From Candidatus Liptonbacteria bacterium (GTDB taxonomy: Bacteria > Patescibacteriota > Minisyncoccia > UBA6257 > 2-01-FULL-56-20): DNA of 64,000 nt. Positions within the stretch are counted from its first letter, which is position 1, and the number at the start of each line of letters is the position of its first letter. The notes under the pieces were generated by a model. That model was given only the letters and a program-made list of their open reading frames with translations. It was not told the origin of the DNA and searched no databases. The translations under genes were made by a program, and so were the position numbers. Below, piece after piece: positions 1 through 64,000 of this stretch. Where the stretch lies: NCBI GenBank assembly GCA_023244895.1, contig JAHFLL010000001.1, positions 178,476 through 242,475 on the forward strand, read 5' to 3'.

Positions 1-1773
1 GGGAACGTGGGTATTTCCACCACCACCCCCTCCGGCAAGCTACATGTTGCCGGTGGCGGTGCGTATATGAGCAACCTGGATGGTTCATATCGTGTCCCGG
101 TCGCGAATACCGAGCTAGTGCCGAAGCAGTATGTAGACAGTGTTTTCCAGCCCATAGCCACGGATGCGCTCTGGACATTAACAGGGTCTGTTATTTATGC
201 ATCTTCCACATCCCGCCAGGTGGCAATAGGCAGTGCGAGCGCAAGTGCTTGGGCCAAGCTTGACGTCAGAGGCGGACAGATAGTTGCAGAACAGTCTGGC
301 GGGACTGGTTATGATAGTTTTGATGGTACGGGCGGCTCGGATGGTTCCAGGGGTTTGCGCGCATCCTGGACCTCTGGTTATGGCGCGAGTCTAGAGGCAT
401 GGGATGGAGGTGCTCCTAAATGGGGTATTTTCCGCTGGAACGCCACCACCTCTTATCCTGTTATGCAGGGACTTTACACTAGCAACAATGTTTACTTTAG
501 CGGGAATATGGGCATAGCTACAACCTCTGCCTCCAATACTCTAGATGTTCAGGGCACGGGCGGATTCACTGGTCAGCTCTACATCCCAGTCACTCCTTTA
601 TCTAGTTCCTCTGCGGCTAGTAAGCAGTATGTAGATACTACTTTTGCCCCTATCGGCACGGTTGGCTTACCGGCTGGCACTACTGGTCAAACTTTGCGCC
701 ACAATGGTTCTACTTGGGTAGCCAATAGCGTGATTTATAACAACGGTTCAACCATAGGGATAGGGACAACAAGTGGTTCTTCTATGTTGACGGTAGCGGG
801 TAGCTTGTCCGCAGTGGCGACCACTACTAGTGTATCTATCTATATGAGCGGAGCAGTAGGCGGTGTGGCGACCATCAGTCAGAATATGAATGGTAGCCCC
901 AACATAATGGGCATCACTACTTCTAATAATGGAGAGTTAATATTGAATGGTTCTGGCTCAACCGGCGTGGTCGCGATAGGCACCATGGCTACCACCTCCG
1001 CAAAACTTACTATTGGCGGCTCCCCAACTATTGCGATTGATGCGGGTGGAGGCAGAATACAAAACTTAGCGACTACTCCAGTTAACGGGAACGACGCCGC
1101 GACCAGGACCTATGTAGATGGCGTGGCTAGCAAGTGGAACTTGTCCAGCACGAACATATATAACAATAATGCGGGAAATATTGGCATAGGTAGCTCAACA
1201 GCGCCGTCGTATAAGTTGCATGTGTTCGGTAGTTTGGGTGCGTCTGGCTCCATAGTCGCCAACGGGGGAATAACTTTAGGCGCAGGTACGAATATCACCG
1301 GTGTCAATAAGATAACCGTGACTACCATTGACCCGGTCTATCGCATTGGAGGAGTAAACTACGCGACCTACGCCGGTTCTTTCGCGGGTGGAGTAAAGGA
1401 AGAGTACTCCGGCAAGGCTAAGCTCAAAGCTCAAATGTCAAAGAACAAAAAAATTGACATTGGAAATTCGGATTTGGACATTACCGGAACCGGTTATGAA
1501 TACGTCATTGACTTCAGTTCGGTTCCGGTCGGCTCCGACTTGTGGGTCTGGTACAAAGCAATTGACTTCTCTAGAGATAATATAGAAGCGGTAGCCACTC
1601 CCTACGGCCAGTCCGCAAGCATCTACTACGTGATAGAGGGCAAGAAGATAATATTCCGGGGAGACAAAGGTGCAGAATTCAGTTTCCGCTTAACCGGTAA
1701 GCGTCATGATTGGCGAGAGTGGCCCACCATGTCTAAGGACCAGGAAGAAAAGCCGAGCTTCATATTGGACTAA
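1..1773 (+). CDS. Gly-rich phage-tail-fibre-like surface protein, 5'-truncated by the window edge (frame is open to base 1)
   Basis: Repeated NIGIG(T/S)xxP...KL(D/H)V motifs and AxxK/RxYVD motifs typical of tail-fibre beta-helix repeats. C-terminal 120 aa (MSKNKKIDIGNSDLDITGT...VPVGSDLW) is paralogous to the C-terminus of the 8862-10169 protein. Confidence 0.7.
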   Translation, partial: GNVGISTTTPSGKLHVAGGGAYMSNLDGSYRVPVANTELVPKQYVDSVFQPIATDALWTLTGSVIYASSTSRQVAIGSASASAWAKLDVRGGQIVAEQSGGTGYDSFDGTGGSDGSRGLRASWTSGYGASLEAWDGGAPKWGIFRWNATTSYPVMQGLYTSNNVYFSGNMGIATTSASNTLDVQGTGGFTGQLYIPVTPLSSSSAASKQYVDTTFAPIGTVGLPAGTTGQTLRHNGSTWVANSVIYNNGSTIGIGTTSGSSMLTVAGSLSAVATTTSVSIYMSGAVGGVATISQNMNGSPNIMGITTSNNGELILNGSGSTGVVAIGTMATTSAKLTIGGSPTIAIDAGGGRIQNLATTPVNGNDAATRTYVDGVASKWNLSSTNIYNNNAGNIGIGSSTAPSYKLHVFGSLGASGSIVANGGITLGAGTNITGVNKITVTTIDPVYRIGGVNYATYAGSFAGGVKEEYSGKAKLKAQMSKNKKIDIGNSDLDITGTGYEYVIDFSSVPVGSDLWVWYKAIDFSRDNIEAVATPYGQSASIYYVIEGKKIIFRGDKGAEFSFRLTGKRHDWREWPTMSKDQEEKPSFILD

Positions 1774-2223
1774 GCGACCCGAATGACCCCAATTGCATCC
1801 GAATGACACTAATGGCGGAGAAGAGAATCGTAGAAAAGGAGTTGTCGTACGTGCTGACGGGTTTGATGTTTAGGGTACATAAAGAACTGGGCAGATATGC
1901 GAGAGAAAGGCAGTATGGGGATGCGCTGGAGAGAGAGTTTAGAACAGCTAAAATGAATTACGAGAGGGAAAAGGCAATTGAAGTCGCGGAGCGCAAGTCT
2001 AATCTTATAGATTTTGTCATAGAAGAAAGGGTCGCAATAGAATTAAAAGCTAAACCGTTTATAACCAAGGAAGATTATTATCAGATTCAGCGTTACCTGC
2101 AGTCAGCTAATCTGGAATTGGGTATGCTGGTCAACTTCTCTCAGGAATATTTAAAGCCTAAAAGAGTGTTGAATGCTAATCTCTATTCGGGTAATTCGGA
2201 TGAATTCGTGGATTAGGGTCGCT
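1773..2223. mobile_element. Small cassette bounded by 8-bp perfect terminal inverted repeats (AGCGACCC / GGGTCGCT) with subterminal CCGAATG/CATTCGG repeats, carrying a GxxExxY ORF
   Basis: TIRs at 1773-1780 and 2216-2223. Direct repeats of ccgaatgac at 1778-1806. Inverted attcggat copies at 2193-2208. ORF-less related copies at 3888-4019, 37660-37751 and 18425-18450. Confidence 0.55.
1803..2216 (+). CDS. GxxExxY family protein (PD-(D/E)XK nuclease superfamily 3-like)
   Basis: 137 aa. N-terminal LSYVLTGLMFRVHKELG...YGDALEREF and C-terminal IELKAK...QIQRYLQSANLELGMLVNF match the GxxExxY/PDDEXK_3 architecture. Both ORF ends lie within the element repeats. Confidence 0.6.
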   Translation: MTLMAEKRIVEKELSYVLTGLMFRVHKELGRYARERQYGDALEREFRTAKMNYEREKAIEVAERKSNLIDFVIEERVAIELKAKPFITKEDYYQIQRYLQSANLELGMLVNFSQEYLKPKRVLNANLYSGNSDEFVD

Positions 2224-2239
2224 ATAAATCTATGTAATT

Positions 2240-2248
2240 TGCTATAAT
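2240..2248 (+). promoter_or_regulatory. Extended -10 promoter element TGCTATAAT upstream of cupredoxin gene 1
   Basis: The tttgctataat motif recurs at 3086-3098 and 3146-3158 (gtaatttgctatac) upstream of the second cupredoxin gene. A-rich AAAGTCAAAAA repeats follow. Confidence 0.4.
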
Positions 2249-2313
2249 ATACAGGTAATATCAAAGAGTCGAAACAAAAAAATAAAAGTCAAAAACAAAA
2301 GTCAAAAACTAAT

Positions 2314-2892
2314 ATGGAAAATAAAAATAAAATAATAATCGCGGTTGTGGTCGTAGTAGTAGTGGCTATCGTTGGCTACTGGATTGCTACCAAGTCGGGT
2401 ACGAATACTGCCCAGAACGGTCCAGCGGGGGATGCTCCCGCCGCAGTAGAGACTCCGCAGGGCACCGCCGCCGCCCCAGGCGCGAGCGCGGTAACTGACG
2501 AGGGTAAGGTTGTGACTCAAAGCGGTCAGGTTGCGGACAACACCGCCATTCCTGGCTCTATGGCAGCTCCCCAGCAGTCCGCTCCAATAACTCAGTCTGA
2601 GGCCCCGGCTTCATCCGTAAAGCTCAGCGTGGGTAATTCGGTTTTCTCTCCCACGGACTTCTCGGTAAAGACTGGTTCGGCTACCACCCTGGTGTTAACC
2701 TCGGTGGATTCCATGACTCACGTCTTTAAGTTCCGCGATGCTTCCCTGCAGGCGGTAGCGGTAGGTATTGGCCCGGGCGAAACCCGCCTCATTACCTTCA
2801 ACGCTCCGACCAAGTCAGGAGAGTATGAGTTTTTCTGCGATGTTCCAGGCCACACTGCTCGCGGTGAGACAGGGAAGATGATAGTCAAGTAA
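2314..2892 (+). CDS. Membrane-anchored type-1 copper cupredoxin (plastocyanin/azurin-like)
   Basis: N-terminal poly-Val TM helix and Ala/Pro-rich linker. C-terminal domain has His (THVF), then FFCDVPGH...GKM providing the Cys/His/Met copper ligands. Confidence 0.75.
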   Translation: MENKNKIIIAVVVVVVVAIVGYWIATKSGTNTAQNGPAGDAPAAVETPQGTAAAPGASAVTDEGKVVTQSGQVADNTAIPGSMAAPQQSAPITQSEAPASSVKLSVGNSVFSPTDFSVKTGSATTLVLTSVDSMTHVFKFRDASLQAVAVGIGPGETRLITFNAPTKSGEYEFFCDVPGHTARGETGKMIVK

Positions 2893-2985
2893 TTTATCCT
2901 GATTGGATAAATTACTTGCAAGCACCAAATCCCAAGTATCAAGCACCAAGCAATGGAGGGACCGCTTGTGATCAAAAACAAAAAA

Positions 2986-3004
2986 CGGGCGCAGCCCGTT
3001 TTTT
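2986..3004 (+). terminator. Rho-independent terminator (cgggc-gca-gcccg stem-loop plus T6)
   Basis: GC stem followed by tttttt, 90 bp after the cupredoxin stop. Confidence 0.6.
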
Positions 3005-3162
3005 GGTATATTGTTTTCTGTTTTGGATTCTAGATTCGTTCGGAATTTGCCTGCCCGCCGGGTTGGCAGGCGGGGTGCTTGTAATTTGCTATACCCATCT
3101 TTAGGTTCCTAATTTGTTTGGAATTTGGTATTTGATGCTTGTAATTTGCTATACTTATAGCC

Positions 3163-3879
3163 ATGGAAGGCATGGGTCGGGCGATTGTGAGCGGTCTCTT
3201 TGTGGTTCTTGTTATGATGTCCATCGTGGTTTTGGGTTTAAGCTTTTTATCGCCCTTAGAAAATAAAAAAACAACACCTAAATATAGCGCCACTAAAGTG
3301 GGCACCTCAACCCCGGTCCAAGAGCCGGAGAAAATTTCTTTCAATCCCTTAAGCATCTTCGGTTTCGGCAACAACAAGCCGGAAGAAACTCCGCCGCCAG
3401 CTGTTGCTCCCGTAGAGACTCCGCTTCAGCAGAACATCCCTCCTTCTCCTCCCTCGCTCTCCCTAACCGCCATAGGGACGTCCCCGGTTGTGGATGGCAA
3501 GGTGGTGCAGTTGAGCTACGAGCCAGTGTCTCTTGCGGTTGATCCAGGCTCAAACCAAGCTCCTTTTTCTTCGCGCCCCATAACGCCGGGGGAGTATCTT
3601 CCCAATAGCCGCATTCTCAAATTCAGCGACCAGGGAGTAGATCCGATTAACTTTAGCGTGCAGACTGGATCCGTAATCAATCTGGTTATTCGTTCTGAGG
3701 GCGAGTCGTCTCACGTCTTTCGCTTTAAAGATAAGGGTCTTAAGGCCGTCGCGGTGGGAGTTGGTCCGGAGGAGTCCAGGGAGATAAGTTTTAACGCGCC
3801 TGGTTCTGGATCATATGAGTTCTTTTGCGACATACCCGGGCACAAGACTAGGGAGATAGGGACGATGATTGTCAATTGA
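3163..3879 (+). CDS. Membrane-anchored type-1 copper cupredoxin, tandem paralog
   Basis: Same C-terminal domain as the first copy (SSHVFRFKDKGLKAVAVGVGP...YEFFCDIPGHKTREIGTM). N-terminal TM and Pro-rich linker. Confidence 0.75.
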   Translation: MEGMGRAIVSGLFVVLVMMSIVVLGLSFLSPLENKKTTPKYSATKVGTSTPVQEPEKISFNPLSIFGFGNNKPEETPPPAVAPVETPLQQNIPPSPPSLSLTAIGTSPVVDGKVVQLSYEPVSLAVDPGSNQAPFSSRPITPGEYLPNSRILKFSDQGVDPINFSVQTGSVINLVIRSEGESSHVFRFKDKGLKAVAVGVGPEESREISFNAPGSGSYEFFCDIPGHKTREIGTMIVN

Positions 3880-3887
3880 TTAATAAT

Positions 3888-4019
3888 AGCGACACGAATG
3901 CTACGAATTGCACACGAATTATCCGAAAATGATTTGGGGCATTCGGATGCCATTCGGATCGTTCGGGTTGCTTCCTTTTATTCGGGTCATTCGGATGTAA
4001 TTAGGGTCGTTCGGGTTGC
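3888..4019. repeat. ORF-less MITE-like derivative(s) of the 1773-2223 element
   Basis: agcgacacgaatg at the left end and cattcggatgtaattagggtcgtt at the right end. Multiple attcggat/cgttcgggttgc copies. Confidence 0.5.
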
Positions 4020-4041
4020 TATATATTAGAATTTATTCCAA

Positions 4042-5793
4042 ATGGATTTTTTTAGAAGATTAAAAACCAACTTGAAGATAAGTCGTCATGGCTGGCGCCA
4101 CCTCTTGCCCCATCCGGTTTTTTTGATAGCTTTCCTCATTCTAGCCGTAGTCGTGATCTGGCAGGTAGGTGTTATAACCGAGTTCATATATACCGGGCTC
4201 CAGGTTAAGCCTGCGAGAACCACGCCCACTGAGCCATTAGGGGGCGGCAAGGGGCAATCCGCAACGGAACAACCTCCCGAAGAGCCGAAAACTTTTTGGC
4301 AAAAGATCGGTATTTTTTCTGCCCCAAAAGAAAGTAGCGTGCCAACCGTTTCGGAGGACAGTCCCGGTCCGAACAGATTGCAGTTTTCATTCACCGAACT
4401 TTTTTCCGGTAAGGGTTGGAAAAACGAGTCCCAGTCTAATGTTTATCAGGACTTTTTAACCACCTCCATTTCCGCTCCGCCTGCGTATAGTTGGCAGAAA
4501 ATATCGGTTGATCCGCCCAGCGACGGTTCCGAAATAGTGGCCGCGAAAAGTAATGGCAAAAGAGCCGTGCTTCTAACTTCCGCGGGCAATATTTATTCTT
4601 TTGACTTTGCCGAGAAACTCTCCGCGCAATTAGGCCTTATTACTCCGCCCGCGGGAACAAATCGGGGATTCTTGGATTTTGACGCGGAAGCTGGTAAATG
4701 GGTGGCTGTTCTTTTGGGCAATAATGCCGAATATTTCGCTATTTTGGAAGAAGGGGGTGGGCAATTTAAAAAGTTGGCTGAATTCACTCGTCCGCTTCCG
4801 GGCGGAACGGGCGTAGCCGATCCGGGTATTGCTTGTCGGAACGGAAACTGCCTTTGGCTTTATGGATCCGAATTTTTGACTTTTTCTGATAACTCTCGCC
4901 CTAACCCCAAAAAGGAAGATGTTCTATCAAATTGGTTTAAAGACAAGAGCGTGAAGTCCGTGTCTGTGGCTAAAGCCTTGGGCGGTTGGCTTGTTTCCAA
5001 GACTCATCCGGGCGAGGAGGTTAAGTATGAAACAGATATATATTTATGGGATGGAGAGCTATCGCTTGCGGGCGAGAAGGTTTTCTCTTCCAACTATCCT
5101 GGTTTAGTCAGGTTCGGATATGATCCAAACACAAAGAAACTTCTTGGCATATATGTGGCTTATATCGGGCAAGCGTTTGAATTCAACCTACCCGACAAAT
5201 TTACCTTAGTAAAACCCAAAAACTATTCCAGATTTTTCAACGCTCGCATCTTGGGCGGGGGAGCAGAGGGGAGTATTGAAAGCTTCCCGGATATATTTGG
5301 GCAAGATGGCGCTTGGTGGATAGGCTCAACGCCCGAATCTCCCTCTCCCCGTTTTGTGAAAATATCACCGAGCGGGGGAGCGATTAGTCTGACGCAAGAA
5401 CTTGCCCTGGGCGCCCGCCAGTTATTTTTACTGCCTGGATTTGAGGCGCGAGTAATGTACGCCATCTTAGTTAAAAACGGCATAGTGGAAACGTATCGCC
5501 TAAACGATCGTGGCTACGAACAGAAAGATAAATATATCTGGGAGTCCTCTCGCATTAATAGCGGCGCGTTACCTATAAAGTTCGGACGCATAACCAATGC
5601 GGTTGGCGGGGGAGATATCAGATATTATTTATCTAATAACGGGGGAATCTCTTGGCTGGAGGCCAAGTCAAACGAGTTTGTAAAATTTTCATCGGACACC
5701 AGCGACTTCCGCTGGAAGGCGGAGCTCTCACCCTCTCCCGACCAATATTCCTCGCCCTGGCTCAACATGATTGGGGTAGAGTACTACCAGTAG
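4042..5793 (+). CDS. Hypothetical membrane-anchored protein (N-terminal TM; BNR-like SxxGGxSW motif near the C-terminus)
   Basis: 583-aa ORF. TM helix at residues 25-45. No confident family assignment. Confidence 0.5.
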   Translation: MDFFRRLKTNLKISRHGWRHLLPHPVFLIAFLILAVVVIWQVGVITEFIYTGLQVKPARTTPTEPLGGGKGQSATEQPPEEPKTFWQKIGIFSAPKESSVPTVSEDSPGPNRLQFSFTELFSGKGWKNESQSNVYQDFLTTSISAPPAYSWQKISVDPPSDGSEIVAAKSNGKRAVLLTSAGNIYSFDFAEKLSAQLGLITPPAGTNRGFLDFDAEAGKWVAVLLGNNAEYFAILEEGGGQFKKLAEFTRPLPGGTGVADPGIACRNGNCLWLYGSEFLTFSDNSRPNPKKEDVLSNWFKDKSVKSVSVAKALGGWLVSKTHPGEEVKYETDIYLWDGELSLAGEKVFSSNYPGLVRFGYDPNTKKLLGIYVAYIGQAFEFNLPDKFTLVKPKNYSRFFNARILGGGAEGSIESFPDIFGQDGAWWIGSTPESPSPRFVKISPSGGAISLTQELALGARQLFLLPGFEARVMYAILVKNGIVETYRLNDRGYEQKDKYIWESSRINSGALPIKFGRITNAVGGGDIRYYLSNNGGISWLEAKSNEFVKFSSDTSDFRWKAELSPSPDQYSSPWLNMIGVEYYQ

Positions 5794-6045
5794 TTGCGTA
5801 ACAACTACTGGAAATCCCAATGTCCAATTCCAAATGAGGAATGTTGGCAAGAGTGGGCCATTTGGCACTGGATATTTGGACTTTGGATTTCGCCTGTTGT
5901 TCGTCATTTGATATTTGAGCTTTGACATTGCCCTAGCTGACTTGTGCACATCTTTCCAGCCATTGATTTGTTATAATTATACAACTGGATTACGTCAAAC
6001 AAACGGGTCGGTTTTGGGTGAGGGCAATATGAATAATTTATTAAG

Positions 6046-8106
6046 ATGACTAAAAAAATAATATTCTCGGTTTTCATCGTCGGGTCGGTTCTCGGTCTTG
6101 CTCTGATCGTTTCCGCCGCCACCCGAGATATTGTTTTTACGCCCCAAGCCGCGGATCCGTATACCTGCAATGCCTCTACGACCGGGGCAATCTATTTTAA
6201 AAATGACAACAAGATTTATTCTTGCAATGGTTCCGCCTGGGCGCAGGTAGGTGGTGCGGCAGGGGGCGGTTCCGTCTCTACCTCTTCTGCTCTCTCCGCT
6301 TATTATTTTCCGTATTGGTCTAACGCAACGGGCGGTCTTATGGGGACGTCTACTATTTTCTACTCGTCCTCCACGGGCAATATCGGTATTGGCGGGGTAG
6401 TCACTCCTCAGAATAAATTGGATGTAACTTTAGGTACCAACAGCTTCGTCACCTTTGGCAACACGGTTAATACTAATGGAAGTTTCAGCGGCATTCATTT
6501 TGGCTACAAAGAAGACGGCAATGCCAACTATCGCAAAGGGGCATTGGTTTTTGAAACTCTTGGAGACAGCTCTGCTAGGGGTAAAGTGCATATTCTAAAC
6601 GATGGGGGTGCGGATGCTTCTTCGGCGACTCTCGCAGATGCTCGTCTCACGGTTGACTACAACGGTAACGTGGGTATCGGCACCGTCTATCCCTCCTCAA
6701 CTTTACACGTGGTTGGTTCGGCTAAATTTTCCGGTACCGTAGGGGTGGCTACTCCAGTTTTGGCCGGTGACGCCGCAACTAGATCTTATGTGGACACGGT
6801 CTTAGGCGGAGGCACGCTTGTAATCGAAAATCCTACCGGTGGCGACCCGCGCACGGTGTGGTATGGAGACGCCGGTACTATTACCGCCGGTATAAGATTT
6901 AGTACTGGCCGAGCTGGCACTATAACTAAGCTACGCGTCTTGGGGGGCCCCGTAACTTATACTATGAAGCTTTGGGACTATAACACCCAGACAGTCTTGG
7001 CCAGTGGTACCGTTACTGGAATAAACAACACTACCTGGGCAGAAGTCGCAGTGAACGTGTCTACCACTGTAAGCGGGCAGTACGTTGTGACTTATACGGA
7101 ATCAGGCTATGGCATGTATTATGGCGACGCCTCTTGTCCTAATAACACCTTAAGGGGAAGCATCACTGTTATTGCTTGTGGATTCGTAGCGGCCGCCGGC
7201 TTCCCGACTACATGGAATTACAGCCTCTCCGCGGCAGATGTTACGTTTTCCTATAGCGCCGTTACTGCCAGTCAGTGGAACACAACCTCCACCTCCATCT
7301 ACTACAACGTCGGCAACGTTGGCATTGGAACGGCGAGTCCGGGCTCAACTCTGGATGTTTTAGGCACTGGCAATTTCTCCGGGACGGTTACGGTTGCTAC
7401 TCCCACCGTATCTAGTCATGCCGCCACTATGGGGTATGTTAATACTGCGGTATCGTCCACGATTCCAACAGGTATGATAGCTTTCTTTGCTTCTGCCTGT
7501 CCGGCCAATTGGACGGAATACACCGCGCTAAGGGGCAGGGTGATAGTAGGTACACCAAGCGGAGGCACCAATGCCGGCACGGTGGGGACGGCGCTTACTA
7601 ATCTTGCGACCAGAACCATAACTGACGTACCGGCTCATACTCACGCAGTGGATCCGCCCGCTACCGCATCCGGCAACCAGAGTGCAGACCATACCCACAC
7701 CTTTACTACCGGTGGTGTGAGTGTTGGTCATACTCATTCTGTAAACCCCCCCAGTACTTCCGTCAGTATCACAGATCCAGGTCATACGCACACAGTTCCG
7801 AACAGCTACGGTTATGGAGGTAGTAGCGCTTCGGTTAATAATGCTGGTGGGCAATATGATTTAATAAAGTTTTATGGTAGCTCTGTTGCTTCTGCAACTA
7901 CGGGCATAACTGCTTCTGTTGATATTGCAGCTGTTACCTCGGGCGCGCAGAGCGTGGACCACACCCACTCTGGTACTACCGCTGGGATGAGCGTTAGCCA
8001 CACCCACACAACGGATATAGGATCATTTACTTCCGGTTCGGCAGGCTCCGCTTCGGTGGATGTGACTATGCCCTACATTCAGCTTACTGCCTGCCAGAAG
8101 AGCTAG
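6046..8106 (+). CDS. Secreted/anchored tail-fibre-like protein with a phage tail-collar domain and a His-Thr-His repeat region
   Basis: Signal/TM at the N-terminus. NIGIGGV...KLDV and ATRSYVDTV fibre motifs. IPTGMIAFFASACPANWTEYTALRGRVIVGT...PAHTHAV matches the tail-collar (Collar) domain consensus. Six HTH-type motifs follow (HTHA, HTHT, GHTHS, GHTHT, DHTHS, SHTHT). Confidence 0.7.
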   Translation: MTKKIIFSVFIVGSVLGLALIVSAATRDIVFTPQAADPYTCNASTTGAIYFKNDNKIYSCNGSAWAQVGGAAGGGSVSTSSALSAYYFPYWSNATGGLMGTSTIFYSSSTGNIGIGGVVTPQNKLDVTLGTNSFVTFGNTVNTNGSFSGIHFGYKEDGNANYRKGALVFETLGDSSARGKVHILNDGGADASSATLADARLTVDYNGNVGIGTVYPSSTLHVVGSAKFSGTVGVATPVLAGDAATRSYVDTVLGGGTLVIENPTGGDPRTVWYGDAGTITAGIRFSTGRAGTITKLRVLGGPVTYTMKLWDYNTQTVLASGTVTGINNTTWAEVAVNVSTTVSGQYVVTYTESGYGMYYGDASCPNNTLRGSITVIACGFVAAAGFPTTWNYSLSAADVTFSYSAVTASQWNTTSTSIYYNVGNVGIGTASPGSTLDVLGTGNFSGTVTVATPTVSSHAATMGYVNTAVSSTIPTGMIAFFASACPANWTEYTALRGRVIVGTPSGGTNAGTVGTALTNLATRTITDVPAHTHAVDPPATASGNQSADHTHTFTTGGVSVGHTHSVNPPSTSVSITDPGHTHTVPNSYGYGGSSASVNNAGGQYDLIKFYGSSVASATTGITASVDIAAVTSGAQSVDHTHSGTTAGMSVSHTHTTDIGSFTSGSAGSASVDVTMPYIQLTACQKS

Positions 8107-8158
8107 TGCGCGTTTTGCTCTGACGGTTTTTATCACAAATCAATATGAGCGCAAATAT

Positions 8159-8854
8159 ATGCGAATAGGTTTTAGTGTAAAAAGATTAGGTACTAAGATT
8201 ACCGCTCGCAAGCGCATCATTAAGATAGGGCTTGCGTTTTTGGTTGTCGCGCTTCTTATTTCCGGCGCGGTATACTCTTATATCTTCGCGCGGAAAATGA
8301 TAAGTGATGTCTATTATCGTTTGGGACAGATATCTCAGGGACTTGGAAATAACCCAGACTCACTGTCTTTGATAGAAAAATCATACGAATATAATAGTTC
8401 TGATCCCAGAGTTGTGTCTGCTATGGTGATTGGTCATATGAACATAGGGGACTACTCTTCGGCGAAGGATTTATTAGAGAATAAACTGAAAAATTTAGAC
8501 GAAGAAGGCTATCTGTATCTAACCGCGCTTCTTAAGCACAGGGAAAGAAACTATCAAGAAGCGGAGATTATCTTAAGAGGTTTAGTAGACAAGTATCCCG
8601 CTAAAGTTTTCTATTACGACGCACTGGGCTCCATGTATCTGGATATAAAAGATTATGAATCCGCGAAATCAATTTTTGAGAGAGGCATTGCCATCAATCC
8701 CAACGTTTCTATTTTACACGATGGCTTAGGTGTGGCGTATAACGCGCTTGGCAAGGCAGACCTTGCGCGGGATGAATACGCGAAAGCTTTGGAACTTGAC
8801 CCTACTAATACCGGTGCCCGCCGCAATCTAGAATTATTAGACGCAAGAAGATAA
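8159..8854 (+). CDS. TPR-repeat protein with N-terminal TM anchor
   Basis: Tetratricopeptide-like repeats (YYDALGSMYLDIKDYESAKSIFERGIAINP...AYNALGKADLARDEYAKALELDP). Confidence 0.65.
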   Translation: MRIGFSVKRLGTKITARKRIIKIGLAFLVVALLISGAVYSYIFARKMISDVYYRLGQISQGLGNNPDSLSLIEKSYEYNSSDPRVVSAMVIGHMNIGDYSSAKDLLENKLKNLDEEGYLYLTALLKHRERNYQEAEIILRGLVDKYPAKVFYYDALGSMYLDIKDYESAKSIFERGIAINPNVSILHDGLGVAYNALGKADLARDEYAKALELDPTNTGARRNLELLDARR

Positions 8855-8861
8855 GTGCTCT

Positions 8862-10169
8862 ATGAAGAAAGCAGTAAAATCGATTAAGCGCAAAGACCTG
8901 AATTACCGCAGAATTTTCTTGGCGTCCTTGATTGCGCTCGCCGTAGTTATCATCTCGGTTGCGATACTCGCGAGTTACTACGCGAGGGCATTTATCGGTC
9001 CCGGCCAGCCCAGCGGGTCCGGAGCGGGGGCTATCGGAGTGGACTCCGCGGATAATATCAGTGTTGGTTCTTCTACCACGCGCGCCAATACTAAAATGCT
9101 CATTATCTCGTCTAGCACGGGCAGTTCCGCTTGGGCTTTGGGGGTGTATCAGCCGGATGGAACTACGCCCATCTTTCTCGTGAGAGATGACAAAAAAGTG
9201 GCGATTGGAACAAGTATCGGTTCCGCCGCGCTTACGGTGGCGGGAGACATCTCCGCTACAGGCAACATTTCCGGAACTTATACCGGAGCGGTCAGTTCTA
9301 CTAATATCCGAGCGGGAAGTTTCGGGACGGGCGTAGGAGGAGGCAACTTCAGTTTCCCGGCCAGCTTGGCAGTCAGCACGTCTTCCCCAGCCTATAACTT
9401 GGACGTATGGGGTACGGGTCGCTTTATTAACAACCTTGCCGTGGGAACGCCGATTGGCAATGGAGACGCCACGCCGAAATCTTATGTGGATGGGCTGGTC
9501 TACTGGTATGCGGGCAATGGATATCTGTATCCAGCTTCCACGACCATGAATATCGCCATCGGAACATCAACAACCCCATCTTATAAATTAGACGTGTCCG
9601 GCTCGGGGCGTTTTACAGGCAGTTTGATCGCGAGCGGGGGCATAAATCTAAACAATCAAAATATTACCGGGGTAAACAAACTTACCGTGACCACTATTGA
9701 TCCGATTTATTTGATTGATGGGCGCAAGTATGCCACTTATGTCTCGGACACAATTGGCTTAAAAATGGAGGTGTACGGAAAGGCTAAACTGCTGCGCAGT
9801 AGTGACAAAACTCAAATGTCAAAGAACAAAAAAATTGGGATTGGTAATTTAGATTTAGACATTACCGGAACCGACCACCAATATATAATCGATTTTAAAT
9901 CAGTCCCGGTTGGCTCCGACTTGTGGTTGTTTTGGCAGACCATTAAAGAAGGGAGAGATATGCAGGACATTGTAGTTTCTCTTGCGCCCGAAGGTGCTCC
10001 GGCGCGGGTTTGGTACGAGTTTCTTCCCGCCGATAGGCAATTAGTATTTCACTCCGACCGAGAAGTGACTATTTCTTATCATCTTGTAGCCCCGCGCCAC
10101 GACTCGGATAGCTGGCGGAATATTTACGAATCTGATGAACCGGGCGTACCGTTATTGATAAAAAGATAA
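8862..10169 (+). CDS. Type-II membrane-anchored tail-fibre-like protein, paralog of the 1-1773 protein
   Basis: N-terminal TM (FLASLIALAVVIISVAILA). NIAIGTSTTPSYKLDV and PKSYVDGL motifs. C-terminal MSKNKKIGIGNLDLDITGT...VPVGSDLW block shared with ORF1. Confidence 0.7.
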   Translation: MKKAVKSIKRKDLNYRRIFLASLIALAVVIISVAILASYYARAFIGPGQPSGSGAGAIGVDSADNISVGSSTTRANTKMLIISSSTGSSAWALGVYQPDGTTPIFLVRDDKKVAIGTSIGSAALTVAGDISATGNISGTYTGAVSSTNIRAGSFGTGVGGGNFSFPASLAVSTSSPAYNLDVWGTGRFINNLAVGTPIGNGDATPKSYVDGLVYWYAGNGYLYPASTTMNIAIGTSTTPSYKLDVSGSGRFTGSLIASGGINLNNQNITGVNKLTVTTIDPIYLIDGRKYATYVSDTIGLKMEVYGKAKLLRSSDKTQMSKNKKIGIGNLDLDITGTDHQYIIDFKSVPVGSDLWLFWQTIKEGRDMQDIVVSLAPEGAPARVWYEFLPADRQLVFHSDREVTISYHLVAPRHDSDSWRNIYESDEPGVPLLIKR

Positions 10170-10214
10170 GACTTAACTGTTGGGTGTCTAAAAATGCGAA
10201 GACCCCGATGCTTG

Positions 10215-10548
10215 TTTCGGAGTCTGGGCTATTTCGCCTGTTTAAAGAGCGTGGGGACGGGCTGGCGAAAGACCCGCCCCCACCAAACCCAGGAGGGACC
10301 CGGGATCACGTTTAGACGAAGGGCAAGGTGGTAATACGTACCTCCGGCAAGTTGCTGGTTGCTTGTCGGAAATATACCCCCGCGCCCCTCGTGCTGGATA
10401 GAGGATAGTACGAGAGTCCCAACGTGTCAAAAAGCAAAAACCGGACCATGGACGTTGTTCTATCCACAAGAAGAAGGCTCTTAGTGTAGATAGGTCGGCA
10501 AGTCCAAATCCGGTTTTGCTTGGCAAATATATGCTAGGAAGTTCTTCT
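10215..10548 (+). ncRNA. rnpB: Candidate RNase P RNA (bacterial type A, reduced)
   Basis: GGAGGGACCCGGGAUC resembles CR-I GGAAAGUCCGGGCUC. AAGGGCAAGGUGGUAAUACGUACC resembles the P5-P7 segment AGGGCAGGGUGCCAGGUAACGCC. UAGAUAGGUCGGCAAGUCCAAAUCCGGUUUUGC resembles CR-V UAGAUGAAUGACUGUCCACGACAGAACCCGGCUUA. A P4 pairing CCGGG/UCCGG is possible. Confidence 0.5.
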
Positions 10549-11071
10549 GGTCAAGCGTCCCAGGGGGTAGGAGGAGGTTCTGCCTGGGCTTCTGGAGGGG
10601 GGTTAGTAAATGTATTAGTCCACTAAAAAGCATTGACCAAACGGAGATTAGAGCTATTATCACCTCCGGCACATTGTTTACGCGCGGATATGGTGTTCGC
10701 GCGTTTGTGGCGGAGGATGCGTTGAATAAAACCCGCTCTGATTCTGGGACCTCACGGTCCAAGAGATCTTACGGTAAGACTCGGTCCCCCAAAGCCAAGG
10801 GAATGGTTTCTTTTCTGATCCCTCTACGCTGTCCCGGCGGCTGCGGCTCTTTCGTTAGGTGGGATGGCCGGAAGCCATACTGCATGGACAGGACCTGCAA
10901 GGGTAACGAGATCCTGACGCGCATGTCGCGTAAAGGGGGGATGTTTGAGGACATCTGCGCCGCCGCACGAGCGTTAGAGGCGTATCGCAGAAAGAGATCT
11001 TAGTGGGTGGAGGAGAAAGTCGTACGGGTACCCCAAGGTGCCCGTTACGTTTTTATGATAATCTTCTATAT

Positions 11072-11557
11072 ATGAAGGAAGTCGTTGCGATTTTACATAA
11101 TATCCGCAGTTTGCATAACGTTGGCTCTATCTTTCGCACCAGCGACGGGGCGGGAATAAAGAAGCTCTATCTATGCGGTTATACTCCCGCGCCGGAGGAC
11201 AAGCTGGGACGGACCCCATCCGACTTGGCCAAAACCGCCCTTGGGGCTGAAAAAAATATTTTATGGCAAAAGGCTACGCGGACTACAAGCCTTATTTCTC
11301 GCCTTAAAAGGCAGGGTTATAAAATTTGGGCGATAGAGCAAGATAAGAGATCCATGTCTTACACCAATGTGCGTTTGGGTAGGACAGATAAAATAGCGCT
11401 GATTTTGGGTCCAGAGGTGGACGGGCTACCAAAATCTATTTTGAGCAAGTGCGATAAGATATTAGAAATACCCATGCGGGGCGTTAAAGAATCGCTTAAT
11501 GTCAGCGTGGCGTATGGAGTAGTGGCCTATGATCTCATGGGTCAGAATCGTAAATAA
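11072..11557 (+). CDS. TrmH/SpoU-family RNA 2'-O-methyltransferase
   Basis: ALILGPEVDGL...LEIPMRGVKESLNVSVAYGVVAY SpoU motifs. ATG at 11072 preferred over the in-frame GTG at 11003. Confidence 0.7.
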   Translation: MKEVVAILHNIRSLHNVGSIFRTSDGAGIKKLYLCGYTPAPEDKLGRTPSDLAKTALGAEKNILWQKATRTTSLISRLKRQGYKIWAIEQDKRSMSYTNVRLGRTDKIALILGPEVDGLPKSILSKCDKILEIPMRGVKESLNVSVAYGVVAYDLMGQNRK

Positions 11558-11582
11558 GCTGAATGTTCTATAATTTACCCAT

Positions 11583-12056
11583 ATGCGCAAAAAGATGATA
11601 CTTATACTTCTGATCGTAGTCGTTGTGATGGGAATCCTAATCGCGAGCTATCTATCTATGAGCACGGAGTCGTCCGGCCTCAAAACCTCCCGCTTTTTAG
11701 TCGGCGAAAAGAAGATAGAGGTTGAGATAGCGGACAGTACATCTACGCGTGCCACGGGCTTGTCCTATCGTAATTCTCTGGATGAGGATAGGGGAATGTA
11801 TTTTATATTCAACTCTTTGAGCTCCCATTCTTTTTGGATGAAGGACATGAACTTCCCGATAGATATAATATGGATAAAGGACGATAAGATTGTGGGTGTA
11901 GCGGAGAATGTTCCTAATCAGCCCGGCGCGCAATTGTGGCAACTTAAAAGCTATTCTCCGCCCGAACCAGTCAATCGGGTGTTGGAAGTAAACGCGGGTT
12001 GGGCCGCAAAAAACGGCATAAAAATAGGGGATAGGGCCGAACTGACAGGGAGCTAA
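11583..12056 (+). CDS. DUF192 domain protein
   Basis: MKDMNFPIDIIWIKDDKIVGVAENVP core typical of DUF192/COG1430. Confidence 0.6.
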   Translation: MRKKMILILLIVVVVMGILIASYLSMSTESSGLKTSRFLVGEKKIEVEIADSTSTRATGLSYRNSLDEDRGMYFIFNSLSSHSFWMKDMNFPIDIIWIKDDKIVGVAENVPNQPGAQLWQLKSYSPPEPVNRVLEVNAGWAAKNGIKIGDRAELTGS

Positions 12057-12088
12057 AGAAAAGATATAATATACCCAAATAAAAACTT

Positions 12089-13117
12089 ATGAAAAAAGCG
12101 AGAATAGCCATCAATGGATTCGGCCGGATAGGGCGCCTTATATATCGTCAAGCTCTTGCTTCTAAAGACTTGGAAGTTGTGGCGATAAACGATTTGGGCG
12201 ATGTTGAGAATCTGGCGTACCTGCTTAAATATGACACGGTTTATGGGCGCTTCCCGCACGCGATCTCCGCGGATAGGGCTAAAAACGAGCTTCTAGTTGA
12301 TGGTAAAAGGGTCAAGGTTTTGCAGATTAAGGACCCGAACGAGTTGCCCTGGAAGGACATGAAAATAGATATTGCCATAGAAGTTACGGGGCTGTTTGAA
12401 TCCTTTGAGGCTGCGAAGGCGCACCTTAAGGCGGGCGCCAAAAGAGTGGTTATCGGTGCGCCGGCCAAAGATGAAGATGGCGAGGGCAGAACAATTCTAA
12501 TGGGCATAAATGATAAGTCGCTCAAGGAGGTGAAAATGTCTTCCAACGCGTCTTGCACTACCAACTCCGTAGCTCCGGTTATGGAAATATTATCCGAGAA
12601 TCCAGGCATAGAAAAAGCGATCTTAGGAACGGTTCATGCCCAGACTTCTACCCAAAATCTGGCGGATGGCCCGGTGCGAGGTGGAAAAGATTATCGTAGG
12701 GGTCGGGCGGCGGGACACAACATCGCACCCTCCACGACCGGGGCGGCGATAGCGGTTTCCCGGGTTTTGCCTAATTTGAGAAATAAATTTGATGGGTTGG
12801 CTTATCGGGTACCGGTTATAACTGGTTCAATGTCGGACATAACTTTTATTGCCAAGCGCAACGTGAGCGTGGAAGAAATAAATAATATATTAAGCAAGGC
12901 GGCCAAGCTGGCTAAGTGGCAGGGGATTTTTAAGGTGACCAGCGACCAGGTAGTTTCTTCGGACATCGTGGGCGAGCCCTACGGCGCTATCGTGGACTTA
13001 TCTCTCACCAAGGTGGTGGACGGTAATTTGGTAAAAATCATCTCTTGGTATGATAATGAATACGGTTATGTTTCCACGCTTATCCGTCACGTTCAAAAAG
13101 TTGCCCAACTAATATAA
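12089..13117 (+). CDS. gap: Glyceraldehyde-3-phosphate dehydrogenase, type I
   Basis: INGFGRIGR NAD-binding motif and SNASCTTN active-site Cys. Confidence 0.9.
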   Translation: MKKARIAINGFGRIGRLIYRQALASKDLEVVAINDLGDVENLAYLLKYDTVYGRFPHAISADRAKNELLVDGKRVKVLQIKDPNELPWKDMKIDIAIEVTGLFESFEAAKAHLKAGAKRVVIGAPAKDEDGEGRTILMGINDKSLKEVKMSSNASCTTNSVAPVMEILSENPGIEKAILGTVHAQTSTQNLADGPVRGGKDYRRGRAAGHNIAPSTTGAAIAVSRVLPNLRNKFDGLAYRVPVITGSMSDITFIAKRNVSVEEINNILSKAAKLAKWQGIFKVTSDQVVSSDIVGEPYGAIVDLSLTKVVDGNLVKIISWYDNEYGYVSTLIRHVQKVAQLI

Positions 13118-13123
13118 GACAAA

Positions 13124-13549
13124 ATGTCCAGCCACTTGAGGCTGATCGCGGTGGGTCTCATAATGTTAAGCTGGTTTTTAGTGTTTCGTGTCAGCGCGCA
13201 GGAGAATCAGTCGCCGGTCTTGCCCCAAAGGGTAACTGGCTTTTTCTCGTCGTGGAACGAGAAAGTTAATAATTTTTTCTCCCCAAAGAAGTTTCTAAAC
13301 GGAAAGAATGTGGATTGGGGCAATTGGCTTCGCGAGGCAGAGGACAGGGGTAAGACGATAAAAAATAGCACCACCACCGAGGAGGTAAAGCAATTGGGCC
13401 TTAAGGTCGCACGCGAGAACGAAGGAGTTTTCCGGGAGATTGGGCAAAAGAGTAAAGAATTCGGCGTCTGGCTTTGGAGTAAGGTTAAAATTGTGAGTAA
13501 GTCTGTTTTAAAAGAGGTGCTAGGGTTTCTGCTAGATAAAACGCTATAA
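13124..13549 (+). CDS. Hypothetical small secreted protein
   Basis: 141-aa ORF with N-terminal hydrophobic signal; no family assignment. Confidence 0.4.
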   Translation: MSSHLRLIAVGLIMLSWFLVFRVSAQENQSPVLPQRVTGFFSSWNEKVNNFFSPKKFLNGKNVDWGNWLREAEDRGKTIKNSTTTEEVKQLGLKVARENEGVFREIGQKSKEFGVWLWSKVKIVSKSVLKEVLGFLLDKTL

Positions 13550-13618
13550 TGTAAGTCTCAGGGATGTGATTCGTCGTATATCCCATAGGAGGTCAAAAAA
13601 CAACAAAAACACCAAAAA

Positions 13619-16360
13619 ATGAAAAAAACATTGATTGGATTATTGGTAGGATTGGCCTTAGTTTCTGGGCTTATCCCGTCCGGCGCAGTTCTAGCAGTGG
13701 AAGGAACGGCTTCGGTAGATAATAATTCTGCAATCAGTAAGATCACGGAGTTGATGAAACAGATCAGCGAGCTGCAGGAAAAGGTTACGAAACTAAAATC
13801 GGAGCAGGGAGTCTCTTCTCCCGGTTTCGGAGTCGGAGTGGCGGTAAAAGAGCAGTGGTCGGAAGATTCCGATTATAAGTTTGAGAAAAACCTTTCTTTT
13901 GGTGTTAGAAACGATAAGGACGTAGAGAGACTCCAGAATTTCCTCTTGGAAAAGGGTTATTATAGTGGACCCGTAACAGGCAACTATCTTTCCCTAACTC
14001 TAAAAGCGGTAAAGAAATTTCAGAAGGACAATGGTGTGGAAGATACCGGATATCTTGGTCCTAAGACTAGAGCAGTCATAAAGGACAAGGTGGTTTCTTG
14101 TACGGTTGGTCAAGATTGCGGTACGACCATCATTAAACCGGCGGAACATGTGCTCAAAATAACCACAGATTCTAGTTTAACAGCTTCGGTTGGCAAAGAC
14201 TTCTCCGCAATTTTCAAAGTTAATGGCTGGAATCCTTCCCATGGCGATTTAAACGTGGAAGGATCGGGGGTGATTCCGGGACTGTCTTGGTCTAAACCCA
14301 CAATCCAATGCATAATGGCTCCCTGCGGCGACGCGCCGATGAAAAATAGCCAGACTATCTATTTGAACGGGACGCCCACCCAGGCGGGAGTGTATCAGGT
14401 GACAGTGACCGCATCTTCTTGGTCCAGTGGTTGCAACTCCACGAGCGGTATCTGTCCGGAAATGGCTAAGCAGACCGGTTATGGTAAGGCGGAATTCACC
14501 ATAGTGGTAAATAACTCTTCTGGGACCAATTTACCCCCGGTAATAACCGGCCTAAAGGGTCCAACTTCCTTGAAGGTAGGCGAAGAGGGTCAGTGGGAAA
14601 TTAAGGCTCACGATCCGGATAGCAGTATCTTAAGCTACAGTGTAGTTTGGGGAGATGAAGTTGAAAATTCAGCCCAGAGCGCCGCTAAAACTGCCACGGA
14701 CTCTACTAGTCAAAAAGCCTCTTTTAGTCATGTCTATTCCCGTGCCGGGGAATATAAAGCTGTTTTTACGGTAACGGACGAGACGGGTCTTAAGGCTGCC
14801 GCTTCTCTCACTACGGTGGTTGGCGGCGGAGTAGTTCAGGCCGGAACTCTCATGATAGACCCATCTTCCGCTAATTTTAACGTAGGCGACGGCGGAAAAT
14901 TTGTTGCCAGTTTCACACCCATGGGCAACTGCGATGGTATCCATTGCCCCAAGCCAGCCTCTAGACTGGTTGAGGCTTCTTGGTCTGTTTCCGTTCCCGG
15001 GATAGTTACCCTCCGTCCGAATCCTTGCCCCCTCAATCAGAACTGCGAACCTTATGTTTATGTTTCTGCCTCCGTTCCCGGGAAAGTTTATCTGATTGCC
15101 AGTTATACCGAATCAGGCAATACCTACCTAACCAAGGTGCCCATAGTAGTCCAAGCGATACCGCCTACCATAGAGGCTTCTCTCAAGATAGATCCTTCTT
15201 CTGCTAGTCTTAAGGTGGGGGAGGGCAAGCAATTTGTCGCCTGGTTTGACCCTGCCGCGAACTGCGATGGGAAAAAGTGCCCCAAGCTTCCTGTTCGGCA
15301 GGTAGAGGCCTCCTGGTCTGTGTCGGCTCCAGGCGTGGCGGTAATAAAGCCAAATGTCTGTCCCAATCTACCGAATACGGGCGCATGCCTCCCCCAGGTA
15401 ACAGTTGAGGGCGTGGCTGCTGGTAGGGTGAATCTTATTGCTACCTACGAAAATGCTGGTAGGGTATATACTGCTAATGCGGTCATATCGGTCTCGTCTG
15501 TGCCAACCCCACGCGGGACGCTTCTGATTGAGCCATCTTCTCTCAGCTTGCAAAAGGGCCAATCAGGAACTTTAAGTTCGTTCTTTGTGCCCTATGTTCC
15601 ACCTTGCTCTAGCAATACTGAATCACCTTGTCTTGCGGCAGTAAAATCTCCAGTAGATGTTCTTTGGTCTAATAGCACTCCCGGCAGGATAAGCCTATCT
15701 TGTTTCTATGCCACTACGAATATGAGCCAGGATAAGCTGTGGCAGCAATGCTCTGGTAGTCAGGTTAGCGTCGGTGCTTTAGCAGGTGGTGGATCGCAGG
15801 TGCTGGCCAGCTACAAGGATGCAAACGGACAAGCCTATACAGTTGCTACGCCTATAACAGTTACAGATCCAAATCCGGTTATGGGCAAGTTGGTGATAGT
15901 TCCAAGCTCTTTGTCTCTAGAAGTTGGGAGCTCTAAGATAATGTCGCTATTTATGCAAGATCCAATGCCACCCTGTCCGGCTCCTAGGGTTTGCACACAG
16001 TCTTTACCCGCCCCCCGCCCCGTAAATGGCACTTGGTCCAGCTCTAATAATTCAATTGTAAAATTATCTTGTCCTGCGATGCCACCCTGTCCCGCCGGAA
16101 TGGCTTGCATTCAGGTTATGCCGCCTTGCACGGGTACCACTATGAATGCTACCGGAGCGAGTCAAGGCACGGCAAAGGTTAGCGCGAACTATGTGGATGG
16201 AACTGGCCAATATTACCTTGCGGAATCTTTAGTCACGGTGTCTGGGGTTGGAACGAGCTCGTCCACTGCGGCTAGCTTTAGCGCTAGTCAACAAACAGCC
16301 AATGTCTTGCAGTATCTTTACGAAACACTTTTAGGGATGCAGTCTGGTTTATCACGTTAA
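13619..16360 (+). CDS. Secreted multidomain protein: peptidoglycan-binding domain, PKD domain, about 5 Cys-containing Big_2-like Ig repeats
   Basis: Signal peptide. PG_binding_1-like YYSGPVTGNYLSLTLKAVKKFQKDNGVEDTGYLGPKT. PKD-like WGDEV...FSHVYSRAGEYKAVFTVTDETG. Repeated about 110-aa units with ASWSVS.PG and NCDG.(H/K)CPK motifs. Confidence 0.7.
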   Translation: MKKTLIGLLVGLALVSGLIPSGAVLAVEGTASVDNNSAISKITELMKQISELQEKVTKLKSEQGVSSPGFGVGVAVKEQWSEDSDYKFEKNLSFGVRNDKDVERLQNFLLEKGYYSGPVTGNYLSLTLKAVKKFQKDNGVEDTGYLGPKTRAVIKDKVVSCTVGQDCGTTIIKPAEHVLKITTDSSLTASVGKDFSAIFKVNGWNPSHGDLNVEGSGVIPGLSWSKPTIQCIMAPCGDAPMKNSQTIYLNGTPTQAGVYQVTVTASSWSSGCNSTSGICPEMAKQTGYGKAEFTIVVNNSSGTNLPPVITGLKGPTSLKVGEEGQWEIKAHDPDSSILSYSVVWGDEVENSAQSAAKTATDSTSQKASFSHVYSRAGEYKAVFTVTDETGLKAAASLTTVVGGGVVQAGTLMIDPSSANFNVGDGGKFVASFTPMGNCDGIHCPKPASRLVEASWSVSVPGIVTLRPNPCPLNQNCEPYVYVSASVPGKVYLIASYTESGNTYLTKVPIVVQAIPPTIEASLKIDPSSASLKVGEGKQFVAWFDPAANCDGKKCPKLPVRQVEASWSVSAPGVAVIKPNVCPNLPNTGACLPQVTVEGVAAGRVNLIATYENAGRVYTANAVISVSSVPTPRGTLLIEPSSLSLQKGQSGTLSSFFVPYVPPCSSNTESPCLAAVKSPVDVLWSNSTPGRISLSCFYATTNMSQDKLWQQCSGSQVSVGALAGGGSQVLASYKDANGQAYTVATPITVTDPNPVMGKLVIVPSSLSLEVGSSKIMSLFMQDPMPPCPAPRVCTQSLPAPRPVNGTWSSSNNSIVKLSCPAMPPCPAGMACIQVMPPCTGTTMNATGASQGTAKVSANYVDGTGQYYLAESLVTVSGVGTSSSTAASFSASQQTANVLQYLYETLLGMQSGLSR

Positions 16361-16442
16361 CATTCTAGAGACATAGTGTTGCAGATTTGCCCTAGCCAAA
16401 AGCTGGGGCAAACTGTTTTAGAATCTGTTATAATTACCGGGT

Positions 16443-16892
16443 ATGACAATACATATCGGCGCGGATCATCGCGGTTTTGAGTTGAAAGAAAGAATAAAAA
16501 AATCTCTAGAAGCCGAAGGCTATGAGGTTTCGGATGCGGGCAATGTTGTTAAAGACGAGAACGACGACTATACCGATTTTGCCGCGACTGTTGCGGAACG
16601 GGTAGGGCGCAACGAGCAGACTAGCCGGGGGATATTGATTTGCGGATCGGGAGCAGGCATGGTCGTGATGGCTAACAAGTTTCACAGAGTGCGTGCCGCC
16701 ATCGGTTTTTCAAATGATCAGGTTTTTGACGCGCGCCATGACGACGATGTGAATATTTTAGTATTGGCCGCAAATTTTACGGAGTACGAGCCGGCTTTGG
16801 CGATGATTAAGATATTTTTGCAAACCCCTTTTTCCAATGAAGATAGATATCAACGTCGACTAGACAAGATAGCTCGCATGGAAGATGCCTGA
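16443..16892 (+). CDS. rpiB: Ribose-5-phosphate isomerase B
   Basis: RpiB/LacAB family; ILICGSGAGMVVMANK active-site region. Confidence 0.85.
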   Translation: MTIHIGADHRGFELKERIKKSLEAEGYEVSDAGNVVKDENDDYTDFAATVAERVGRNEQTSRGILICGSGAGMVVMANKFHRVRAAIGFSNDQVFDARHDDDVNILVLAANFTEYEPALAMIKIFLQTPFSNEDRYQRRLDKIARMEDA

Positions 16893-17571
16893 GATAGCGG
16901 TAGCTATAAATTGTATGGATGCTGATTGCGCCGAAAACAAAATTCGGCACATTCTATCCTTCTTGCCTAAAGATGGTTGGCTTCATTTGGACGCCGCGGA
17001 CGGTCGCTTTACCTTTAATAAGAGCTGGCAAGACCCGAGCTTAATGCAGCGTTTAATCGGCGACTCCAATCTGGAGGTGCATATTATGGCAGAGGAGCCA
17101 GAGCTCTCTATGGAAATGTGGCTGGCTGCCGGGGCGAAGAGGATAGTTTTACATCTAGAATCGTTCTTTAAAACCACCCGCCGAGAATGTCCCACAGATC
17201 CATTCCATGCTCTAAATCAACTAAGATTGCATTGCGAGGAGAGGAGGGCGAAATTGGTATTGGCGATCAATGCCGAAACTCCGGTACGTGACCTTGAGCC
17301 ATATCTCGCTAAATTCTCCGACTTCCAAATTTTTTCTCAAGCGCATCCCGGTCCAGCGGGTCAGCCTTTTCTTGCAACGGTTTTGCCTAAGATAAAATGG
17401 TTGCGCGAGAAGTCGCCGCGAGCGATAATTGAGGTGGATGGCGGAATGGTACCGGAAACAGTGCGGCAAGTTTGCGAGGCCGGCGCGAATTGGATAATTT
17501 CCGGTTCTTATATTTTAAACAGCTCTGACCCGCTTCGCTCTTATCTTGAATTAAAGAATATAAAAGTATGA
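16885..17571 (+). CDS. rpe: Ribulose-phosphate 3-epimerase
   Basis: HLDAADGRF, EVHIM, VDGGM motifs. Overlaps rpiB by 8 nt and tkt by 4 nt (operon). Confidence 0.75.
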   Translation: MPEIAVAINCMDADCAENKIRHILSFLPKDGWLHLDAADGRFTFNKSWQDPSLMQRLIGDSNLEVHIMAEEPELSMEMWLAAGAKRIVLHLESFFKTTRRECPTDPFHALNQLRLHCEERRAKLVLAINAETPVRDLEPYLAKFSDFQIFSQAHPGPAGQPFLATVLPKIKWLREKSPRAIIEVDGGMVPETVRQVCEAGANWIISGSYILNSSDPLRSYLELKNIKV

Positions 17572-18428
17572 AAGATTTACACGAAAAACAATTGAAGTTT
17601 TTGGAAGAAACAGCTAATTTTGTCCGACAAGATGTAATTAAGATGTTGCTTGCGGCCGGCTCGGGTCACTCCGCCGGCTCGCTCGGCATGGCGGACGTCA
17701 TGACCGCGCTTTACTTCCATATTTTAAATCACAAACCCAAGCAGCCTAATTTTAAAGATCGCGACCGGGTCGTCTTGTCCAACGGGCACATTTGCCCGGT
17801 GCTGTACGCGGTTTTGGCCCGCGCGGGATATTTCCCCCTGGAAGAGCTCAAGACCCTGCGCCAGCTCGGGTCTCGTCTACAAGGACACCCCCATCGTCTT
17901 GCTTTGCCTGGCATAGAAAATAGTTCCGGTCCGCTTGGTTCTGGACTTTCCCAGGCGATAGGCATGGCGCTTACTGCCAGAATGGATGGGAAAAAACATC
18001 GGATATATTGCCTAATGTCGGACGGAGAACACCAGGAGGGTAATACTTGGGAAGCTATTATGTCCGCGAGCAAGTACCGGCTTTCCAATATTACGGCCAT
18101 TATAGATCGCAACCATATTCAGATAGACGGCTTTACCGAAAACATAATGCCGCTTGAACCCCTTAAGGAGAAGTATGAGTCTTTCGGCTGGCAGGTGCTG
18201 GAAGTAAGCGGCCACAGCTTTGAGTCTATAATTTCCGCCGTCGCGGAAGCGCAAGCTATCCACGAGAGGCCAACCGCAATTATAGCTCACACCATTCCCG
18301 GCATGGGAGTCAGTTTTATGGAAAATGACTATATCTGGCACAGCAAGGCGCCCAAATCGGAAGAAGCCAGGTTGGCGCTTAAAGAGCTGAGAAGTCTGGG
18401 CGGGAAGATAAGGTCGGAACACGAGTAA
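17568..18428 (+). CDS. tkt: Transketolase, N-terminal (TPP pyrophosphate-binding) subunit
   Basis: GSGHSAGSLGMADVMTALYF...SDGEHQEGNTWEA. Split-type transketolase. Confidence 0.85.
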   Translation: MKDLHEKQLKFLEETANFVRQDVIKMLLAAGSGHSAGSLGMADVMTALYFHILNHKPKQPNFKDRDRVVLSNGHICPVLYAVLARAGYFPLEELKTLRQLGSRLQGHPHRLALPGIENSSGPLGSGLSQAIGMALTARMDGKKHRIYCLMSDGEHQEGNTWEAIMSASKYRLSNITAIIDRNHIQIDGFTENIMPLEPLKEKYESFGWQVLEVSGHSFESIISAVAEAQAIHERPTAIIAHTIPGMGVSFMENDYIWHSKAPKSEEARLALKELRSLGGKIRSEHE

Positions 18429-18461
18429 TTTGATCCGAATGCCACGAATTTAAACCATATT

Positions 18462-19454
18462 ATGTTGAACGAAAAATTAAAACTTAACCCCAGATTATTT
18501 GAAGCCGATGTGGAGATGCGCCCGACTCGGGATGGCTACGGAGAGGGACTGCTCTTAGCGGGAGAGAAAAACAAGAACGTAGTAGCTCTAACCGCGGATT
18601 TATCTGAGTCCACGCGGGCGGATGGATTTGCGAAAAAGTTTCCGGAAAGATTTGTGGAATTGGGCGTAGCGGAGCAAAATCTCGCGACGGTGGCAGCGGG
18701 CATGGGAGTTTCCGGCAAGATAGCGTTTATCTCTTCTTATGCCACATTCTCTCCCGGTCGTAACTGGGAGCAAATCCGAACCACTATCGCTTTTAATGAT
18801 TCCAACGTTAAAATCGCCGGCCATCATACCGGGTTTTCGGTTGGTCCAGACGGAGCTACTCATCAGGCATTGGAGGATATAGCCCTAATGAGGGTGCTCC
18901 CTAATATGAAAGTTTTTGTGCCTTGCGACGCTATTGAGGCGCGCAAAGCAACTCTGGCTGCGGCTCAGATCTGGGGTCCAATTTATCTACGCTTCGGCCG
19001 AGAGAAGACCCCGATTTTTACTACGGAGGCCACACCTTTTCTTCCTGGCAAGCTGGAGGTATTTTGGGGTTCGCCCAAGCCCGCGGTTGCCATTATCGCC
19101 AGCGGTCCCATTATTGGTGAAGCGCTCAAAGCCGCAATGGAACTAAAAAAGCGCAAGATAGAAGTTATTGTAGCTAACTGCCACACGATCTCTCCTATAG
19201 ATAAGGAGGGCATAGAGACCCTAGCCAAGAAGGCGGGCGCTATCGTTACCGTGGAAGAGCATCAGGTGAGAGGTGGGCTGGGCGGAGCGGTTGCGGAGAT
19301 AGTCTCCGGCGCTCATCCCGTGCCGATGGAGTTTGTCGGCGTGAAAAACACCTTCGGAGAATCTGGGGCTCCTGCGGAACTGTGGCAGAAATATGGCATG
19401 ACCGCGAAGGACATAGTTTCCGCCGCGCGCGCCGCGATCCGCCGTAAAAAATAA
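18462..19454 (+). CDS. tkt: Transketolase, C-terminal (pyrimidine-binding/C-terminal) subunit
   Basis: FVELGVAEQNLATVAAGM...ATHQALEDIALMRVLPNMKVFVPCD. Confidence 0.85.
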   Translation: MLNEKLKLNPRLFEADVEMRPTRDGYGEGLLLAGEKNKNVVALTADLSESTRADGFAKKFPERFVELGVAEQNLATVAAGMGVSGKIAFISSYATFSPGRNWEQIRTTIAFNDSNVKIAGHHTGFSVGPDGATHQALEDIALMRVLPNMKVFVPCDAIEARKATLAAAQIWGPIYLRFGREKTPIFTTEATPFLPGKLEVFWGSPKPAVAIIASGPIIGEALKAAMELKKRKIEVIVANCHTISPIDKEGIETLAKKAGAIVTVEEHQVRGGLGGAVAEIVSGAHPVPMEFVGVKNTFGESGAPAELWQKYGMTAKDIVSAARAAIRRKK

Positions 19455-19472
19455 ACTTATTTTGACGCCTGA

Positions 19473-21185
19473 ATGTTTTCAGTTGTCAATCTGAAGGATA
19501 AGTTGGTTAGCTTACGGACCTTTCTGTTCTCGTCCAAGTTTTGGTTGCCAGGATTATTCCTGGTTTTAATCTTCTGCTACGCGTACCGGCCTCTCGCGGA
19601 GTCGGATAGCTTTTATCATCTAAAAGTAGGTGAGCTTATCTGGCAGACTGGAGAGATGCCGCATAGCGATGTTTTCTCTTATACCGCCTCTGGCTCTTTT
19701 TGGGTACCGCACGAATGGTTGGCAGAGCTTATTTTCTATGGGGTGTGGTCTGTTTCTGGATTCTGGGGCCTAATCGGTTTCTGCTCTCTGCTCGCCTCCA
19801 TCGCTTTCTTCCTTATCTATCGCATGATGCTAGAGAGGGGAGTGAATCATTATTTGGGCTCTCTACTCCTATTTGCCTTAGGATATTTTGCCCTGGAGCT
19901 TTGGGTTCCGCGCCCGCAAACATTCGCGTATCTATCTTTTGTCTTCTTAATCTATTGCTTGGAGCGGTATCGCGCGAAACGGGAGCTTAAATATCTATGC
20001 TTGGTCGTGGGCACTATTTGGTTTTGGGCCAACACCAACGCCAGTTTTATTTTAGGCATAGTGGTTTTAGGCTGGTATTTTATTTCTTCTTTTGTCTCGC
20101 GTCGTTACTCTTTAGAAGATAATCTGGGTAGCACGCCCCGTTCGCGGAATATATTTCTGGCGCTTGTCGCCTCTGTGGCGTTAAGCCTTTTGAACCCAAG
20201 CGGATATCATATTTGGCTTTATAGCTGGTATATAGCGCCAACCGTGAAAGCGCTAGACGTTTTCGAATGGCGTCCAATCTGGCGATATTTTTATGAATTT
20301 GAAACAAAAGTTTTCTTGGTGGAACTCGCGGTCTCCGCGGTTTTGCTCTTGTGGTATATGGGTTGGCGGAGAGGGAGCCGGGATTGGACCTTGCTTGGCT
20401 TGGTCTTTGGTATTTCTATCTTGCCCTTTTTATCCATTCGTCACGTCGGATTTTGGCCACTCGCCGCTATCTTGCCGCTTTCTATATCTATCTCAGGTTT
20501 GTTGTCCGGGATCATGGAGAGTGCAAATCAAAAAAAGATTGTCTTGGTTGTGGGGATTGTCGGGCTAGCTATGCTTGCCGGGCGGATCTTGGCTTGGCCT
20601 AAGCTCTATTTTGATCCAAATTATGTGCCATCTTTCGCGGCCGATTTCATAGAGCAAAACAACGTTAAAGGACCATTCTTTAATTTGTATAATGAGGGCG
20701 GATATTTAATTTGGCGGTTTTGGCCCAAGGAAAAAGTTTTTATAGATGGTCGTTCCGAGGTTTACACTCTGCCGGTTCTGGAGGAGTTGTCCGCCATATA
20801 TCATTCCAAGCCTGGTTCGGAAAAATTAATAGATGAGAAATATAAGATTAATTATTTCATCTTGTCTTATCGGGGAGCGTCGGAGCGTGTCGTGGGGCTG
20901 GTGCGTACGCTTATAAATAGGAACTGGCCGATGGTTTATTGGGATGATGCCGTTCTGGTTTTTATAAGACCCAGTGAGGAAAATATGCCGGTTATAAACA
21001 AGTATGCTATTCGCCACCTAAATCCCTTCCGTATGCCCGGCGACATACCCCAAGAGGAGTCAAAAGAGGCGGCCTTGGAGGCAAATCTCCTTTTAGAAAG
21101 AATTCCGCACTCCAGGGTGATAGAGGCGTACATCTGGGAGCTGCTTGGGTCTCGCAAGCCCCAAGAAGTTAAGCCGGGGCAGTAG
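19473..21185 (+). CDS. Polytopic membrane protein, possible GT-C-fold glycosyltransferase
   Basis: About 11 TM segments then a soluble C-terminal domain. ESDSFYH acidic motif in the first loop. Family unassigned. Confidence 0.4.
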   Translation: MFSVVNLKDKLVSLRTFLFSSKFWLPGLFLVLIFCYAYRPLAESDSFYHLKVGELIWQTGEMPHSDVFSYTASGSFWVPHEWLAELIFYGVWSVSGFWGLIGFCSLLASIAFFLIYRMMLERGVNHYLGSLLLFALGYFALELWVPRPQTFAYLSFVFLIYCLERYRAKRELKYLCLVVGTIWFWANTNASFILGIVVLGWYFISSFVSRRYSLEDNLGSTPRSRNIFLALVASVALSLLNPSGYHIWLYSWYIAPTVKALDVFEWRPIWRYFYEFETKVFLVELAVSAVLLLWYMGWRRGSRDWTLLGLVFGISILPFLSIRHVGFWPLAAILPLSISISGLLSGIMESANQKKIVLVVGIVGLAMLAGRILAWPKLYFDPNYVPSFAADFIEQNNVKGPFFNLYNEGGYLIWRFWPKEKVFIDGRSEVYTLPVLEELSAIYHSKPGSEKLIDEKYKINYFILSYRGASERVVGLVRTLINRNWPMVYWDDAVLVFIRPSEENMPVINKYAIRHLNPFRMPGDIPQEESKEAALEANLLLERIPHSRVIEAYIWELLGSRKPQEVKPGQ

Positions 21186-21213
21186 CGGGAGCGTGTGGTA
21201 TAATAAAAAGAAA

Positions 21214-22206
21214 ATGGCGGAGAAGTACGACTTTATAGCTATCGGGGATATTGTGGTGGATGAGTTTATCCGGCTCAAGGAAGCGTCGGTTCATTGTAAT
21301 ATCAACCACGAATCTTGCGAGATATGCATGCGTTTTGCGGATAAGGTCCCTTTTGAAGAGGCATATTTTGTGCCGGCGGTAGGCAATAGTCCCAATGCCG
21401 CCGTTTCCGCCGCTCGCCTCGGGCTTAAAACCGCGCTCGTAACCAATCTAGGAGAAGATGATTATGGCCGCGACTGTCTAGCTGCTCTGCGGGCCGCGGG
21501 GGTGGCTCAGAAATTCGTTAAAATTCATCCCGGTTGTCGCACTAATCATCACTATGTGCTTTGGTACCACGACGAACGCACTATTCTAATTAAGCACGAG
21601 GTTTATGCTTATGCCTTGCCGGACATAGGTGAGCCAAGCTGGATATATCTTTCCTCCATGGGAGAAACCAGTTTGGAATTTCATTCTCAGATTGCCAAAT
21701 ATCTTAACGACCATCCCACAATAAAAATGGCCTTTCAGCCGGGCACTTATCAAATAAGATTTGGCGCGGACAAGCTAAAAGATATTTACGCGCGCACGGA
21801 AGTAGTTTTTTGCAACAAGGAGGAGTCTCAAAGAATCCTTAAGACAGAGGAGGAGGATGTAAAAAAATTGTTAGCGGGCATGCGCGGGCTTGGGCCTAAG
21901 ATAGCGGTCATTACCGACGGCAAAGCAGGCGCATATGTCTCGGATGGGAAATGGACCTGGTTTATGCCCGGCTACCCGGATCCCAAGCCGCCCTTGGAGC
22001 GGACCGGCGCGGGCGACGCGTTTTCTTCCGCCTTTACTGCCGCGCTGTGCCTGGGGCTGGACATAGAAACCGCTTTGCGTTGGGCACCGATCAACTCTAT
22101 GTCGGTGGTACAAGGCGTAGGAGCGCAAGCGGGTCTTCTCACCAGGGAGCAACTATTGGATTATCTCAAAAATGCGCCGGCAGACTACGCTCCTAAAAAT
22201 ATTTAA
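21214..22206 (+). CDS. PfkB-family carbohydrate kinase (ribokinase-like)
   Basis: C-terminal TGAGDAFSSAFTAAL anion-hole motif. Start set at ATG 21214 (MAEKYDFIAIGD). Confidence 0.75.
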   Translation: MAEKYDFIAIGDIVVDEFIRLKEASVHCNINHESCEICMRFADKVPFEEAYFVPAVGNSPNAAVSAARLGLKTALVTNLGEDDYGRDCLAALRAAGVAQKFVKIHPGCRTNHHYVLWYHDERTILIKHEVYAYALPDIGEPSWIYLSSMGETSLEFHSQIAKYLNDHPTIKMAFQPGTYQIRFGADKLKDIYARTEVVFCNKEESQRILKTEEEDVKKLLAGMRGLGPKIAVITDGKAGAYVSDGKWTWFMPGYPDPKPPLERTGAGDAFSSAFTAALCLGLDIETALRWAPINSMSVVQGVGAQAGLLTREQLLDYLKNAPADYAPKNI

Positions 22207-22212
22207 AACAAA

Positions 22213-23079
22213 ATGACCTCTTTACGCGACGCGATAAAAAATGCGACAGAGAAAAAGATTGCGATCGGTCATTTCAATATCTCCGATAGTGTTGCCCTGG
22301 AAGCCATCTTTGAATCGGCGCGAGAGCTAAATTTACCGGTCATAATCGGAGCGTCGGAAGGTGAGCGGAAGTTTTTGGGAGTAGAACAGATTGTGGCTAT
22401 GGTGCGGGGTTTAAGAGAAGAATACGACTACCCTATATTTTTGAATGCTGACCATACCCATTCTTTTGATTCCGCCGTCAAAGCGGCGCAAGCTGGATTT
22501 GACGCGGTACTGTTAGACGGCGGCAAGCTGTCTTGGGAGGAAAACCTTGCTACGACCCAAAAGGCAGTAGAAGCTATTAGAAAAATAAACCCCGAAATAA
22601 TAGTGGAAGGGGAGATTGGTTATATTGGCAGCTCGTCGGAGATGTTGGACAAGGTTCCGGCAGGAGCCGCGCTCACGGTGGAAGATTTGACCTCGCCCGA
22701 ACAGGCTCATGAGTTTGTTCTTAAGACGGGCGTAGACCTGCTTGCGCCCGCGGTAGGGAACTTGCATGGCATGTTCAAAAACGCGCCTAATCCCAGATTG
22801 GACATAGCAAGAATAAGCGCAATCGCGGGAGCGGCGGGCGTGCCTTTAGTTTTACATGGGGGGTCGGGCATAGTGGACGAAGATTTCAAGAGCGCCATCC
22901 GAGCCGGCATAAGAATCGTTCATATCAATACAGAAATAAGATTGGCTTGGCGTAAGGGCATGGAAGCCGGCTTAGCTAAAGACGAAAACGAGGTTGCTCC
23001 ATACAAAATAGAGGAAGTGGCCCTCTCTAACGTGAAAGAGGTGGTCTCTTATCGTTTGCGCCTTTTTAGCGGACTTTAG
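22213..23079 (+). CDS. fba: Class II fructose-bisphosphate aldolase
   Basis: IAIGHFN, ADHTHSFD, LVLHGGSG motifs. Confidence 0.85.
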   Translation: MTSLRDAIKNATEKKIAIGHFNISDSVALEAIFESARELNLPVIIGASEGERKFLGVEQIVAMVRGLREEYDYPIFLNADHTHSFDSAVKAAQAGFDAVLLDGGKLSWEENLATTQKAVEAIRKINPEIIVEGEIGYIGSSSEMLDKVPAGAALTVEDLTSPEQAHEFVLKTGVDLLAPAVGNLHGMFKNAPNPRLDIARISAIAGAAGVPLVLHGGSGIVDEDFKSAIRAGIRIVHINTEIRLAWRKGMEAGLAKDENEVAPYKIEEVALSNVKEVVSYRLRLFSGL

Positions 23080-23167
23080 CATGTCTGATTTTAAGATTAA
23101 TATTTGCCGCTTAGATTCTGTCTCCTGATCTTGCCAAGCCCCGTTTTATCTGCTATTCTAGGGAACC

Positions 23168-23830
23168 ATGACTATACAGTTGAAGGCGGACAAGAGAGAT
23201 AAGTTCGGAAAAGCTAACCGCGCCCTCCGCGAGCAAGGCCTGATTCCAGCCGAGCTTTACGGCCACGGCTTGGACAATCTACACATCTCCGTTTCAGTAA
23301 AGGATTTTGAGAAGGTTTTCCGCGAAGCGGGAGAGAACACTGTAGTGGAGCTTTCTTTGGATGGCAAAAAGCATCCCGCCATCATTCACGATGTTCAGAA
23401 AGATTTTTTGAGTGATTCCGTGGAGCACATTGATTTCTATGAAGTGCGCATGGATGAAGTCATCCGAGTGCATGTGCCGATTGAGTTGATAGGAGAGTCT
23501 CCGGCGGTTAAGGAGCAGGGCGGTATGCTTAACCAGTCCATGCAAGAAATTGAGGTAGAAGCTCTACCCGCCAAAGTACCCGCCAAATTTACCCTAGACG
23601 TCAGCGGACTTATTGAGCTTAACCAGAGCTTATACGTCAAAGATTTGGATATTCCCAAGGATGCCAAGATTATGGTAGAGCCGGAGGCAGTAATCGTTTC
23701 GGTCATGCCTCCTAGAAAAGAAGAAGAGGTAAAGCCGGTTGAAGCAGTGGATCTAAGCGCGGTTAAGGTTGAGTCTGAAGAGAAGAAGGCGGAGAGAGAT
23801 AAGGATAAAGAGGCTACTCAGGACAAGTAA
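23168..23830 (+). CDS. rplY: 50S ribosomal protein L25 / general stress protein Ctc
   Basis: MTIQLKADKRDKFGKANRALREQGLIPAELYG N-terminus. Acidic C-terminal extension of the Ctc type. Confidence 0.8.
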   Translation: MTIQLKADKRDKFGKANRALREQGLIPAELYGHGLDNLHISVSVKDFEKVFREAGENTVVELSLDGKKHPAIIHDVQKDFLSDSVEHIDFYEVRMDEVIRVHVPIELIGESPAVKEQGGMLNQSMQEIEVEALPAKVPAKFTLDVSGLIELNQSLYVKDLDIPKDAKIMVEPEAVIVSVMPPRKEEEVKPVEAVDLSAVKVESEEKKAERDKDKEATQDK

Positions 23831-23850
23831 TCCTGCCCATTTTATGGATA

Positions 23851-23887
23851 AATCAACCTCCGCCGAGCGGGGGTTGATTTGTTTTTC
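23851..23887 (+). terminator. Rho-independent terminator after rplY
   Basis: aatcaacctccg-ccga-gcgggggttgatt hairpin followed by tgttttt. Confidence 0.6.
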
Positions 23888-23975
23888 GCCGGCCTTGCTT
23901 ACTAATGATTTAGGTTCTGAAACGTCAATTAATATAGTATGCGACATTATCCACGCTACAGTGAGGTAAAGAAGA

Positions 23976-25439
23976 ATGGGAAATGGCTTATTTGTGTTAC
24001 AATTTATGAGAATGGCCAAGCTGCTTAAACCGCGAATATTGCAGGACGTTCGTCATACGGATGCGACTGTTTTTAATTTTATTGCGACCAGGATTAATCT
24101 GGGTTCAAAGCGTTCTTTACGGATACCCGCCACCATGCTCACTAAAGTGGCAGTGGTGCTTTTAGCTATCTGGTATATGGTTTTGGGATCGGTTTTTGCT
24201 CCTACCACTCAAATATTCGCGGCCAACGCCGGGACTTCCGCCGAACAAAGACAAGAATTGGAGAAACAATTAAAAGAGTTGGAAGACCAGATAGAGCAAT
24301 ACGAAAATCAGATAGTTGGCTACCAAAAGCAGGGTAGTTCTCTCAAAAATGAGGTGGCCAAGCTCACCAGCAAAATATCCAAACTGAGATTGCAAATTAA
24401 GGCGGTTAATCTCACGCTTGTTCAGCTGAGCTCTAAAATTTCCGAAGCTCAAGAAAAAATAAATAGCGCGGAGGTTAGTATAGATGAAAAGCAAGATATT
24501 TTAGGGGAACTATTACGCCGCATATATCAGTACGATAGCTCTAACTTGATGGAGATATTTTTAGCCAACCCGCGCCTCTCGGAGTTCTACAGCGATGTTA
24601 ATAACGTTACTCTTTTACAGGGAGATTTGCGTAAGACCATCAATGAGATCACCGACTTAAAGAACGAGCTGGAAGACCAGAAGGACCAATATGCTTTAGC
24701 TCAAGCGGACGCGAAAACCATTCAGGAATACCAGCTTTCCCAGCAGAAAGAGAGTGAACAACTAGCTCAGCAGAAAAACAGCTTGCTTTCCATAACCAAA
24801 AATCAAGAATCTCGCTATCAGCAATTATTGAAAGAAACCAAAAAAACCGCCGCCGAGATAAGAAGTCGTATCTTTGAACTCTTGGGCGGAGGGGAGATGA
24901 CTTTTGAGCAGGCTTACAATATGGCTAAGATGGCGGAAGGAGCTACCGGTGTTCGGGCAGCTATGATTCTGGCGGTTTTGGACAGAGAGTCGGCTCTTGG
25001 TAAGAACGTGGGCCGTTGCGACTATACGACTTCTATGAGCCCAAAGAACCAGGTTATATTTTTAGATATTCTAAAAGAGTTGAATCTAGCTACGGATGCG
25101 GTTAAAGTTTCTTGCGCGAACGCGGACGGAGTCTATGGCGGGGCCATGGGCCCGGCCCAGTTTATTCCTTCCACCTGGGTTCTCTACAAAGCGCGGATTG
25201 AAGCGATTACCAATCGGGCTCCGGCATCGCCCTGGAATAATGGAGACGCATTTTTGGCGACCGCCTTGTATCTTAAGGATGCCGGTGCGGCAGGCGGCGG
25301 TCTGTCGCAGGAACGTATCGCGGCGGCTAAATATTACGCAGGCGGAAACTATAAAAGATTCTTGTGGACCTATGGGGAGGCAGTCGTAAGTCGCGCGCAG
25401 AGGTTTGAGCAGGATATCGCTGCCATTACGGGATCATAA
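23976..25439 (+). CDS. Coiled-coil protein with C-terminal lytic-transglycosylase/lysozyme-like domain
   Basis: Long heptad-rich region. Then DRESALG...GAMGPAQFIPSTW...YYAGGNY resembling SLT-domain motifs (E-S, GLMQ.mPsTa, AYNAG). Start uncertain; an alternative is the signal-anchor Met at 24135. Confidence 0.6.
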   Translation: MGNGLFVLQFMRMAKLLKPRILQDVRHTDATVFNFIATRINLGSKRSLRIPATMLTKVAVVLLAIWYMVLGSVFAPTTQIFAANAGTSAEQRQELEKQLKELEDQIEQYENQIVGYQKQGSSLKNEVAKLTSKISKLRLQIKAVNLTLVQLSSKISEAQEKINSAEVSIDEKQDILGELLRRIYQYDSSNLMEIFLANPRLSEFYSDVNNVTLLQGDLRKTINEITDLKNELEDQKDQYALAQADAKTIQEYQLSQQKESEQLAQQKNSLLSITKNQESRYQQLLKETKKTAAEIRSRIFELLGGGEMTFEQAYNMAKMAEGATGVRAAMILAVLDRESALGKNVGRCDYTTSMSPKNQVIFLDILKELNLATDAVKVSCANADGVYGGAMGPAQFIPSTWVLYKARIEAITNRAPASPWNNGDAFLATALYLKDAGAAGGGLSQERIAAAKYYAGGNYKRFLWTYGEAVVSRAQRFEQDIAAITGS

Positions 25440-25440
25440 A

Positions 25441-26715
25441 ATGAGACCTCAAAAACATATTTTTAAAAACGGCTTGAGCCTGTTAATGATTCCGCAGGCT
25501 CAGAATTTAGCTGTCACGGTCCTCGTTATAGTTAAGGCCGGTTCAGAATACGAAGTTAAGGAAATAAGCGGCATCTCCCATTTCTTGGAGCATATGGTTT
25601 TTAAGGGTACTAAGCGCCGACCCAAACCAGGTGATATTTCCAGAGAGCTGGAGGCGATGGGAGCGGAGTACAATGCTTTTACCGGGCGGGAGTGGACCAT
25701 GTATTACGCTAAATCGGAGAAGGGAAATACGCACCATATCTTAGACATGGTAATGGACATGTATCAAGACCCCTTATTAGATAGCGCAGAGATAGAAAAG
25801 GAAAAGGGAGTCATTATAGAAGAAATAAACCTTTATGAAGATACCCCCTCCCGCAAGGTGCACGACGTTTTCGCGCGACTACTTTATGGCGATCAGCCAG
25901 CTGGATGGGATATAGCGGGAAGTAAAAAAGTAGTTCACTCCCTCAAAAAAGAGGATTTCTTAGCTTATCGCAAGAAGCACTACGTACCAGCCGGAACAAT
26001 AGTCGTTGTCGCGGGAGCGTTTTCTCCAATAAAGATTAAGCAGGAGGTAGGTAAAGCTATGGGGAGTTTACCGTCGGGCAAGTCTATTTCTAAACCCAAA
26101 ACAGTTCAGGACCAGAAACAGCCTCGTTTATCGGTTGTGTTTAAGGATTCTCAGCAGAGTCATTTAGTTCTGGGCTTTCCGGCTTGCGATGTTTTTGATA
26201 GGCGTCGCCACGCCCTGCATGTTCTGGCAGAAGTTTTGGGTGGGGGCATGAGCTCTCGTTTGTTTTCCAGGATCAGGGAGGAAATGGGCGCTGCTTATTA
26301 CGTGCGGGCGGAAGAAGAATTTCTGATGGATCATGGTTATTTCGCAATCTCGGCCGGGGTGGAGGTTAGCAAGATAGAGCTGGTCATTAAGGAAATAATT
26401 AAGGAGCTCCGTGTACTGAAAGAGGAGTTAGTCCCCAGGCATGAGCTCCAGAAGGCCAAGGGGCATCTTTTGGGGGGACTAATGCTAGGGCTTGAAACAT
26501 CAGATGACCTAGCGAGTTTTTATGGAGGGCAGGAGACTTTGACCGGCAAGCTTCTGTCTCCACAGGAGATAACCCGCGCGATAAAGAAGGTGACTCCGGA
26601 AGAGATAAGAGAAGCGGCCAGGGACTTTTTCCTGTCTCCCAAATTGAATTTGGCTGTTATTGGACCATATCCAAAGGAAGCGCCCTTCCGTAAGCTGATT
26701 AAGTTGCCGCTCTGA
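25441..26715 (+). CDS. M16-family zinc peptidase (pitrilysin-like)
   Basis: HFLEHMVFKGT inverted zinc-binding motif HxxEH. Confidence 0.8.
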   Translation: MRPQKHIFKNGLSLLMIPQAQNLAVTVLVIVKAGSEYEVKEISGISHFLEHMVFKGTKRRPKPGDISRELEAMGAEYNAFTGREWTMYYAKSEKGNTHHILDMVMDMYQDPLLDSAEIEKEKGVIIEEINLYEDTPSRKVHDVFARLLYGDQPAGWDIAGSKKVVHSLKKEDFLAYRKKHYVPAGTIVVVAGAFSPIKIKQEVGKAMGSLPSGKSISKPKTVQDQKQPRLSVVFKDSQQSHLVLGFPACDVFDRRRHALHVLAEVLGGGMSSRLFSRIREEMGAAYYVRAEEEFLMDHGYFAISAGVEVSKIELVIKEIIKELRVLKEELVPRHELQKAKGHLLGGLMLGLETSDDLASFYGGQETLTGKLLSPQEITRAIKKVTPEEIREAARDFFLSPKLNLAVIGPYPKEAPFRKLIKLPL

Positions 26716-26828
26716 CGTAACTTATCCAAATCTGCCACGTTCTAGCCCAGGATAAGCCCAGGCCCCATTGCGTATCGTTTCCCCTTGGGGCGGGTTTGGG
26801 TTTATAATGAAGCAACCCCAGTTCTCTC

Positions 26829-27854
26829 ATGGTTAAGAACCCCTATGATGTAAATTGGACGAGTTTGTGGCGAATACTTTTTTTCGTCGCTTTCGCGTTC
26901 TTGATGTATTCCTCCGTTAATATATTAATGGGCCTATTTCTGGCCCTAGTCATTTCCTCCGGCCTAGAATTCATAGTTAATTTTTTGGAGAGAAGAGGCT
27001 TGCCCAGAACCCTGGGCGTAGTTATGATTTTTCTAGTAAGTATTTTGGTCGTGATAATTTTAGTTTACACCGCAATACCTCTCTTGATAGTGGACATAAA
27101 TACCGCCCTTCTTAATTTTGGCAAACTCGCCAAAACTAGCTGGTGGGGGGGCGTGCTTAATATAAAAACAAGCCAATCCATAAACATCTTGGTTAACCAA
27201 CTTTCCTCCCGTCTCTTTTCGGGTGATGCCTCTCCCTTGGGCGCTATCACCGGCATATTCGGCAGCCTGGCCCTATCTTTCTCTGTGATTATTACATCCT
27301 TTTATCTAAGCCTAAGCCATGACGGAGTGGAGAGGTTTATCCGCGCCATTGTTCCGCATAGCCACGAGGATAGGGTCCTGCGCATATACGAAAACTCCAG
27401 AAAAAGGATAGGCTATTGGTTCAGATCCCAGATACTTTTAAGTTTAACTATGGGAGTTTTGGTTATGATAACCCTCTCTATCTTGGGTGTGCGCTATGCT
27501 ATCCTGCTCGGGTTGGTGGCGGCGGTTTTTGAGTTGGTGCCGTTTATCGGTCCGATTCTGGCCGGTTCCGCCGCAACCATTTCCGCCCTCACTTCTTCGC
27601 CTGGTTTAGCCATCGCCACTCTAATCGCCTTTGTCGTTTTACATCAGATAGAAAGCCATCTATTGGTGCCCCTTTTAATAGGGCGGAGCGTGGGTCTTCA
27701 TCCTGTTATTGTGATTATGGCCTTGCTTATTGGTGCCGAGGCGGGTGGTCTTTTGGGCATATTGATTTCTGTTCCAGCCGCGGTAGTATTGCAGGAAGTG
27801 GTTGAGAACTGGTCCGGAAAGAGTAATCGACCAGTCCAAGCCACTTTAATCTAA
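26829..27854 (+). CDS. AI-2E family transporter (UPF0118/PerM)
   Basis: 8-TM topology, about 340 aa, characteristic of AI-2E/YdiK. Confidence 0.65.
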   Translation: MVKNPYDVNWTSLWRILFFVAFAFLMYSSVNILMGLFLALVISSGLEFIVNFLERRGLPRTLGVVMIFLVSILVVIILVYTAIPLLIVDINTALLNFGKLAKTSWWGGVLNIKTSQSINILVNQLSSRLFSGDASPLGAITGIFGSLALSFSVIITSFYLSLSHDGVERFIRAIVPHSHEDRVLRIYENSRKRIGYWFRSQILLSLTMGVLVMITLSILGVRYAILLGLVAAVFELVPFIGPILAGSAATISALTSSPGLAIATLIAFVVLHQIESHLLVPLLIGRSVGLHPVIVIMALLIGAEAGGLLGILISVPAAVVLQEVVENWSGKSNRPVQATLI

Positions 27855-27954
27855 ACAGGGAACACGTATCATATGCCACGCAACACAGAGCGCACAACGC
27901 GTCCCCATGTTGCCAATCCCTATCTCGTGTTCCATGCTATGTGTGCCATGATTT

Positions 27955-29412
27955 ATGTCTAATAAGTTTTATATAACTACTACTTTGCCGTATGTGAATG
28001 CGGCGCCTCATATTGGATTTGCCTTGGAAATAGTCCAGGCGGATGTTTTGGCCCGTTATGCCAGTTTGCGTGGCAGGGAGGTGGTTTTTAACACCGGTAC
28101 GGATGAGCATGGGCTAAAGATTTATCGCAAGGCCATAGAAGAAGGCAAAGACCCGCAGGCTTACGTGGATGAGTACGCCGCCAAATTTGAGCGTTTAAAA
28201 AATGCGCTAAACGTTAGCTATACTAATTTTGTCCGTACCACCGACCCGCACCACATAAAAGCAGCTCAAGATTTTTGGACCAGGTGTGAGAAGGCGGGGG
28301 ATATATATAAGAAGTTCTATAGCGTTAAATATTGCGTCGGCTGCGAGTTGGAAAAGACCGATTCCGAACTAGTGGAAGGCAGGTGCCCAGTCCATCCTAA
28401 TCTGGAGCTGGAGGCGATTGAAGAGGAAAACTATTTCTTCAGGTTCTCTAAGTATCAACAACCGCTTCTCCATTTATATTCCGAACATCCCGATTTTGTG
28501 GTGCCGGATTATCGTTTAACCGAAATAAAGAATTTTGTTTCCGGCGGACTGCAGGATTTCAGCATTTCCCGACTCAAAGAGAAAATGCCTTGGGGTATAC
28601 CCGTGCCGGGAGACGATAAGCACGTTATGTACGTTTGGTTTGATGCGCTCATAAATTACATTTCCACTCTGGGTTGGCCGGAGAATCAGAAAAAATTTGA
28701 AGAATTCTGGGGAACCGCGGGGCATCCGAATGCGCTCCAGATAGCCGGTAAAGATAATCTGCGCCAGCAGTCCGCCATTTGGCAGGCGATGTTGCTTTCG
28801 GCCGGAGTTCCGACTTCCCGTCAAGTATTGATTCACGGATTTATCACAAGCGAGGGAGAGAAGATGTCAAAGAGCCTAGGCAACGTCGTGGATCCGTTTG
28901 TTATCGTTGACAAATACGGCACGGACGCGCTGCGTTATTGGCTGACCCGGGAGATGCCGACTTTTAATGATGGCGATTTTACGATTGAAAGATTTGAAGA
29001 AAGTTACAACGCCAGTTTAGCGAACGGCCTGGGTAATTTGGTCAGTAGGATAATGAAGATGGCGAGCGCGAATGGAGTTGGGTTGGATTGGGAAAAAGCG
29101 GACGAGGGATTAAATTGGGAGACGGAGGGCTATGCGGAGTATCTGGAAACGGCTCAGATTCAGCAGGCTGCGGAGATAATTTGGCGGGAGGCGCGCAAGG
29201 CAGATCAGTATATTCAGGAGAAGGAGCCATTTAAGGTCATAAAGACCGACCCAGAAAAGGCTAAAAAGGACATCCTTATCCTACTCGGAGAATTATGGAC
29301 TATTGGCCGACTACTCGAACCATTTTTGCCCGAAACGAGTGCGCGCATTATAAACGCCATAAAGGATAATCATGAAATCAGCCAGCCGCTATTTCCCAGG
29401 ATTAGTAGCTAG
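27955..29412 (+). CDS. metG: Methionine--tRNA ligase (short form)
   Basis: [15 protein letters not shown]-type motif, KMSKSLGN, zinc knuckle CVGCELEK...CPVH. Confidence 0.9.
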
Positions 29413-29447
29413 AAGTTAGAATGTAGAAAATAGAAGGTAAAAAATAA

Positions 29448-31214
29448 ATGGGACCGGAGACTCGAAACTGTCAGAATTGCAAAAAAACTTTCACTATCGA
29501 GCCGGACGATTTTGGTTTCTACGAAAAAATGAAGGTTCCTCCGCCGACTTTCTGTCCGGGGTGTCGTCGACAGAGGCGTTTAGCTTGGCGCAATGAGATG
29601 ACTCTCTATTCCAGGCCCTGCGATTTTTGCGGCAAGAGTACTGTTTCGATATATTCTCCTGATTCTGGGCTAACGGTGTATTGTATTAAATGTTGGTGGT
29701 CAGATAACTGGGATCCGATGCGATATGGCCAGGAGTACGATTTCTCAAGACCGTTTTTCGAACAATTTAGAGAGTTGCAACAAAAAGTTCCTATTATAGC
29801 TCTAGCAAATGATGACGGTATAGCCGGGGGAAGCGTAAACTGTGCGTACAATCAGGATTTCGCTCGCGCAAAAGATTGCTATATGGTTTTCTCCGCATGG
29901 AAACTGCAAGATTCTATGTATAGTAATTATGTTCTGGACGGTAGAGGTATGGTGGATTGCATGGGCGTATGGGACGAGTGCGATTCTGTCTACGATGCTG
30001 TATATGCAGAAAGGTGCTATAGCTGCAGAAATGTTTATTATTCTGTAGCATTAACTAATTGCTCTTTCTGCTTAGATTGCAGAGACTCTTCCGATTGTTT
30101 TATGTGCACCGGCTTGAGACACAAGCGTTATTGTTTTAAGAATAAACAATATTCTAAAGAAGAGTACGAGACAATACTGCAATCTTATAAATTAGATACC
30201 TATAGTGGAGCCGAGCGAGCGAGAGAAGAGTTTAAAGAATTACTGTACGTAAAACCTCGTCGCTTCGCGAACCATCGCAACTCCGTCAACTCCACGGGGG
30301 AGTATTTGTCTAACTGCAAAAATGTCCATAACTGTTTTGTAATCCAGCGCGGTGAAGATTGTCGCTACATCGAATCCAGCGATACCCCAAAGGATTCCTA
30401 CGACCTAACTAATAGCGGAGAATTATCTCTAGGTTACGAAGGCGTAACCATAGACAACACCTATAACGGAGCCTTTGGTATTTTTGCCTGGAAGAACCAT
30501 GATTTCTACTATCTGGATGGATGTCATTCCTGCGAAAATCTGTTTGGTTGCGCCGGGCTTAAAAAAGCACGTTATTGTATTTTAAACAAACAATACACCG
30601 AAGAAGAGTATGGAAAGCTAGCCCCAAGAATAATCGAGCATATGAACAAGATGCCTTATGTTGATAAAAATGGCGTGGAGTATCGCTTCGGTGAGTTTTT
30701 CCCATCGGAATTGTCTTATTTCGGCTACAACGAAAGCGTCGCCCAGGATCATTTTCAGCTATCCCGCGAGGATGCCAAAAATAGACATTTCAATTGGAGA
30801 GAAAATTTGCCATTTACCACCAATAGGGAAACTATGTCCCTGAGTGATATGCCGGATTCTATAAAGGACATAGATGATTCTGTACTGGAGCAGGTGTTTG
30901 CTTGTGGAGAGTGTAAGAGAAATTATCGTCTTACGCCTCAGGAATTACAGTTCTATAGAAAATTCAATATTCCATTGCCCCGCCGTTGTTTTTTCTGTCG
31001 CAGACTACTTCGTTTAGAGATAAGGAATCCTCTTAAGCTGTATCATCGTACTTGCCAATGCGCTGGCCATAAAAGTTCCAATGGAATCTATCAGAATACC
31101 GTAGAGCACCAGCATGGCGATAAACCGTGCCCGAACGAATTTGAGACCTCTTATGCTCCCGACCGGCCGGAGATTGTTTACTGTGAAAGTTGTTACAATA
31201 GTGAAATTGTATGA
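29448..31214 (+). CDS. Cys-rich zinc-ribbon repeat protein (uncharacterised family), copy 1
   Basis: Terminal CxxC...CxxCRxQRR zinc-ribbon modules at both ends (N: CQNCKK...CPGCRRQRR; C: CGECKR...CFFCRRLLR). Two internal Cys-ladder repeats each ending RYC(F/I)(K/L)NKQY(S/T)(K/E)EEY. Confidence 0.65.
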   Translation: MGPETRNCQNCKKTFTIEPDDFGFYEKMKVPPPTFCPGCRRQRRLAWRNEMTLYSRPCDFCGKSTVSIYSPDSGLTVYCIKCWWSDNWDPMRYGQEYDFSRPFFEQFRELQQKVPIIALANDDGIAGGSVNCAYNQDFARAKDCYMVFSAWKLQDSMYSNYVLDGRGMVDCMGVWDECDSVYDAVYAERCYSCRNVYYSVALTNCSFCLDCRDSSDCFMCTGLRHKRYCFKNKQYSKEEYETILQSYKLDTYSGAERAREEFKELLYVKPRRFANHRNSVNSTGEYLSNCKNVHNCFVIQRGEDCRYIESSDTPKDSYDLTNSGELSLGYEGVTIDNTYNGAFGIFAWKNHDFYYLDGCHSCENLFGCAGLKKARYCILNKQYTEEEYGKLAPRIIEHMNKMPYVDKNGVEYRFGEFFPSELSYFGYNESVAQDHFQLSREDAKNRHFNWRENLPFTTNRETMSLSDMPDSIKDIDDSVLEQVFACGECKRNYRLTPQELQFYRKFNIPLPRRCFFCRRLLRLEIRNPLKLYHRTCQCAGHKSSNGIYQNTVEHQHGDKPCPNEFETSYAPDRPEIVYCESCYNSEIV

Positions 31215-32941
31215 TAGAGGCTCAAACTAAAGTTTGTCAGAATTGTAAGTCAGAGTTTGTTATTGAACCGGATGATTTTGGTTTTTACAAAAAGATAAAA
31301 GTGCCACCGCCGACCTGGTGTCCGGATTGCCGTCAGCAGAGGCGAATGACTTGGCGGAACGATTACAACTTTTTTATACGTAAATGCGATCTATGCGGAC
31401 AGAGAATCCTTTCGGTTTACTCTTCCGACAAGCCGATGCCGGTATATTGTCCCAAGTGCTGGTGGTCGGATAAATGGGATGCAAAAGAATTTAAAAAAGA
31501 CGTGGACGTCAACAAGCCTTTCTTCCCTCAGCTTAAAACCCTGCTCAATTCCGTGCCGGCTCTAGCTATTTTGAACGACGATGGCATAGCGAGCGTGAAT
31601 TGCCAATACTCCAACTATTTCGCTCTGGGTAAGAATTGCTATATGGTAATAAACTCATGGAAAGTGGAAGAGTGCATGTATTCGGTTTGTCTGGTGGGCG
31701 CAAAAAACACAGTGGACAGCGCAGTCATATTGGCAGGCGGGGAGCATCTGTATCATGCTATAAACGTAGATGCTTCTTCGCGTTGCCGATACGCGTTCAA
31801 CTCTGCGGGACTTTTGGATTGTCTCTACTGCTACGACTGCCGGAACTGTTCTGATTGTTTTATGTCTATCGGGCTGCGAGGCAGAAAATATTATTTTAAA
31901 AATAAACAGTATAGTAAAGAAGAGTACGAAAATATCGTTAAATCTTACTCTTTACAGACTTGGACCGGATCGGAACGTGCCCGCAAAGAGTTTGAAGAAT
32001 TTATTCTTCAATATCCGCGCAAGTGCGCCAATATTATAAACAGCGTAAATTGCAGCGGGGACTACCTGGTTAATTCAAAAAATGCCAAACACTGCTATAT
32101 AACCGTTCGAGTAGAGAACTCTAAATATTTTGAGAGGGGAGATACTATTCGTGATAGTTACGATTGTTTAAGCGGAGGAGAACAAGAATTGTGCTACGAA
32201 TCAATTAATCCGGACAATTCCTACGGCGCGCTATTTACCAGCTATTGCCATAAAGATAATGAGGTTTTGTATAGCGATAGTTGCCAATCGTCAGAACACC
32301 TTTTGGGTTGCGTGGGACTGAAAAGCTCCAAATATTGCATTCTGAATAAACAATATACGAAAGAAGAATATGAAAAAATAACCGCGCAACTAATAGAAAA
32401 GATGAAAGAGCGGGGCGAGTATGGAGAATTCATGCCGGCAAGTCTTTCGCCTTTTTGCTATAACGAGTCAGTTGCGCAAGATGAATATCCGCTTACTAAA
32501 GAGATGGTTATGTTTCGGGGATTGAGCTGGCAGGAGAGTTTTACGAAAACCGAAGGCAGGGAAGACGTGTCCGAAATACCGGACGACATAAATGAAGTTT
32601 CCGCGGATATTATTGATAAAACTTTAGCTTGTTTTGTCTGTAAGCGTAATTATCGCATCATAGAGGGCGAATTGAGATTCTATAGGCAGAATCAGGTTCC
32701 GGTTCCCCGCGTTTGTTTTTTCTGTAGATTCGCCAAGCTATATAAAGAGCGCGGTCCGGTTCATTTATGGAACCGCGTCTGTCAATGCTCTGGCCAGACC
32801 AGCTCTAACGGCGCATACGAAAACACCACTTCCCATGCCCATGGCGAGAATCCCTGCCTCGCGGGATTCGAGACTTCCTACGCCCCCGACCGACCCGAAA
32901 TCGTCTATTGTGAGGCTTGCTACAATTCCGAAATCGTATAG
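31211..32941 (+). CDS. Cys-rich zinc-ribbon repeat protein, tandem paralog (copy 2)
   Basis: Same architecture as copy 1. Starts with an ATGA overlap to the upstream stop (translational coupling). C-terminal ...ETSYAPDRPEIVYCE(S/A)CYNSEIV is identical in both. Confidence 0.65.
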   Translation: MIEAQTKVCQNCKSEFVIEPDDFGFYKKIKVPPPTWCPDCRQQRRMTWRNDYNFFIRKCDLCGQRILSVYSSDKPMPVYCPKCWWSDKWDAKEFKKDVDVNKPFFPQLKTLLNSVPALAILNDDGIASVNCQYSNYFALGKNCYMVINSWKVEECMYSVCLVGAKNTVDSAVILAGGEHLYHAINVDASSRCRYAFNSAGLLDCLYCYDCRNCSDCFMSIGLRGRKYYFKNKQYSKEEYENIVKSYSLQTWTGSERARKEFEEFILQYPRKCANIINSVNCSGDYLVNSKNAKHCYITVRVENSKYFERGDTIRDSYDCLSGGEQELCYESINPDNSYGALFTSYCHKDNEVLYSDSCQSSEHLLGCVGLKSSKYCILNKQYTKEEYEKITAQLIEKMKERGEYGEFMPASLSPFCYNESVAQDEYPLTKEMVMFRGLSWQESFTKTEGREDVSEIPDDINEVSADIIDKTLACFVCKRNYRIIEGELRFYRQNQVPVPRVCFFCRFAKLYKERGPVHLWNRVCQCSGQTSSNGAYENTTSHAHGENPCLAGFETSYAPDRPEIVYCEACYNSEIV

Positions 32942-32984
32942 AATTTCCATTACTTACTACTTTCTACCTACTATTTACTAATCT

Positions 32985-33848
32985 ATGCCCTTCATCGACT
33001 GCCATACTCACGTCCAATTTGCCGCCTTTAAGGATGACCGCAAAGAGGTTGTTGCCCGCGCCCTGAGAGACGATATTTTTATGGTCAATGTGGGCACCCA
33101 ACAGGACACCTCTCAAAAGGCGGTAGAGCTGGCGCATGAATATGAAAGCGGACTTTATGCCGTAATCGGCTTACATCCCATACATACTGGTAAGTCCTAT
33201 CACGACGATCAGGAGTTGGGAGGAGGCGAGGCCGCGGTTGGGTTTACCAGCCGAGGAGAGGTTTTTGATTACGGATATTATAAAAAGTTAGCTCTGGATC
33301 CTAAAACCGTGGGCATTGGCGAGTGCGGTTTGGATTATTATCATGGAACAGGGAACATGGAGCATGGAACATTGGGGGTGGAAGAGAAAAATAAGCAAGA
33401 AGAAGTTTTCAGGCGTCAGATTGAGCTGGCAAACGAAACCGGCAGGGCCTTGATGGTCCACTCCAGAGATGCCTTTTCGGACACCTTACGGATACTTAAA
33501 TCTGCTGGAGCGCATGATGGAATTGCGCATTCTTTCGTGAGAACCATAGACGAAGCGAAAGAGCTTCTGGACTTGGGGTTCTATTTCACATTCGCGGGAA
33601 ATATCACCTTTAAGCCCAAGGCAGATAAGATTTCCGCGGACGAAGTTATTAAGTATATTCCAGCAGACAGATTGCTTAGCGAAACAGATGCCCCCTACCT
33701 TGCGCCGGTTCCATTCAGGGGCAGGCGGAATGAGCCGCTATATGTAGTCGAAGTGGTCAAAAAGCTGGCAGACCTGAAGGGTCTATCGGTAGGGGAGATG
33801 AAGGAGCAAATCTGGCAAAACGCGCAGAGAGTGTTTAAAATAAGCTAA
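32985..33848 (+). CDS. tatD: TatD-family metal-dependent hydrolase (DNase)
   Basis: FIDCHTHV N-terminal motif, GECGLDYY, HSRDA. Confidence 0.8.
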   Translation: MPFIDCHTHVQFAAFKDDRKEVVARALRDDIFMVNVGTQQDTSQKAVELAHEYESGLYAVIGLHPIHTGKSYHDDQELGGGEAAVGFTSRGEVFDYGYYKKLALDPKTVGIGECGLDYYHGTGNMEHGTLGVEEKNKQEEVFRRQIELANETGRALMVHSRDAFSDTLRILKSAGAHDGIAHSFVRTIDEAKELLDLGFYFTFAGNITFKPKADKISADEVIKYIPADRLLSETDAPYLAPVPFRGRRNEPLYVVEVVKKLADLKGLSVGEMKEQIWQNAQRVFKIS

Positions 33849-33850
33849 CT

Positions 33851-34519
33851 ATGAAAGCCGTCATTTTGGCCGCGGGGCTTGGAACTAGGATGGGTAAGCT
33901 TACGGAGGACACTCCCAAGCCGCTACTTAAGGTTGGCGGGAAAACTCTTCTGGAGCACAAATTTCATTATCTGCCGGACGAAGTAGATGAGGTAATTGTT
34001 GTGGTTGGATATTTGAAAGAAAAGATAAAGGAGCTTTTGGGTAATGAGCATGCCGGCCGCAAGATAACCTATGTAGAGCAAAAAGAACTACTTGGCACCG
34101 GACACGCATTGTCTTTATGTAAGGGTTTTTTGCAGGGAAAATTCTTAGTTCTAAACGGAGACGATTTATATGCTAAAGAAGATCTTTTAGAGATGTTGAA
34201 GCACGAATTGTCCCTGATGGTCTGGGAGATGCCCGCAGATGAGCCAGGACGCAAGGTGGCGGATGTAAAAATAGCGCCAAGCGGCGCGCTCTTAGATATT
34301 GTGGAAGGACAACCGGCTAAGAAGGGGACGCTTTTCAATACGGGCGCGTATGTGCTGGACGAAAGGTATTTCGATTACCCGCTCCAGCCGGCGGCCCCAG
34401 GCAGAAATGAATTCGGGCTCCCGCAGACCATGCTTCAAATGCTAAAAGACGGCCACGAGATAAGCATCGTGCGAGCCACCTGGTGGAAGCCGATTACCTG
34501 CCCAGAGGACCTCGCTTAA
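33851..34519 (+). CDS. Sugar-phosphate nucleotidyltransferase
   Basis: MKAVILAAGLGTRMG...PKPLL N-terminal NTP-transferase signature. Confidence 0.7.
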   Translation: MKAVILAAGLGTRMGKLTEDTPKPLLKVGGKTLLEHKFHYLPDEVDEVIVVVGYLKEKIKELLGNEHAGRKITYVEQKELLGTGHALSLCKGFLQGKFLVLNGDDLYAKEDLLEMLKHELSLMVWEMPADEPGRKVADVKIAPSGALLDIVEGQPAKKGTLFNTGAYVLDERYFDYPLQPAAPGRNEFGLPQTMLQMLKDGHEISIVRATWWKPITCPEDLA

Positions 34520-35072
34520 CCTTGGACAATTTGTAGTGTTTTATAATTTTCTCCGCTGTTTTCTTGGGGCTTAGCTTGGTGTTGTCTATGACCAGGCTTT
34601 CTCCAAATGGAATGACGCTGACAAAGTCCTTTTCTCTCATAATAGATTTAAGCGTGTTTATTTTTTTAAGTTTACGATACGCCTGCCGAGAAGGATTCTT
34701 AACGCGTTTATATAGCTCCGCATCTTTACAGTGGAGTTTAATAAAAAGCACTTCTGCGCCGTGTTTTCTGGCCCCACTAAGAAGCTTGCGAACAATTGGG
34801 TCGTCTTCTTTTGCGTAATACACAAATGTAAATATGCAATTAACTTTTTCTCTAGCCGCGATAGTTAGGAGTTCTTGTCTATATTTTCTGACTAAATGGT
34901 GAAAAATTTCCTGATCTCTATTAAAAAGAGAGTGAATCAAGTCTACTGTCAGATGGTTGTGAAACAGCTTAAATCCGGTCAGCTTAGCCAGCTCCTTTGC
35001 GACCGTAAGCTTGCCGACGCCGGGCGGGCCATATATGAAAACTAATTTAGGATTTGCCTTGGATGTTCGCAC
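34494..35072 (-). CDS. P-loop NTPase / AAA-type kinase-like ATP-binding protein
   Basis: Walker A FIYGPPGVGKLTVAKELA. 26-nt convergent overlap with the preceding gene. Confidence 0.55.
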   Translation of the reverse strand: MRTSKANPKLVFIYGPPGVGKLTVAKELAKLTGFKLFHNHLTVDLIHSLFNRDQEIFHHLVRKYRQELLTIAAREKVNCIFTFVYYAKEDDPIVRKLLSGARKHGAEVLFIKLHCKDAELYKRVKNPSRQAYRKLKKINTLKSIMREKDFVSVIPFGESLVIDNTKLSPKKTAEKIIKHYKLSKVKRGPLGR

Positions 35073-35109
35073 GATATAATATGGTTATTATACTCTTTAT
35101 AGCTTAGAG

Positions 35110-38100
35110 ATGAAAAAATACGACTTTAAAAAAATTGAAGCCAAGTGGCAGAAGGTCTGGCAGGAGAAGGGTGTTTACGAACCTGCCTTAAAGTCCTCCA
35201 AGGGCAAAAATCCTCCCTTCTATAACTTGATGATGTTTCCGTATCCTTCCGCGGAGGGTCTGCATGTAGGCAATATGTATGCCTTCACGGGTACGGATAT
35301 CTACGGACGTTATAAGCGTATGCAGGGCAACGATGTTTTTGAGCCGATTGGCCTAGACGGCTTCGGAATTCACTCCGAGAACTATGCCATGAAAATCGGG
35401 GCTCACCCCATGAAGCAGGCTAAAGTATCGGAGAAAAGGTTCTATAAGCAGCTGCAGGCAATAGGAAACGGGTTTGCCTGGAACGAGCGCCTGGAAACAT
35501 ATGATCCGGAATATTACCGCTGGACGCAGTGGATTTTCGCGCAGATGTTTAAGGCGGGGTTGGCTTATCGCAAGAAGCAGGCTGTGAACTGGTGTCCATC
35601 CTGCATGACGGTTTTGTCCGACGAGCAGGCCGAGGGCGGAAAGTGCGAACGTTGCAACTCGGTAGTTATTAAAAAAGATTTAGAGCAGTGGTTTTTTAAA
35701 ATTACGGAATACGCGGAAAGACTTTTGCAGAATCTGGACAAGTTGGATTGGTCCGAAAAGGTAAAAATAGCGCAGAAGAATTGGATAGGGAAGTCGGAGG
35801 GGGCGGAGCTGGAATTTGGAATTAAGAATTATGAATTAGGAATCAAAAATGCCCTGGTTATTCATGGTGTGAGTGGGCATAAGAGGGAAAATTGGTTTCC
35901 GTGGCTGAAAGATATTTTAGAGAAAGACGGTTGGCATGTTAGCGTGCCCACTCTACCGACCCCCGATCATCCCAAAATAGAAGAATGGAATATGGTCCTA
36001 AAGAAAGAGTCTACATCCGCCTCTGTTTTAATCGGCCACAGTTTGGGAGCTCCAGCCGCTTTAAACCTTATTCAGACCAGCAATAAAAAGATAGACAGAT
36101 TAATCTTGGTAGCTCCGGTCAATCCTAAACAGGATTGGAGATATTTAAAGTCGGTCTATCCTCAAGCTGATTGGGATGCGGTCAAAAACTTCGCGGATAT
36201 TAAGTTCGATTGGGAAAAAATTACAAAATTAGTCAGACAGGTTGTGGTCTATTATTCCGACAATGACCCATATGTTTCTGCTAAATCGGTGGAGTTCTAT
36301 AAGCAGCATCTACCGAACGCTATTTTTAGGTTCTTGCCCGGCAAGGGCCATTTTAATGAGCGTTATGGGATAACCGAATTTCCGGAAATCCTGGAAGCGG
36401 TTAACCCCAAGGTAAAAGTTTTTACAACCAGGCCGGATACGCTTTTTGGCGCGACTTATGTCGTCTTGGCGCCGGAACACCCATTGATACAGAATCTAGA
36501 AGGTGGAATTAAGAATGTAGTAGAAGTTAAGAACTATATTAAGAAATCTAAGGCTAAGACTGATGAGGAGAGAATAGAGAACAAAGAGAAAACTGGCGTA
36601 GAACTAAGGGGCGTTAAAGCTATAAATCCTGCGACCCAAGGAGAGATATCCATTTGGGTAGCAGATTATGTTTTGTCTTCCTACGGCACAGGTGCAATTA
36701 TGGCCGTCCCGGCACACGATGAGCGCGACCACGAGTTTGCTAGCAAGTACAAACTTCCAATCGTAGAGGTGGTTGATTCTCAAGATAACTCCGACGGCAC
36801 CCTTTGGCTTGGAGGAGGACGCTTAATAAATTCTGGAAGATTTAACGGAGTGGATTCAGAAGAGGCCAAGTGGAAAATAACGGCAGAGGTTGGTGGCAAG
36901 AAAAAGATACAATATCGTCTGCGAGACTGGCTGATTTCGCGTCAGCGCTATTGGGGTCCGCCCATCCCGATGATTCATTGCGAAGGTTGCGAAAAAGCCG
37001 GGAAGGGGGAGCGCAAAGAAATGCCGGGCTGGTACGCGGTGCCCGACAAAGACCTGCCGGTGAAGCTGCCGTTCGTAAAAGATTTTCGTCCGCAAGGCTC
37101 TGGCAGTTCGCCACTCGCGGCATCTAAGGCATTCCGCGATGTGCGCTGTCCGGTCTGTAAAAATAAAGCCAAGCGGGAGACAGACGTTTCGGACACTTTT
37201 TTGGACTCGGCCTGGTACTATTTGCGCTATCCATCCTTAAGCTCCAAGACTGCCAAGGCTAAAGCCTGGGACCCGGAGATAACCAAGAGCTGGTGTCCGG
37301 TTGATATGTATATCGGCGGGGCGGAGCACTCCGTGTTGCACCTGCTATACGTACGCTTTTTGGCCCTAGCCTTACACGACCTGAAACTAGTCAATTTTGG
37401 AGACTCTAAGGCCCCTAAAGGCGAGCCATTCCCCAAATTCCGCGCCCACGGCCTTCTTATTAAGGAGGGAGCTAAAATGTCCAAGTCTAAGGGGAATGTG
37501 GTCAATCCGGACGAATATATCAAGAATTTTGGAGCGGACACCCTGCGCATGTATTTGATGTTTTTAGCTCCCTTTGAACAGGGTGGAGACTTCCGGGACG
37601 CGGGCGTTATGGGTATCAGCCGCTTTTTGGAGAGGGTGTATAAATTTAGTCAAAGAATTAGCGACCCGAATACTACAAATTACATCCGAATTATCCGAAA
37701 AGAGAGAAAGAATTCGGAGCATTCGGATGTATTCGTGGATTTGGATCGCATACTGCATCAGACCATTAAGAAGGTTTCGGATGATCTGGAGAGTTTGAGC
37801 TACAACACGGCCATAAGCGCCATGATGATATTGCTAAATAAGTTCGAGGAAAAGGCAGAGTCAGTCTCGCTACCAAATTGGATAGACTTCTTGAAACTGC
37901 TTGCTCCATTTGCTCCACATCTTTCCGAGGAACTGTTCCAGTCAGCCAAAAAACATAATTCTCAATTCATAATTCGTAATTCAATCCATCTATCCGATTG
38001 GCCCCAATATAACCCAGAGCTTGCCCGGGAATCCAATTTTACTTTGATAGTTCAAATTAACGGCAAGGTGCGTGCGAGCATTGAGGCTCCGATTGGGATA

Positions 38101-38217
38101 TCAGAGAAGAACGCTCTGGCGCTTGCCCTCCGAAATGAGCGCGTGAAAGAACTTGTGTCCGGCGATCCGAAGAGGGTGATATTTATTCCTAATCGTCTGA
38201 TTAACCTGGTAATCTAA
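35110..38217 (+). CDS. leuS: Leucine--tRNA ligase carrying two insertions (alpha/beta-hydrolase domain; in-frame palindromic repeat)
   Basis: HVGNMYAFTGTDIY (HIGH-type), TTRPDTLFGATYVVLAPEHP and AVPAHDERD editing-domain motifs, KMSKSKGN. About 1035 aa versus about 800-860 typical. Confidence 0.9.
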   Translation: MKKYDFKKIEAKWQKVWQEKGVYEPALKSSKGKNPPFYNLMMFPYPSAEGLHVGNMYAFTGTDIYGRYKRMQGNDVFEPIGLDGFGIHSENYAMKIGAHPMKQAKVSEKRFYKQLQAIGNGFAWNERLETYDPEYYRWTQWIFAQMFKAGLAYRKKQAVNWCPSCMTVLSDEQAEGGKCERCNSVVIKKDLEQWFFKITEYAERLLQNLDKLDWSEKVKIAQKNWIGKSEGAELEFGIKNYELGIKNALVIHGVSGHKRENWFPWLKDILEKDGWHVSVPTLPTPDHPKIEEWNMVLKKESTSASVLIGHSLGAPAALNLIQTSNKKIDRLILVAPVNPKQDWRYLKSVYPQADWDAVKNFADIKFDWEKITKLVRQVVVYYSDNDPYVSAKSVEFYKQHLPNAIFRFLPGKGHFNERYGITEFPEILEAVNPKVKVFTTRPDTLFGATYVVLAPEHPLIQNLEGGIKNVVEVKNYIKKSKAKTDEERIENKEKTGVELRGVKAINPATQGEISIWVADYVLSSYGTGAIMAVPAHDERDHEFASKYKLPIVEVVDSQDNSDGTLWLGGGRLINSGRFNGVDSEEAKWKITAEVGGKKKIQYRLRDWLISRQRYWGPPIPMIHCEGCEKAGKGERKEMPGWYAVPDKDLPVKLPFVKDFRPQGSGSSPLAASKAFRDVRCPVCKNKAKRETDVSDTFLDSAWYYLRYPSLSSKTAKAKAWDPEITKSWCPVDMYIGGAEHSVLHLLYVRFLALALHDLKLVNFGDSKAPKGEPFPKFRAHGLLIKEGAKMSKSKGNVVNPDEYIKNFGADTLRMYLMFLAPFEQGGDFRDAGVMGISRFLERVYKFSQRISDPNTTNYIRIIRKERKNSEHSDVFVDLDRILHQTIKKVSDDLESLSYNTAISAMMILLNKFEEKAESVSLPNWIDFLKLLAPFAPHLSEELFQSAKKHNSQFIIRNSIHLSDWPQYNPELARESNFTLIVQINGKVRASIEAPIGISEKNALALALRNERVKELVSGDPKRVIFIPNRLINLVI
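35818..36414 (+). other. Inserted YdeN/RBBP9-type serine hydrolase domain within leuS (residues about 237-435)
   Basis: LVIHGVSGHKRENWFPW...LIGHSLGAPAAL (GxSxG nucleophile elbow)...YYSDNDPYV...GKGHFN (Asp/His). Inserted between the conserved ...SEGAELEF and VKVFTTRPDT LeuS blocks, which are normally only a few residues apart. Confidence 0.65.
37660..37751. repeat. MITE-like palindromic element (ORF-less derivative of the 1773-2223 element) inserted in-frame in leuS
   Basis: agcgacccgaat...catccgaat...attcggagcattcggatgtattcgtggatttggatcgc matches both ends of the 1773-2223 element. Translated as SDPNTTNYIRIIRKERKNSEHSDVFVD in the LeuS frame. Confidence 0.6.
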
Positions 38218-39251
38218 TCTCTTTCCGCGGGCACTATTCTTGCACCAACCTTTTTACCTGCCCTTAGGATGATCAGATTAAATCCTTTCTTGTCGGAAGA
38301 ATAGTTCAAATAATCTTCCAGAACATTTTCGGGAGTTATTTTTTTGCCGTCGCACTCCAGGATAATATCTTTTTCTTTTATACCCGCCTCCGCCGCGGGG
38401 CTCCCGGGCAAGACCGCCGGCACGCCCATATGCTCGCTAGTTACTAGCGCTCCATAGTCCACTGGAAGATCTAATTTATTTTTTAAGTATTCGTCCACAA
38501 CCAAATAACGCACTCCCAAATAGGGCCTGCGGATATGTCCGAACTTTCTGATATCAGCCAAATCGCGCCTAGCTGCATTAATAGGAATGGCAAAGCCTAT
38601 GCTCTGAGCGTTGGAAACAGTTGCCACATTTATGCCGATAGCTCTGCCCTTTAAATCCACCAGCGGCCCACCGGAGTTTCCGGTATTAATAGCCGCGTCA
38701 GTTTGTATTAGTCCTCGCATTTCATGTGACGGTCCTTTGGGATTTTCTTTGGCAGAAACAGAGCGGGAAAGGCCAGAAACTATTCCCAGAGAAACAGTGT
38801 TTTTAAAGGCTCCCAGAGCGTTGCCCACGGCAAGCACTATTTCGCCCAATTCTGCGCGGGCGGCGTCGCCCAATTCTATGACGGGTAATTTTCTGGCGTT
38901 AATTTTCAGAACGGCGACGTCGTTAAGCGGGTCGGTGCTTAGAATTCTAGCTTCAAATCTTCTGCCGTCGTTCAGTATCACGGTGTATTCTGTGTTCTTG
39001 TCCCCCAAAACATGCTTATTAGTAAGGACCAGGCCGTCTTTGTCTATAATAAAGCCGGAGCCGCTGCCGCCTACAACATTTTCTCCGCAATCCTTGCGGG
39101 TCTTTTGAGCGATTGCCTCGCTATGTCCCGGAACAAAGGAATAGAGAGTGTGTGGATTTTTTTCAAAGGCAGACAGATGTTTTTCGCTGACCACAGAGAC
39201 TACTGCCGGTAAAACTTTGCGCACGGTGGACAACACTTTTCTTTGGTACAT
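38214..39251 (-). CDS. htrA: HtrA/DegP-family serine protease with PDZ domain
   Basis: GSGSGFII...TNKHV, NTGNSGGPLV catalytic motifs, C-terminal PDZ. Confidence 0.85.
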   Translation of the reverse strand: MYQRKVLSTVRKVLPAVVSVVSEKHLSAFEKNPHTLYSFVPGHSEAIAQKTRKDCGENVVGGSGSGFIIDKDGLVLTNKHVLGDKNTEYTVILNDGRRFEARILSTDPLNDVAVLKINARKLPVIELGDAARAELGEIVLAVGNALGAFKNTVSLGIVSGLSRSVSAKENPKGPSHEMRGLIQTDAAINTGNSGGPLVDLKGRAIGINVATVSNAQSIGFAIPINAARRDLADIRKFGHIRRPYLGVRYLVVDEYLKNKLDLPVDYGALVTSEHMGVPAVLPGSPAAEAGIKEKDIILECDGKKITPENVLEDYLNYSSDKKGFNLIILRAGKKVGARIVPAERD

Positions 39252-39313
39252 ACGATAATTCTAACATATTAAAAAACCAAAAAGCCGGGGACTACGTTCG
39301 TCCGCGGCTTTGG

Positions 39314-39826
39314 CTACTTGATGCGCTCTGGCGTCGCGCACTGGGTCGAGAAGTACGCGATGGTGGCCTCGGAGTCGTACTCTAGGGCTCGTCGCCAAGA
39401 CTTCCATGTGTCTTCTCCGGACAGGAAGGTGCGAAGCTGGTTGTGCTGTAGCCACGCGCCCAGGAACGGTTCTGCCGAGGGGCAGTCTAGGCTCGTGCGT
39501 CGACCCAGAAACCCGTATCCGCCATTCTGGCGGATGACTACCACCAGATTTCTGTTCAGACCCGGGCTCTTGAGCAGGTCCAACATTTCCAGCCGCCCGT
39601 CCGCAATCCGAATGCGCAACGTTTCCACCCGGGGGTTCGGTATCCCGTCGAGCGGTCCAGCCAGCAAGATCTTGGCGTCGCGCAGGTTTGAAAACGGTTC
39701 AAGACCGTTCTCAAAGAAGGGAGCGTAGAAGACCCCTGGTCCCTCTCCCTTGCCGAAGACGTCCGTCTTCGGATGCGCTCCATCTCTCACGACGGAGCAG
39801 ATCACGAATCCCTTTACGATTCTCAC
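39314..39826 (-). CDS. Hypothetical protein in an anomalously GC-rich (about 58-60%) segment
   Basis: 170-aa ORF. Composition differs sharply from flanking genes. No family recognised. The antisense ORF is Arg-rich nonsense. Confidence 0.35.
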   Translation of the reverse strand: MRIVKGFVICSVVRDGAHPKTDVFGKGEGPGVFYAPFFENGLEPFSNLRDAKILLAGPLDGIPNPRVETLRIRIADGRLEMLDLLKSPGLNRNLVVVIRQNGGYGFLGRRTSLDCPSAEPFLGAWLQHNQLRTFLSGEDTWKSWRRALEYDSEATIAYFSTQCATPERIK

Positions 39827-39932
39827 GGTCTGCCTCCTTTCGTGAAGATTGGCTGGCTACAATATACTGTAAATTATCCTTTGGTCAAGCTAGCTACAGC
39901 AGACTTGTCCGCCGAGCTCCTAAAGAAGCGAA

Positions 39933-39954
39933 TGCGGAGGGTGCAGGATTTGCC
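39933..39954 (-). repeat. Partial duplicate of the tRNA-Ser 3' end (candidate att-site remnant)
   Basis: tgcggagggtgcaggatttgcc versus tggcggagggtacaggatttgaacc of the tRNA at 40029-40118, about 75 bp away in the same orientation. Confidence 0.5.
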
Positions 39955-40028
39955 TTTCGCTCCAGCTGGAGCTCAAAACCTTCGGTGCCTCTTCGGCACC
40001 TGCGGCCCGCGGTTCAAATCCTATAAAT

Positions 40029-40118
40029 TGGCGGAGGGTACAGGATTTGAACCTGTGAGGGGATCTCTCCCCAACCGCATTTCGAGTGCGGCGCACTAGA
40101 CCACTATGCGAACCCTCC
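40029..40118 (-). tRNA. tRNA-Ser (anticodon CGA)
   Basis: Cloverleaf with long variable arm. Anticodon loop cuCGAaa. CCA encoded. Confidence 0.85.
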
Positions 40119-40233
40119 TTCTGATAGTTCAAATATTAGCCCATAGATTAGGAGCGGGCAAGGCGTTTACAGGCTTAGGCCAGCATGTATAATAATCCCG
40201 ACGAAGCCCTGGCATTGGTCGGGGCGCAATAAA

Positions 40234-40305
40234 GCCCTCGTAGTTCAACGGATAGAACGGCTCACTCCTAACGAGTCGATCGAGGTTCAATTCCTCGCGA
40301 GGGCA
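40234..40305 (+). tRNA. tRNA-Arg (anticodon CCT)
   Basis: gccctcg/cgagggc acceptor, T-arm cgagg-ttcaatt-cctcg, anticodon loop cuCCUaa. Anticodon stem is weak. Confidence 0.6.
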
Positions 40306-40368
40306 CAACGCAAAACTTTGATTTTTCTGCGGAATAGGGTAGAATCGTAATCGTTATTTTGAATTTCG

Positions 40369-40439
40369 GGGCCTATAGTAAAATGGTATTACGCCTCCAT
40401 GGCATGGAGGAGGTCGGGGTCCGATTCCCCGTGGGTCCA
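40369..40439 (+). tRNA. tRNA-Ala (anticodon GGC)
   Basis: G3:U70 pair, anticodon stem cctcc/ggagg, loop auGGCau. Confidence 0.7.
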
Positions 40440-40463
40440 CAAAACTAAGCCGGGATTCAAGAC

Positions 40464-41108
40464 ATGTTTCAATTAAACGACAACTCTTTTAAAAAGATAA
40501 TCCTAGCGCTTACGTTATATATAACGTCGCTTTTTGCTGCCAATACTCTGGGGCTTAAAATTATGCCCTTTCTGTTCGGTTCGCACCTATCGGTTGCAGT
40601 CTTTTCCTTCCCGATTGTTTTTCTGATGACGGATGTAATAGGAGAAGTTTATGGCAAAAGAATGGCCAGATTCTTCGTCCTGGCCGGGTTTGTAAGCACG
40701 GCCCTTTTTATGATCTACTCCGTTTTGTCTCTTGCTATGCCATGGTCTGCGGAAGGCCTATGGGTTAAGGATAGCTATAACCAAGTCTTCGGAGTTTCTT
40801 TGCGGGTGGCAGTAGCGTCTCTTGTGGCCTATCTAATAGCGGAATATCAAGATGTTTTCTCTTTCTTCTTTTTGAAGAAAAAATTCGGCACCCGCCACTT
40901 CTGGCTGCGTTCTAATCTTTCTAATCTGTGGTCTCAATTGCTCGACTCAACCATCTTTATGATTATTGGTTTTGCCGGCATATATTCCACCCACACCCTT
41001 ATCAGCATTATTATTTCCTGGTGGCTTTATAAAGTAGCGATGGGCCTGCTCTACACCCCGCTCTCTTACGCGGGCATATGGCTCCTTAAAGACAAGCCGC
41101 AAGCATGA
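40464..41108 (+). CDS. YhhQ/VUT-family queuosine-precursor transporter-like membrane protein
   Basis: 6-TM protein with FPIVFLMTDVIGEVYGK motif typical of COG1738. Confidence 0.55.
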   Translation: MFQLNDNSFKKIILALTLYITSLFAANTLGLKIMPFLFGSHLSVAVFSFPIVFLMTDVIGEVYGKRMARFFVLAGFVSTALFMIYSVLSLAMPWSAEGLWVKDSYNQVFGVSLRVAVASLVAYLIAEYQDVFSFFFLKKKFGTRHFWLRSNLSNLWSQLLDSTIFMIIGFAGIYSTHTLISIIISWWLYKVAMGLLYTPLSYAGIWLLKDKPQA

Positions 41109-41815
41109 AGGTAATTCCGGTTAAGACCAGGATATTTAAAGAGGGCGAAAGCTTAGTCGATTTTGTGTTGGGCTACGTCCCGCGCCTCAAAGAAGGTTCC
41201 GTATTAGTGGTCACTTCTAAAATCGTGGCCCTAGCGGAAAAACGTACAGTAGAGATAAAAAGCGCTCGCGCTAAGGATGATATTATTCGGGCGGAAAGCG
41301 AGTTCGCGATTAAAACCAAGTATTGTTGGCTGACCATCAAGGACGGTATGGTTCTACCTTCCGCCGGCGTGGACGAGTCCAATGCCAACGGCAAATTAAT
41401 ACTCTTGCCCAGGGATAGCTTTAAAACGGCCCTTCTTCTGCGCAGGAAATTACAAAGAGAATATGGCGTGAAGAAACTGGGTATTATTATTACCGACAGT
41501 CGCACCATCCCATTGCGTGCAGGCATAACCGGGGTCGCTCTCGGATATGCTGGCTTTAGAGGAGTGAAAGACTATCGTGGCACGCCTGATATTTTTGGAA
41601 GGAAGTTTAAGTTTTCCCGCACGGATATGGCGGATAGCCTTGCCTCCGCTGCGGTTTTAGTCATGGGCGAGGGGAACGAGCGTAAGCCCTTGGCGATTAT
41701 TGAAGACGCGCCAATTGAATTTCGTGATAAGATTAACCGCGAGGAATTGCATATTGATATAGAGGATGATATGTATCGGCCGCTTTTTTCCAGGTTGCCC
41801 AAATCCAAATCTTAA
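41105..41815 (+). CDS. CofE-like (F420-0:gamma-glutamyl ligase family, COG1478) protein
   Basis: VLVVTSKIVALAEKR...SAGVDESNANGKLILLP motifs. Confidence 0.55.
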   Translation: MKVIPVKTRIFKEGESLVDFVLGYVPRLKEGSVLVVTSKIVALAEKRTVEIKSARAKDDIIRAESEFAIKTKYCWLTIKDGMVLPSAGVDESNANGKLILLPRDSFKTALLLRRKLQREYGVKKLGIIITDSRTIPLRAGITGVALGYAGFRGVKDYRGTPDIFGRKFKFSRTDMADSLASAAVLVMGEGNERKPLAIIEDAPIEFRDKINREELHIDIEDDMYRPLFSRLPKSKS

Positions 41816-41818
41816 GAA

Positions 41819-42163
41819 ATGTCTAAATATTCTCTGCGAGATTTCTGGGCGCCCCTTTTCCTCTTCGCGCTATTCTTTATTGTTCAAGTATTTTTGAAAC
41901 CTAGCGAGATGGCGTTAACCCTAGTCGCTCTTTCTATTTGTGGACTGATATTCGCGCTACGGCTCCATAAAAATGAACCTAAGGTTTTTTTGCTGGGGTT
42001 GATTTTGGGATTATTTATTGAGGTATTCTTGGGCTTATTCGCGCGCCAGCAACACTGGGAGGGCGCGTCTTTGATGGGCGTGCCTGTCTGGCTGCCTATT
42101 GTTTGGGGAATTGGTTTTGTGGTTATCACCCGGATTGGCGCGAGGATAGAAGGATTAAAATGA
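41819..42163 (+). CDS. Small hypothetical membrane protein
   Basis: 114 aa, 3-4 TM segments. Confidence 0.4.
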   Translation: MSKYSLRDFWAPLFLFALFFIVQVFLKPSEMALTLVALSICGLIFALRLHKNEPKVFLLGLILGLFIEVFLGLFARQQHWEGASLMGVPVWLPIVWGIGFVVITRIGARIEGLK

Positions 42164-42244
42164 GATGAAAAAATAACCACCAGGACCCTCCTTTGAATCC
42201 TGGGCCATAACTCTAACTACTAACTTCTAGCTACTAGTCGCTAA

Positions 42245-42973
42245 TTAGATGCTTTCCGTGCTAACCAGTTGCGCTCTGACCACGTTGCGTTTGGATGCGC
42301 CGCCGATAGGGTAGCAGGTAATCAAAGTTACTTCCGGTGCCGCCGTGGGAGTAGCGAGCAGGGCATTAGTGTCGGTAGGCGTAAGAACCTGCTTGGAAAA
42401 AACTCGAAAGACCATTTTTTTGTTTTGGGCGGTAACGTAAACTTCATCGCCTTCGCTTAGCTTCGGCAGTAGCGAAAAAATATAAGCATAATCTCCGCGA
42501 TACCATGTGGCTTTAGAACTGTGCCCCAGAATTACCGCCCTACCATTTTGCCCGGGTTCCACCGAGCCGGGATACAGCCCCACACCCTCTTCTAAACTAG
42601 CCAAGACGCTAACCTTAGAGCTGTCTTTGGGTGTCACGATGGGAGTGTTTATTTGTATTTTAGGTATGGACAGATAGACTCCCTCGCCCGAAGAAGTATT
42701 GGGCGTATTTCTGGGACTCGCGGAAGTCGTGCCGGCGGTAGTGGTGTTGGGCGCCGATGCCCCGTCGGAAGAAGAGTCAGAAACATGTTGCCCCTCAACC
42801 TCTAAAATATTTCCTTCCCTGAGGTCCGCGCTCGCGAGGTGGGTTCCCAAAAATAAATCGTATCTCAAAATGCGCATATAAGCTCCTCCGTTTAAAAGCA
42901 GGTAGACGAAAATACTGGCTCCAAAGAAAAAGATCAGGAAAATTGTTATTCTCTCTAACCAAACAGTGCTCAT
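42245..42973 (-). CDS. Sortase-family transpeptidase
   Basis: N-terminal TM. ILGHS (His), TLITCYP (TLxTC catalytic Cys), downstream Arg. Confidence 0.8.
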   Translation of the reverse strand: MSTVWLERITIFLIFFFGASIFVYLLLNGGAYMRILRYDLFLGTHLASADLREGNILEVEGQHVSDSSSDGASAPNTTTAGTTSASPRNTPNTSSGEGVYLSIPKIQINTPIVTPKDSSKVSVLASLEEGVGLYPGSVEPGQNGRAVILGHSSKATWYRGDYAYIFSLLPKLSEGDEVYVTAQNKKMVFRVFSKQVLTPTDTNALLATPTAAPEVTLITCYPIGGASKRNVVRAQLVSTESI

Positions 42974-42974
42974 T

Positions 42975-44036
42975 TTAAAGTAGTTCTATAAGTGCCAGCG
43001 CGTCGCGGGTGGTGTGCGGGACTATGGCCGAGTCTATACCTAAGATGGAAACATATCCCAGTATAACGGCTAAGATCACGGAACGCACGCCCACTCCCAG
43101 CGGAATCTCCTTAACTTTAACAAACATCGCGACCAGAGAAAATAATAGAATAGCTATTATTATTCCAGCCACCGTACGCGTGCCAACACAGGACCACTCC
43201 ATGCCAAATGCTGTCTGGAGACAAGCCTGTTCCGGCTTGGGATTATCCGCGATTTGCGCGCCCAAAACCGCTTGAGTAGTGGTAACTATTGGCGTAGCGG
43301 TGATTAGAGTTGAGGTTATCGGTTCTTCTACGGTAGCAACTGGGCTTGGCTTAGTGGTTGTCGGATTTGTCGCAACAATGCTCGGGGTTGCGGGCTTAGT
43401 GGTTTTAGGCGTTCCGCTAGCAGTTGGTTTTGAGCTGGTGGTCTTGGGCGGGGTGGTCGCTTGCGCCACCTTAACTTTCGGCCGACCAAAATATTCCACC
43501 ACTAATATACTGGATTGACCGTTAAATGTTCCCTGTATAACCGCTACTCCTACTTCCGTGTAGAGAGGGTTTAAGATATTCGCACGGTGAGTGGGGGAGG
43601 CCATGAATCCGATGTGGGCCTCGTTCGCGGTGGGGTAGTCCATCGCCAAATTTTCTCCGGCCAAGGTGTATGTATAATTTTTGCCTCGCAGAAAGTCCCA
43701 AGGAGTTTTGTTCTCCGGGCTGACATGCGCGAAGTATTGTTTAGCGAATATATCCGAGCCCTTATCATTAGCCGCGTCAATAAGGGTGGGATTTATCTTA
43801 AGGGCGGGCAAGTTTAGGGCCGTACGAGAAGCGTTAACTAGACGCACCACTTCTTCTCCCGTGAAAGAGGGGGTGTTTTCAAGCGTGGCCAATTGTAATT
43901 GTCTTACGTAAGCGGGCGAGAGTATAAGCGCTATGGTCAGCACGAAATAGACCACGAACGTAGCCGGAGAAAGAGAGTGCGGCAAATACTGGTTACTTTC
44001 CGTGGGAACCAGGAAGTCCTTTATTATTTTGAACAT
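42975..44036 (-). CDS. CAP/SCP/PR-1 (YkwD-like) domain protein with Thr/Pro-rich linker and C-terminal TM anchors
   Basis: VVRLVNASRTALNLPALKIN...HVGFMASPTHRANILNPLYTEVGVAV. Confidence 0.7.
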   Translation of the reverse strand: MFKIIKDFLVPTESNQYLPHSLSPATFVVYFVLTIALILSPAYVRQLQLATLENTPSFTGEEVVRLVNASRTALNLPALKINPTLIDAANDKGSDIFAKQYFAHVSPENKTPWDFLRGKNYTYTLAGENLAMDYPTANEAHIGFMASPTHRANILNPLYTEVGVAVIQGTFNGQSSILVVEYFGRPKVKVAQATTPPKTTSSKPTASGTPKTTKPATPSIVATNPTTTKPSPVATVEEPITSTLITATPIVTTTQAVLGAQIADNPKPEQACLQTAFGMEWSCVGTRTVAGIIIAILLFSLVAMFVKVKEIPLGVGVRSVILAVILGYVSILGIDSAIVPHTTRDALALIELL

Positions 44037-44047
44037 GTTTGTGGTTG

Positions 44048-47000
44048 CTAGCGTACGAAGTTCCTACCCGGCTTAGCGCGGAGAGTGTCTGGTTCTTTCT
44101 CTTCCGAACGCAAGGCATAGATTATCTTCTCGTAGGGAGTAAGAATTGGTCCGGCCAGCTTAATCACATGGAACTTGAAGGCTGCGAAATAGAACGCTAC
44201 CGAAACCAAAAGTCCCAAACTTAGGACCCACGGGACCGGATTATCCGGACCAGTTACGATATCGGCCGCGCCTAAGACCTGCCCGCGATTCTTTATTTGA
44301 ATGGTCGCGTAAGCATTCTGTACGCCTGAGTTCATTGTAGCATTTACCTGATTGGTAATAAACTTCTGGGCGGAACCCGCGAATATTACCGCGCGGAAAC
44401 GGATAATCTTTTCTTCGTTAACATTTAGCATGCCCAAAGAAAGTCCGCCGCCGGTTATGCCATCCGTCACATTAATGCCGTTCACGCTGGTGCTCTGGGG
44501 CACATAGTAGAGTTCTTGGGGCAGAATATCTTGCACGTTAACCGAGCCGGAAGTGTTGTCTATGTTGCGCACCCTAATTTCAAACTCCAGAACATCTAAG
44601 CCTTGTCCTTCGATGGAGTTGGAGTAGGTGGATTGATTTAGATTGCGATTTAAGACGGACTTAGTAACTTGTAAGTTGCGCGCCGTGCCTCCGCCGTAGT
44701 TATTAACCGTGATGGTCTCGGTATCGGTTGCCTGTCCATATTGATTAGTACAGGTGATGGTGTAAGTAGTAGTGAAGGTCGGATAAACTATTGAAGATCC
44801 ATTCAAGTTTTGATTACCGCTCCAGTTATTTCCGCCAGCTGTGGCGTAACAGGTCGTCGCGTTCTGGGAGTTCCAATAGAGAGTGCTCTGTTGACCGCTG
44901 TTTACGTTAGTAGGGGAGGCGGTCAAGTTTACGGTTGGCAGATTGTAGTTATCATTTACGAAAACCGTGGTCTGCGCGCTAACATTCTGTCCGTTCTGCC
45001 CGGTGCAATTAATGTAGTAGGTTGTGGTCTGGTTGGGGTAGACGGTCTCGCCACCGGAAACATTTTTATTACCGGACCAATATCCGCCGCTCGCGTAACA
45101 AGAGGTGGTATTCTGGCTCGTCCAATTTAAAACGCTGGACTGTCCACGGCTGACTACGCTTGGGTTGGAAGTTAGTGTTACCGAAGGATAGTTACCGTTA
45201 TTACCCACCGTAACCGTGGTCTGCGCGACTGCGCTCTGCCCGGTGCCGTTGTAGCAAGTTATGGAATAAGTGGTGGTGCTGCCCGGGTAAACGACTTCAG
45301 AGCCGGATAGATTTTTATTACCGGACCAGCCGCTAGAGGCGATACAGTAAGTCGCGTTTTGAGAGCTCCAGGTTAAAACCGAAGATTGCCCCTGGTTGAT
45401 GTAGCTAGGGTTGGAATTTATGGTTACGGTAGGAGCTTGAACTTGCTGAACATTTATAACCACGCTGTCGCTCGCATAACCTGCCGCACCCGTACAGGAA
45501 ACAAAATAGGTAGCATTGTAGCTCAGATTCGGCGTAGTCTGACTGCCGCTCGTGCCCGTCCAACCGCCCGGGGACACATTACAAGAAGTGGCGCCAGCAG
45601 AGGTCCAAGAAATAACAGCAGTGGAATTATTGGGAATTGTTATCGGTCCATCCGAACCATTCGCCTTAATGTCGGCTGTAATCTGGGGAGGATTACCAAC
45701 CGTAACCGTGACGCTATCCTGAGCGCTACCTCCGCTTTGCCCAATACAATATACAGAATAAGTTTGCTGGTAAGTTAAGTTTCCGCTGGACTGCGAACCG
45801 CTTGTGCCCGTCCAGCCGCTCGGGGATACGCTACAAGAAGCAGCGTTAGTAGAAGTCCAAGAAATAGTAGCAGAGGTGTTGTAGGGTATGTTTAGAGTAC
45901 TATCTTGTCCATTCGCCTTGATGTCTGCGGTAACAGTAGCTCCCGCTCCCACATTCACAGTTACCGAATCAGAAGCGGAACCACCCGCTCCGCTACAGTT
46001 AACAGTATAAGTTTGAGTAGCGGTTAAGTTTCCGCTGGACTGCGAACCGCTTGTGCCCGTCCAGCCGCCCGGAGTGACCGTGCAAGAGGTAGCATTAGAA
46101 GAAGTCCAAGAAATGGTAGCCGCAGTGTTATTGGGAATTGTGATCGGTCCATCCGAGCCATTCGCCTTAATGTCGGCGGAGATGGTCTGATTAATGCCGC
46201 AATTTTGCGCGTTGACTAATACGGTCACATCATTGGATGCGACTTGGGCATGATTCTTCTGACGATAAGTGTAGTAAGTGTCGCCCAAAGAAACATTAGT
46301 GTCGGTGTAGCTAAAAACATTAAAAGGTTCCGAATCCTGCATTATGACGCTAAAGTTACCCCCACCCACTTTTCTTAAGAGGGTGTTGGCTTGCTGGTTA
46401 GCTACCTGGTTCCAAGAGAGATTGACGCGGGGCGCTCCGTTTATGTTGGAGCAGTATCCGGTCAGGTTGCTGGGCGGGGGTAGCGTAACCGCCCCCACAT
46501 TCACAGTTACCGAATCAGATGCGGAACCGCCTGCTCCGCTACAGTTAACAGTATAAGTTTGGGTAGCGGTTAAGTTTCCGCTGGACTGCGAACCACTTGT
46601 GCCCGTCCAGCCGCCCGGAGTGACCGTGCAAGAGGTAGCGTTAGAAGAAGTCCAAGAAATGGTAGCCGCAGTGTTATTGGGAATTGTGATCGGTCCATCC
46701 GAACCATTCGCCTTGATGTCAGCGGAGATGGTGGGAGGGGGGATGATTACGTTGTCGCCATATATTTTAAGAACAGCCAAGCCGTGGACCGGGCCGATTG
46801 GATTGCCAGTTTCATCCACCGCATTTTCGGCAGTTACCACCAAATAGAATCCGTTACCGGCCGAGAAGTTGCTAACGTTTATATTTCTCGTGTCATTCTT
46901 AATACTGGGAGGATTAACACCTACAAAATAAACCTGGTTATTATTGATAGTTACCTGCCCGCCATCGTCCAGTTCGCTTTCTAAAACCGCGCGGGTAATA

Positions 47001-47221
47001 GTGGTATTGCTTGGCACGGTACAATATGCCTGAGCGGTTACAGTTAGGCCACCCCCGACAGACTGAGTTTCGGCCGTGCAGGTTACGAGCAGGCTCTCCG
47101 CGCTAGCTTGATTTGTAATAGAAAATGCCGAAACCAGCGCCAAAGAAAAAATAGCGCCGAAGATTAAGGTTTTGTTGATAAAGTTAGTATTCATTAGTTT
47201 TGTTAATAGATTAAGGCACAT
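44048..47221 (-). CDS. Giant cell-surface protein: about 5 Ig-like repeats (NATSC...PGGWTGTSGSQ), DUF11-like domain, C-terminal TM anchor
   Basis: 1057 aa. Signal/TM at the N-terminus. Three nearly identical about 85-aa repeats. DUF11-like LEFEIRVRNIDNTSGSVNVQDILP. C-terminal IVTGPDNPVPW plus TM plus charged tail. First gene of the adhesin-CAP-sortase operon. Confidence 0.75.
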   Translation of the reverse strand: MCLNLLTKLMNTNFINKTLIFGAIFSLALVSAFSITNQASAESLLVTCTAETQSVGGGLTVTAQAYCTVPSNTTITRAVLESELDDGGQVTINNNQVYFVGVNPPSIKNDTRNINVSNFSAGNGFYLVVTAENAVDETGNPIGPVHGLAVLKIYGDNVIIPPPTISADIKANGSDGPITIPNNTAATISWTSSNATSCTVTPGGWTGTSGSQSSGNLTATQTYTVNCSGAGGSASDSVTVNVGAVTLPPPSNLTGYCSNINGAPRVNLSWNQVANQQANTLLRKVGGGNFSVIMQDSEPFNVFSYTDTNVSLGDTYYTYRQKNHAQVASNDVTVLVNAQNCGINQTISADIKANGSDGPITIPNNTAATISWTSSNATSCTVTPGGWTGTSGSQSSGNLTATQTYTVNCSGAGGSASDSVTVNVGAGATVTADIKANGQDSTLNIPYNTSATISWTSTNAASCSVSPSGWTGTSGSQSSGNLTYQQTYSVYCIGQSGGSAQDSVTVTVGNPPQITADIKANGSDGPITIPNNSTAVISWTSAGATSCNVSPGGWTGTSGSQTTPNLSYNATYFVSCTGAAGYASDSVVINVQQVQAPTVTINSNPSYINQGQSSVLTWSSQNATYCIASSGWSGNKNLSGSEVVYPGSTTTYSITCYNGTGQSAVAQTTVTVGNNGNYPSVTLTSNPSVVSRGQSSVLNWTSQNTTSCYASGGYWSGNKNVSGGETVYPNQTTTYYINCTGQNGQNVSAQTTVFVNDNYNLPTVNLTASPTNVNSGQQSTLYWNSQNATTCYATAGGNNWSGNQNLNGSSIVYPTFTTTYTITCTNQYGQATDTETITVNNYGGGTARNLQVTKSVLNRNLNQSTYSNSIEGQGLDVLEFEIRVRNIDNTSGSVNVQDILPQELYYVPQSTSVNGINVTDGITGGGLSLGMLNVNEEKIIRFRAVIFAGSAQKFITNQVNATMNSGVQNAYATIQIKNRGQVLGAADIVTGPDNPVPWVLSLGLLVSVAFYFAAFKFHVIKLAGPILTPYEKIIYALRSEEKEPDTLRAKPGRNFVR

Positions 47222-47394
47222 ATAAGCCGGTGGCTCTTACGCACCATTACGACACATTGTATCATATTAGTAAAATTATGTCAAATACAAGCTTGGAGCG
47301 CATCTTTCCTATATATAAACACGTGTAAGAATTGAAATCCAGGGGTCATAAAACGAGTTCGAGGCCATCACATGCGGATGGCCTCGAGGGGGCT

Positions 47395-48150
47395 CTACTT
47401 CTTCTGAGTTGTGAGCGCCATCGTTTGATAGAGGAGCGTCACATTGTTCCCGGGACACGTTTCCCGGAAGCTCGCCACGACTTGTGCCGAGCCGTCGCTT
47501 GCGGCATTGAAGACCACTTCCACTGCGAGAGGACTGGTCGCCAGCCCTTCATTCGCCACGTTCAGCTGACCCGCCGGACCGAAGGTCCAGGTGGTCGGGA
47601 GTGTGGTCGCACTCACGGAGATCGCCCCCGTGATACTGCAGCCCGGCTGTCTGTGATGAGTGATTTCCGCCCAGGCCTTGTATGGTCCGGTCGGTATGTT
47701 CCCGCCACCACTGCCGCTGGAGCAGATGTTGCCCTGTCCGCCAGGGCAAGCGACGAGTCTCATGGTCGCCGGCACGTAGGTCGACACGGAAATGCCTACC
47801 TTCACGGTGTCGATGGCCGTGCCTCCGATTCCGGTGCACGTCGCCGTGTATGTGGTCGCGGCGGTGATCGGACCCGTTTGCCACGAGCCGTTCACGCCGG
47901 TCCATCCGCCTGGGCTGATGGTGCAGGATGTGGCGTTTTGCGACGCCAACGTCACTGTCGCCGACGTTCCCGACGGTACGGTGTGCGGTCCATCTGAGCC
48001 GTCCACCTTGAGGTCGACCGTCGGCGTGCTCGGCGATGGTCCCACCGGCGAACAGAAGGGGGCGCAGGCCTCTTTCTTGTCCCCGCCAGTGCAGCCGACA
48101 AGCGACACGGCGACGAGGGCGACGACGAACAGATTGATGATGCTCTTCAC
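47395..48150 (-). CDS. Lipoprotein (LVGC lipobox) with Ig-like domain homologous to the giant-adhesin repeats, in a high-GC island
   Basis: DLKVDGSDGPHTVP...NATSCTISPGGWTG...TYTATCTGIGG aligns with ADIKANGSDGPITIP...NATSCTVTPGGWTG...TYTVNCSGAGG. Gene is about 60% GC. Confidence 0.55.
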   Translation of the reverse strand: MKSIINLFVVALVAVSLVGCTGGDKKEACAPFCSPVGPSPSTPTVDLKVDGSDGPHTVPSGTSATVTLASQNATSCTISPGGWTGVNGSWQTGPITAATTYTATCTGIGGTAIDTVKVGISVSTYVPATMRLVACPGGQGNICSSGSGGGNIPTGPYKAWAEITHHRQPGCSITGAISVSATTLPTTWTFGPAGQLNVANEGLATSPLAVEVVFNAASDGSAQVVASFRETCPGNNVTLLYQTMALTTQKK

Positions 48151-48518
48151 GGTAGCCTCCAGTTGCAGAACTTGCTGATTATTCAGCCGTTCTGCTCTTG
48201 TTCTTGTTTCAAGTCACGATCCCTCGACCGCTTGCGCAGAGAACACCTCTGCACGGTCTACTTATGATGATATCATATTATTCATAAAAAGTCAAGTAGG
48301 TATATATTTTGGAATAATTGGCCATTTTCTGTTTTTTCCCGCAATTTCTCCACGGGAAAAGACGATCGTTTGTTTCTGTGGAGGAAGCTGAAATGAATTT
48401 TCTAACGGGCTAACGGATTATTAAAAAGTTTTGAGGCCGCCATGCATGTGCACAGCGGCCTCGGGTTTGCGACGGATAGCCATCGTCATGGGACGATTAG
48501 CCACCCATCGCACTACTT

Positions 48519-49709
48519 CTAGAACCAGCGGGTCAGCGTGAACCGCCCGCCAAGACCAGTGGGGGATTCAATCACCCCCGCGCCGGTTACGGTCCAGTGG
48601 TCGTTCCCTCCGACCAAGCCGACTCCGACACCGCCGAAGACGTTGATGCCGAGCAAATGACCCGGCTCGGCCTCAAGCCCAGTCGCGGTCGTGCCGCGAA
48701 TTACGGTGCTGGTAGTCTTGCCGGACCATCCGCCAAATCCGCCATGGGCGGAAACCATCGGTTGAACCGGCCAGGCTCTGCCGATAGGTAAGCGCAGAAT
48801 CGCTTCGCCCACGAGTCCGTACTGACGCACGGTGCCGTAGGCCATGACGATCTCCTGCGCGTTGCATTCCGGGCAGGCGAGCCGGGTCATGGACCCATCC
48901 GATATGGAGCGGTACGAAAACCCGACGCGCAGGAATGAGCCCCTTGGCCTGCCCCAGGCGAGACCGGCATCCAGCGCGTAGCCGTCCACGCAGACGGCAT
49001 CTTTGTTGAGCATTCCGCTCACGAGTCCATTCACGGGACTGGTGGAGAACCTCGGCGTGACTGAAGTCGTGATGCCGAACCTTGCCCCGTTTTCTTCCGG
49101 TTCCGGCATGGGCGCCGGTGGAGGCGGGGGAGGTGCTGAGGCTGGTGGCGCGACGCGAACCGGTTCCGGTGTTGGCGCTGGTGGTTCGGGCTTCGTGACC
49201 ACGATGCGTATCTCTACCGTCCGGGGTGGCTCGGGTGACCGGATCTCGACAACGATGGGCGCATAGTTCCCGCACTTAGCATCGAAGAGTGGTCGCCCGG
49301 CGGCATCGTAATCAGTGGATGCTCCGGGGTCTCTTTTCGTCCATCTTGCTCCAGTGCTCGTCGCTTCCCAGGAGCAGGTAACATGCTTGTGGGTGACCGT
49401 ACCAGCCACCGGGACCAGGGAGGAATACTTCTTGTGGTCCGTGTTGTATGCCACATATCCCCGCTGGTTCAAGCACTCCTCCAGGTCCGGTAGTGATGTG
49501 GGCCAGATGACTTTCACGGGGTACCTGCTCCCGTAGCGGTCGTCCGCACCGAGGATGCCGGGAGCGAGGGGCTGGAGAGGCAGAACTCCACCGGGTCCGA
49601 GCTGGACCACAGCGGATACGCCCGGGTTCGCGAGTTCCTGTGTGAAGGCGGGCAAGGCGATGCCGATGAGAACGAGAGCGACCATGGCGAGTTTCACGAG
49701 ATGACGCAT
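48519..49709 (-). CDS. Secreted Pro-rich protein with C-terminal beta-barrel-like (OMP-like) domain, high-GC island
   Basis: Signal peptide, PEPPAPTPEP...PPPPPPAP linker, Gly/aromatic-rich C-terminus ending ...FTLTRWF. About 62% GC. Confidence 0.45.
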   Translation of the reverse strand: MRHLVKLAMVALVLIGIALPAFTQELANPGVSAVVQLGPGGVLPLQPLAPGILGADDRYGSRYPVKVIWPTSLPDLEECLNQRGYVAYNTDHKKYSSLVPVAGTVTHKHVTCSWEATSTGARWTKRDPGASTDYDAAGRPLFDAKCGNYAPIVVEIRSPEPPRTVEIRIVVTKPEPPAPTPEPVRVAPPASAPPPPPPAPMPEPEENGARFGITTSVTPRFSTSPVNGLVSGMLNKDAVCVDGYALDAGLAWGRPRGSFLRVGFSYRSISDGSMTRLACPECNAQEIVMAYGTVRQYGLVGEAILRLPIGRAWPVQPMVSAHGGFGGWSGKTTSTVIRGTTATGLEAEPGHLLGINVFGGVGVGLVGGNDHWTVTGAGVIESPTGLGGRFTLTRWF

Positions 49710-49993
49710 TGGCGTCTCCTTTTCTGATGGGAGCGTGGGTTGGTATTCGGTTCTAGAATATATGTTGACAATCCTCCCAAGGAGAATTGATTTTCAAAGT
49801 TGCTTCTTTCGAAGCCGGGCCATATTAAACATTATTAACAACATTAGGTCAATATTATTTATAGTTTATCGCTATTTAAATCGTGCCGAGTATTTGTGCT
49901 TGCTTTTCTGCCCCGAATATCCCATATTCTCTGAATAGAGGTTTTGGGCGCCTGGGGTTGACTAAAATATAAAAATAGTGTATCATTAAGAGA

Positions 49994-51427
49994 ATGTTTA
50001 GAGTTTCTTCCCGCTTCATCTCCATAGTATTTTTACTCATCTCCGCGTTGTTTTACGCGGGTCCCGCTAACGCGCAATATTACGCGAACATCAATACCGG
50101 TACAGCTACTAATATTTCAGGTAATTACGCGCTTCTAAGTGGCAGTATTAATCCCAATGGAGCTCAAACTACCGTCTGGTTTGAATACGGACTGAATAAC
50201 TCTTTCGGTTATTCCACCGAGCATAAAAGTATTGGCGATGGAACCACGCCGGTAAACGTTGCCGCTCAACTATCTAATCTTTCGCCAAACACGATTTACT
50301 ATTTTCGCATCGTTTCCCAATCCAACTGTTCCAGCTATCAGTATCAGAATTATAACAACTACAACTATTACAATTATCAGAATCAGAACTATAACTATTG
50401 CAACAATAACTACAACTACTACAACCAGGGAAATTCCCAATACGGACAGACCCAAACCTTTACCACGACCAGCAACTATTCAGGCGGAACGGGCGTAGCC
50501 TCATTGCCTGGAGTGGAAACCACTGTTGCGACCCAAACCGCGCAACGCTCCGCGACTATGCACGGCATAGTCCGGCCGAATAATTCCGACACCACGGTTT
50601 GGTTCGAATACGGTAAGACTAATTCTCTTGGCCAAATTTCGCCCAGCAAAATTATTTCTGCCATTAATAATTCCACGAATGTAAACTTTTACGCTTCCGG
50701 CCTGGAGTCTGGCACAACCTACTATTATCGTATGGTTGGTCAAAACACGGTGGGCAAGATAAATGGAGCTACCTTGGCTTTTACGACTATTGCTGGGCCC
50801 GCGCCCGCTCCGGCGCCTGCGCCAACTCCAGTTCCAGCGCCCATACCGGGGCCCATCTCTACGTCTACTCCAACAAGCACAAACAATGTGGATCTGAATC
50901 AACCACTTCTCACGCTTAACGTTAAAATAGAATCCTCCGAGCCTTCCGCGGGCGACGAGCTAAACTATACCGCCACAATTACGAACAAGAGCGACAAGGC
51001 GGTTCGGAATGTGAGTCTTGCCGTAAATTTGCCCACCGAGATTAAATTTATAGATGGAGGACAATCTCCGGTACTAGACGGCAGTACGGTTAAGGTTGCT
51101 TTCGCGGAGATTGAGAAAGATGGCAAGAGAATCATTCCGTTGCGCTTCAAGGTGCAGGACTCCGCGGAAAAGGGCGCCAACTTGCCTATCGGTTCTTTTC
51201 TCGCCTATACCAGCGCTCAAAATAGACAATTAGGCGCTAATGCTAATGCGACCATATTGGTTAAGAACGGCCTAGATTCTTCCGCCGGCACTACCGCGGT
51301 CTTGTCGGAAAACCTGCCCGCCTTTTTCTGGCTGAAGTGGGTTCTGTGGGTTTTGGTGATACTTTTAGTGGCCCTGCTAATCTATATCGCGTACCGCTTC
51401 TTAAGAAGTTGGTTGGCGATGCATTAA
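49994..51427 (+). CDS. Cell-surface protein: 2x WFEYG FN3-like domains, Asn/Tyr-rich low-complexity segment, DUF11-like domain, C-terminal TM
   Basis: NPNGAQTTVWFEYG..., NYNNYNYYNYQNQNYNYCNNNYNYYNQ, LTLNVKIESSEPSAGDELNYTATITNKSD (DUF11-like), C-terminal FFWLKWVLWVLVILLVALLIYIAY. Confidence 0.7.
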   Translation: MFRVSSRFISIVFLLISALFYAGPANAQYYANINTGTATNISGNYALLSGSINPNGAQTTVWFEYGLNNSFGYSTEHKSIGDGTTPVNVAAQLSNLSPNTIYYFRIVSQSNCSSYQYQNYNNYNYYNYQNQNYNYCNNNYNYYNQGNSQYGQTQTFTTTSNYSGGTGVASLPGVETTVATQTAQRSATMHGIVRPNNSDTTVWFEYGKTNSLGQISPSKIISAINNSTNVNFYASGLESGTTYYYRMVGQNTVGKINGATLAFTTIAGPAPAPAPAPTPVPAPIPGPISTSTPTSTNNVDLNQPLLTLNVKIESSEPSAGDELNYTATITNKSDKAVRNVSLAVNLPTEIKFIDGGQSPVLDGSTVKVAFAEIEKDGKRIIPLRFKVQDSAEKGANLPIGSFLAYTSAQNRQLGANANATILVKNGLDSSAGTTAVLSENLPAFFWLKWVLWVLVILLVALLIYIAYRFLRSWLAMH

Positions 51428-51588
51428 GGGTAGCAGTTATAAGTTAGAATGTAGAAGGCGGAAAACGAAAGAGAGGATTAGGAAGATACAATTTATTTTG
51501 CTGTTTGTTGTGAGTGAGCGTTCGCTCGTTTCGCCCAGGGCATCCCCCTGGGCGAAATTATTTATTATGTGTTAATATTTTTCTCATA

Positions 51589-52287
51589 ATGTCACTACCC
51601 AAACATGTGGTTTTAATTCCAGACGGTAATCGTCGCTGGGCAAAAGAAAGAGGCAGACCTGGTTATTATGGCCATAAAGTCGGAGCAGATTCTGCAGAAG
51701 AGATATTCAAGTTCGCTTATGATAAAAAGCTAAACAATCTTACTTTTTGGGGTTGCTCTTATAACAACATAACCGAACGTGACAGAATTGAGGTTAAGTT
51801 CTTGTTGGCTCTTTTCGAAAGGATGTTTTTGAAGCTGTCTAAGCGTAAAGAGATAGGGAAAGACGGAATAAGGATAAGAGTTCTGGGCCGCTGGGAAGAA
51901 ATATTTCCTACCAGACTGAAGAAGGTGATAAATAATATGGTTAAATCTACGGAAAACCACTCCAGTCTTAATCTGACTTTTCTTATGGCCTATGACGGCA
52001 GGGACGAGATGCAGGCAGCGATAAAGAATATCGCCGAATCCGGTATTTCGCCCGACAAGATAACCAGAGAAGTGATAAAGCAGAACCTCTGGACTAAGGA
52101 TTTGCCTCCGGTGGATCTAGTAATACGTACTGGCGGAGAACCACACTGGTCCGCGGGGCTTTTGATGTGGGACGTGGCAGAGGCTCAGCTTTATTTCACT
52201 AAGACCTTTTGGCCGGATTTCTCTCCGAAAGAGTTTGAAAAGGCATTGAGCTTATATGCCAAGACCGAGCGCCGGCACGGTAAATAA
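51589..52287 (+). CDS. uppS: Isoprenyl transferase (undecaprenyl-diphosphate synthase)
   Basis: HVVLIPDGNRRWAKERG signature; start set at ATG 51589. Confidence 0.8.
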   Translation: MSLPKHVVLIPDGNRRWAKERGRPGYYGHKVGADSAEEIFKFAYDKKLNNLTFWGCSYNNITERDRIEVKFLLALFERMFLKLSKRKEIGKDGIRIRVLGRWEEIFPTRLKKVINNMVKSTENHSSLNLTFLMAYDGRDEMQAAIKNIAESGISPDKITREVIKQNLWTKDLPPVDLVIRTGGEPHWSAGLLMWDVAEAQLYFTKTFWPDFSPKEFEKALSLYAKTERRHGK

Positions 52288-52290
52288 TCC

Positions 52291-52902
52291 CTAGCGAATA
52301 GAGGATTTTCGTTTCGCGCTTATCTTTTTAGCTTCATAACGTACTAGGTGTTGTATCGCTAAAAGTAGGATGATTCCGGCGGCGATTCCTATCTCAACAT
52401 ACTTCAGATAGCTTTTCAGGTGGGGTAGCATAGTTCCGGTCCCGTGCCCCAGCCCCCATACCAGAATAAACCAGGGCAAGGATGCCATAAAATCCTTTTT
52501 TAGGAATTCTTTAAGAGAAGTTCCGTCAATTGTCCCAGCTCGCATAATCGCTAGGTGTCCCATGCCGTAGGCAAACTTAGAAATAAAAAGAGTACGAATC
52601 GGATTCTCTGTCAGGTGTCCATCCGCGCCTTCCGATAATCTGTCTAAATATTTGCGCAGAAAAAATGTTTGAGGCACGCGCCGGCCTATTTCAAACCAAA
52701 GCATATCTCCCAAAAACATTCCCAAGATCGCCAAGGGCAGGGACCACTCTATTTTGAGAAATTCTTGCTGGGTCAGAAGGGCGGTAGTATAGAGCACGAC
52801 GTCGCCCTCAAACATCATTCCTATAACAATCAAAAAGTGCGCGAAGATTGGCGCGATTAGGAGGTAGTGTAATAAAAGAGTCTTGGGTCCGCGAATGCGC
52901 AT
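52291..52902 (-). CDS. Membrane protein, possibly DedA/VTT family
   Basis: Multi-TM, 203 aa. Weak resemblance only. Confidence 0.35.
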   Translation of the reverse strand: MRIRGPKTLLLHYLLIAPIFAHFLIVIGMMFEGDVVLYTTALLTQQEFLKIEWSLPLAILGMFLGDMLWFEIGRRVPQTFFLRKYLDRLSEGADGHLTENPIRTLFISKFAYGMGHLAIMRAGTIDGTSLKEFLKKDFMASLPWFILVWGLGHGTGTMLPHLKSYLKYVEIGIAAGIILLLAIQHLVRYEAKKISAKRKSSIR

Positions 52903-52970
52903 AGGGATAATTATATCAAATCGGTATCAGGATTGATTATTTCCCGAGATTAATTAAGATTTAAGCCAAT

Positions 52971-53046
52971 GGGCCGTTAGCTCAATTGGTAGAGCGCGTC
53001 ATTTGCAATGACGAGGCAACCGGTTCGAATCCGGTACGGTCCACCA
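52971..53046 (+). tRNA. tRNA-Ala (anticodon TGC), CCA encoded
   Basis: gggccgt/acggtcc acceptor with G3:U70. Anticodon stem cgtca/tgacg, loop uuUGCaa. T-loop ttcgaat. Confidence 0.75.
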
Positions 53047-53074
53047 TTTCAGATTTGTGCTAAAATATAAGCAC

Positions 53075-54895
53075 ATGCACAAGAAGTTGTGGTTTTGGGG
53101 TTTTTGCGGATCTCTGACCGCGCTGGTTCTTGCAACTGCGATTTCTTTTATGCCAACCAGGGCAATCGCGCCATCGGTTCTTTCGGGTAACTGCGTGTCG
53201 GGCTCCAGTCCCGCGGTCAGCTTGGACTGGACCCCAGTTTCCGACCAAAATTCCAATTCTGTTCAGCGCAGGGTAGACACGGGAGGTTGGGGATGGTTAT
53301 TTCAAAACCCGCCCCCATTTTCAGTTTTCAGTTATACGGATACAGATGTAAGTAACGGGCATTCCTACATTTATCGGGTCAAGACGGATCCTCAGGTCTC
53401 GTCTAATGAATTCACTTGCGACTTTACTTCTAAAGTCTCATTGCCAGTAGTGGTTACGGGGGGCGCTAGCAGTATAACGACCAGCGCAGCGTCCTTGTCC
53501 GGCTCGGTTAATCCGGGTGGGGCCATGACGGACGCATGGTTTGAATATGGTTTAAGTGGTTCCAATTTAGATAAGAGCACGACCAGACAATCAATGGGCT
53601 CTGGTACCTCCGCTCTGAACATAAATGCATCTTTAGGCGGACTGTCTTCGGACACGCGGTATTTCTTCCGCCTAGTTGCTCGAAATTCGGAGGGGGACGG
53701 TACGGGCGCGACAAACTCATTCACTACCACCAAAGAGGCTGTCGCACCTCCTCCACCCCCGCCTCCACCTCCTCCACCCCCGCCCACTCCCAATCCGACT
53801 TTGACGATAACGCCGGACAGGCAATCTGTGACGGTCGGTTTAGATGCGGCGTTTAGGGCATATTACGACCAAGATGGCTCGGGACCGATGGGCGGAAGCG
53901 AGGTAACCGGAAACGCATCTTGGAGCGTGTCCGATTCCGTAGTGGCGAATTCTTTGGGAAGCGGTAAGTATCGCGGTAAGGTGGTGGGCGAGACTGGCAT
54001 TGGGGCGAGATTTGGGAATATCAATGCGAGTGCGATTCTTGGTGTTCTATCACCTCCCGCGAGCACTACTCCGCCCGGACAGACCACTACCACGGTTCCG
54101 AAGGGTGGCAAGCCGATTGTTTATACCAAGTCAGTGCGGGATGTTTTTAAAAATTACGCTGTTCTAATTGGCCTAGTGAATCCCAATGGCGTTGCAACTA
54201 AGGTATGGTTTGAATATGGAAAGGACAAAACCTCTTTAAATCAGGCAACGGCCCTCGTCTCTCTGCCTGCCGGGAAAGTTATAAAGCAGGTTTCTTCGGA
54301 AACCGCTATCGCGCCGAACACAAACTATTATTTCCGAGTGGCGGCGAGCAATTCTTATGGCGTATCCCAGGGAGAGATTCTGGAATTCGCTTCAGCTGGT
54401 AACCCGGTTCTCGCGGTTGAGCCGGATACAGCGGAGATAGAAGTAGGGCAGAGATCTGCGTTTCGGGCATATTATGATTCGGACGGTTCCGGCTCTGCCA
54501 AGAGAGAAGACGTGACCAAGAAGGTTAACTGGGTTTCCTCGGACGCGATGGTTTTGGCTTACGAGAAAAATGGAGAATTCGTCGCGAAAAATGGCGGAGA
54601 TGCTAAGGTGACGGCGGTTTACAACAGTTCCGGGGTGGTAAAGAGTATCTATGATCTGGATAATATTAAGGCGCAAGCGGGCGTGACGGTCACGGGCGTG
54701 ATGGATAATTCCGGCCTGATGAACGGCGTTACGGATGTGACCTTGGGAGATGGCGACTCTAACGATACGGGAAATGAATCTAGTACGGTCACGGGCGGAG
54801 GCTCTTGGGGATGGGCTTGGCTTTTGCTTATTCTGATTCTTGTTATCGTGGGAGGAGTAGTGGCTTTCCTAATTTGGAAAAAGAGGCAGGAATAA
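53075..54895 (+). CDS. Cell-surface protein: WFEYG FN3-like domains, 13-Pro linker, Big_2-like domains, C-terminal TVTGGGS plus TM anchor
   Basis: VNPGGAMTDAWFEYG..., VNPNGVATKVWFEYG..., PPPPPPPPPPPPP, Big_2-like AFRAYYDQDGSG...SWSVSDSVVA. C-terminal WLLLILILVIVGGVVAFLIWKKRQE. Confidence 0.7.
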   Translation: MHKKLWFWGFCGSLTALVLATAISFMPTRAIAPSVLSGNCVSGSSPAVSLDWTPVSDQNSNSVQRRVDTGGWGWLFQNPPPFSVFSYTDTDVSNGHSYIYRVKTDPQVSSNEFTCDFTSKVSLPVVVTGGASSITTSAASLSGSVNPGGAMTDAWFEYGLSGSNLDKSTTRQSMGSGTSALNINASLGGLSSDTRYFFRLVARNSEGDGTGATNSFTTTKEAVAPPPPPPPPPPPPPTPNPTLTITPDRQSVTVGLDAAFRAYYDQDGSGPMGGSEVTGNASWSVSDSVVANSLGSGKYRGKVVGETGIGARFGNINASAILGVLSPPASTTPPGQTTTTVPKGGKPIVYTKSVRDVFKNYAVLIGLVNPNGVATKVWFEYGKDKTSLNQATALVSLPAGKVIKQVSSETAIAPNTNYYFRVAASNSYGVSQGEILEFASAGNPVLAVEPDTAEIEVGQRSAFRAYYDSDGSGSAKREDVTKKVNWVSSDAMVLAYEKNGEFVAKNGGDAKVTAVYNSSGVVKSIYDLDNIKAQAGVTVTGVMDNSGLMNGVTDVTLGDGDSNDTGNESSTVTGGGSWGWAWLLLILILVIVGGVVAFLIWKKRQE

Positions 54896-55085
54896 CTCCA
54901 TTACAGTTCGGCTTCAATAATCCATTCACTCGTGTTAAACTCGGGAACAATAAGGGAAGCGTGCCCGACCACCGCCATCGGCGGGGCCCCGCTCCAAGCG
55001 GTGGGTGGTTGAAGGGTAGACGGTCTTGTTCCCGATTTCCTTAGGGAATTATATGAGCTTAGGAAATCGCAATCCCGCATATGGC

Positions 55086-55175
55086 GGAGGGTTGGCAGAG
55101 TGGTCTAACGCGCCGCACTTGAAATGCGGTTGAGGGGAAACCCTCTCGCAGGTTCGAATCCTGCACCCTCCGCCA
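55086..55175 (+). tRNA. tRNA-Ser (anticodon TGA), CCA encoded
   Basis: Long variable arm. Anticodon loop cuUGAaa. T-loop ttcgaat. Confidence 0.85.
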
Positions 55176-55324
55176 TATGCGGGAAAAACCGTTATGTCAG
55201 AAAGCCGGTTCGAATTTTATCCCGACTCTTACGTCGGGACCTACCGCTTCCGCTTTGGATGAGAAAAGAATCAAGTCGATTATAATTTTATCCCGAATTT
55301 TGTGTCGAAACATTCCACCTCCGT

Positions 55325-56536
55325 ATGAATAAATTTATGTCTCCTAAAAATATAGTTCTCTTCACGGTCTTCATAGACGTTCTGGGCATTGGGGTGGTTA
55401 TTCCGTCTCTGCCGTATTACGTTCAGTCTTTTGGCGCGACGCCTTCTACGGTTACTCTTCTCTTCTCGGTTTTTTCTCTATTCGCATTTTTTAGCGCCCC
55501 ACTCTTGGGCGCCTGGTCGGATAAGATTGGCCGCCGCCCGATATTGATTTTAAGTATCGTAAGTTCTGCGGTAGGTTGGTTCACTTTCGCCGCCGCCCGC
55601 AGTATATACGTACTCTTTCTGGGACGCGTAATAGACGGTCTCGCCGCCGGTAATTTCTCCACCGCCCAGAGCTATTTAGCGGACCTTTCTAAAGACGAGA
55701 AAGAACGTACTCACAATTTAGGATTGAGCGGAGCGATCTTTGGCATAGGCTTCATTATCGGGCCGATGATTGGAGGACTTTTGGCTCACTACTCCAACGA
55801 ACTGCCGTTTTGGTTCGTGGGTGCCCTAGCTTCTCTAAACGCCGTCTTGGCTTACTTCAACCTGCCGGAGACGCACCACAAGCGAGAGGCCTTCCAGAAT
55901 TCCAAATCGGAATTGAATCCTTTTGTGCCGATCTGGCGTTCTTTTAAGAACAAAGTTATAGCAGGCGGCTTGTCGGCCTGGTTCTTGCTGATGTTGGCTG
56001 TTGCTTTCCAGCAATCTGTTTTCGCGCTCTATATTTACCACGCTTTCGGTTTCGGCGCGGCAGTCTCGGGACTTTTCTTGACCGGCATCGGCGTAATACT
56101 GTCTATCAACCAGGGATTTTTACTCAAACGTTTCTGGATTAAGAGATTTAAAGTGCCGGAGCTGGAACTGGGAATGCTTTTGGTTCTGGCCTGCGGTTTT
56201 TTTCTAATGAGCTATCAAGCCCTGGGAGTATTCATCGCCGGAATAATAACAATCGCTTTCTCGCAATCCGTCTTGCGGGTAGTCATGACCAGCCAAATTG
56301 TGGGCGGGGCGGGCGAGAGAAGAGGAGAAGTAATGGGGGTGACAAGCTCGCTCATGTCCCTCGCGATGATTATTGGACCGATTTTATCCGGCTATGCTTT
56401 TGAATATGAGATAAGCCTGCCATTTATAATTTCCGGTTTAATTGCTCTGGCGGCTTGGCTTATGATCTATTCCGCTCGCAAGCGTTTAGCGAAAATAAAG
56501 TTGGCGGAACAGGCCCCGGCAGAATACATAGCCTAA
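55325..56536 (+). CDS. MFS transporter
   Basis: 12-TM. GRVIDGLAAGN and WSDKIGRRP MFS motifs. Confidence 0.75.
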   Translation: MNKFMSPKNIVLFTVFIDVLGIGVVIPSLPYYVQSFGATPSTVTLLFSVFSLFAFFSAPLLGAWSDKIGRRPILILSIVSSAVGWFTFAAARSIYVLFLGRVIDGLAAGNFSTAQSYLADLSKDEKERTHNLGLSGAIFGIGFIIGPMIGGLLAHYSNELPFWFVGALASLNAVLAYFNLPETHHKREAFQNSKSELNPFVPIWRSFKNKVIAGGLSAWFLLMLAVAFQQSVFALYIYHAFGFGAAVSGLFLTGIGVILSINQGFLLKRFWIKRFKVPELELGMLLVLACGFFLMSYQALGVFIAGIITIAFSQSVLRVVMTSQIVGGAGERRGEVMGVTSSLMSLAMIIGPILSGYAFEYEISLPFIISGLIALAAWLMIYSARKRLAKIKLAEQAPAEYIA

Positions 56537-56563
56537 TTTCCTGGGAGAGGTTAGAATTCTTCT

Positions 56564-57886
56564 ATGCGTAAGTATTCGGTATATCTCGCGTTTGTTCTGA
56601 ACCTAGCGATTGTCTTTGGTTTCTGGTGGGTGCGTTCGGGCAGTCTTTTGCTATCCGGCGAAGCAGTGGCAACGCTTTTGTCTTTGGGCAGAATATCCGG
56701 CTTGCTCCTGGTATTTTTCGTGTTGCTGCAGGTGCTCCTGATAGGTCGCACTGGTTGGATAGAGAGATTGTTCGGTTTCGACAAGCTGGCCCGCGTACAT
56801 CGCCTATCGGGCTATTCCCTGAGCGCCTTTTTGGTTTTACACCCACTCTTAACCGTTTGGAGCTATGCCCTAGAGAGCGAGGTTAGCTATTGGAATAAGT
56901 TTCTAAGCTTATTTAATTTTGGTGAGGACATCCAGGGCGCGGTAATAGCATTTATGCTTTTCGCTATTGTGATAGTTTCTTCCATAACTATAGCCCGAAG
57001 AAAGCTTAAATATGAATCTTGGTACTTCGTACACTTATTGGTCTATGTCGCGATTCTGACTAGTTTTGGGCATCAGCTAAGCCTGGGAGGGGATTTTCGG
57101 GGCCAGACGACATTCTCTGCTTACTGGATGGCCCTATATCTATTTGTTTTCACTAACTTACTCTTCTTCCGATTATTGCGTCCGATTTATAGTTTCTGGC
57201 GGTACCGTTTTAGGGTTCTAAAAATAGTGCCGGAGACGTCGGACACCTATTCCATCTACCTCTCCGGTCGGAATCTGGAGAAATTTAACTTTCGCTCAGG
57301 TCAGTTTGCCCTGTTCCGATTTTTGGCCAAAGGACATTTTTTGCAAGAGCATCCTTTCTCTTTTTCGGACGTGAGCGGCAAAGAGCTATTGCGCATAACG
57401 GTAAAAAACTTAGGGGACTATACCAAAGATCTTGTGGCGGTAACTCCAGGAACGCTTGTGATGGTGGATGGTCCGCACGGCATATTTACTCCGAAGCGGG
57501 CAACAGGAAATAAGATACTGGTTATTGCCGGGGGAGTCGGAATCACTCCGATTCGCTCTCTGATAGGAGCTTTTTCCGCGGAGAACAAGGACGTTGTTTT
57601 GCTCTATGGCAATAAGACGCAGGCGGATATAGTGTTCGGCCAAGAGCTGGACAAATTCATCTCTACCAATAAATTGAAGCTGCATAATGTTCTCTCCGGT
57701 GATCCTGCCTGGCAGGGAGAGAAAGGTTTTATAGACGAGGAAAAGATAAGAAGGTTGGTCCCGGATGTTTCGGCGAGGGACGTGTACTTATGTGGGCCCG
57801 ACCCGATGATGAAAGCCGTTCTGGGAGCGCTCCAGAAATTGGGCGTGAGTAGAAATAAAATATATTTTGAAGAGTTCGCGCTATAA
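56564..57886 (+). CDS. NOX/ferric-reductase-type oxidoreductase: ferric-reductase TM domain plus FAD/NAD(P)-binding domain
   Basis: His pairs 13 apart in TM helices (HRLSGYSLSAFLVLH; HLLVYVAILTSFGH). HPFSFS FAD motif. GGVGITP NAD(P)H motif. Confidence 0.7.
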   Translation: MRKYSVYLAFVLNLAIVFGFWWVRSGSLLLSGEAVATLLSLGRISGLLLVFFVLLQVLLIGRTGWIERLFGFDKLARVHRLSGYSLSAFLVLHPLLTVWSYALESEVSYWNKFLSLFNFGEDIQGAVIAFMLFAIVIVSSITIARRKLKYESWYFVHLLVYVAILTSFGHQLSLGGDFRGQTTFSAYWMALYLFVFTNLLFFRLLRPIYSFWRYRFRVLKIVPETSDTYSIYLSGRNLEKFNFRSGQFALFRFLAKGHFLQEHPFSFSDVSGKELLRITVKNLGDYTKDLVAVTPGTLVMVDGPHGIFTPKRATGNKILVIAGGVGITPIRSLIGAFSAENKDVVLLYGNKTQADIVFGQELDKFISTNKLKLHNVLSGDPAWQGEKGFIDEEKIRRLVPDVSARDVYLCGPDPMMKAVLGALQKLGVSRNKIYFEEFAL

Positions 57887-57893
57887 TATAAAT

Positions 57894-58475
57894 ATGGATA
57901 AAAAATGGAGCGGACTTAAGAAACTACCCCCTGGCGCCAAAATGGTTTTTAGGGGCAAGATATTTGAGACTTGGCAGTGGAAGCAAAAGATGTTCGACGG
58001 CTCATTTGAAATTTTTGAACGCGTCAAGAGGCCAGACACCGCGACCGTGATACCGATTGTGGGAGACAAGATTATGATGATAGAAGAGGAGCAGCCCGGG
58101 AAGCATAGATATTTTGGATTCCCGGGTGGCAGAATTGATCCGGGGGAAAATGAGTTGGCGGCCGCCAAAAGAGAATTATTGGAAGAAACCGGCATGGTCG
58201 CGAGGAGTTGGAAGTTGCTATTTGAGGAAGAGCCCATAAACAAGATGGTTTGGACTATTTATACCTACGTGGCGCGGGGTTGCGTAAAAATCCAAGAACC
58301 ACATCTGGATCCTGGCGAGAGAATACGAGCCAGATTGATATCCTTCGAGCAATTTTTGAATTTATACAGAAACAGAAGATTTACAGAGGGAGAGATGGGC
58401 AGGCTGATATTGCAGGCCCGTTATGATAAAAAAATTCGTGCCAAGCTAGAACGATTGCTCTTTGGCAAAAAATAA
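57894..58475 (+). CDS. NUDIX hydrolase
   Basis: Nudix box GFPGGRIDPGENELAAAKRELLEETG. Confidence 0.8.
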   Translation: MDKKWSGLKKLPPGAKMVFRGKIFETWQWKQKMFDGSFEIFERVKRPDTATVIPIVGDKIMMIEEEQPGKHRYFGFPGGRIDPGENELAAAKRELLEETGMVARSWKLLFEEEPINKMVWTIYTYVARGCVKIQEPHLDPGERIRARLISFEQFLNLYRNRRFTEGEMGRLILQARYDKKIRAKLERLLFGKK

Positions 58476-58495
58476 GTAAGATAATCTGGTCGTAA

Positions 58496-58568
58496 GCCAC
58501 CTTAGCTCAGTTGGTAGAGCAATGCTTTCGTAAAGCAGAGGTCCGGGGTTCGACTCCCCGAGGTGGCT
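58496..58568 (+). tRNA. tRNA-Thr (anticodon CGT)
   Basis: gccacct/aggtggc acceptor. Anticodon loop uuCGUaa. T-arm cgggg-ttcgact-ccccg. Confidence 0.8.
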
Positions 58569-58621
58569 CAAGTTGATTTTTCGTTCTGAATAAAAGAGAA
58601 TTTCAATCAGGGGGTTGCTCT

Positions 58622-58813
58622 ATGCCATGCGAGGCTCCGATGGTGTGCTCTGATTGTGAGGCGGAGTTCTCCTCCGTCCCGCGCGACGATTCCGGTCAGC
58701 CGTGTTGCACGACCTGCAATGGTACGACGCTGGTCCGGGAGACCGTCGCTCGCCGTATGTTCTTCGAGGCTCTGCTTCGTGATCTGGAGGAGATGCACCT
58801 CGCGAGAGCGTGA
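58622..58813 (+). CDS. Small zinc-ribbon protein in GC-rich island (hypothetical)
   Basis: 63 aa. CSDC...CCTTC paired Cys motifs. About 60% GC versus about 47% flanks. Confidence 0.35.
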   Translation: MPCEAPMVCSDCEAEFSSVPRDDSGQPCCTTCNGTTLVRETVARRMFFEALLRDLEEMHLARA

Positions 58814-58946
58814 GTCCGACGCGGGAGAGATGAGTATGAGTGCGCTGCCGGACGTTCGGCCGCGCACTCATCTTTTTGTTTGCGTGAATCATCTTTTGAT
58901 GTAGTATGCCGATAGCTCATGGGGAGCCTAAGATTGGAGGCGGAGA

Positions 58947-59153
58947 ATGGAAGATGTGTTCGTGTGCGACAATCCAGGGTGTCGCAGGAGGTACGAAGGC
59001 GCCCGTGGTGTTGGTGAGGCATGGGTGGACCTCAGGCAACACAAGGGGATAGAGTTCATGGTTTATTCCGGCGACGACTGTCCCGCCTGTTGCGCCCGCG
59101 GCGGGCGCGTCGGCAAGCTTCGACTGGAGGGTCCACCTACCGAACAGCAGTAG
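58947..59153 (+). CDS. Small zinc-ribbon protein in GC-rich island (hypothetical)
   Basis: 68 aa. CDNPGC...CPACC. Confidence 0.35.
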   Translation: MEDVFVCDNPGCRRRYEGARGVGEAWVDLRQHKGIEFMVYSGDDCPACCARGGRVGKLRLEGPPTEQQ

Positions 59154-59209
59154 TCCGAGGCCGTCTTTCCAGCGGGAAGGACGGCGCTCTGATATAATTA
59201 TTCGTATAC

Positions 59210-60242
59210 ATGAAAGACATTGTTGATTTGAAGGAGTTAGCGGAAGAAGCCCGCCGTTTGGGCGGGCGACTTTGAGGTAGAAAAAAATAATATTCGCATA
59301 AAAGAATTGACGGCCGAGATGTCGGACCAGGATTTTTGGCAGAATCGCGCGTTGGCAGACGATAAAATAAAAGAGCTGGGCGAGCTTCAAAACCTAGTGA
59401 CCCGCTATAATGAAGTAATCTCATCCATAGAAGAACTGGAAAAAAATTTTGAAAACGACTTGTTTTTTGAGGCTAAGCGCAAGTTCAGACAGCTAGAGCT
59501 AGAACAGCTGTTCAGCGGGAGGTACGACAAGCAGTCCGCGATTATATCTGTTTATCCCGGCGCGGGCGGAGATGATGCAACCGATTGGGCCAAGATGCTA
59601 TTCGAGATGTTCAATCGTTATGCTTCTCGTCGGAGTTGGAGGGTGGTTGTTTTGGACGACAACCCCAATCGTAGAACCTTGGAAATAAAAGGTGAGTACG
59701 CTTACGGCTATCTTAAAAGAGAGTCAGGCGTGCATCGCTTAGTGCGCATCTCTCCGTTTTCCGCGCAGAAGCTGCGTCACACCTCTTTCGCGCTGGTAGA
59801 GGTGGTGCCGGATTTGCCGGAGATAGATGAAAACAGATTGGATATCCCGGAGAAGGATTTGAAGTTTGAATTTTACCGGGCTGGCGGCCCGGGTGGGCAA
59901 AATGTAAATAAGGTAGAAACCGCGGCGCGGGTAATACACATTCCGACGGGGCTTTCGGCTGGCTCGCAGGTGGAGCGTTCTCAGGCTCAGAACCGGGAAA
60001 AGGCGGTACGCTTATTAAAAGCCAAGCTAATTCAGTTAATGGAAAAAAACCAAGTTCAAGAATTGGATGCTTTACGCACCAAATCTAAACCGGAGTGGGG
60101 TAGTCAGATCCGTTCTTACGTTATGAATCCTTACCAGCTGGTTAAAGACCATCGCAACGAAGTGGAAACGAGCCGCGTGGACGACGTATTGAATGGAGAT
60201 TTGGATATATTTATTGAGGCAGAGGTAGAAGGTGGCGATTAA
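59210..60242 (+). CDS. prfB: Peptide chain release factor 2 with programmed +1 frameshift at CTT-TGA-G (59270-59276)
   Basis: Exon-1 ORF MKDIVDLKELAEEARRLGGRL ends at CGA CTT TGA. The +1 frame continues ...EVEKNNIRIKELTAEMSDQDFW into the 59307-60242 ORF. SPF and GGQ motifs. gatataat -10 just upstream. Confidence 0.85.
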
Positions 60243-60390
60243 CGACGTGTTACTTATGACAAGAATCGTAATTGTGGATAAATTAGTGAATTTTTTGGAT
60301 TAGTGTTGTATAATATCGAAGTGTTTTAAGAATGCGCTTGGTTCGGTTTCTCGCTAACTGCTAAATTCTAGCTACTAACTTCTAATCGCA

Positions 60391-61071
60391 ATGATCGCCT
60401 TCCAAAACGTTTATAAACAATACGGCAAAATGTCCGTGTTGGAGGATGTAAATCTGCGCATTAATCCCGGAGAATTTGTCTCTCTAGTGGGGCGCTCTGG
60501 AGCAGGTAAGTCAACCTTAATCAAGCTGTTAATAGGAGAGGAGAAGCCTACCCGGGGCAGAGTGTTTTTCGGTCAGTACGAGGTGAATAAACTACGAGAC
60601 AAGGAGTTGCCAACCCTCCGCAGGCACATTGGTATTGTTTTTCAAGATTTCCGACTTTTACCCAATAAAACTGCCTACGAGAACGTGGCATTCGCTTTGG
60701 AGGTCGCAGGTCGTTTGCAGGGAGAGATAAACGAACTAGTGCCCCAGGTTCTGGACATGGTTGGTTTGGGCGATAGGGGCAAGAATTTTCCCCACGAGCT
60801 TTCGGGAGGGGAAAAACAAAGAGTAGCTATCGCGCGCTCCATGGTTCACCGTCCGGAAGTTATTATTGCGGACGAGCCGACCGGGAATCTAGACCCGATT
60901 CACACCTGGGAAATTATCGCCCTACTCCAAAAGATCAATCAGCTGGGCACGACCTTGATTCTGGCTACTCACGACAAGGATGTGGTTAATAGTTTGGATA
61001 AAAGAGTGGTAACCTTAGACCAGGGCAGAGTTATTCGGGACGAAGAAAAGGGGAAATACATCCTAGTCTAA
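60391..61071 (+). CDS. ftsE: Cell-division ABC ATPase FtsE
   Basis: Walker A GRSGAGKST, LSGGEKQRVAIARS signature, about 226 aa, followed by ftsX. Confidence 0.85.
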   Translation: MIAFQNVYKQYGKMSVLEDVNLRINPGEFVSLVGRSGAGKSTLIKLLIGEEKPTRGRVFFGQYEVNKLRDKELPTLRRHIGIVFQDFRLLPNKTAYENVAFALEVAGRLQGEINELVPQVLDMVGLGDRGKNFPHELSGGEKQRVAIARSMVHRPEVIIADEPTGNLDPIHTWEIIALLQKINQLGTTLILATHDKDVVNSLDKRVVTLDQGRVIRDEEKGKYILV

Positions 61072-61171
61072 ATCAAAAATTAAAAGTCAAAAATAAAAAT
61101 TATAAAAATCCGATTTCCCATCAAGCTCCTGTAATTTTTCATTTTGATTTTTAAATTTTAAATTAATACTA

Positions 61172-62080
61172 ATGTTCACTGTATTCTCGCGCATTATAAA
61201 TTACGGTTTGAATGGATTCTGGCGCAATGGTTGGCCGTCCGCCGCGACGGTCGCCATGATGGTGCTGTCCCTTATAGTCTCCATGGGTTTGATACTTTTT
61301 AACGTTTTTACCAGTAGCGCGGTTGACTCCATTCAAGACAAAATAGACATAGCGGTCTATTTCAAGACCAGCACGCCGGAAGACGAGATATTGCGGGTTA
61401 AGCAATCCCTGGAAAGCTTTCCGGAAGTAAAAGAGGTGGAGTACATCTCTTCCGCGCAAGCCTTGGAAATATTCCGCGAGAGGCATAAGGATGACGTTAC
61501 AATTCGCCAGGCGGTGGACGAGCTTAACTCCAACCCGCTTCAGGCGGCGCTTAACATTAAGGCTCACCGCGCGGACCAGTACGAAAAAATAGATGAATAT
61601 CTAAAGAACACTTCCATCAGCCAAAGTTTCGCGGGCACGACCTACTTCAGAAACAAGGACGTTATCAATCGCCTAATTACTATCATAACTAATGTGAATC
61701 GGGGCGGTTTTGTGTTGACTCTGATGCTGGCTCTCTTGGCGGGACTGGTAGTACTTAATACTGTTCGCCTCGCCATATATTCCAACCGCGAAGAAATATT
61801 CGTTATGCGTAGCGTAGGCGCGTCTAACGCCCTAGTGCGCGGTCCCTATGTGGTAGAAGGGGTAGTTTCCGGCATCTTGGCCGTGGTTTTGAGCGTACTT
61901 ATTTCCGCGCCGATGGTCTATATAGCGAATCCTTTCTTTAAGGTCCTGATACCGGAGCTAGATTTGTTCCGGTATTTCTACACGCACATAATACTACTCA
62001 TAGGATATCAGCTTATCTTCGGAGTGGTTATCGGTGGACTTTCCAGCTTTATCGCGGTGCGGCGCTACCTTAAGAATTAA
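61172..62080 (+). CDS. ftsX: Cell-division permease FtsX
   Basis: 4-TM with large first periplasmic loop, FtsX-like C-terminal TM bundle. Confidence 0.8.
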   Translation: MFTVFSRIINYGLNGFWRNGWPSAATVAMMVLSLIVSMGLILFNVFTSSAVDSIQDKIDIAVYFKTSTPEDEILRVKQSLESFPEVKEVEYISSAQALEIFRERHKDDVTIRQAVDELNSNPLQAALNIKAHRADQYEKIDEYLKNTSISQSFAGTTYFRNKDVINRLITIITNVNRGGFVLTLMLALLAGLVVLNTVRLAIYSNREEIFVMRSVGASNALVRGPYVVEGVVSGILAVVLSVLISAPMVYIANPFFKVLIPELDLFRYFYTHIILLIGYQLIFGVVIGGLSSFIAVRRYLKN

Positions 62081-62466
62081 CTTAGACTCATAAGCAGTAA
62101 AACGTAAACGAGTACGGCGGCGAGAAAGGCCACTATCCAAATCGCGCTCCAAAATATTATGGCGAGCGCTCTTTTCTGCCGCCCGGACCAGAATAAAACT
62201 GCGGGGTAGCCAAGCGTTAAAATCCCGGAAACAAGAACCGAAAGCACTAGGGTGAGTAACATAAAAGAAGTACTCATCACGGGTCCTAGCTTGCCGAGTT
62301 TGCCCACCCAGCTTTCCGCGTTAAGTCCGAGCCAGGCCAAACCCGTGACGTAAAACACCAAAAGGGCTATCTGGAACAGGGCGATTGTCGCCGGAGATAA
62401 TTTTTTAAGCATACATATATTATTAATCTTGCTGGTAAAATAGGCAAAGACGGGGTTTAATGTCAA
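62077..62466 (-). CDS. Small hypothetical membrane protein
   Basis: 129 aa, 4 TM. Confidence 0.4.
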   Translation of the reverse strand: MTLNPVFAYFTSKINNICMLKKLSPATIALFQIALLVFYVTGLAWLGLNAESWVGKLGKLGPVMSTSFMLLTLVLSVLVSGILTLGYPAVLFWSGRQKRALAIIFWSAIWIVAFLAAVLVYVLLLMSLS

Positions 62467-63437
62467 AAATACGAATTATGGTTCAAGGATTTTGGAAAAA
62501 ACTTAAGAAACCGGTCTTCGTCTTGGCGCCAATGCTGGACGTAACGGACGCAGCTTTTCGGCGCGTTATCGCAAAATACGGCAAGCCGGATGTTTTTTGG
62601 ACGGAATTTGTGTCGGTAGATGGACTGGTTTCCAGCGGCAAACAAAAGCTGGAGCATCTTTTGGAATATTCCGAACGTGAGCGTCCCATAGTGGCTCAGG
62701 TTTTCGGCGCTAATCCGGAAAACTTTGAGCGGGCCGCGCGCATAATAAAGGACATGGGTTTTGATGGCATAGACATCAATATGGGTTGCCCGGAGCGTAA
62801 GGTTGTAAAAATGGGGGCTGGAGCGGGTCTTATTAATAATCCCAAACTTGCCCAGAAAATAATCATGGCCACTCAAAAAGGAGCGGGCCGCTTACCGGTT
62901 TCGGTCAAAATCAGAGTGGGCGACACGCAGGAAGCGCTCGCAAAATGGTTGCCTAAAATATTAGAACCCCGCCCCGCCGCGATCACAATCCATTTTCGTA
63001 CCCGCAAAGAGATGTCTTTGGTACCGGCCCATTGGGAGCTGGCACGTTTGGCGATGAAGCTTTCCCGGAAATATGCGAGAGGGGGAGTAAGGACTCTTAT
63101 TATAGGTAACGGCGACGTAAAAAATTTAGAAGAAGCGAGACATAAAATCGCGGAATATGATTTAGATGGAGTGATGATCGGACGGGGGATATTCGGCAAC
63201 CCTTGGCTTTTTAACAAACGTAAAAAGAGCGTGAGCAAAGACGAAAAGCTCAAGGTTTTGCTGGAACACGCCAAGCTCTATGAAAAAATGTTTAAAGGGC
63301 GAAAGCCGTTTGATATTATGAAGCGTCATTTCAAGGCGTACGTGAACGGTTTTCCTGGAGCGAAAGAACTACGGACTAAGTTGATGGCCGCTCGTAGCGC
63401 TCAAGAAGTGGAGAAGATTATTAGGTCGGGGAGGTAG
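62460..63437 (+). CDS. dus: tRNA-dihydrouridine synthase
   Basis: FVLAPMLDVTDAAFR...IDINMGCP FMN-binding TIM-barrel motifs. Confidence 0.8.
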   Translation: MSKIRIMVQGFWKKLKKPVFVLAPMLDVTDAAFRRVIAKYGKPDVFWTEFVSVDGLVSSGKQKLEHLLEYSERERPIVAQVFGANPENFERAARIIKDMGFDGIDINMGCPERKVVKMGAGAGLINNPKLAQKIIMATQKGAGRLPVSVKIRVGDTQEALAKWLPKILEPRPAAITIHFRTRKEMSLVPAHWELARLAMKLSRKYARGGVRTLIIGNGDVKNLEEARHKIAEYDLDGVMIGRGIFGNPWLFNKRKKSVSKDEKLKVLLEHAKLYEKMFKGRKPFDIMKRHFKAYVNGFPGAKELRTKLMAARSAQEVEKIIRSGR

Positions 63438-63493
63438 GGGCAGTCGCGGAAATATATAAATCTTTGCATTGAGGCTTGTTTTGGGGTATACTA

Positions 63494-63517
63494 TTAACCT
63501 ATTAATTAATAGGTTAA
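63494..63517. promoter_or_regulatory. Perfect 24-bp palindrome TTAACCTATTAATTAATAGGTTAA (candidate repressor operator) abutting a TATACT -10
   Basis: 12+12 perfect inverted repeat immediately after gggtatact, 30 bp upstream of the quinone-reductase-like gene. Confidence 0.5.
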
Positions 63518-63547
63518 ACAAGGTCAGGTAATTCAAATAATAAAAAA

Positions 63548-64000
63548 ATGAAATATTTAATCGTTTACGCCCACCCTAATCCTAAGAGCTTCTGCGCGGG
63601 CATAAAGGAGCGGGTGGAAAGCACTATAAAGTCTAAGGGAGATGAGGCGGTGGTGCGGGACCTCTATGCTATGAACTTCAACCCCGTTCTTTCCGGGGCG
63701 GATTTGTTGAGCTTCAAGAACGGTGGTTTGGCAGAAGACATAAAAACGGAACAGGATAATATCAAGGCGGCAGACATCATTGTTTTTATTTATCCAGTCT
63801 GGTGGACAGGCCTACCGGCCATTATGAAGGGCTATGTGGATCGGGTCATTTCCTACGGGTTTGCCTACAGGTATAATGAAAGCGGGGTGGAGGGCTTGCT
63901 GGCGGACAAGAAGGTTGTTCTGTTTAGCACGAACGGTACGCCTCAAGATGTCTACGAGAAAAGCGGTATGTTTGATTCCCTAAATCAAACTTCGGACGAC
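63548..64000 (+). CDS. Flavodoxin-like NAD(P)H:quinone oxidoreductase (NQO/MdaB/YwrO-like), 3'-truncated by the window edge
   Basis: MKYLIVYAHPNPKSF...IIVFIYPVWWTGLPAIMKGYVDRV. Confidence 0.7.
   Translation, partial: MKYLIVYAHPNPKSFCAGIKERVESTIKSKGDEAVVRDLYAMNFNPVLSGADLLSFKNGGLAEDIKTEQDNIKAADIIVFIYPVWWTGLPAIMKGYVDRVISYGFAYRYNESGVEGLLADKKVVLFSTNGTPQDVYEKSGMFDSLNQTSDD

What the first reader, a model, noticed from the sequence alone, without database searches (positions are those of the whole stretch)
1..10169. Cluster of three paralogous phage-tail-fibre-like, membrane-anchored surface proteins
ORFs 1-1773, 6046-8106 and 8862-10169 share Gly-rich beta-helix repeat motifs (NIGIGTxxP...KLDV; D-A-A-T-R-x-Y-V-D) characteristic of phage tail fibres. 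Each has an N-terminal signal anchor or TM rather than a virion context. No capsid, terminase or baseplate genes are nearby. Two of them share a unique C-terminal block (MSKNKKI.IGN.DLDITGT...VPVGSDLW). In a small-genome episymbiont these are plausible host-attachment fibres. The cluster is interleaved with two copper cupredoxins, a TPR protein and a mobile cassette, suggesting an accessory surface-protein locus.
Basis: partly seen in the sequence, partly recalled or inferred. Interest (0 to 1): 0.7.

Follow-up and report, generated by a model that had tools for sequence, protein, structure and literature searches.

The report
CPR surface fibres with cupredoxin partners
A tiny-genome Patescibacteria (CPR) bacterium gives about 25 kb of its chromosome to exported, phage-tail-fibre-like surface fibres; those ending in an undescribed C-terminal domain are regularly encoded beside a membrane-anchored cupredoxin and a second unknown membrane protein, so this looks like an uncharacterised cell-surface (probably attachment) apparatus, not a prophage.

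Summary
The three ORFs are real, but they are not three equivalent paralogues.

- **ORF 1-1773** is the last 590 aa of a 2582-aa secreted protein cut by the window edge.
- **ORF 8862-10169** shares with it a roughly 170-180-aa C-terminal ("CT") domain. This domain has no Pfam, NCBIfam, PHROG or PDB sequence relative. It has 1225 cluster representatives, is always at the extreme C-terminus, and is essentially absent from viral contigs.
- **ORF 6046-8106** shares only the short GNVGIGT..P..KL.V.G fibre module. It ends in a different tip: a collar plus HxH-repeat domain related to the phage T4 gp37 long-tail-fibre tip.
- **Locus extent.** The fibre locus runs at least 15 kb left of the window, with a 2145-aa fibre, a pilin-like protein and a third cupredoxin. 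It lies between housekeeping genes with no phage structural genes.
- **Conserved neighbours.** The "interleaved" cupredoxins and the 583-aa protein are conserved partners. In independent metagenome loci, 37 of 73 CT-domain genes have a cupredoxin gene just downstream, and 17 of 34 also have a 583-like gene.

Best reading: a chromosomal, mosaic surface-fibre system analogous to Bdellovibrio MAT fibres. Function is inferred, not shown.

The parts
1..1773 (+). C-terminal 590 aa of a 2582-aa exported fibre protein (P0300). The gene starts about 6 kb left of the window.
   Evidence: The full protein carries 14 GNVGIGT-type motifs.
1264..1770 (+). CPR-specific C-terminal (CT) domain of the 2582-aa fibre
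   Evidence: Aligns with ORF435 and with the 88-protein family. The profile finds 1225 cluster representatives.
1432..1491 (+). Loop insertion QMSKNKKIDIGNSDLDITGT inside the CT domain
   Evidence: Absent from most homologues. It lies within a 121-nt stretch that is 81% identical to the copy in ORF435.
1803..2216 (+). PDDEXK_3 small gene lying between the fibre gene and its cupredoxin partner. Probably a secondary insertion.
   Evidence: Pfam PF13366, E 3e-22. In other loci the cupredoxin directly follows the fibre gene. A PDDEXK_3 homologue also sits directly after a CT gene in L073.
2314..2892 (+). Membrane-anchored cupredoxin 1: N-terminal hydrophobic segment, Pro/Ala-rich linker, and candidate Cu ligands H136, C175, H180, M189
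   Evidence: Pfam Cupredoxin_1, E 4e-11. Ligand positions. Conserved partner of CT fibres.
3163..3879 (+). Membrane-anchored cupredoxin 2 with candidate Cu ligands H184, C222, H227, M235
4042..5793 (+). 583-aa membrane-anchored protein of unknown fold; third conserved member of the cassette
   Evidence: Homologues found in 26 ORFs of independent loci, mostly directly after the cupredoxin. No Pfam or PDB sequence match.
6046..8106 (+). 686-aa mosaic fibre: signal peptide, fibre modules, DUF4082 insert, gp37-like tip
6805..7260 (+). DUF4082 insert domain of ORF686 (residues 254-405)
   Evidence: PF13313, E 1e-8, 35.7 bits against a cut-off of 28.4, when scanned on its own.
7438..8103 (+). Collar plus six-HxH-motif C-terminal tip domain of ORF686 (HxH at residues 531, 549, 562, 580, 639, 652)
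   Evidence: 227 homologues. The family profile matches 2XGF (T4 gp37) at E 2e-6 and 8KEC at E 6e-7. 17 viral loci carry it. HxH positions.
8159..8854 (+). TPR protein with an N-terminal membrane anchor. Weakly associated: only 2 homologues in other loci.
8862..10169 (+). 435-aa short fibre: N-terminal hydrophobic helix 13-43, degenerate fibre modules, CT domain
9627..10166 (+). CT domain of ORF435. The globular part, residues about 280-435, is mostly predicted at pLDDT above 90 as a beta-sandwich with helices.

Best explanation
The finding is the right-hand third of a chromosomal locus of about 25 kb in a Patescibacteria (CPR) genome whose largest assembled contig is 0.84 Mb. The locus encodes a set of exported, tail-fibre-like surface fibres of mosaic build.

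**Shown**
- All the fibres use the same repeated stalk module of about 50 aa. That module is also found in S74-chaperone tail fibres and in Bdellovibrio MAT fibres.
- They differ in their C-terminal modules. The 2582-aa and 435-aa proteins end in an undescribed CT domain, found so far almost only in Patescibacteria. The 686-aa protein ends in a phage gp37-type collar plus HxH tip. The 2145-aa protein upstream has neither.
- CT-domain fibres belong to a conserved cassette: fibre, then a membrane-anchored cupredoxin, then a 583-like membrane protein. Window 1-5793 is one such cassette, with a duplicated cupredoxin and an inserted PDDEXK_3 gene.

**Inferred**
- The fibres are Sec-exported and probably trimeric, and project from the cell.
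- The conserved CT domain sits exactly where relatives carry the S74 chaperone. It probably serves fibre assembly and/or docking to the membrane-anchored cupredoxin and 583 partners.
- Variable stalks and tips such as the gp37-like needle would bind the surface of a partner cell, as in Bdellovibrio MAT fibres.
For: - **Paralogy and repeated module:**
- **Stalk relatives:** Bd3182 MAT fibre 8OJN; S74-bearing homologues, including P0089, which is 62% identical to ORF686 over its best local alignment (40% of ORF686; matching segments span residues 1-443) but ends in Peptidase_S74; BFVD tail-fibre hits.
- **Tip of ORF686:** gp37 and 8KEC, and a phage tail-module context.
- **CT domain:** 88 homologues; nearly all that carry a name are Patescibacteria (one is labelled Woesearchaeota), and none has a Pfam domain. 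1225 cluster representatives, always C-terminal, in proteins of 175-3782 aa. One dubious viral contig. Confident globular model.
- **Cassette conservation:** three other genomes. 37 of 73 CT genes have a cupredoxin ORF within 1.5 kb downstream on the same strand, 21 of them within 66 nt, against 11 cupredoxin ORFs in 502,573 bp of background. 24 of 26 partners match PF13473. 17 of 34 CT genes have both a cupredoxin and a 583-like gene within 4 kb. L042 is syntenic.
- **Export:** every protein in the locus has an N-terminal hydrophobic segment.
- **Chromosomal context:** housekeeping genes on both sides, no phage genes seen.
Against: - There is no experimental or expression evidence, and no cultured relative.
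- Trimeric fibre architecture was not modelled. The monomer models are poor for the stalks (mean pLDDT 73 and 53).
- The ORF686 model gave no significant PDB match.
- About half of CT genes, mostly the more distant family members, lack a nearby cupredoxin. The partnership therefore holds for a subfamily only.
- ORF435 itself has no cupredoxin directly downstream.
- Most partners keep a complete type-1 copper ligand set. A redox role, rather than a structural or docking role, is therefore not excluded.
- Which end of the fibre is cell-proximal is unknown.
Confidence: 0.6

Rival explanations
1. Degraded prophage, tailocin or extracellular contractile-injection tail-fibre module resident in the chromosome.
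For: The stalk motif and the ORF686 tip are shared with real phage receptor-binding proteins. IVP/bAvd and PDDEXK_3 small genes are scattered through the locus.
Against: No capsid, terminase, portal, sheath, tube, baseplate or tape-measure genes were seen from about -25 kb to +54 kb. None of the fibres hits any PHROG. Every fibre has a Sec-type N-terminus, which virion proteins lack. The CT domain is essentially absent from 2.9 million viral contigs. The cassette recurs next to housekeeping genes in other CPR genomes.
Confidence: 0.03
2. General envelope or S-layer-like structural proteins, or non-specific adhesins for particles and biofilm, with no role in recognising a host cell.
For: The locus is embedded in a larger region of exported surface proteins (PKD lipoprotein, 921-aa Cys-rich protein, glycosyltransferase, a PG-binding/PKD protein at 13619-16360). 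The CT domain is highly conserved, unlike a typical receptor-binding tip.
Against: The mosaic swapping of tips (S74, CT, gp37-like) and the huge length variation (175-3782 aa) are typical of recognition fibres such as phage receptor-binding proteins and Bdellovibrio MATs (PMC10769870). The gp37-type needle is a dedicated receptor-binding device in phages.
Confidence: 0.2
3. The fibres are accessory or tip components of a type IV pilus rather than free-standing fibres.
For: The locus starts with a 269-aa protein that has a canonical prepilin-like N-terminus (KG/FTLVELAL) and also carries a fibre motif near its C-terminus. A homologue occupies the same position in syntenic L042. One cupredoxin partner hit the archaeal Pilin_N model. 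Type IV pili are the established attachment and motility organelle in Saccharibacteria (PMC12206443).
Against: The large fibres have ordinary signal-peptide-like N-termini, not prepilin motifs. No pilus assembly genes (PilB/C/M/N/O) were seen in the 80 kb examined. Pfam did not call N_methyl on p269.
Confidence: 0.1
4. The cassette is primarily a redox device: the cupredoxins are extracellular electron carriers and the fibres scaffold or position them.
For: Most partners keep the H...C-x4-H...M type-1 copper ligand set. The partner profile matches blue-copper and CuA domains in the PDB, E 2e-10 to 1e-9. CPR cupredoxins have been read as electron donors to NirK (PMC5581439, PMC12931201).
Against: Several partners have lost the Cys and/or the second His (L039, L059, L062, L075) yet keep the adjacency. 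No NirK or other redox partner was seen in the locus. The tight, often overlapping gene junction with a fibre gene points to a stoichiometric protein partner.
Confidence: 0.07

Closest known systems
Bdellovibrio bacteriovorus MAT (mosaic adhesive trimer) fibres (Caulton et al. 2024, PMC10769870)
   Same: Chromosomal, Sec-exported, tail-fibre-like proteins of a bacterium that lives on other bacteria. They have a shared stalk with swappable C-terminal tips and are encoded by several genes per genome. There is a direct sequence match of the stalk module to Bd3182 (8OJN).
   Different: No S74 domain is present here. The conserved roughly 130-aa N-terminal MAT domain was not identified. The CT domain, and the cupredoxin and 583 partner genes, are not among the MAT features I retrieved from the paper by term search; I did not read it in full. 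The host organism is a monoderm CPR bacterium.
Phage T4 gp37 long-tail-fibre tip (PDB 2XGF) and related long tail fibres (8KEC)
   Same: The C-terminal domain of ORF686 has the collar-like segment followed by repeated HxH motifs, six here. The family profile matches at E 2e-6 and 6e-7.
   Different: The protein is fused to a cellular, signal-peptide-bearing stalk with a DUF4082 insert. There is no virion context and no gp38- or gp57-like chaperone gene. Metal binding has not been tested.
Peptidase_S74 (intramolecular chaperone) tail fibres and endosialidase-type spikes
   Same: The same GNVGIGT stalk module immediately precedes the C-terminal module. The CT domain occupies the position that S74 holds in relatives such as P0089.
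   Different: The CT domain is unrelated to S74 by profile comparison (probability 0.1%) and lacks the SDxxxK motif. Self-cleavage is unknown.
Phage tail-fibre / tail-fibre-assembly (Tfa, gp38) gene pairs (own knowledge)
   Same: A small gene immediately downstream of the fibre gene, often overlapping its stop codon, is conserved with the fibre's C-terminal module.
   Different: The downstream gene here is a membrane-anchored cupredoxin, not a Tfa- or gp38-type chaperone. The analogy rests on gene order only.
CPR single-domain cupredoxins read as NirK electron donors (PMC5581439, PMC12931201)
   Same: The same Pfam family and the same membrane-anchored, single-domain architecture.
   Different: Here they are linked to fibre genes rather than to nirK, and some members have lost copper ligands.

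Membership tests
Phage tail fibre (virion receptor-binding protein) | Fibre-type repeated stalk and/or a recognised tail-fibre tip domain | tested here: met
   8OJN stalk match. BFVD tail-fibre matches. ORF686 tip family against 2XGF and 8KEC at E about 1e-6.
Phage tail fibre (virion receptor-binding protein) | Encoded within a virion or tail structural module (tape measure, baseplate, capsid, terminase nearby) | tested here: not met
   No such genes from about -25 kb to +54 kb. No PHROG hit.
Phage tail fibre (virion receptor-binding protein) | No secretion signal, because the protein is assembled in the cytoplasm | tested here: not met
   Every fibre has an N-terminal signal peptide or anchor.
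Bdellovibrio MAT fibres | Signal peptide plus a trimeric fibre stalk related to phage fibres | tested here: inconclusive
   Signal peptides and the stalk sequence match are present. The trimeric state was not modelled.
Bdellovibrio MAT fibres | Conserved beta-rich domain of about 130 aa directly after the signal peptide (PMC10769870) | not tested
   No MAT N-terminal sequence was available for comparison. Only residues 40-70 of ORF686 fold confidently.
Bdellovibrio MAT fibres | C-terminal S74 chaperone/protease (13 of 21 MATs) or an alternative tip | tested here: not met
   No PF13884 in any of the window proteins. CT against an S74 profile gave probability 0.1%. Alternative tips are present.
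Peptidase_S74 intramolecular-chaperone fibres | S74 domain with an SDxxxK catalytic motif | tested here: not met
   Relatives such as P0089 do have it.
T4 gp37-type tip | Collar domain followed by HxH-repeat needle | tested here: met
   Profile match covers the collar-like segment and the HxH repeats. Six HxH motifs.
T4 gp37-type tip | Iron ions coordinated by the HxH histidines in a trimer | not testable with these tools
   Needs a multimer structure or metal analysis.
Type-1 (blue) copper cupredoxins | Cupredoxin fold with His, Cys, His, Met ligands | tested here: met
   PF13473 and PF00127 hits. H136/C175/H180/M189 and H184/C222/H227/M235. Ligands are lost in some orthologous partners.
Diversity-generating retroelement target locus | Reverse transcriptase plus a template/variable repeat pair differing at adenines | tested here: not met
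   Avd-like IVP genes are present. No reverse transcriptase was seen in the annotated neighbourhood, and repeat mismatches are not adenine-specific.
Type IV pilins | Class III signal peptide (G/FTLxE) followed by a hydrophobic helix | tested here: inconclusive
   The upstream 269-aa protein has KG/FTLVELAL, but Pfam gave no N_methyl call. The large fibres lack the motif.

The most novel reading that the evidence does not exclude
A three-component surface apparatus, so far seen almost only in Patescibacteria, has not been described. A tail-fibre-like protein ending in the new CT domain would be assembled on, or docked to, a membrane-anchored blue-copper cupredoxin and a 583-like membrane protein. 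Copper or redox chemistry would then be an integral part of how ultrasmall episymbionts build or control their attachment fibres, or exchange electrons with the partner cell.
Probability: 0.2. Interest if true: 0.8.

Novelty: new variant of a known kind. Interest (0 to 1): 0.6.

Why it matters
How Patescibacteria outside the Saccharibacteria recognise and hold on to their hosts is largely unknown. The perspective article I consulted names type IV pili and predicted adhesins, and nothing like this cassette (PMC11665869).

This locus offers concrete candidates:
- a domain family with 1225 cluster representatives and no model in any of the libraries I searched;
- a conserved three-gene cassette;
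- evidence that these cells reuse phage receptor-binding parts on Sec-exported fibres, as Bdellovibrio does.

The locus takes up about 3% of the 0.84-Mb contig, which argues that it is important to the organism. The unexpected and reproducible link between fibres and cupredoxins also questions the default annotation of CPR cupredoxins as respiratory electron carriers.

Tried and rejected
- **Family scans.** Pfam, PHROGs and NCBIfam scans of the three full proteins gave nothing. Only isolated sub-domains gave hits: DUF4082 and gp37 through a family profile.
- **PDB sequence searches.** The CT domain, alone or as a profile, gave only chance-level hits.
- **S74 chaperone hypothesis for the CT domain.** Rejected by hhalign.
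- **DGR hypothesis, prompted by the Avd-like IVP genes.** Rejected: no reverse transcriptase seen, and repeat mismatches are not adenine-specific.
- **ORF686 structure.** The AF2 model was too poor (pLDDT 53) for a meaningful fold search, and Foldseek against the PDB found nothing at E 0.001 or better.
- **Genome-contig scan with the 492-aa fragment.** It did not return the source genome, so the organism could not be named. It only showed that the stalk module is widespread: CPR, DPANN bins, Bdellovibrionales, Acidobacteriota and others.
- **Rfam on the 830-bp gap after ORF435.** Nothing.
- **Two alignments were too diverse for pattern scans**.
- **Literature searches.** No description of this cassette was found.


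Full report
**1. What is at the coordinates**

Three + strand ORFs lie at 1(7)-1773, 6046-8106 (686 aa) and 8862-10169 (435 aa). Between them are:
- a PDDEXK_3 gene (1803-2216);
- two Cupredoxin_1 genes (2314-2892 and 3163-3879);
- a 583-aa ORF with no family match (4042-5793);
- a TPR gene (8159-8854).

The first ORF is open to base 1. Near-identical public contigs (8 mismatches in 12,216 bases) show it is the end of a much longer gene. On the 840,672-bp contig that also carries the window's exact proteins, the product is 2582 aa (P0300). It begins MNLRKRTISISVISLVACFAFSSVAFG. In one metagenome assembly a single-base frameshift splits it into 492 + 2066 aa.

**2. How the three proteins are related**

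ORF1 and ORF435 align over their C-terminal 350 residues: 41% identity, E 6e-59.

ORF686 aligns with either of them only over segments of about 50 residues, the module GNVGIGT..P...L.V.G......V..P.....AAT..YVD, at E 3e-8 to 2e-5.

The module occurs 14 times in the 2582-aa protein and 4 times in ORF686. It occurs twice in degenerate form in ORF435. It is absent from the 583-aa and 913-aa neighbours.

"Three paralogues" is accurate only for two of them. The third shares a stalk module that is very widespread.

**3. The stalk is tail-fibre-like**

- None of the three proteins hits Pfam, PHROGs or NCBIfam as a whole.
- Residues 196-248 of ORF686 match PDB 8OJN (E 8e-4). This is the Bd3182 mosaic adhesive trimer fibre of Bdellovibrio (PMC10769870).
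- Many database relatives of the ORF686 stalk end in Peptidase_S74. The closest, P0089, is 62% identical to ORF686 over its best local alignment (40% of ORF686), with matching segments spanning residues 1-443. It ends in S74.
- The AF2 model of ORF435 (mean pLDDT 73) gives 11 BFVD hits at E below 1e-3.
- Trimer or beta-helix architecture could not be tested.

**4. Two different C-terminal modules**

*(a) The CT domain of ORF1 and ORF435*

- It spans about 170-180 aa. The core is NI.GVNKLTV.TIDP.Y.I.G.KYATY ... IDF....GSDLWLF ... WY ... SYRL.APR.D..WP.
- It has 88 word-indexed homologues. Nearly all that carry a name are Patescibacteria, and one is labelled Woesearchaeota. None has a Pfam domain.
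- An exhaustive profile search finds 1225 cluster representatives, 1008 of them at E 1e-30 or better. In all 150 listed hits but two the domain reaches the last 25 residues of the protein. The proteins range from 175 to 3782 aa.
- It folds confidently as a beta-sandwich with helices; residues about 335-415 have pLDDT above 90.
- It has no PDB sequence relative.
- It is unrelated to S74.
- It occurs on one of 2.9 million IMG/VR contigs. That 10-kb fragment holds only two giant fibre genes and is probably misfiled CPR DNA.
The rest (QMSKNKKI.IGN.DLDITGT) is a loop insertion that most homologues lack. It is predicted at pLDDT below 50.
- The insertion lies in a 121-nt stretch that is 81% identical between the two genes. 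The domains themselves are only about 41% identical in protein.

*(b) The C-terminal 220 residues of ORF686*

- They form a different family of 227 homologues, mostly short proteins from Myxococcota, Spirochaetia and CPR.
- The family profile matches the T4 gp37 tip 2XGF (E 2e-6) and long tail fibre 8KEC (E 6e-7). The match covers a collar-like segment and the HxH repeats.
- ORF686 has six HxH motifs.
- The same domain occurs on 17 viral contigs. In L119 it ends a 657-aa protein two genes downstream of a tape-measure gene.
- Residues 254-405 of ORF686 are a DUF4082 insert.

ORF686 is thus a chimera of a cellular exported stalk and a phage-type receptor-binding tip.

**5. The locus is larger and is not a prophage**

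Going left from the window the order is:
- an IVP gene;
- a 2145-aa fibre with an N-terminal anchor and many stalk modules but no CT domain;
- a 181-aa membrane protein;
- a third cupredoxin;
- a 269-aa protein with a prepilin-like N-terminus (KG/FTLVELAL) and a stalk motif;
- an Avd-like IVP gene;
- further exported proteins: PKD lipoprotein, a 921-aa Cys-rich protein and a glycosyltransferase;
- GreA and thymidylate kinase.

Going right come SpoU methylase, DUF192, GAPDH, pentose-phosphate and glycolytic enzymes, ribosomal protein L25, tRNA synthetases and, further on, a sortase cluster.

No capsid, terminase, portal, tail-tube, baseplate or tape-measure gene was seen over about 80 kb.

From the pilin-like gene to the end of ORF435, the fibre locus spans about 25.5 kb. 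That is about 3% of the 840,672-bp contig.

**6. The cupredoxins and the 583-aa protein are conserved partners**

This is the main new point.

- In three other CPR genomes, the CT-domain gene lies beside small Cupredoxin_1 genes.
- I then fetched 80 independent metagenome loci chosen only by the CT domain. I scanned their ORFs with profiles built here.
- Of 73 CT genes with at least 700 nt of downstream sequence, 37 have a cupredoxin ORF opening within 1.5 kb on the same strand. In 21 of these it opens within 66 nt of the stop codon.
- The same loci hold only 11 cupredoxin ORFs in 502,573 bp lying more than 3 kb from a CT gene.
- Pfam confirms 24 of 26 of these partners as PF13473.
- Loci chosen by the stalk module alone rarely have a cupredoxin: 2 of 25, and one of those two also has a CT gene.
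- Homologues of the 583-aa protein occur in 26 ORFs of other loci. Usually the order is fibre, cupredoxin, 583-like; sometimes it is fibre, 583-like, cupredoxin.
- Of 34 CT genes with at least 3 kb downstream, 22 have a cupredoxin and 17 have both partners within 4 kb.
- CT genes without partners are mostly the more distant family members.
- L042 reproduces the whole order: pilin-like, cupredoxin, 181-like, CT fibre, cupredoxin, 583-like.

Window 1-5793 is therefore one canonical cassette, with a duplicated cupredoxin and a PDDEXK_3 gene inserted after the fibre gene.

The window's cupredoxins keep a full H/C/H/M ligand set, as do most partners. Several orthologous partners have lost the Cys and/or the second His.

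The 583 family has no Pfam or PDB sequence relative.

**7. Mechanism**

*Shown:*
- mosaic fibre genes with a shared stalk and exchangeable C-terminal modules;
- N-terminal export signals on every protein of the locus;
- a conserved fibre-cupredoxin-583 gene order;
- a chromosomal, non-phage context.

*Inferred:*
- The fibres are secreted and probably trimeric, like their phage and Bdellovibrio relatives.
- The CT domain starts a few dozen residues after the last stalk motif, the position the S74 domain holds in relatives.
- It is far better conserved than the stalks. It also co-occurs with two membrane-anchored proteins that have long Pro-rich linkers.
- It is therefore more likely an assembly and/or docking module than a variable receptor-binding tip.
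- Specific recognition would come from the variable stalk inserts (such as DUF4082) and from tips such as the gp37-like needle.

Which end of a CT fibre faces the cell is not known. A redox role for the copper site cannot be excluded.

Host attachment is the most plausible biological role, given the analogy to MAT fibres and the episymbiotic lifestyle of cultivated Patescibacteria (PMC11665869). It has not been demonstrated.

**8. Comparison with what is known, and novelty**

The kind of system is known: tail-fibre-like adhesive fibres encoded in a cellular chromosome, as in Bdellovibrio MATs.

What I could not find described in the literature I could search:
- the CT domain;
- its partnership with membrane-anchored cupredoxins and the 583 family;
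- the presence of such mosaic fibres in Paceibacteria-type CPR.

Published readings of CPR cupredoxins treat them as electron donors to NirK (PMC5581439, PMC12931201).

I rate this a new variant of a known kind, with moderate to high interest. The function still rests on inference.

Noticed in passing
window 10425-10548 (within the gene-free gap 10170-11071): A conserved extended hairpin of about 95 nt. It is 87% identical over 108 nt to the same position after the ORF435 homologue in L037 (904-1011), although the two proteins' CT domains are only 65% identical. The MFE z-score is about -5 on either strand and in L037, with base changes in the stems that the L037 fold accommodates. There is no Rfam match at E 1 or better. 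It may be an unannotated small RNA or a regulatory or terminator element.
   Followed up: partly
L003 3690-3704 (about 4.5 kb left of the window): In one metagenome assembly the 2582-aa fibre gene is split into 492 + 2066 aa by a one-base frameshift, while the 840-kb contig has it intact. This could be an assembly error, a strain variant or on/off variation.
   Followed up: partly
window 1803-2216; L117 295-621 and 9491-9880; L073 1089-1463: Small PDDEXK_3 and 23S_rRNA_IVP/bAvd genes sit directly after giant fibre genes. One is flanked by A-rich direct repeats (L003 1539-1727 and 2107-2176), with an inverted copy at window 5861-5937. They look like small selfish insertions. No DGR signature was found.
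   Followed up: partly
window 1432-1491 and 9813-9872: The same variable loop of the CT domain carries unrelated low-complexity insertions in other homologues (for example NPKSETNSNVQNPK... and IRNSKLEIG...). The window's insertion weakly resembles the A-rich intergenic repeats. This loop may be a hot spot for small repeat insertions.
   Followed up: partly
L117 629-1438 (about 15 kb left of the window): A 269-aa protein with a prepilin-type N-terminus (KG/FTLVELAL) carries a fibre stalk motif and a Cys-flanked C-terminal segment (CWRITV...C). It is conserved at the head of the syntenic locus L042.
   Followed up: partly
L008 2639-9172; protein P0041: CT-domain fibre genes also occur on contigs binned as DPANN archaea (Micrarchaeia, Woesearchaeota). 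This could be transfer between the two groups of ultrasmall episymbionts, or mis-binning.
   Followed up: no
window 42245-49709, minus strand: A second surface-protein cluster: sortase, a CAP-domain protein, a 1057-aa protein and two further proteins with no family match.
   Followed up: no
L030 (IMGVR_UViG_3300001866_000229): A contig filed as viral consists only of two giant fibre genes (1290 and 1405 aa, the second with a CT domain) and no phage genes. It is probably CPR chromosomal DNA misclassified because of its tail-fibre-like sequences.
   Followed up: partly

What the first reader, a model, noticed from the sequence alone, without database searches (positions are those of the whole stretch)
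1773..2223. 451-bp inverted-repeat-bounded cassette carrying a GxxExxY (PD-(D/E)XK) gene
The cassette has perfect 8-bp terminal inverted repeats (AGCGACCC...GGGTCGCT) and subterminal CCGAATG/CATTCGG repeats. Both termini of the GxxExxY ORF are encoded by the repeats. Shorter ORF-less copies of the same ends occur at 3888-4019, 18425-18450 and inside leuS (37660-37751). This looks like an autonomous/non-autonomous (MITE-like) pair in which the PD-(D/E)XK protein is the candidate mobilising nuclease.
Basis: seen in the sequence. Interest (0 to 1): 0.6.

Follow-up and report, generated by a model that had tools for sequence, protein, structure and literature searches.

The report
Nuclease gene cassette with hairpin arms
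A 451-bp unit in a candidate-phyla-radiation (CPR) bacterium carries a small nuclease gene between two mirror-image arms of repeated CGAAT boxes, and it belongs to a large, apparently undescribed family of selfish-looking cassettes that also sit in frame inside essential genes and leave gene-less hairpin copies.

Summary
Window 1773-2223 is a GxxExxY (PF13366/TIGR04256) nuclease gene between two ~40-nt inverted arms. Each arm ends in (A)GCGAC/T and holds four CNAAT boxes spaced 9-11 nt apart. ORF-less arm pairs lie at 3888-4020 and, in frame, inside leuS (37660-37751). A half arm lies at 18426-18450.

The architecture is general. An arm model built from this window alone finds arms in 66 of 82 sequences searched, 80 of them homologue loci from many CPR lineages, and none in shuffled DNA. 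About 29 of 80 cassettes read in frame into host genes (RecG, glycosyltransferases, Dxr, pilin leaders). ORF-less copies resemble the cassette arms of their own genome.

At the orthologous slot, distant relatives carry an ORF-less hairpin or a four-helix-bundle cassette instead. RecG orthologues 84-86% identical exist with and without a nested cassette (net 450 nt).

Against active transposition, I found no target-site duplication, no known transposase, and no identical copies at different sites.

Best reading: a selfish, at least formerly mobile, nuclease cassette with MITE/RPE-like derivatives. That the nuclease acts on its own arms is inferred, not shown. I rate it a new variant of a known kind.

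The parts
1773..2223 (+). Complete GxxExxY cassette (451 bp): left arm, ORF, right arm. It lies between the stop codon of the upstream large surface-type protein gene (TAA 1771-1773) and the cupredoxin gene (ATG 2314).
1773..1814 (+). Left arm: terminus AGCGAC followed by four boxes (CCGAAT, CCCAAT, CCGAAT, ACTAAT). It contains the start codon.
   Evidence: arm HMM E 6.4e-11; profile
1803..2216 (+). GxxExxY protein gene, 137 aa (alternative start at 1812). It is a RecB/Cas4-like PD-(D/E)XK nuclease with E35, D70, E80-x-K82 and Q94xxxY98.
2183..2223 (+). Right arm: boxes ATTCGG, ATTCGG, ATTCGT, ATTAGG, then terminus GTCGCT. It contains the stop codon TAG (2214-2216), created by a C-to-A variant in the last box.
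   Evidence: arm HMM E 1.2e-8 on the minus strand
3888..3972 (+). ORF-less left plus right arm pair (hairpin), intergenic between the second cupredoxin gene (stop at 3879) and the next gene (ATG 4042).
   Evidence: arm HMM E 2.5e-9 and 4.6e-9; hairpin z -3.6
3979..4020 (+). Extra (duplicated) right arm directly after the hairpin.
   Evidence: arm HMM E 2.6e-10
18426..18450 (+). Half left arm (two boxes, CCGAAT and ACGAAT) in a 33-nt intergenic spacer. Probably a remnant.
   Evidence: arm HMM E 0.08 only
37660..37751 (+). ORF-less arm pair inside leuS (35110-38217). It is read through in frame as ISDPNTTNYIRIIRKERKNSEHSDVFVDLD, in a variable loop of the anticodon-binding region.
   Evidence: (z -6.2)

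Best explanation
The 451-bp unit belongs to a large family of selfish single-gene cassettes of CPR/Patescibacteria. These cassettes have moved on evolutionary time scales.

Anatomy (shown). A ~125-aa RecB/Cas4-like GxxExxY nuclease gene sits between two ~40-nt inverted arms. Each arm ends in GCGAT/GCGAC and holds four CNAAT boxes, mostly CGAAT, spaced 9-11 nt apart, roughly one box per helical turn. The first and last codons of the gene lie inside the arms.

ORF-less pairs (shown as a pattern). Arm pairs of 80-110 bp without the gene are deletion derivatives or non-autonomous partners of the same lineage.

Persistence in genes (shown as a pattern). Both forms occur between genes. Inside genes they are found only as in-frame, stop-free insertions, apparently translated as disordered linkers, with or without a nested nuclease domain. 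The leuS copy in this window is one example.

Mechanism (inferred, not shown). The nuclease binds the phased boxes of its own arms, as duplex or as a hairpin/panhandle. It cuts at or near the GCGAT termini, or cuts unoccupied sites. Host repair or recombination then copies or relocates the unit without a target-site duplication.
For: The cassette and its protein.
- The arms and gene are as described in the window.
- An arm HMM built only from the seven window arms finds arms in 66 of 82 sequences searched. These are the window, two duplicates of its own locus, and 79 of the 80 loci holding homologues that are only 45-61% identical, from many CPR lineages. It finds none in shuffled DNA.
- Across 160 arms the CNAAT cores and GCGA are about 100% conserved, although the proteins are only ~53% identical.
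- The boxes fall in all three phases relative to the ORF (right arm 27/99/39, left arm 49/63/37). The conservation is therefore at the DNA level, not the peptide level (protein tails).
- Each cassette's left arm pairs best with its own right arm: duplex energy -40 kcal/mol against -27.6 for other cassettes and -11.7 for shuffled arms.
- D70, E/D80 and K82 are invariant in all 81 copies, including the nested ones. The fold is nearest Cas4 and lambda-exonuclease-type nucleases.

Link between cassettes and ORF-less copies.
- ORF-less arms match the cassette arms of the same locus (80% against 50% median identity) and share odd termini with them.
- A second GxxExxY subfamily nested in RecG has different arms (ACGCGGAAC / GTTCCGC, also periodic). 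One of those proteins also carries an extra gene-less insertion whose peptide tails resemble that subfamily's arm-encoded tails. This hints that arm motif and protein subfamily go together.

Evidence for movement.
- Cassettes sit in many contexts: RecG at two sites, GT1, GT2, the Dxr C-terminus, pilin leaders, and nusG-rplK spacers.
- Closely related cassettes sit at different sites (L010 and L004 75% identical; L059 and L060 79%).
- The window's own slot holds an ORF-less hairpin in L087 and PF05635 cassettes in L083 and L084.
- Of the 120 closest RecG relatives, 38 carry the nested domain and 82 do not. These include pairs 84-86% identical outside the insert, and one filled/empty DNA pair differs by exactly 450 nt net.
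Against: - No consistent target-site duplication. There is only an A-rich flank: A is 49-57% at positions -3 to -1 against 29% background.
- No recognised transposase, integrase or Hint domain.
- Identical GxxExxY proteins are always in the same context (5, 24 and 14 contigs read), so there is no sign of recent jumps.
- Two copies in one MAG are only ~51% identical.
- Cassettes of the same architecture carry a four-helix-bundle gene that is not a nuclease. The arms could therefore be handled by a host factor.
- None were found in viral contigs.
- The closest filled/empty pair belongs to a different GxxExxY subfamily from the window's. For the window's slot, the relatives are only 50-60% identical.
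- Bias: the loci were retrieved with patterns that contain E35, Y38, Q94 and Y98, and the best-scoring 80 were kept, so decayed copies were not sampled. Invariance of arm positions is partly imposed by HMM detection.
Confidence: 0.5

Rival explanations
1. Homing into palindromes. The ORF-less arm pairs are not derivatives of the cassette but its targets. The nuclease cuts the centre of an unoccupied hairpin element, and repair from an occupied copy installs the gene between the arms, as with a free-standing homing endonuclease. This is a variant of the main model with the direction reversed.
For: - The gene replaces exactly the loop of the hairpin, and arms are retained on both sides.
- At the same slot the window has the occupied form and L087 the ORF-less form.
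- There is no target-site duplication.
- Insertions lie at conserved sites of essential genes.
Against: - The ORF-less elements would still need their own means of spreading.
- The arms in L087 are of the ACGAAT type and the window's are of the CCGAAT type, so this is not a simple occupied/empty pair.
- The filled/empty RecG pair has no hairpin in the empty allele.
Confidence: 0.15
2. Passive cargo. The GxxExxY protein has a cellular or defence role unrelated to mobility. The arms are recombination or uptake-type sequences handled by host enzymes, and the gene is moved or lost by host recombination or natural transformation.
For: - Four-helix-bundle (PF05635) genes use the same cassette architecture without encoding a nuclease.
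- Identical copies are stable in context.
- The upstream neighbour is co-oriented in 43 of 47 cases against a 77% background, which suggests dependence on host transcription.
Against: - Arm motifs differ between the two GxxExxY subfamilies examined and between GxxExxY and PF05635 cassettes. That argues for a cassette-encoded specificity factor rather than one host factor.
- There is no significant match to known defence systems.
- Catalytic residues are kept even when the domain is nested in unrelated hosts such as glycosyltransferases, Dxr and pilin leaders.
Confidence: 0.2
3. RNA-level element. As in ORF-bearing intervening sequences of 23S rRNA, the two arms pair in the transcript into a long stem. 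RNase III cuts that stem, releasing or destabilising the cassette RNA. On this view the arms are conserved as an RNA structure.
For: - Own-arm complementarity is maintained: -40 against -27.6 kcal/mol.
- The size (~450 nt), the single small ORF and the terminal stem match the Coxiella and Leptospira IVS described in PMC4990558.
- PF05635, the IVS protein family, occupies the same slot in relatives.
Against: - A structure-only constraint would allow compensatory drift. Instead the CNAAT boxes and the GCGAT terminus are conserved in sequence across phylum-level lineages.
- 29 of 80 cassettes and 6 of 16 hairpins are kept in frame and stop-free inside ORFs. That would be unnecessary if they were removed from the RNA, and cutting there would destroy essential mRNAs.
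- There is no rRNA gene in the window.
Confidence: 0.1
4. Not an element at all: an ordinary small gene whose flanks happen to be low-complexity repeats, with chance similarity to other short repeats in the window.
For: - The 7-mer CCGAATG is not enriched in the window.
- The 8-bp terminal repeat alone could arise by chance.
Against: - The arm HMM gives 115-171 hits in real DNA and 0 in shuffled DNA.
- The same architecture is present at most of 80 independent loci.
- Presence and absence vary among orthologues.
Confidence: 0.02

Closest known systems
Rickettsia palindromic elements (RPEs; Ogata et al. 2000, from my own knowledge; reviewed in PMC10969869)
   Same: Short palindromic repeats inserted in frame into unrelated housekeeping genes and translated as extra peptide segments without destroying the host protein. 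No known transposase.
   Different: - RPEs have no ORF-bearing partner. Here the same arms bound a complete nuclease gene, and the whole ~150-codon cassette can be nested in frame.
- Different host phylum (CPR rather than Alphaproteobacteria).
- The arms are built from phased CNAAT boxes.
- Sequence relatedness to RPEs was not tested.
ORF-bearing intervening sequences (IVS) of 23S rRNA, e.g. the Coxiella burnetii 428-nt IVS with the S23p ORF (PMC4990558)
   Same: A selfish unit of ~430-760 nt with a single small ORF enclosed by terminal inverted repeats. It is scattered in distribution and long suspected to be mobile by an unknown mechanism. PF05635 (S23p) cassettes occupy the same slot as the window's cassette in relatives.
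   Different: - Not in rRNA.
- The ORF is a PD-(D/E)XK nuclease, not a four-helix bundle.
- The arms are sequence-conserved periodic boxes.
- Many copies are translated in frame within proteins, which is incompatible with RNase III excision.
REPIN-RAYT systems (Nunvar 2010; Bertels and Rainey 2011; from my own knowledge)
   Same: A nuclease-type gene flanked by inverted copies of a short repeat. Hairpin doublets of the same repeat are dispersed in the genome and match the flanks of the resident gene.
   Different: - RAYTs are HUH Y1 transposase homologues, usually single-copy and extragenic.
- Here the gene is a RecB/Cas4-like PD-(D/E)XK nuclease. Several divergent copies occur per genome (L005/L026 and L029/L044, ~51% identical), and copies lie inside ORFs.
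Bacterial MITEs with terminal inverted repeats, such as Correia elements (PMC10969869)
   Same: Short units bounded by terminal inverted repeats, able to form hairpins, found both between genes and within genes.
   Different: - Correia and most MITEs make a target-site duplication (TA for Correia) and derive from DDE insertion sequences.
- No duplication and no DDE partner are seen here.
Free-standing homing endonuclease genes and inteins (from my own knowledge; PD-(D/E)XK homing enzymes such as I-Ssp6803I exist)
   Same: A nuclease gene inserted at conserved sites of essential genes such as RecG helicase motifs. Presence and absence vary among close orthologues. No target-site duplication.
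   Different: - No intron and no Hint/intein domain.
- The insert stays in the mature protein.
- It has conserved inverted arms, which homing endonuclease genes lack.
IS200/IS605-type single-strand transposition (from my own knowledge)
   Same: Depends on DNA hairpins at the element ends and makes no target-site duplication.
   Different: - It uses an HUH TnpA, and each end has its own hairpin.
- Here each arm is a direct array of boxes, and a hairpin forms only by pairing the left arm with the right.

Membership tests
GxxExxY protein (NCBIfam TIGR04256 / Pfam PF13366 PDDEXK_3) | Score above the curated cut-off of both models | tested here: met
   PF13366 79.5 bits (cut-off 22). TIGR04256 73.8 bits (cut-off 35).
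GxxExxY protein (NCBIfam TIGR04256 / Pfam PF13366 PDDEXK_3) | Conserved motif residues: ExxY, D, (D/E)xK | tested here: met
   E35, Y38, D70, E80, K82, Q94 and Y98 are present. D70, E/D80 and K82 are invariant in 81 copies.
RecB/Cas4-like branch of PD-(D/E)XK nucleases | Fold similarity and the QxxxY motif after the (D/E)xK motif | tested here: inconclusive
   The model has pLDDT 85.6. The best Foldseek hits are Cas4 SSO0001 (E 6e-4), Cas4 Pcal_0546, lambda-exonuclease-like proteins and MGME1, but TM is only 0.45-0.51. Q94xxxY98 is present.
RecB/Cas4-like branch of PD-(D/E)XK nucleases | Nuclease activity | not testable with these tools
   Needs biochemistry.
Autonomous transposon plus MITE pair | Terminal inverted repeats shared by ORF-bearing and ORF-less copies of the same genome | tested here: met
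Autonomous transposon plus MITE pair | Target-site duplication flanking the copies | tested here: not met
   No consistent direct repeat in 52 arm pairs. There is only an A-rich outer flank, with TA at 18% against 6% background.
Autonomous transposon plus MITE pair | Encoded protein is a recognised transposase (DDE, HUH, serine or tyrosine recombinase) | tested here: not met
   Only PF13366 (PDDEXK_3) scores above its Pfam cut-off. The one other match, HSDR_N_2, is below cut-off and is not a transposase domain.
Autonomous transposon plus MITE pair | Several dispersed copies per genome | tested here: inconclusive
   There are four loci in the 64-kb window. The rest of the ~840-kb genome could not be read.
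Autonomous transposon plus MITE pair | Insertion polymorphism at orthologous sites | tested here: met
   Met among distant relatives: different slot occupants in L083, L084 and L087, and RecG with and without the insert at 84-86% identity. Not seen at strain level.
RPE-like in-frame palindromic insertions | Palindromic repeat inserted in frame in a functional gene | tested here: met
   The leuS ORF is intact with about 26-30 extra residues in a variable loop. Six of 16 hairpins are read through.
RPE-like in-frame palindromic insertions | Sequence homology to the RPE families | not tested
   No RPE sequences were available. Rfam gave no hit.
23S rRNA intervening sequence with ORF | Located in a 23S rRNA helix and excised by RNase III | tested here: not met
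   There is no rRNA gene in the window. The copies lie between or inside protein genes. Excision cannot be tested here.
23S rRNA intervening sequence with ORF | Single small ORF enclosed by terminal inverted repeats, total ~430-760 nt | tested here: met
   451 bp with ~40-nt arms. Compared with PMC4990558.
REPIN-RAYT | HUH Y1 (IS200-like) nuclease gene | tested here: not met
   The protein is PD-(D/E)XK.
Intein / homing endonuclease gene | Hint splicing domain or a self-splicing intron around the nuclease | tested here: not met
   Pfam scans of nested RecG, glycosyltransferase and pilin hosts show only host domains plus PF13366. There are no intron families in Rfam.

The most novel reading that the evidence does not exclude
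GxxExxY cassettes are a distinct, undescribed class of nuclease-driven mobile elements. A minimal RecB/Cas4-like nuclease recognises helically phased boxes in its own inverted arms, with a different box 'code' for each protein subfamily. It propagates without a target-site duplication. It can settle in frame inside essential genes, where the arms serve as disordered linkers and the nuclease becomes a nested domain. The ORF-less hairpins are its non-autonomous partners. The four-helix-bundle cassettes of 23S rRNA intervening sequences would then be a sister class using the same strategy.
Probability: 0.3. Interest if true: 0.85.

Novelty: new variant of a known kind. Interest (0 to 1): 0.66.

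Why it matters
- GxxExxY (PF13366) is a large protein family listed with function 'Unknown' in the 2012 PD-(D/E)XK survey. I found no paper in the searched library on its genomic behaviour.
- If the cassette model holds, it gives the family a testable role and a defined DNA substrate: phased CNAAT boxes ending in GCGAT.
- It would explain many odd insertions and fusions in CPR proteins, such as RecG orthologues that NCBI names 'GxxExxY protein', long pilin leaders, and extra loops in LeuS.
- It would extend the Rickettsia case of palindromes evolving inside proteins to whole-domain insertions.
- It would link to the 30-year-old question of how ORF-bearing rRNA intervening sequences move.
- On the practical side, annotators and phylogenomic pipelines should mask these inserts in marker genes.

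Tried and rejected
- Target-site duplication. I inspected 52 arm pairs and position-specific flank composition. No direct repeat emerged, only an A-rich flank.
- Left-end versus right-end identity of hairpin arms relative to the cassette arms. No consistent pattern.
- Strain-level polymorphism and recent jumps. Exact-protein look-ups for the window protein, P0062 and P0006 always returned the same context.
- Close LeuS relatives to define an empty site. The nearest are only 55-59% identical and the loop varies in length, so exact boundaries could not be set.
- Viral carriers. None in IMG/VR.
- Known RNA families, promoters and terminators around the cassette. Nothing relevant.
- Defence-system models. 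Only weak, sub-significant Csm6 matches. The PHROG hit has unknown function.
- Literature searches on GxxExxY, PDDEXK_3, PF13366, PF05635, and CPR with MITE or palindromic element. Nothing describes this.
- The whole source genome could not be scanned. It was not among the 80 best loci kept from genome contigs, and scans of that collection are capped at one.
Full report
**1. The observation**

Window 1773-2223 reads AGCGACCCGAATGACCCCAATTGCATCCGAATGACACTAATG, then the ORF, then TATTCGGGTAATTCGGATGAATTCGTGGATTAGGGTCGCT.

- The 8-mer AGCGACCC and its complement sit exactly at the two ends.
- The inverted repeat extends imperfectly over about 40 nt.
- ORF 1803-2216 (137 aa) is a GxxExxY protein: PF13366 at E 3e-22 and TIGR04256 at E 1e-20, with the domain spanning aa 13-122.
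- The start codon lies in a left-arm box and the stop codon in the last right-arm box.
- AlphaFold gives a confident core (pLDDT 85.6) and disordered tails at 1-8 and 131-137, which are the arm-encoded residues.

One detail of the finding is wrong. CATTCGG is not in the cassette's right arm, which has ATTCGG twice and ATTCGT once. The 7-mer CCGAATG is not enriched in the window by itself.

- 3888-3972 is a left plus right arm, followed by a second right arm at 3979-4020.
- 37660-37751 lies inside leuS.
- 18426-18450 is a weak half arm.

An HMM of the arms scores the seven full arms at E 6e-11 to 1.5e-7. The two full ORF-less copies fold as long hairpins (z -6.2 and -3.6).

The leuS copy is in frame. 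The 1035-aa LeuS aligns with T. thermophilus LeuRS on both sides of the insert. CPR LeuS homologues have 9-33 residues in that loop where the window has 35.

**2. The organism and copies of this locus**

The exact protein is found on five assemblies, all with the same neighbours. Its cluster record gives a longest contig of 840 kb, from NCBI. Homologues are almost all from Patescibacteria (CPR).

**3. The architecture is general**

I fetched 80 loci encoding homologues 45-61% identical, from many CPR lineages. Nearly all show the same flanks:
- upstream, (A)GCGAT followed by three or four nCGAAT boxes;
- downstream, three or four ATTCGn boxes followed by ATCGC.

The arm model confirms this.
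- The HMM built only from the window's seven arms finds arms in 66 of 82 sequences.
- After iteration it finds 161 arms in 1.1 Mb.
- It finds none in block-shuffled DNA.

The arm profile is GCGAT-nCnAAT-nnn-CGAAT(T)-nn-CAT-nCGAAT-Gnn-nCGAAT. The CNAA(T) cores and GCGA are about 100% conserved, and the boxes are spaced 9-11 nt apart. The proteins, by contrast, average 53% identity.

The boxes fall in all three phases relative to the ORF. This explains why homologues end in different peptides (NSDHSD, IRVIRIIR, FVDSDKFVDS) that all encode the same DNA motif. The constraint is therefore on the DNA or RNA, not on the peptide.

A cassette's left arm pairs best with its own right arm: -40 kcal/mol against -27.6 for other cassettes and -11.7 for shuffled arms.

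**4. ORF-less partners**

Among 52 left/right arm pairs, 36 enclose the gene (437-734 bp, all but one 437-531) and 16 are hairpins of 79-108 bp.

ORF-less arms resemble the cassette arms of the same locus: median 80% identity against 50% to other loci. The local cassette ranks in the top three of 63 in 28 of 49 cases. They also share unusual termini, such as ATAATCC in L008 and CCGACCC in L035 and L058.

**5.

In about 29 of 80 loci the GxxExxY frame runs on into a host ORF of more than 60 aa on one or both sides. Pfam confirms single ORFs in which the nuclease domain is nested:
- in RecG, at two different sites, between helicase motifs I/Ia and between II/III;
- in GT2 and GT1 glycosyltransferases, once as two tandem copies;
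- at the C-terminus of Dxr;
- at the N-terminus of type IV pilin-like proteins, just before the N-methylation motif. There the cassette would be removed with the leader peptide (L064 sequence).

Six of 16 hairpins are likewise read through in frame.

D70, E/D80 and K82 are invariant in both nested and free copies. E35, Y38, Q94 and Y98 are also invariant, but they formed part of the retrieval patterns.

Standalone and fused states differ by single bases. In the window the last box is ATTAGG rather than ATTCGG, which creates the TAG stop.

**6. Evidence for movement**

(a) Many host contexts.

(b) Cassette proteins cluster only modestly by site (62% against 53% identity). Close relatives sit at different sites: L010 in recG and L004 in a pilin leader are 75% identical, and L059 between nusG and rplK and L060 elsewhere are 79% identical.

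(c) The window's own slot, between the large surface protein and the cupredoxin gene, is occupied differently in relatives that are 50-60% identical:
- L087 has an ORF-less ACGAAT-type hairpin in front of the cupredoxin orthologue.
- L084 and L083 have a PF05635 four-helix-bundle gene bounded by its own periodic inverted arms.
- L085 and L086 have unrelated sequence.

(d) Of the 120 RecG proteins closest to the L025 host, 38 carry the nested domain and 82 do not.
- Of the 38, 31 have it between motifs II and III and 3 between motifs I and II.
- With the insert masked, some with/without pairs are 84-86% identical.
- For P0254 and P0327 the DNA shows a net insertion of exactly 450 nt.

That closest pair belongs to another GxxExxY subfamily, whose arms are built from ACGCGGAAC / GTTCCGC boxes. 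One of those RecG proteins also carries a separate 22-residue gene-less insertion whose peptide tails resemble that subfamily's arm-encoded tails. Arm motif and protein subfamily therefore appear to go together, though this rests on two subfamilies.

**7. Evidence against active, classical transposition**

- No target-site duplication. The only flank signal is A-richness.
- No transposase, integrase or Hint domain.
- Identical proteins always lie in the same context.
- Two copies in one MAG are only ~51% identical.
- None were found in viral contigs.
- Hairpin arms show no consistent left-end or right-end identity.
- Cassettes of the same design with a non-nuclease gene (PF05635) exist.

**8. 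What the protein is**

No solved relative was found by sequence. By fold, the nearest are Cas4 (4ic1, 4r5q), lambda-exonuclease-like proteins and MGME1, with modest TM scores. The motif set E...D...(E/D)xK...QxxxY is the RecB/Cas4 pattern; that assignment rests on my own knowledge, and the residues are. There is no significant defence-system match.

**9. Mechanism**

Shown:
- a conserved nuclease gene;
- conserved, phased, subfamily-specific arm boxes;
- self-complementary arm pairs;
- ORF-less partners that track the local cassette;
- presence/absence at orthologous sites;
- in-frame persistence inside genes.

Inferred:
- The nuclease binds the phased boxes of its own arms and cuts at the termini or at unoccupied sites.
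- Host repair then copies or relocates the unit without a duplication.
- Insertions in genes survive only if they are in frame and free of stop codons.

Rivals are homing into pre-existing hairpins, passive cargo moved by host recombination, and an IVS-like RNA stem. The last is weakened by the sequence-level conservation of the boxes and by the in-frame, stop-free copies.

**10. Comparison with known systems and novelty**

- It works like Rickettsia palindromic elements in that it makes in-frame palindromic insertions (PMC10969869).
- It looks like the ORF-bearing 23S rRNA intervening sequences, which have the same size, a single ORF and a terminal stem (PMC4990558).
- Its gene-plus-hairpin logic resembles REPIN-RAYT systems.
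- It fails defining tests for each: it has no target-site duplication or DDE transposase, no HUH nuclease, no rRNA location and no Hint domain.

I found nothing on this in the searchable literature. The 2012 PD-(D/E)XK survey lists PF13366 with function 'Unknown'.

I rate it a new variant of a known kind, with interest 0.66. The comparative evidence for a widespread, unrecognised cassette family is strong. The mechanism and the role of the nuclease remain untested.

Noticed in passing
window 35842-36400 (inside leuS, 35110-38217): LeuS carries a nested ~185-aa serine hydrolase (alpha/beta hydrolase) domain (PF06821, E 2.4e-21) inserted just before the editing domain, relative to T. thermophilus LeuRS. 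It is preceded by a short AT-rich periodic stretch encoding GIKNYELGIKN (35818-35850). I saw no inverted partner of that stretch at the other end.
   Followed up: partly
window 37950-37985 (inside leuS): A second small in-frame extra segment, KHNSQFIIRNS, is encoded by periodic AATTC repeats. Some CPR LeuS homologues (P0123, P0128) have other repeat-like inserts at the same loop, so this loop looks like an insertion hot spot.
   Followed up: partly
L001 1546-2216 (same genome, about 8 kb upstream of the window start): A PF05635 (23S rRNA intervening-sequence protein, four-helix bundle) gene is flanked by its own periodic repeats (CAAATGACAAATGACAAGTGAAATCCAAA type), with a 33-nt inverted pair. 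This is a second kind of small ORF cassette in the same genome.
   Followed up: partly
L084 912-1497; L083 617-1143: In relatives, the slot that holds the GxxExxY cassette in the window holds PF05635 genes bounded by ~35-nt inverted arms made of other periodic boxes: TAATCAT in L084 and CCCAAT in L083.
   Followed up: yes
L064 7395-8429; also L004, L005, L014, L017, L018: GxxExxY cassettes are fused in frame to the leader of type IV pilin-like genes, ending directly before the (K/R)GFTLIE processing and methylation motif. The prepilin peptidase would then release the nuclease and the mature pilin from one precursor.
   Followed up: partly
L008 9707-12292: A GT2 glycosyltransferase ORF contains two tandem GxxExxY domains plus an ORF-less hairpin (11748-11845), all in one frame.
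   Followed up: no
L093 3001-5589 compared with L095 3001-5151: RecG orthologues 86% identical with and without a nested GxxExxY domain of another subfamily. That subfamily's arms use ACGCGGAAC / GTTCCGC boxes. NCBI's pipeline names some such RecG proteins 'GxxExxY protein'.
   Followed up: yes
L097 747-2911: In a Jorgensenbacteria type IV secretion-like operon (PrgI-like, TraC-like and TraG-like genes), a PF05635 gene and a GxxExxY gene each occupy a spacer between operon genes. The context is identical in 24 contigs.
   Followed up: no
window 2979-3005: A perfect 12-bp GC-rich palindrome flanked by A and T runs (a bidirectional terminator-like site) lies between the two cupredoxin genes. It overlaps a sub-threshold L20_leader match on the opposite strand (E 0.1).
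   Followed up: no

What the first reader, a model, noticed from the sequence alone, without database searches (positions are those of the whole stretch)
7360..8106. Tail-collar domain followed by six His-Thr-His repeats (putative metal-binding fibre tip)
The segment IPTGMIAFFASACPANWTEYTALRGRVIVGT...PAHTHAV matches the phage tail-collar domain. Five more HTH-type motifs follow (HTHTFTTGG, GHTHSVNPP, GHTHTVPNS, DHTHSGTTAG, SHTHTTDIG) spaced about 15-25 aa apart. Iterated HxH motifs coordinate metal ions in the T4 long-tail-fibre needle. An extended HxH array downstream of a collar domain in a cellular surface protein is unusual.
Basis: partly seen in the sequence, partly recalled or inferred. 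Interest (0 to 1): 0.6.

Follow-up and report, generated by a model that had tools for sequence, protein, structure and literature searches.

The report
Phage-type fibre tip on CPR surface protein
A tiny-genome (CPR) bacterium encodes a secreted or membrane-anchored surface fibre ending in the same kind of histidine-studded, probably metal-stapled receptor-binding needle that phages such as T4 carry on their tail fibres, so it is most likely a tool for gripping another cell.

Summary
The last 248 codons of a 686-aa ORF (6046-8106, +) contain six exact His-Thr-His motifs, against 0.11 expected by chance. They follow a PTGMIAFF..CPANW..LRGR segment.

The Pfam Collar model does not hit, whether I scan the whole protein or the C-terminus alone. 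More sensitive tests do place the segment with phage fibre tips:
- A family profile finds T4 gp37 (2XGF) as its best solved structure.
- A profile-profile comparison with classical fibre collars gives 98% probability.
- Foldseek finds viral tail-collar proteins.
- The tip aligns collinearly (36% identity over 197 aa) with the tail fibre of Sinorhizobium phage phiM6, which has a full Pfam Collar domain.

The window protein is a "mini-collar" lacking about 31 residues of that domain. A needle and head are inserted into it, and the chain returns to a conserved C-terminal strand.

The gene is chromosomal, in a Liptonbacteria-like CPR genome with no phage genes nearby. It has an N-terminal signal or anchor and a stalk like the Bdellovibrio MAT fibres.

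The tip family is large (8,880 clusters) and has no Pfam model. It occurs in CPR, DPANN, Myxococcota and Bdellovibrionales genomes and in real phage tails.

Trimer formation, metal binding and the adhesin role are inferred, not shown. I class it as a new variant of a known kind.

The parts
6046..8106 (+). Whole gene: 686-aa surface fibre protein (stop at 8104-8106)
   Evidence: ORF list. The exact protein is found on chromosomal contigs up to 840,672 bp.
6046..6120 (+). N-terminal signal peptide or signal-anchor (MTKK + 18-residue hydrophobic core + VSAAT)
   Evidence: Read from the sequence. 138 of 212 family members starting with Met have an N-terminal hydrophobic 17-mer.
6160..6249 (+). Small N-terminal domain with Cys pair C41/C60
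   Evidence: pLDDT about 80 in the full-length model; Cys positions.
6379..6426 (+). Stalk capping-loop motif 1 (NIGIGGVVTPQNKLDV)
   Evidence: Fits the MAT-fibre consensus V-G-G/N-pi-x-x-P-x-x-x-L (PMC10769870). Coordinates.
6667..6711 (+). Stalk capping-loop motif 2 (NVGIGTVYPSSTLHV)
   Evidence: phmmer hit to Bdellovibrio MAT fibre Bd3182 (8OJN), aa 196-248, E 7.8e-4. Most N-terminal homologues cover aa 100-245.
6808..7230 (+). Middle all-beta domain (about aa 255-395) with Cys pair C364/C378; few homologues
   Evidence: Beta strands at aa 280-352 with pLDDT 53-67. Homologue coverage is only 5-13 here. No family assigned.
7315..7359 (+). Stalk capping-loop motif 3 (NVGIGTASPGSTLDV)
   Evidence: 60% identical over 50 aa to the motif-2 region; pLDDT 85-88.
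7462..7635 (+). Mini-collar, N-terminal part (IPTGMIAFFASACPANWTEYTALRGRVIVG...TRTITDVPA; Cys485)
   Evidence: pLDDT 85-97. About 100% occupancy and high conservation. hhalign 98.3% to fibre collars. Foldseek hits to viral tail-collar proteins.
7636..7791 (+). Ascending needle segment with HxH motifs 1-4 (H531/533, H549/551, H562/564, H580/582)
   Evidence: It aligns with the gp37 needle HxH motifs and with the phiM6 fibre. Motifs 1 and 2 are conserved family-wide; motifs 3 and 4 lie in the variable extension.
7792..7959 (+). Variable apex / putative head (aa 583-638), the likely ligand-binding end
   Evidence: Occupancy is 15-57% in the family alignment. Apex length ranges 28-96 aa and is enriched in G, Y, W, N and D. 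Tandem phage paralogues differ mainly here.
7960..8052 (+). Descending needle segment with HxH motifs 5-6 (H639/641, H652/654) and the conserved HTHTTDIGSFTSGS return
   Evidence: 7939-8006 is a diverged duplicate (71% nt identity) of 7669-7736, a double-HxH unit.
8053..8103 (+). C-terminal strand returning to the collar (SVDVTMPYIQLTACQKS; Cys683)
   Evidence: P238 and Y239 are invariant in A1 and at least 90% conserved in A2. pLDDT 87-97. The motif ends a median of 8 aa before the stop codon. The Cys pair with Cys485 is present in 114 of the 115 members that carry the C-terminal motif.
8159..8854 (+). Downstream TPR protein with N-terminal hydrophobic segment; possibly co-transcribed (53-nt gap)
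   Evidence: Pfam TPR_2 E 4.4e-16. No terminator-like site between the genes. Any role in the fibre is untested.
8862..10169 (+). Second fibre-like gene (435 aa) with a different C-terminal domain, shared with the giant upstream protein (7-1773)
   Evidence: tblastn 41% identity over 351 aa between 8862-10169 and 733-1746.

Best explanation
The gene encodes a secreted or membrane-anchored surface fibre of a Candidate Phyla Radiation (Liptonbacteria-like) bacterium, probably a trimer. Its parts, from the N-terminus:
- A signal peptide or anchor.
- A small disulfide-type domain.
- A stalk with three 'capping-loop' motifs, like those of the Bdellovibrio MAT fibres, interrupted by a beta domain.
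- A C-terminal 214-aa tip (aa 473-686) of the phage long-tail-fibre type.

The tip consists of a shortened collar domain that is split in two. Inserted into it is a needle whose ascending part carries four HxH motifs and whose descending part carries two, with a variable apex between them. The chain then returns to the collar as the conserved strand SVDVTMPYIQL, which is probably tied to the collar's N-terminal part through Cys485 and Cys683.

By analogy with T4 gp37, each HxH motif from three chains would give six His ligands around one metal ion (Fe2+ or Zn2+) on the three-fold axis. That would staple the needle rigid and present the apex to a ligand on another cell, most plausibly the host of this episymbiont.

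Shown here: the motifs, their conservation, homology of the tip to phage fibre tips, the cellular genomic context, and the variable apex. Inferred: trimer formation, metal binding, surface display and adhesion.
For: - Motifs are real and non-random.
- The A1 tip profile has 2XGF (T4 gp37 tip) as its best PDB hit, E 5.8e-5, followed by two other phage tail fibres.
- hhalign of the collar part against classical collars: probability 98.3%, E 1.2e-14.
- Foldseek against BFVD: the top hits are tail-collar, MdpB and baseplate proteins; best E 1.4e-4, probability 1.0.
- The only hit in 50,697 phage genomes is the phiM6 'putative tail-fiber protein'. It carries a full Pfam Collar (E 1.6e-23) and aligns with the query from LRGR to the last Cys (36% identity over 197 aa, E 6e-16).
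- The AF2 monomer is confident (pLDDT 85-97) only for aa 473-540 and 655-686. That is what a discontinuous collar with an inserted needle needing a trimer would give. In gp37 the collar is residues 811-881 plus 1010-1026, with the needle inserted (PMC6957217; PMC12609058).
- The collar, HxH 1, HxH 2, the last HxH and the C-terminal strand are conserved, while aa 559-638 are variable.
- In 89 of 107 family members the number of HxH motifs before the apex exceeds the number after it by exactly one, as expected if they interleave in an up-and-down needle.
- Context is cellular. The neighbours are cupredoxins, SpoU, GAPDH, RpiB, Rpe and transketolase; there are no phage structural PHROGs and GC is uniform. 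The organism is a CPR bacterium.
- The stalk matches MAT fibre Bd3182 (PMC10769870). Stalk homologues carry other tips such as S74.
- Real phages use the same tip: L033 has it in the gene two downstream of the tape measure, and L035 has three tandem paralogues next to an integrase. Cellular members replace the phage N-terminus with a hydrophobic anchor.
Against: - Pfam Collar, PHROGs and NCBIfam give no hit to this protein.
- The collar-only profile finds no fibre in the PDB. The 2XGF hit therefore leans on the compositionally biased HxH region (bias 38 bits).
- Foldseek against the PDB was not significant.
- The needle and apex have pLDDT below 60, and the full-length model averages 52. No structure shows the His residues on an axis.
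- The query has 4+2 motifs, the minority pattern (14 of 107).
- Nothing shows expression, localisation, oligomeric state, metal content or a binding partner.
Confidence: 0.68

Rival explanations
1. It is a tail-fibre gene of a prophage or a decaying phage remnant, not a cellular surface protein.
For: The tip module is used by real phages. PHROG tail-fibre families hit the phage paralogue P0038.
Against: There is no capsid, terminase, portal, tape-measure or integrase gene within about 20 kb. The neighbours are housekeeping genes and GC is uniform. The N-terminus is a signal or anchor, not the phage attachment domain seen in P0037, P0038 and P0065. The stalk is of the cellular MAT type. Myxococcota homologues also sit among housekeeping genes.
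Confidence: 0.07
2. The His array is a metal-handling device (binding, buffering or delivery of Cu, Ni, Zn or Fe at the cell surface) rather than a structural staple of an adhesin. It may be linked to the two cupredoxin genes upstream.
For: There are twelve closely spaced His residues. Two cupredoxin genes lie 2-4 kb upstream. Some family members or their neighbours carry Cu-binding MopE motifs.
Against: The His residues occur only as strict HxH pairs, in fixed register with a collar and a return strand, and follow an n+1/n rule. That is the architecture of structural sites in gp37, not of labile His-rich tails. The cupredoxin neighbourhood is not conserved in related loci.
Confidence: 0.07
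3. It is a surface fibre with the same architecture, but it serves something other than binding a partner cell. Examples are anchoring to the cell's own wall or S-layer, kin adhesion or aggregation, or acting as a decoy for phages.
For: No ligand is known. MAT-like fibres have varied tips. The family also occurs in social Myxococcota.
Against: In every characterised case this tip type contacts a receptor on a target cell. The apex is the most variable part and differs between tandem paralogues, which fits diversifying recognition.
Confidence: 0.15

Closest known systems
T4 gp37 long-tail-fibre receptor-binding tip (PDB 2XGF) and relatives (Bas63 LTF/STF tips)
   Same: The order of elements is the same: collar, needle with repeated HxH, small head, and a chain that doubles back to end in the collar. 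It is the best PDB hit of the family profile. The collar is discontinuous with the needle inserted.
   Different: The collar is about 31 residues shorter and has a conserved Cys pair. There are six HxH motifs (4 up, 2 down) against seven (3 up, 4 down). The protein has a signal or anchor N-terminus and sits in a cellular genome. No gp38 or gp57A-like chaperone gene is nearby. Sequence identity is too low for single-sequence detection.
Sinorhizobium phage phiM6 putative tail-fibre protein (AXP07711.1)
   Same: It is the closest annotated relative: 36% identity over 197 aa from the end of the collar to the C-terminal Cys. The motifs HTHA[VI]DPP.TA and H.HT.DI.SFTSG.AGS are shared.
   Different: phiM6 has the full 57-position Pfam Collar (82.8 bits) and 4+3 HxH motifs. 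It ends in RPRNIALLYCIKT rather than SVDVTMPYIQLTACQKS, and it is part of a virion.
Pfam Collar PF07484 / T4 gp12 / COG4675 'microcystin-dependent protein' MdpB
   Same: It shares the P-x-G-x-[IV]-x-x-F...P-x-G-W start, the LRGR end, the following P-x-H-x-H and the terminal P-Y-x-x-L strand.
   Different: The HMM does not reach threshold for the query. Even the bridging member P0099 scores 23.3 bits against a cutoff of 24, on HMM positions 1-21 only. The middle of the domain is deleted.
Bdellovibrio bacteriovorus MAT (mosaic adhesive trimer) fibres, e.g. Bd3182 (8OJN)
   Same: Both are cell-encoded fibres with phage-like parts and a beta-helical stalk with V-G-G/N-pi-x-x-P-x-x-x-L capping loops; the query has three copies. 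C-terminal tips are swappable, and the query's stalk homologues carry S74 and other tips.
   Different: None of the six MAT tips solved in that paper is of the collar/HxH type; the words 'collar', 'histidine' and 'gp37' do not occur in it. The N-terminal domain differs, and the host lineage is CPR. Surface display and function are untested here.

Membership tests
Pfam Collar (PF07484) | HMM score at or above the gathering cutoff (24 bits) | tested here: not met
   No hit at E<=10 for the whole protein, the 248-aa C-terminus or an 83-aa sub-segment. Only 2 of 37 family members give any hit. The one I checked, P0099, scores 23.3 bits on HMM positions 1-21.
Pfam Collar (PF07484) | Remote homology to bona fide collar domains by profile-profile or fold comparison | tested here: met
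   hhalign A3 vs A4: 98.3% probability over 62 columns. A4 includes two sequences recruited by the query's own search. Foldseek BFVD top hits are tail-collar proteins, E 1.4e-4. The tip aligns collinearly with the phiM6 fibre, which has a full Collar.
gp37-type receptor-binding tip | Collar domain interrupted by an inserted needle/head, with the chain returning to the collar at the C-terminus | tested here: met
   High pLDDT and conservation occur only in aa 473-540 and 655-686, with the variable insert between them. The conserved terminal strand ends a median of 8 aa before the stop codon.
gp37-type receptor-binding tip | Repeated HxH motifs on both the ascending and descending strands | tested here: met
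   Four motifs before and two after the apex. The family follows an n+1/n rule in 89 of 107 members.
gp37-type receptor-binding tip | Homotrimer with His side chains coordinating metal ions on the three-fold axis | not testable with these tools
The monomer model has pLDDT below 60 in the needle. Metal content needs an experiment.
gp37-type receptor-binding tip | Part of a phage tail or tailocin | tested here: not met
   No phage structural genes in the neighbourhood; the context is chromosomal CPR.
MAT-type cellular fibre (Caulton et al. 2024) | Beta-helical stalk with capping-loop motif V-G-G/N-pi-x-x-P-x-x-x-L | tested here: met
   Three copies at aa 112-127, 208-222 and 424-438. phmmer hit to Bd3182 (8OJN), E 7.8e-4. 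Motif definition.
MAT-type cellular fibre (Caulton et al. 2024) | Conserved MAT N-terminal domain and demonstrated display on the cell surface | not tested
   I made no comparison with MAT N-terminal domains. Only a signal/anchor-like N-terminus and three local Cys pairs were seen.

The most novel reading that the evidence does not exclude
CPR bacteria, and in parallel DPANN archaea, Bdellovibrionales and Myxococcota, may have taken the metal-stapled receptor-binding needle of phage tail fibres and mounted it on anchored cell-surface fibres. It would then serve as their device for recognising host or prey cells, with the variable apex setting partner specificity. If so, this unannotated family of thousands of clusters would be a readable 'host-range determinant' for uncultured episymbionts.
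Probability: 0.3. Interest if true: 0.75.

Novelty: new variant of a known kind. Interest (0 to 1): 0.55.

Why it matters
How ultrasmall CPR episymbionts find and hold their hosts is largely unknown beyond type IV pili (PMC12206443, abstract seen). A phage-style receptor-binding tip on a cell-anchored fibre would be a concrete, testable candidate. Its hypervariable apex could be compared across genomes to predict partner specificity.

The work also defines a large tip family that has no Pfam model: 8,880 clusters at 50% identity. It is a collar lacking about 31 residues, a conserved Cys pair, and an n+1/n arrangement of HxH motifs. Phages and phylogenetically distant cells share it, which is of interest for annotation, for the evolution of phage-derived cellular machinery, and for estimates of protein-bound iron.

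Tried and rejected
- **Pseudo-trimer model.** I submitted three tip copies joined by GS linkers to test whether the His residues cluster on an axis.
- **Foldseek against the PDB.** The monomer model gave only non-significant hits, although they were fibre-type: 6ov6, 9nxk, T4 gp10 and an eCIS fibre.
- **Collar-only profile against the PDB.** It found no fibre; the top hit was an unrelated epimerase at E 0.005. This shows the 2XGF hit depends partly on the HxH region.
- **Full-length AF2 monomer.** It was too poor (mean pLDDT 52) to assign the middle domain, so I spent no fold search on it.
- **Prophage hypothesis.** Rejected after PHROG scans of nine neighbouring proteins and a GC profile.
- **Synteny.** The TPR, 583-aa and cupredoxin neighbours are not conserved in 30 related genome loci.
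- **Second tip copy.** I found none in the window.
- **Literature.** Searches for CPR fibre adhesins or for cellular HxH fibres found no prior description of this family.
Full report
**1. The observation.**
Window 7360-8106 is the 3' end of a 686-codon ORF (6046-8106, + strand).

The six His-Thr-His motifs start at residues 531, 549, 562, 580, 639 and 652. They hold 12 of the 13 His in the last 248 residues, while the first 438 residues have only three His. In 100,000 shuffles of the segment the mean HTH count was 0.11 and never exceeded 3; one shuffle reached six HxH.

The spacing is 18, 13, 18, 59 and 13 residues, so "15-25 aa apart" is only roughly right. A 56-residue stretch separates four motifs from the last two. 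A 68-nt stretch encoding a double-HxH unit (7669-7736) recurs at 7939-8006 with 71% identity, which marks an old internal duplication.

**2. Does it match the Collar domain?**
Pfam-A gives no Collar (PF07484) hit for the whole protein, for the C-terminal 248 aa or for a sub-segment, even at E<=10. PHROGs and NCBIfam are also silent.

The segment does have many homologues. A search of the C-terminal 248 aa returned 325 proteins, with essentially none carrying a precomputed Pfam domain and two named "microcystin-dependent protein". An exhaustive profile search found 8,880 clusters at 50% identity with E<=1e-3, and 934 with E<=1e-30.

The alignment consensus is PSGxVxFFxxxxCPxGWxEYTAARGRVxVG...VPxHTHxVDPP...HTH...[variable]...HxHTxDIxxFxSxSTGxASVDVTMPYIQLxACxK. 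Several results connect this family to phage fibre tips:
- The profile's best match among all PDB sequences is the T4 gp37 tip, 2XGF (E 5.8e-5). The alignment is collinear from gp37's collar through its HxH needle. Two other phage tail fibres, 9qgo and 9nxk, follow.
- That hit carries a large composition bias. A profile of the collar part alone finds no fibre in the PDB, so I sought independent links.
- hhalign of the collar-only family profile against an alignment of classical fibre collars (gp37, 9qgo, 9nxk, P0081, P0099) gives 98.3% probability over 62 columns. The alignment shows a deletion in the query family between "GW" and "LRGR". Two of the five reference sequences had been recruited by the query's own search.
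- Foldseek of the AF2 model against viral predicted structures is led by "Phage tail collar domain-containing protein" of cyanophage P-SSM5 (E 1.4e-4, probability 1.0). Many tail-collar, MdpB and baseplate proteins follow.
- tblastn against 50,697 deposited phage genomes gives a single hit, the "putative tail-fiber protein" of Sinorhizobium phage phiM6. That protein has a full-length Pfam Collar (E 1.6e-23, 82.8 bits, HMM 1-57). The Collar is followed by HTHAIDPPSTA..., four HxH motifs, an apex, three HxH motifs, HSHTVDIASFTSGAAGSG and a terminal ...LLYCIKT.
- The phiM6 protein aligns with the window protein from LRGR to the last Cys, with 36% identity over 197 aa.

The window protein therefore carries a truncated collar. 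Its 26 residues PTGMIAFFASACPANWTEYTALRGRV correspond to the 57-position Collar domain, so about 31 residues are missing. That explains why the HMM fails.

**3. Anatomy of the tip.**
The AF2 monomer model (119-sequence alignment) is confident, with pLDDT 85-97, only for protein residues about 473-540 and 655-686. It falls below 60 in between. Conservation follows the same pattern:
- The N-terminal collar part, HxH 1 and 2, the last HxH and the C-terminal strand are occupied in about 100% of members and well conserved.
- Residues 559-638 (HxH 3 and 4, the apex and HxH 5) are present in only 15-57% of members.

This is the pattern reported for gp37. There the collar (residues 811-881 plus 1010-1026) is interrupted by the needle, the chain doubles back at the head, and the seven di-His motifs bind Fe on the axis (PMC6957217; PMC12609058).

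Across 107 family members with at least three HxH motifs, the count before the apex exceeds the count after it by exactly one in 89 members. It exceeds it by two in 14, including the query, and by zero in 4. Such a rule is hard to explain unless ascending and descending motifs interleave along one needle.

The apex is 28-96 residues long and is enriched in Gly, Tyr, Trp, Asn and Asp relative to the needle. It is where tandem paralogues differ most.

The Cys in CPxGW and the Cys four residues from the C-terminus co-occur in 114 of the 115 members that carry the C-terminal motif. Short forms usually have exactly these two Cys. The query's six Cys form three local pairs: 41/60, 364/378 and 485/683. 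I infer disulfides and hence an extracytoplasmic location.

**4. The rest of the protein and its setting.**
The N-terminus is a signal peptide or signal-anchor. 138 of 212 family members starting with Met have an equivalent hydrophobic N-terminus.

The stalk contains three copies of NxGIGxxxPxxxLxV. This fits the capping-loop consensus of the Bdellovibrio MAT fibres, and the only single-sequence PDB hit is MAT fibre Bd3182 (8OJN, E 7.8e-4). Homologues of the N-terminal 472 aa are other fibre proteins. Some end in the S74 chaperone domain, and some are named [quoted passage not shown]. The stalk is therefore a mosaic scaffold with exchangeable tips. The middle domain (about aa 255-395) remains unassigned.

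The gene is chromosomal. The same protein lies on contigs of 171 kb and 840,672 bp. It is flanked by a 2,066-aa protein, PDDEXK_3, two cupredoxins, a TPR protein, a second fibre-like gene, SpoU, DUF192, GAPDH, RpiB, Rpe and a split transketolase. PHROG scans of nine neighbours find no virion proteins and GC is even.

The window's MetRS is 84% identical to one from Candidatus Liptonbacteria, and all close relatives are Parcubacteria or Patescibacteria. The downstream 435-aa protein and the C-terminus of the giant upstream protein share a different C-terminal domain (41% identity). This locus therefore encodes at least three fibre-like proteins with two tip types.

**5. Who else has the tip.**
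A pattern scan of one genome per species found 30 loci:
- 18 in Myxococcales, Deltaproteobacteria, unclassified proteobacterial, Bdellovibrionales or Haliangium MAGs.
- 8 in CPR MAGs (Saccharibacteria, Nealsonbacteria, Microgenomates, Parcubacteria, Kaiserbacteria).
- 2 in Woesearchaeota.
- 1 in an Elusimicrobia MAG and 1 in a "Spirochaetia" MAG.

Three Myxococcota members that I checked lie among housekeeping genes. One short CPR-like member follows PilB and PilC genes.

The same tip is also used by real phages:
- In IMG/VR contig L033 it ends the 657-aa gene two positions after the tape-measure gene.
- In L035 three tandem 214-223-aa paralogues lie 2.6 kb upstream of an integrase gene, and one of them hits PHROG tail-fibre families.
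- The phage versions begin with a phage-type N-terminus (MAWTTPRTW...), whereas cellular versions begin with a hydrophobic anchor.

**6. Interpretation.**
The best-supported reading is a cell-surface fibre of MAT-like build whose C-terminal tip is a reduced version of the gp37-type receptor-binding needle. Homology of the tip, the split collar, the conserved HxH core, the variable apex and the cellular context are shown. Trimer formation, one metal ion per HxH triplet, disulfide bonding, surface display and adhesion to a partner cell are inferred by analogy and remain untested.

The rivals are less likely, for the reasons given in their entries. They are a prophage remnant, a metal-handling protein linked to the cupredoxins, and a fibre with a role other than binding a partner cell.

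**7. Novelty.**
HxH needles on phage fibres are well known, and cell-encoded chimeric fibres with phage-like tips are known from Bdellovibrio. I found no description of three things:
- This particular mini-collar/HxH tip family.
- Its size and its lack of any Pfam model.
- Its presence on anchored cellular fibres of CPR, DPANN and Myxococcota.

I class it as a new variant of a known kind. It is of moderate interest mainly as a candidate host-recognition device for uncultured episymbionts.

Noticed in passing
window 35110-38217 (+): The leucyl-tRNA synthetase (1,035 aa) carries an inserted alpha/beta serine-hydrolase domain (PF06821, aa 249-429, E 8e-20). It sits between the catalytic N-terminal part and the editing domain. 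This is an unusual insertion for a LeuRS.
   Followed up: no
window 7-1773 (+) and 8862-10169 (+): The C-terminus of the giant upstream protein (2,066 aa on the full contig) and the 435-aa protein downstream share a roughly 350-aa C-terminal domain (41% identity) with no Pfam or PHROG match. It looks like a second 'tip' type in the same fibre-gene neighbourhood.
   Followed up: partly
window 10170-11002: A gene-poor stretch of about 830 bp with slightly raised GC (0.525) lies between the second fibre gene and the SpoU methylase gene. It holds only short overlapping ORFs. There is no Rfam match even at E<=1, and no convincing promoter or terminator.
   Followed up: partly
window 2314-2892 and 3163-3879 (+): Two tandem paralogous cupredoxin genes (46% identity), each with an N-terminal extension, lie just upstream of the fibre locus.
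   Followed up: no
L036 441-8570 (contig Ga0163200_1000014): A 189-aa minimal family member (TM anchor plus a 3-HxH tip) lies directly downstream of type IV pilus PilB- and PilC-like genes and several small unannotated proteins. This hints at a possible link between short tip proteins and pili in some lineages.
   Followed up: no
Family members P0004-P0024 (N-termini): Many short cellular members share a post-anchor motif A-[FW]-T-[GS]-P-x-x-x-P-P immediately after the hydrophobic helix. Its function is unknown; it could be a processing or attachment signal.
   Followed up: no
window 6160-6249 (+): The N-terminal domain motif TCNASTTGAIYFKNDNKIYSCNGSAWAQV (Cys41/Cys60) is predicted confidently as a small beta unit (pLDDT about 80) but has no family assignment.
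   Followed up: no
window 17568-19454 (+): Transketolase appears to be split into two adjacent genes, with the N-terminal part at 17568-18428 (DXP_synthase_N/Transketolase_N). I did not scan the adjacent 18462-19454 ORF, which I presume to be the C-terminal part.
   Followed up: no
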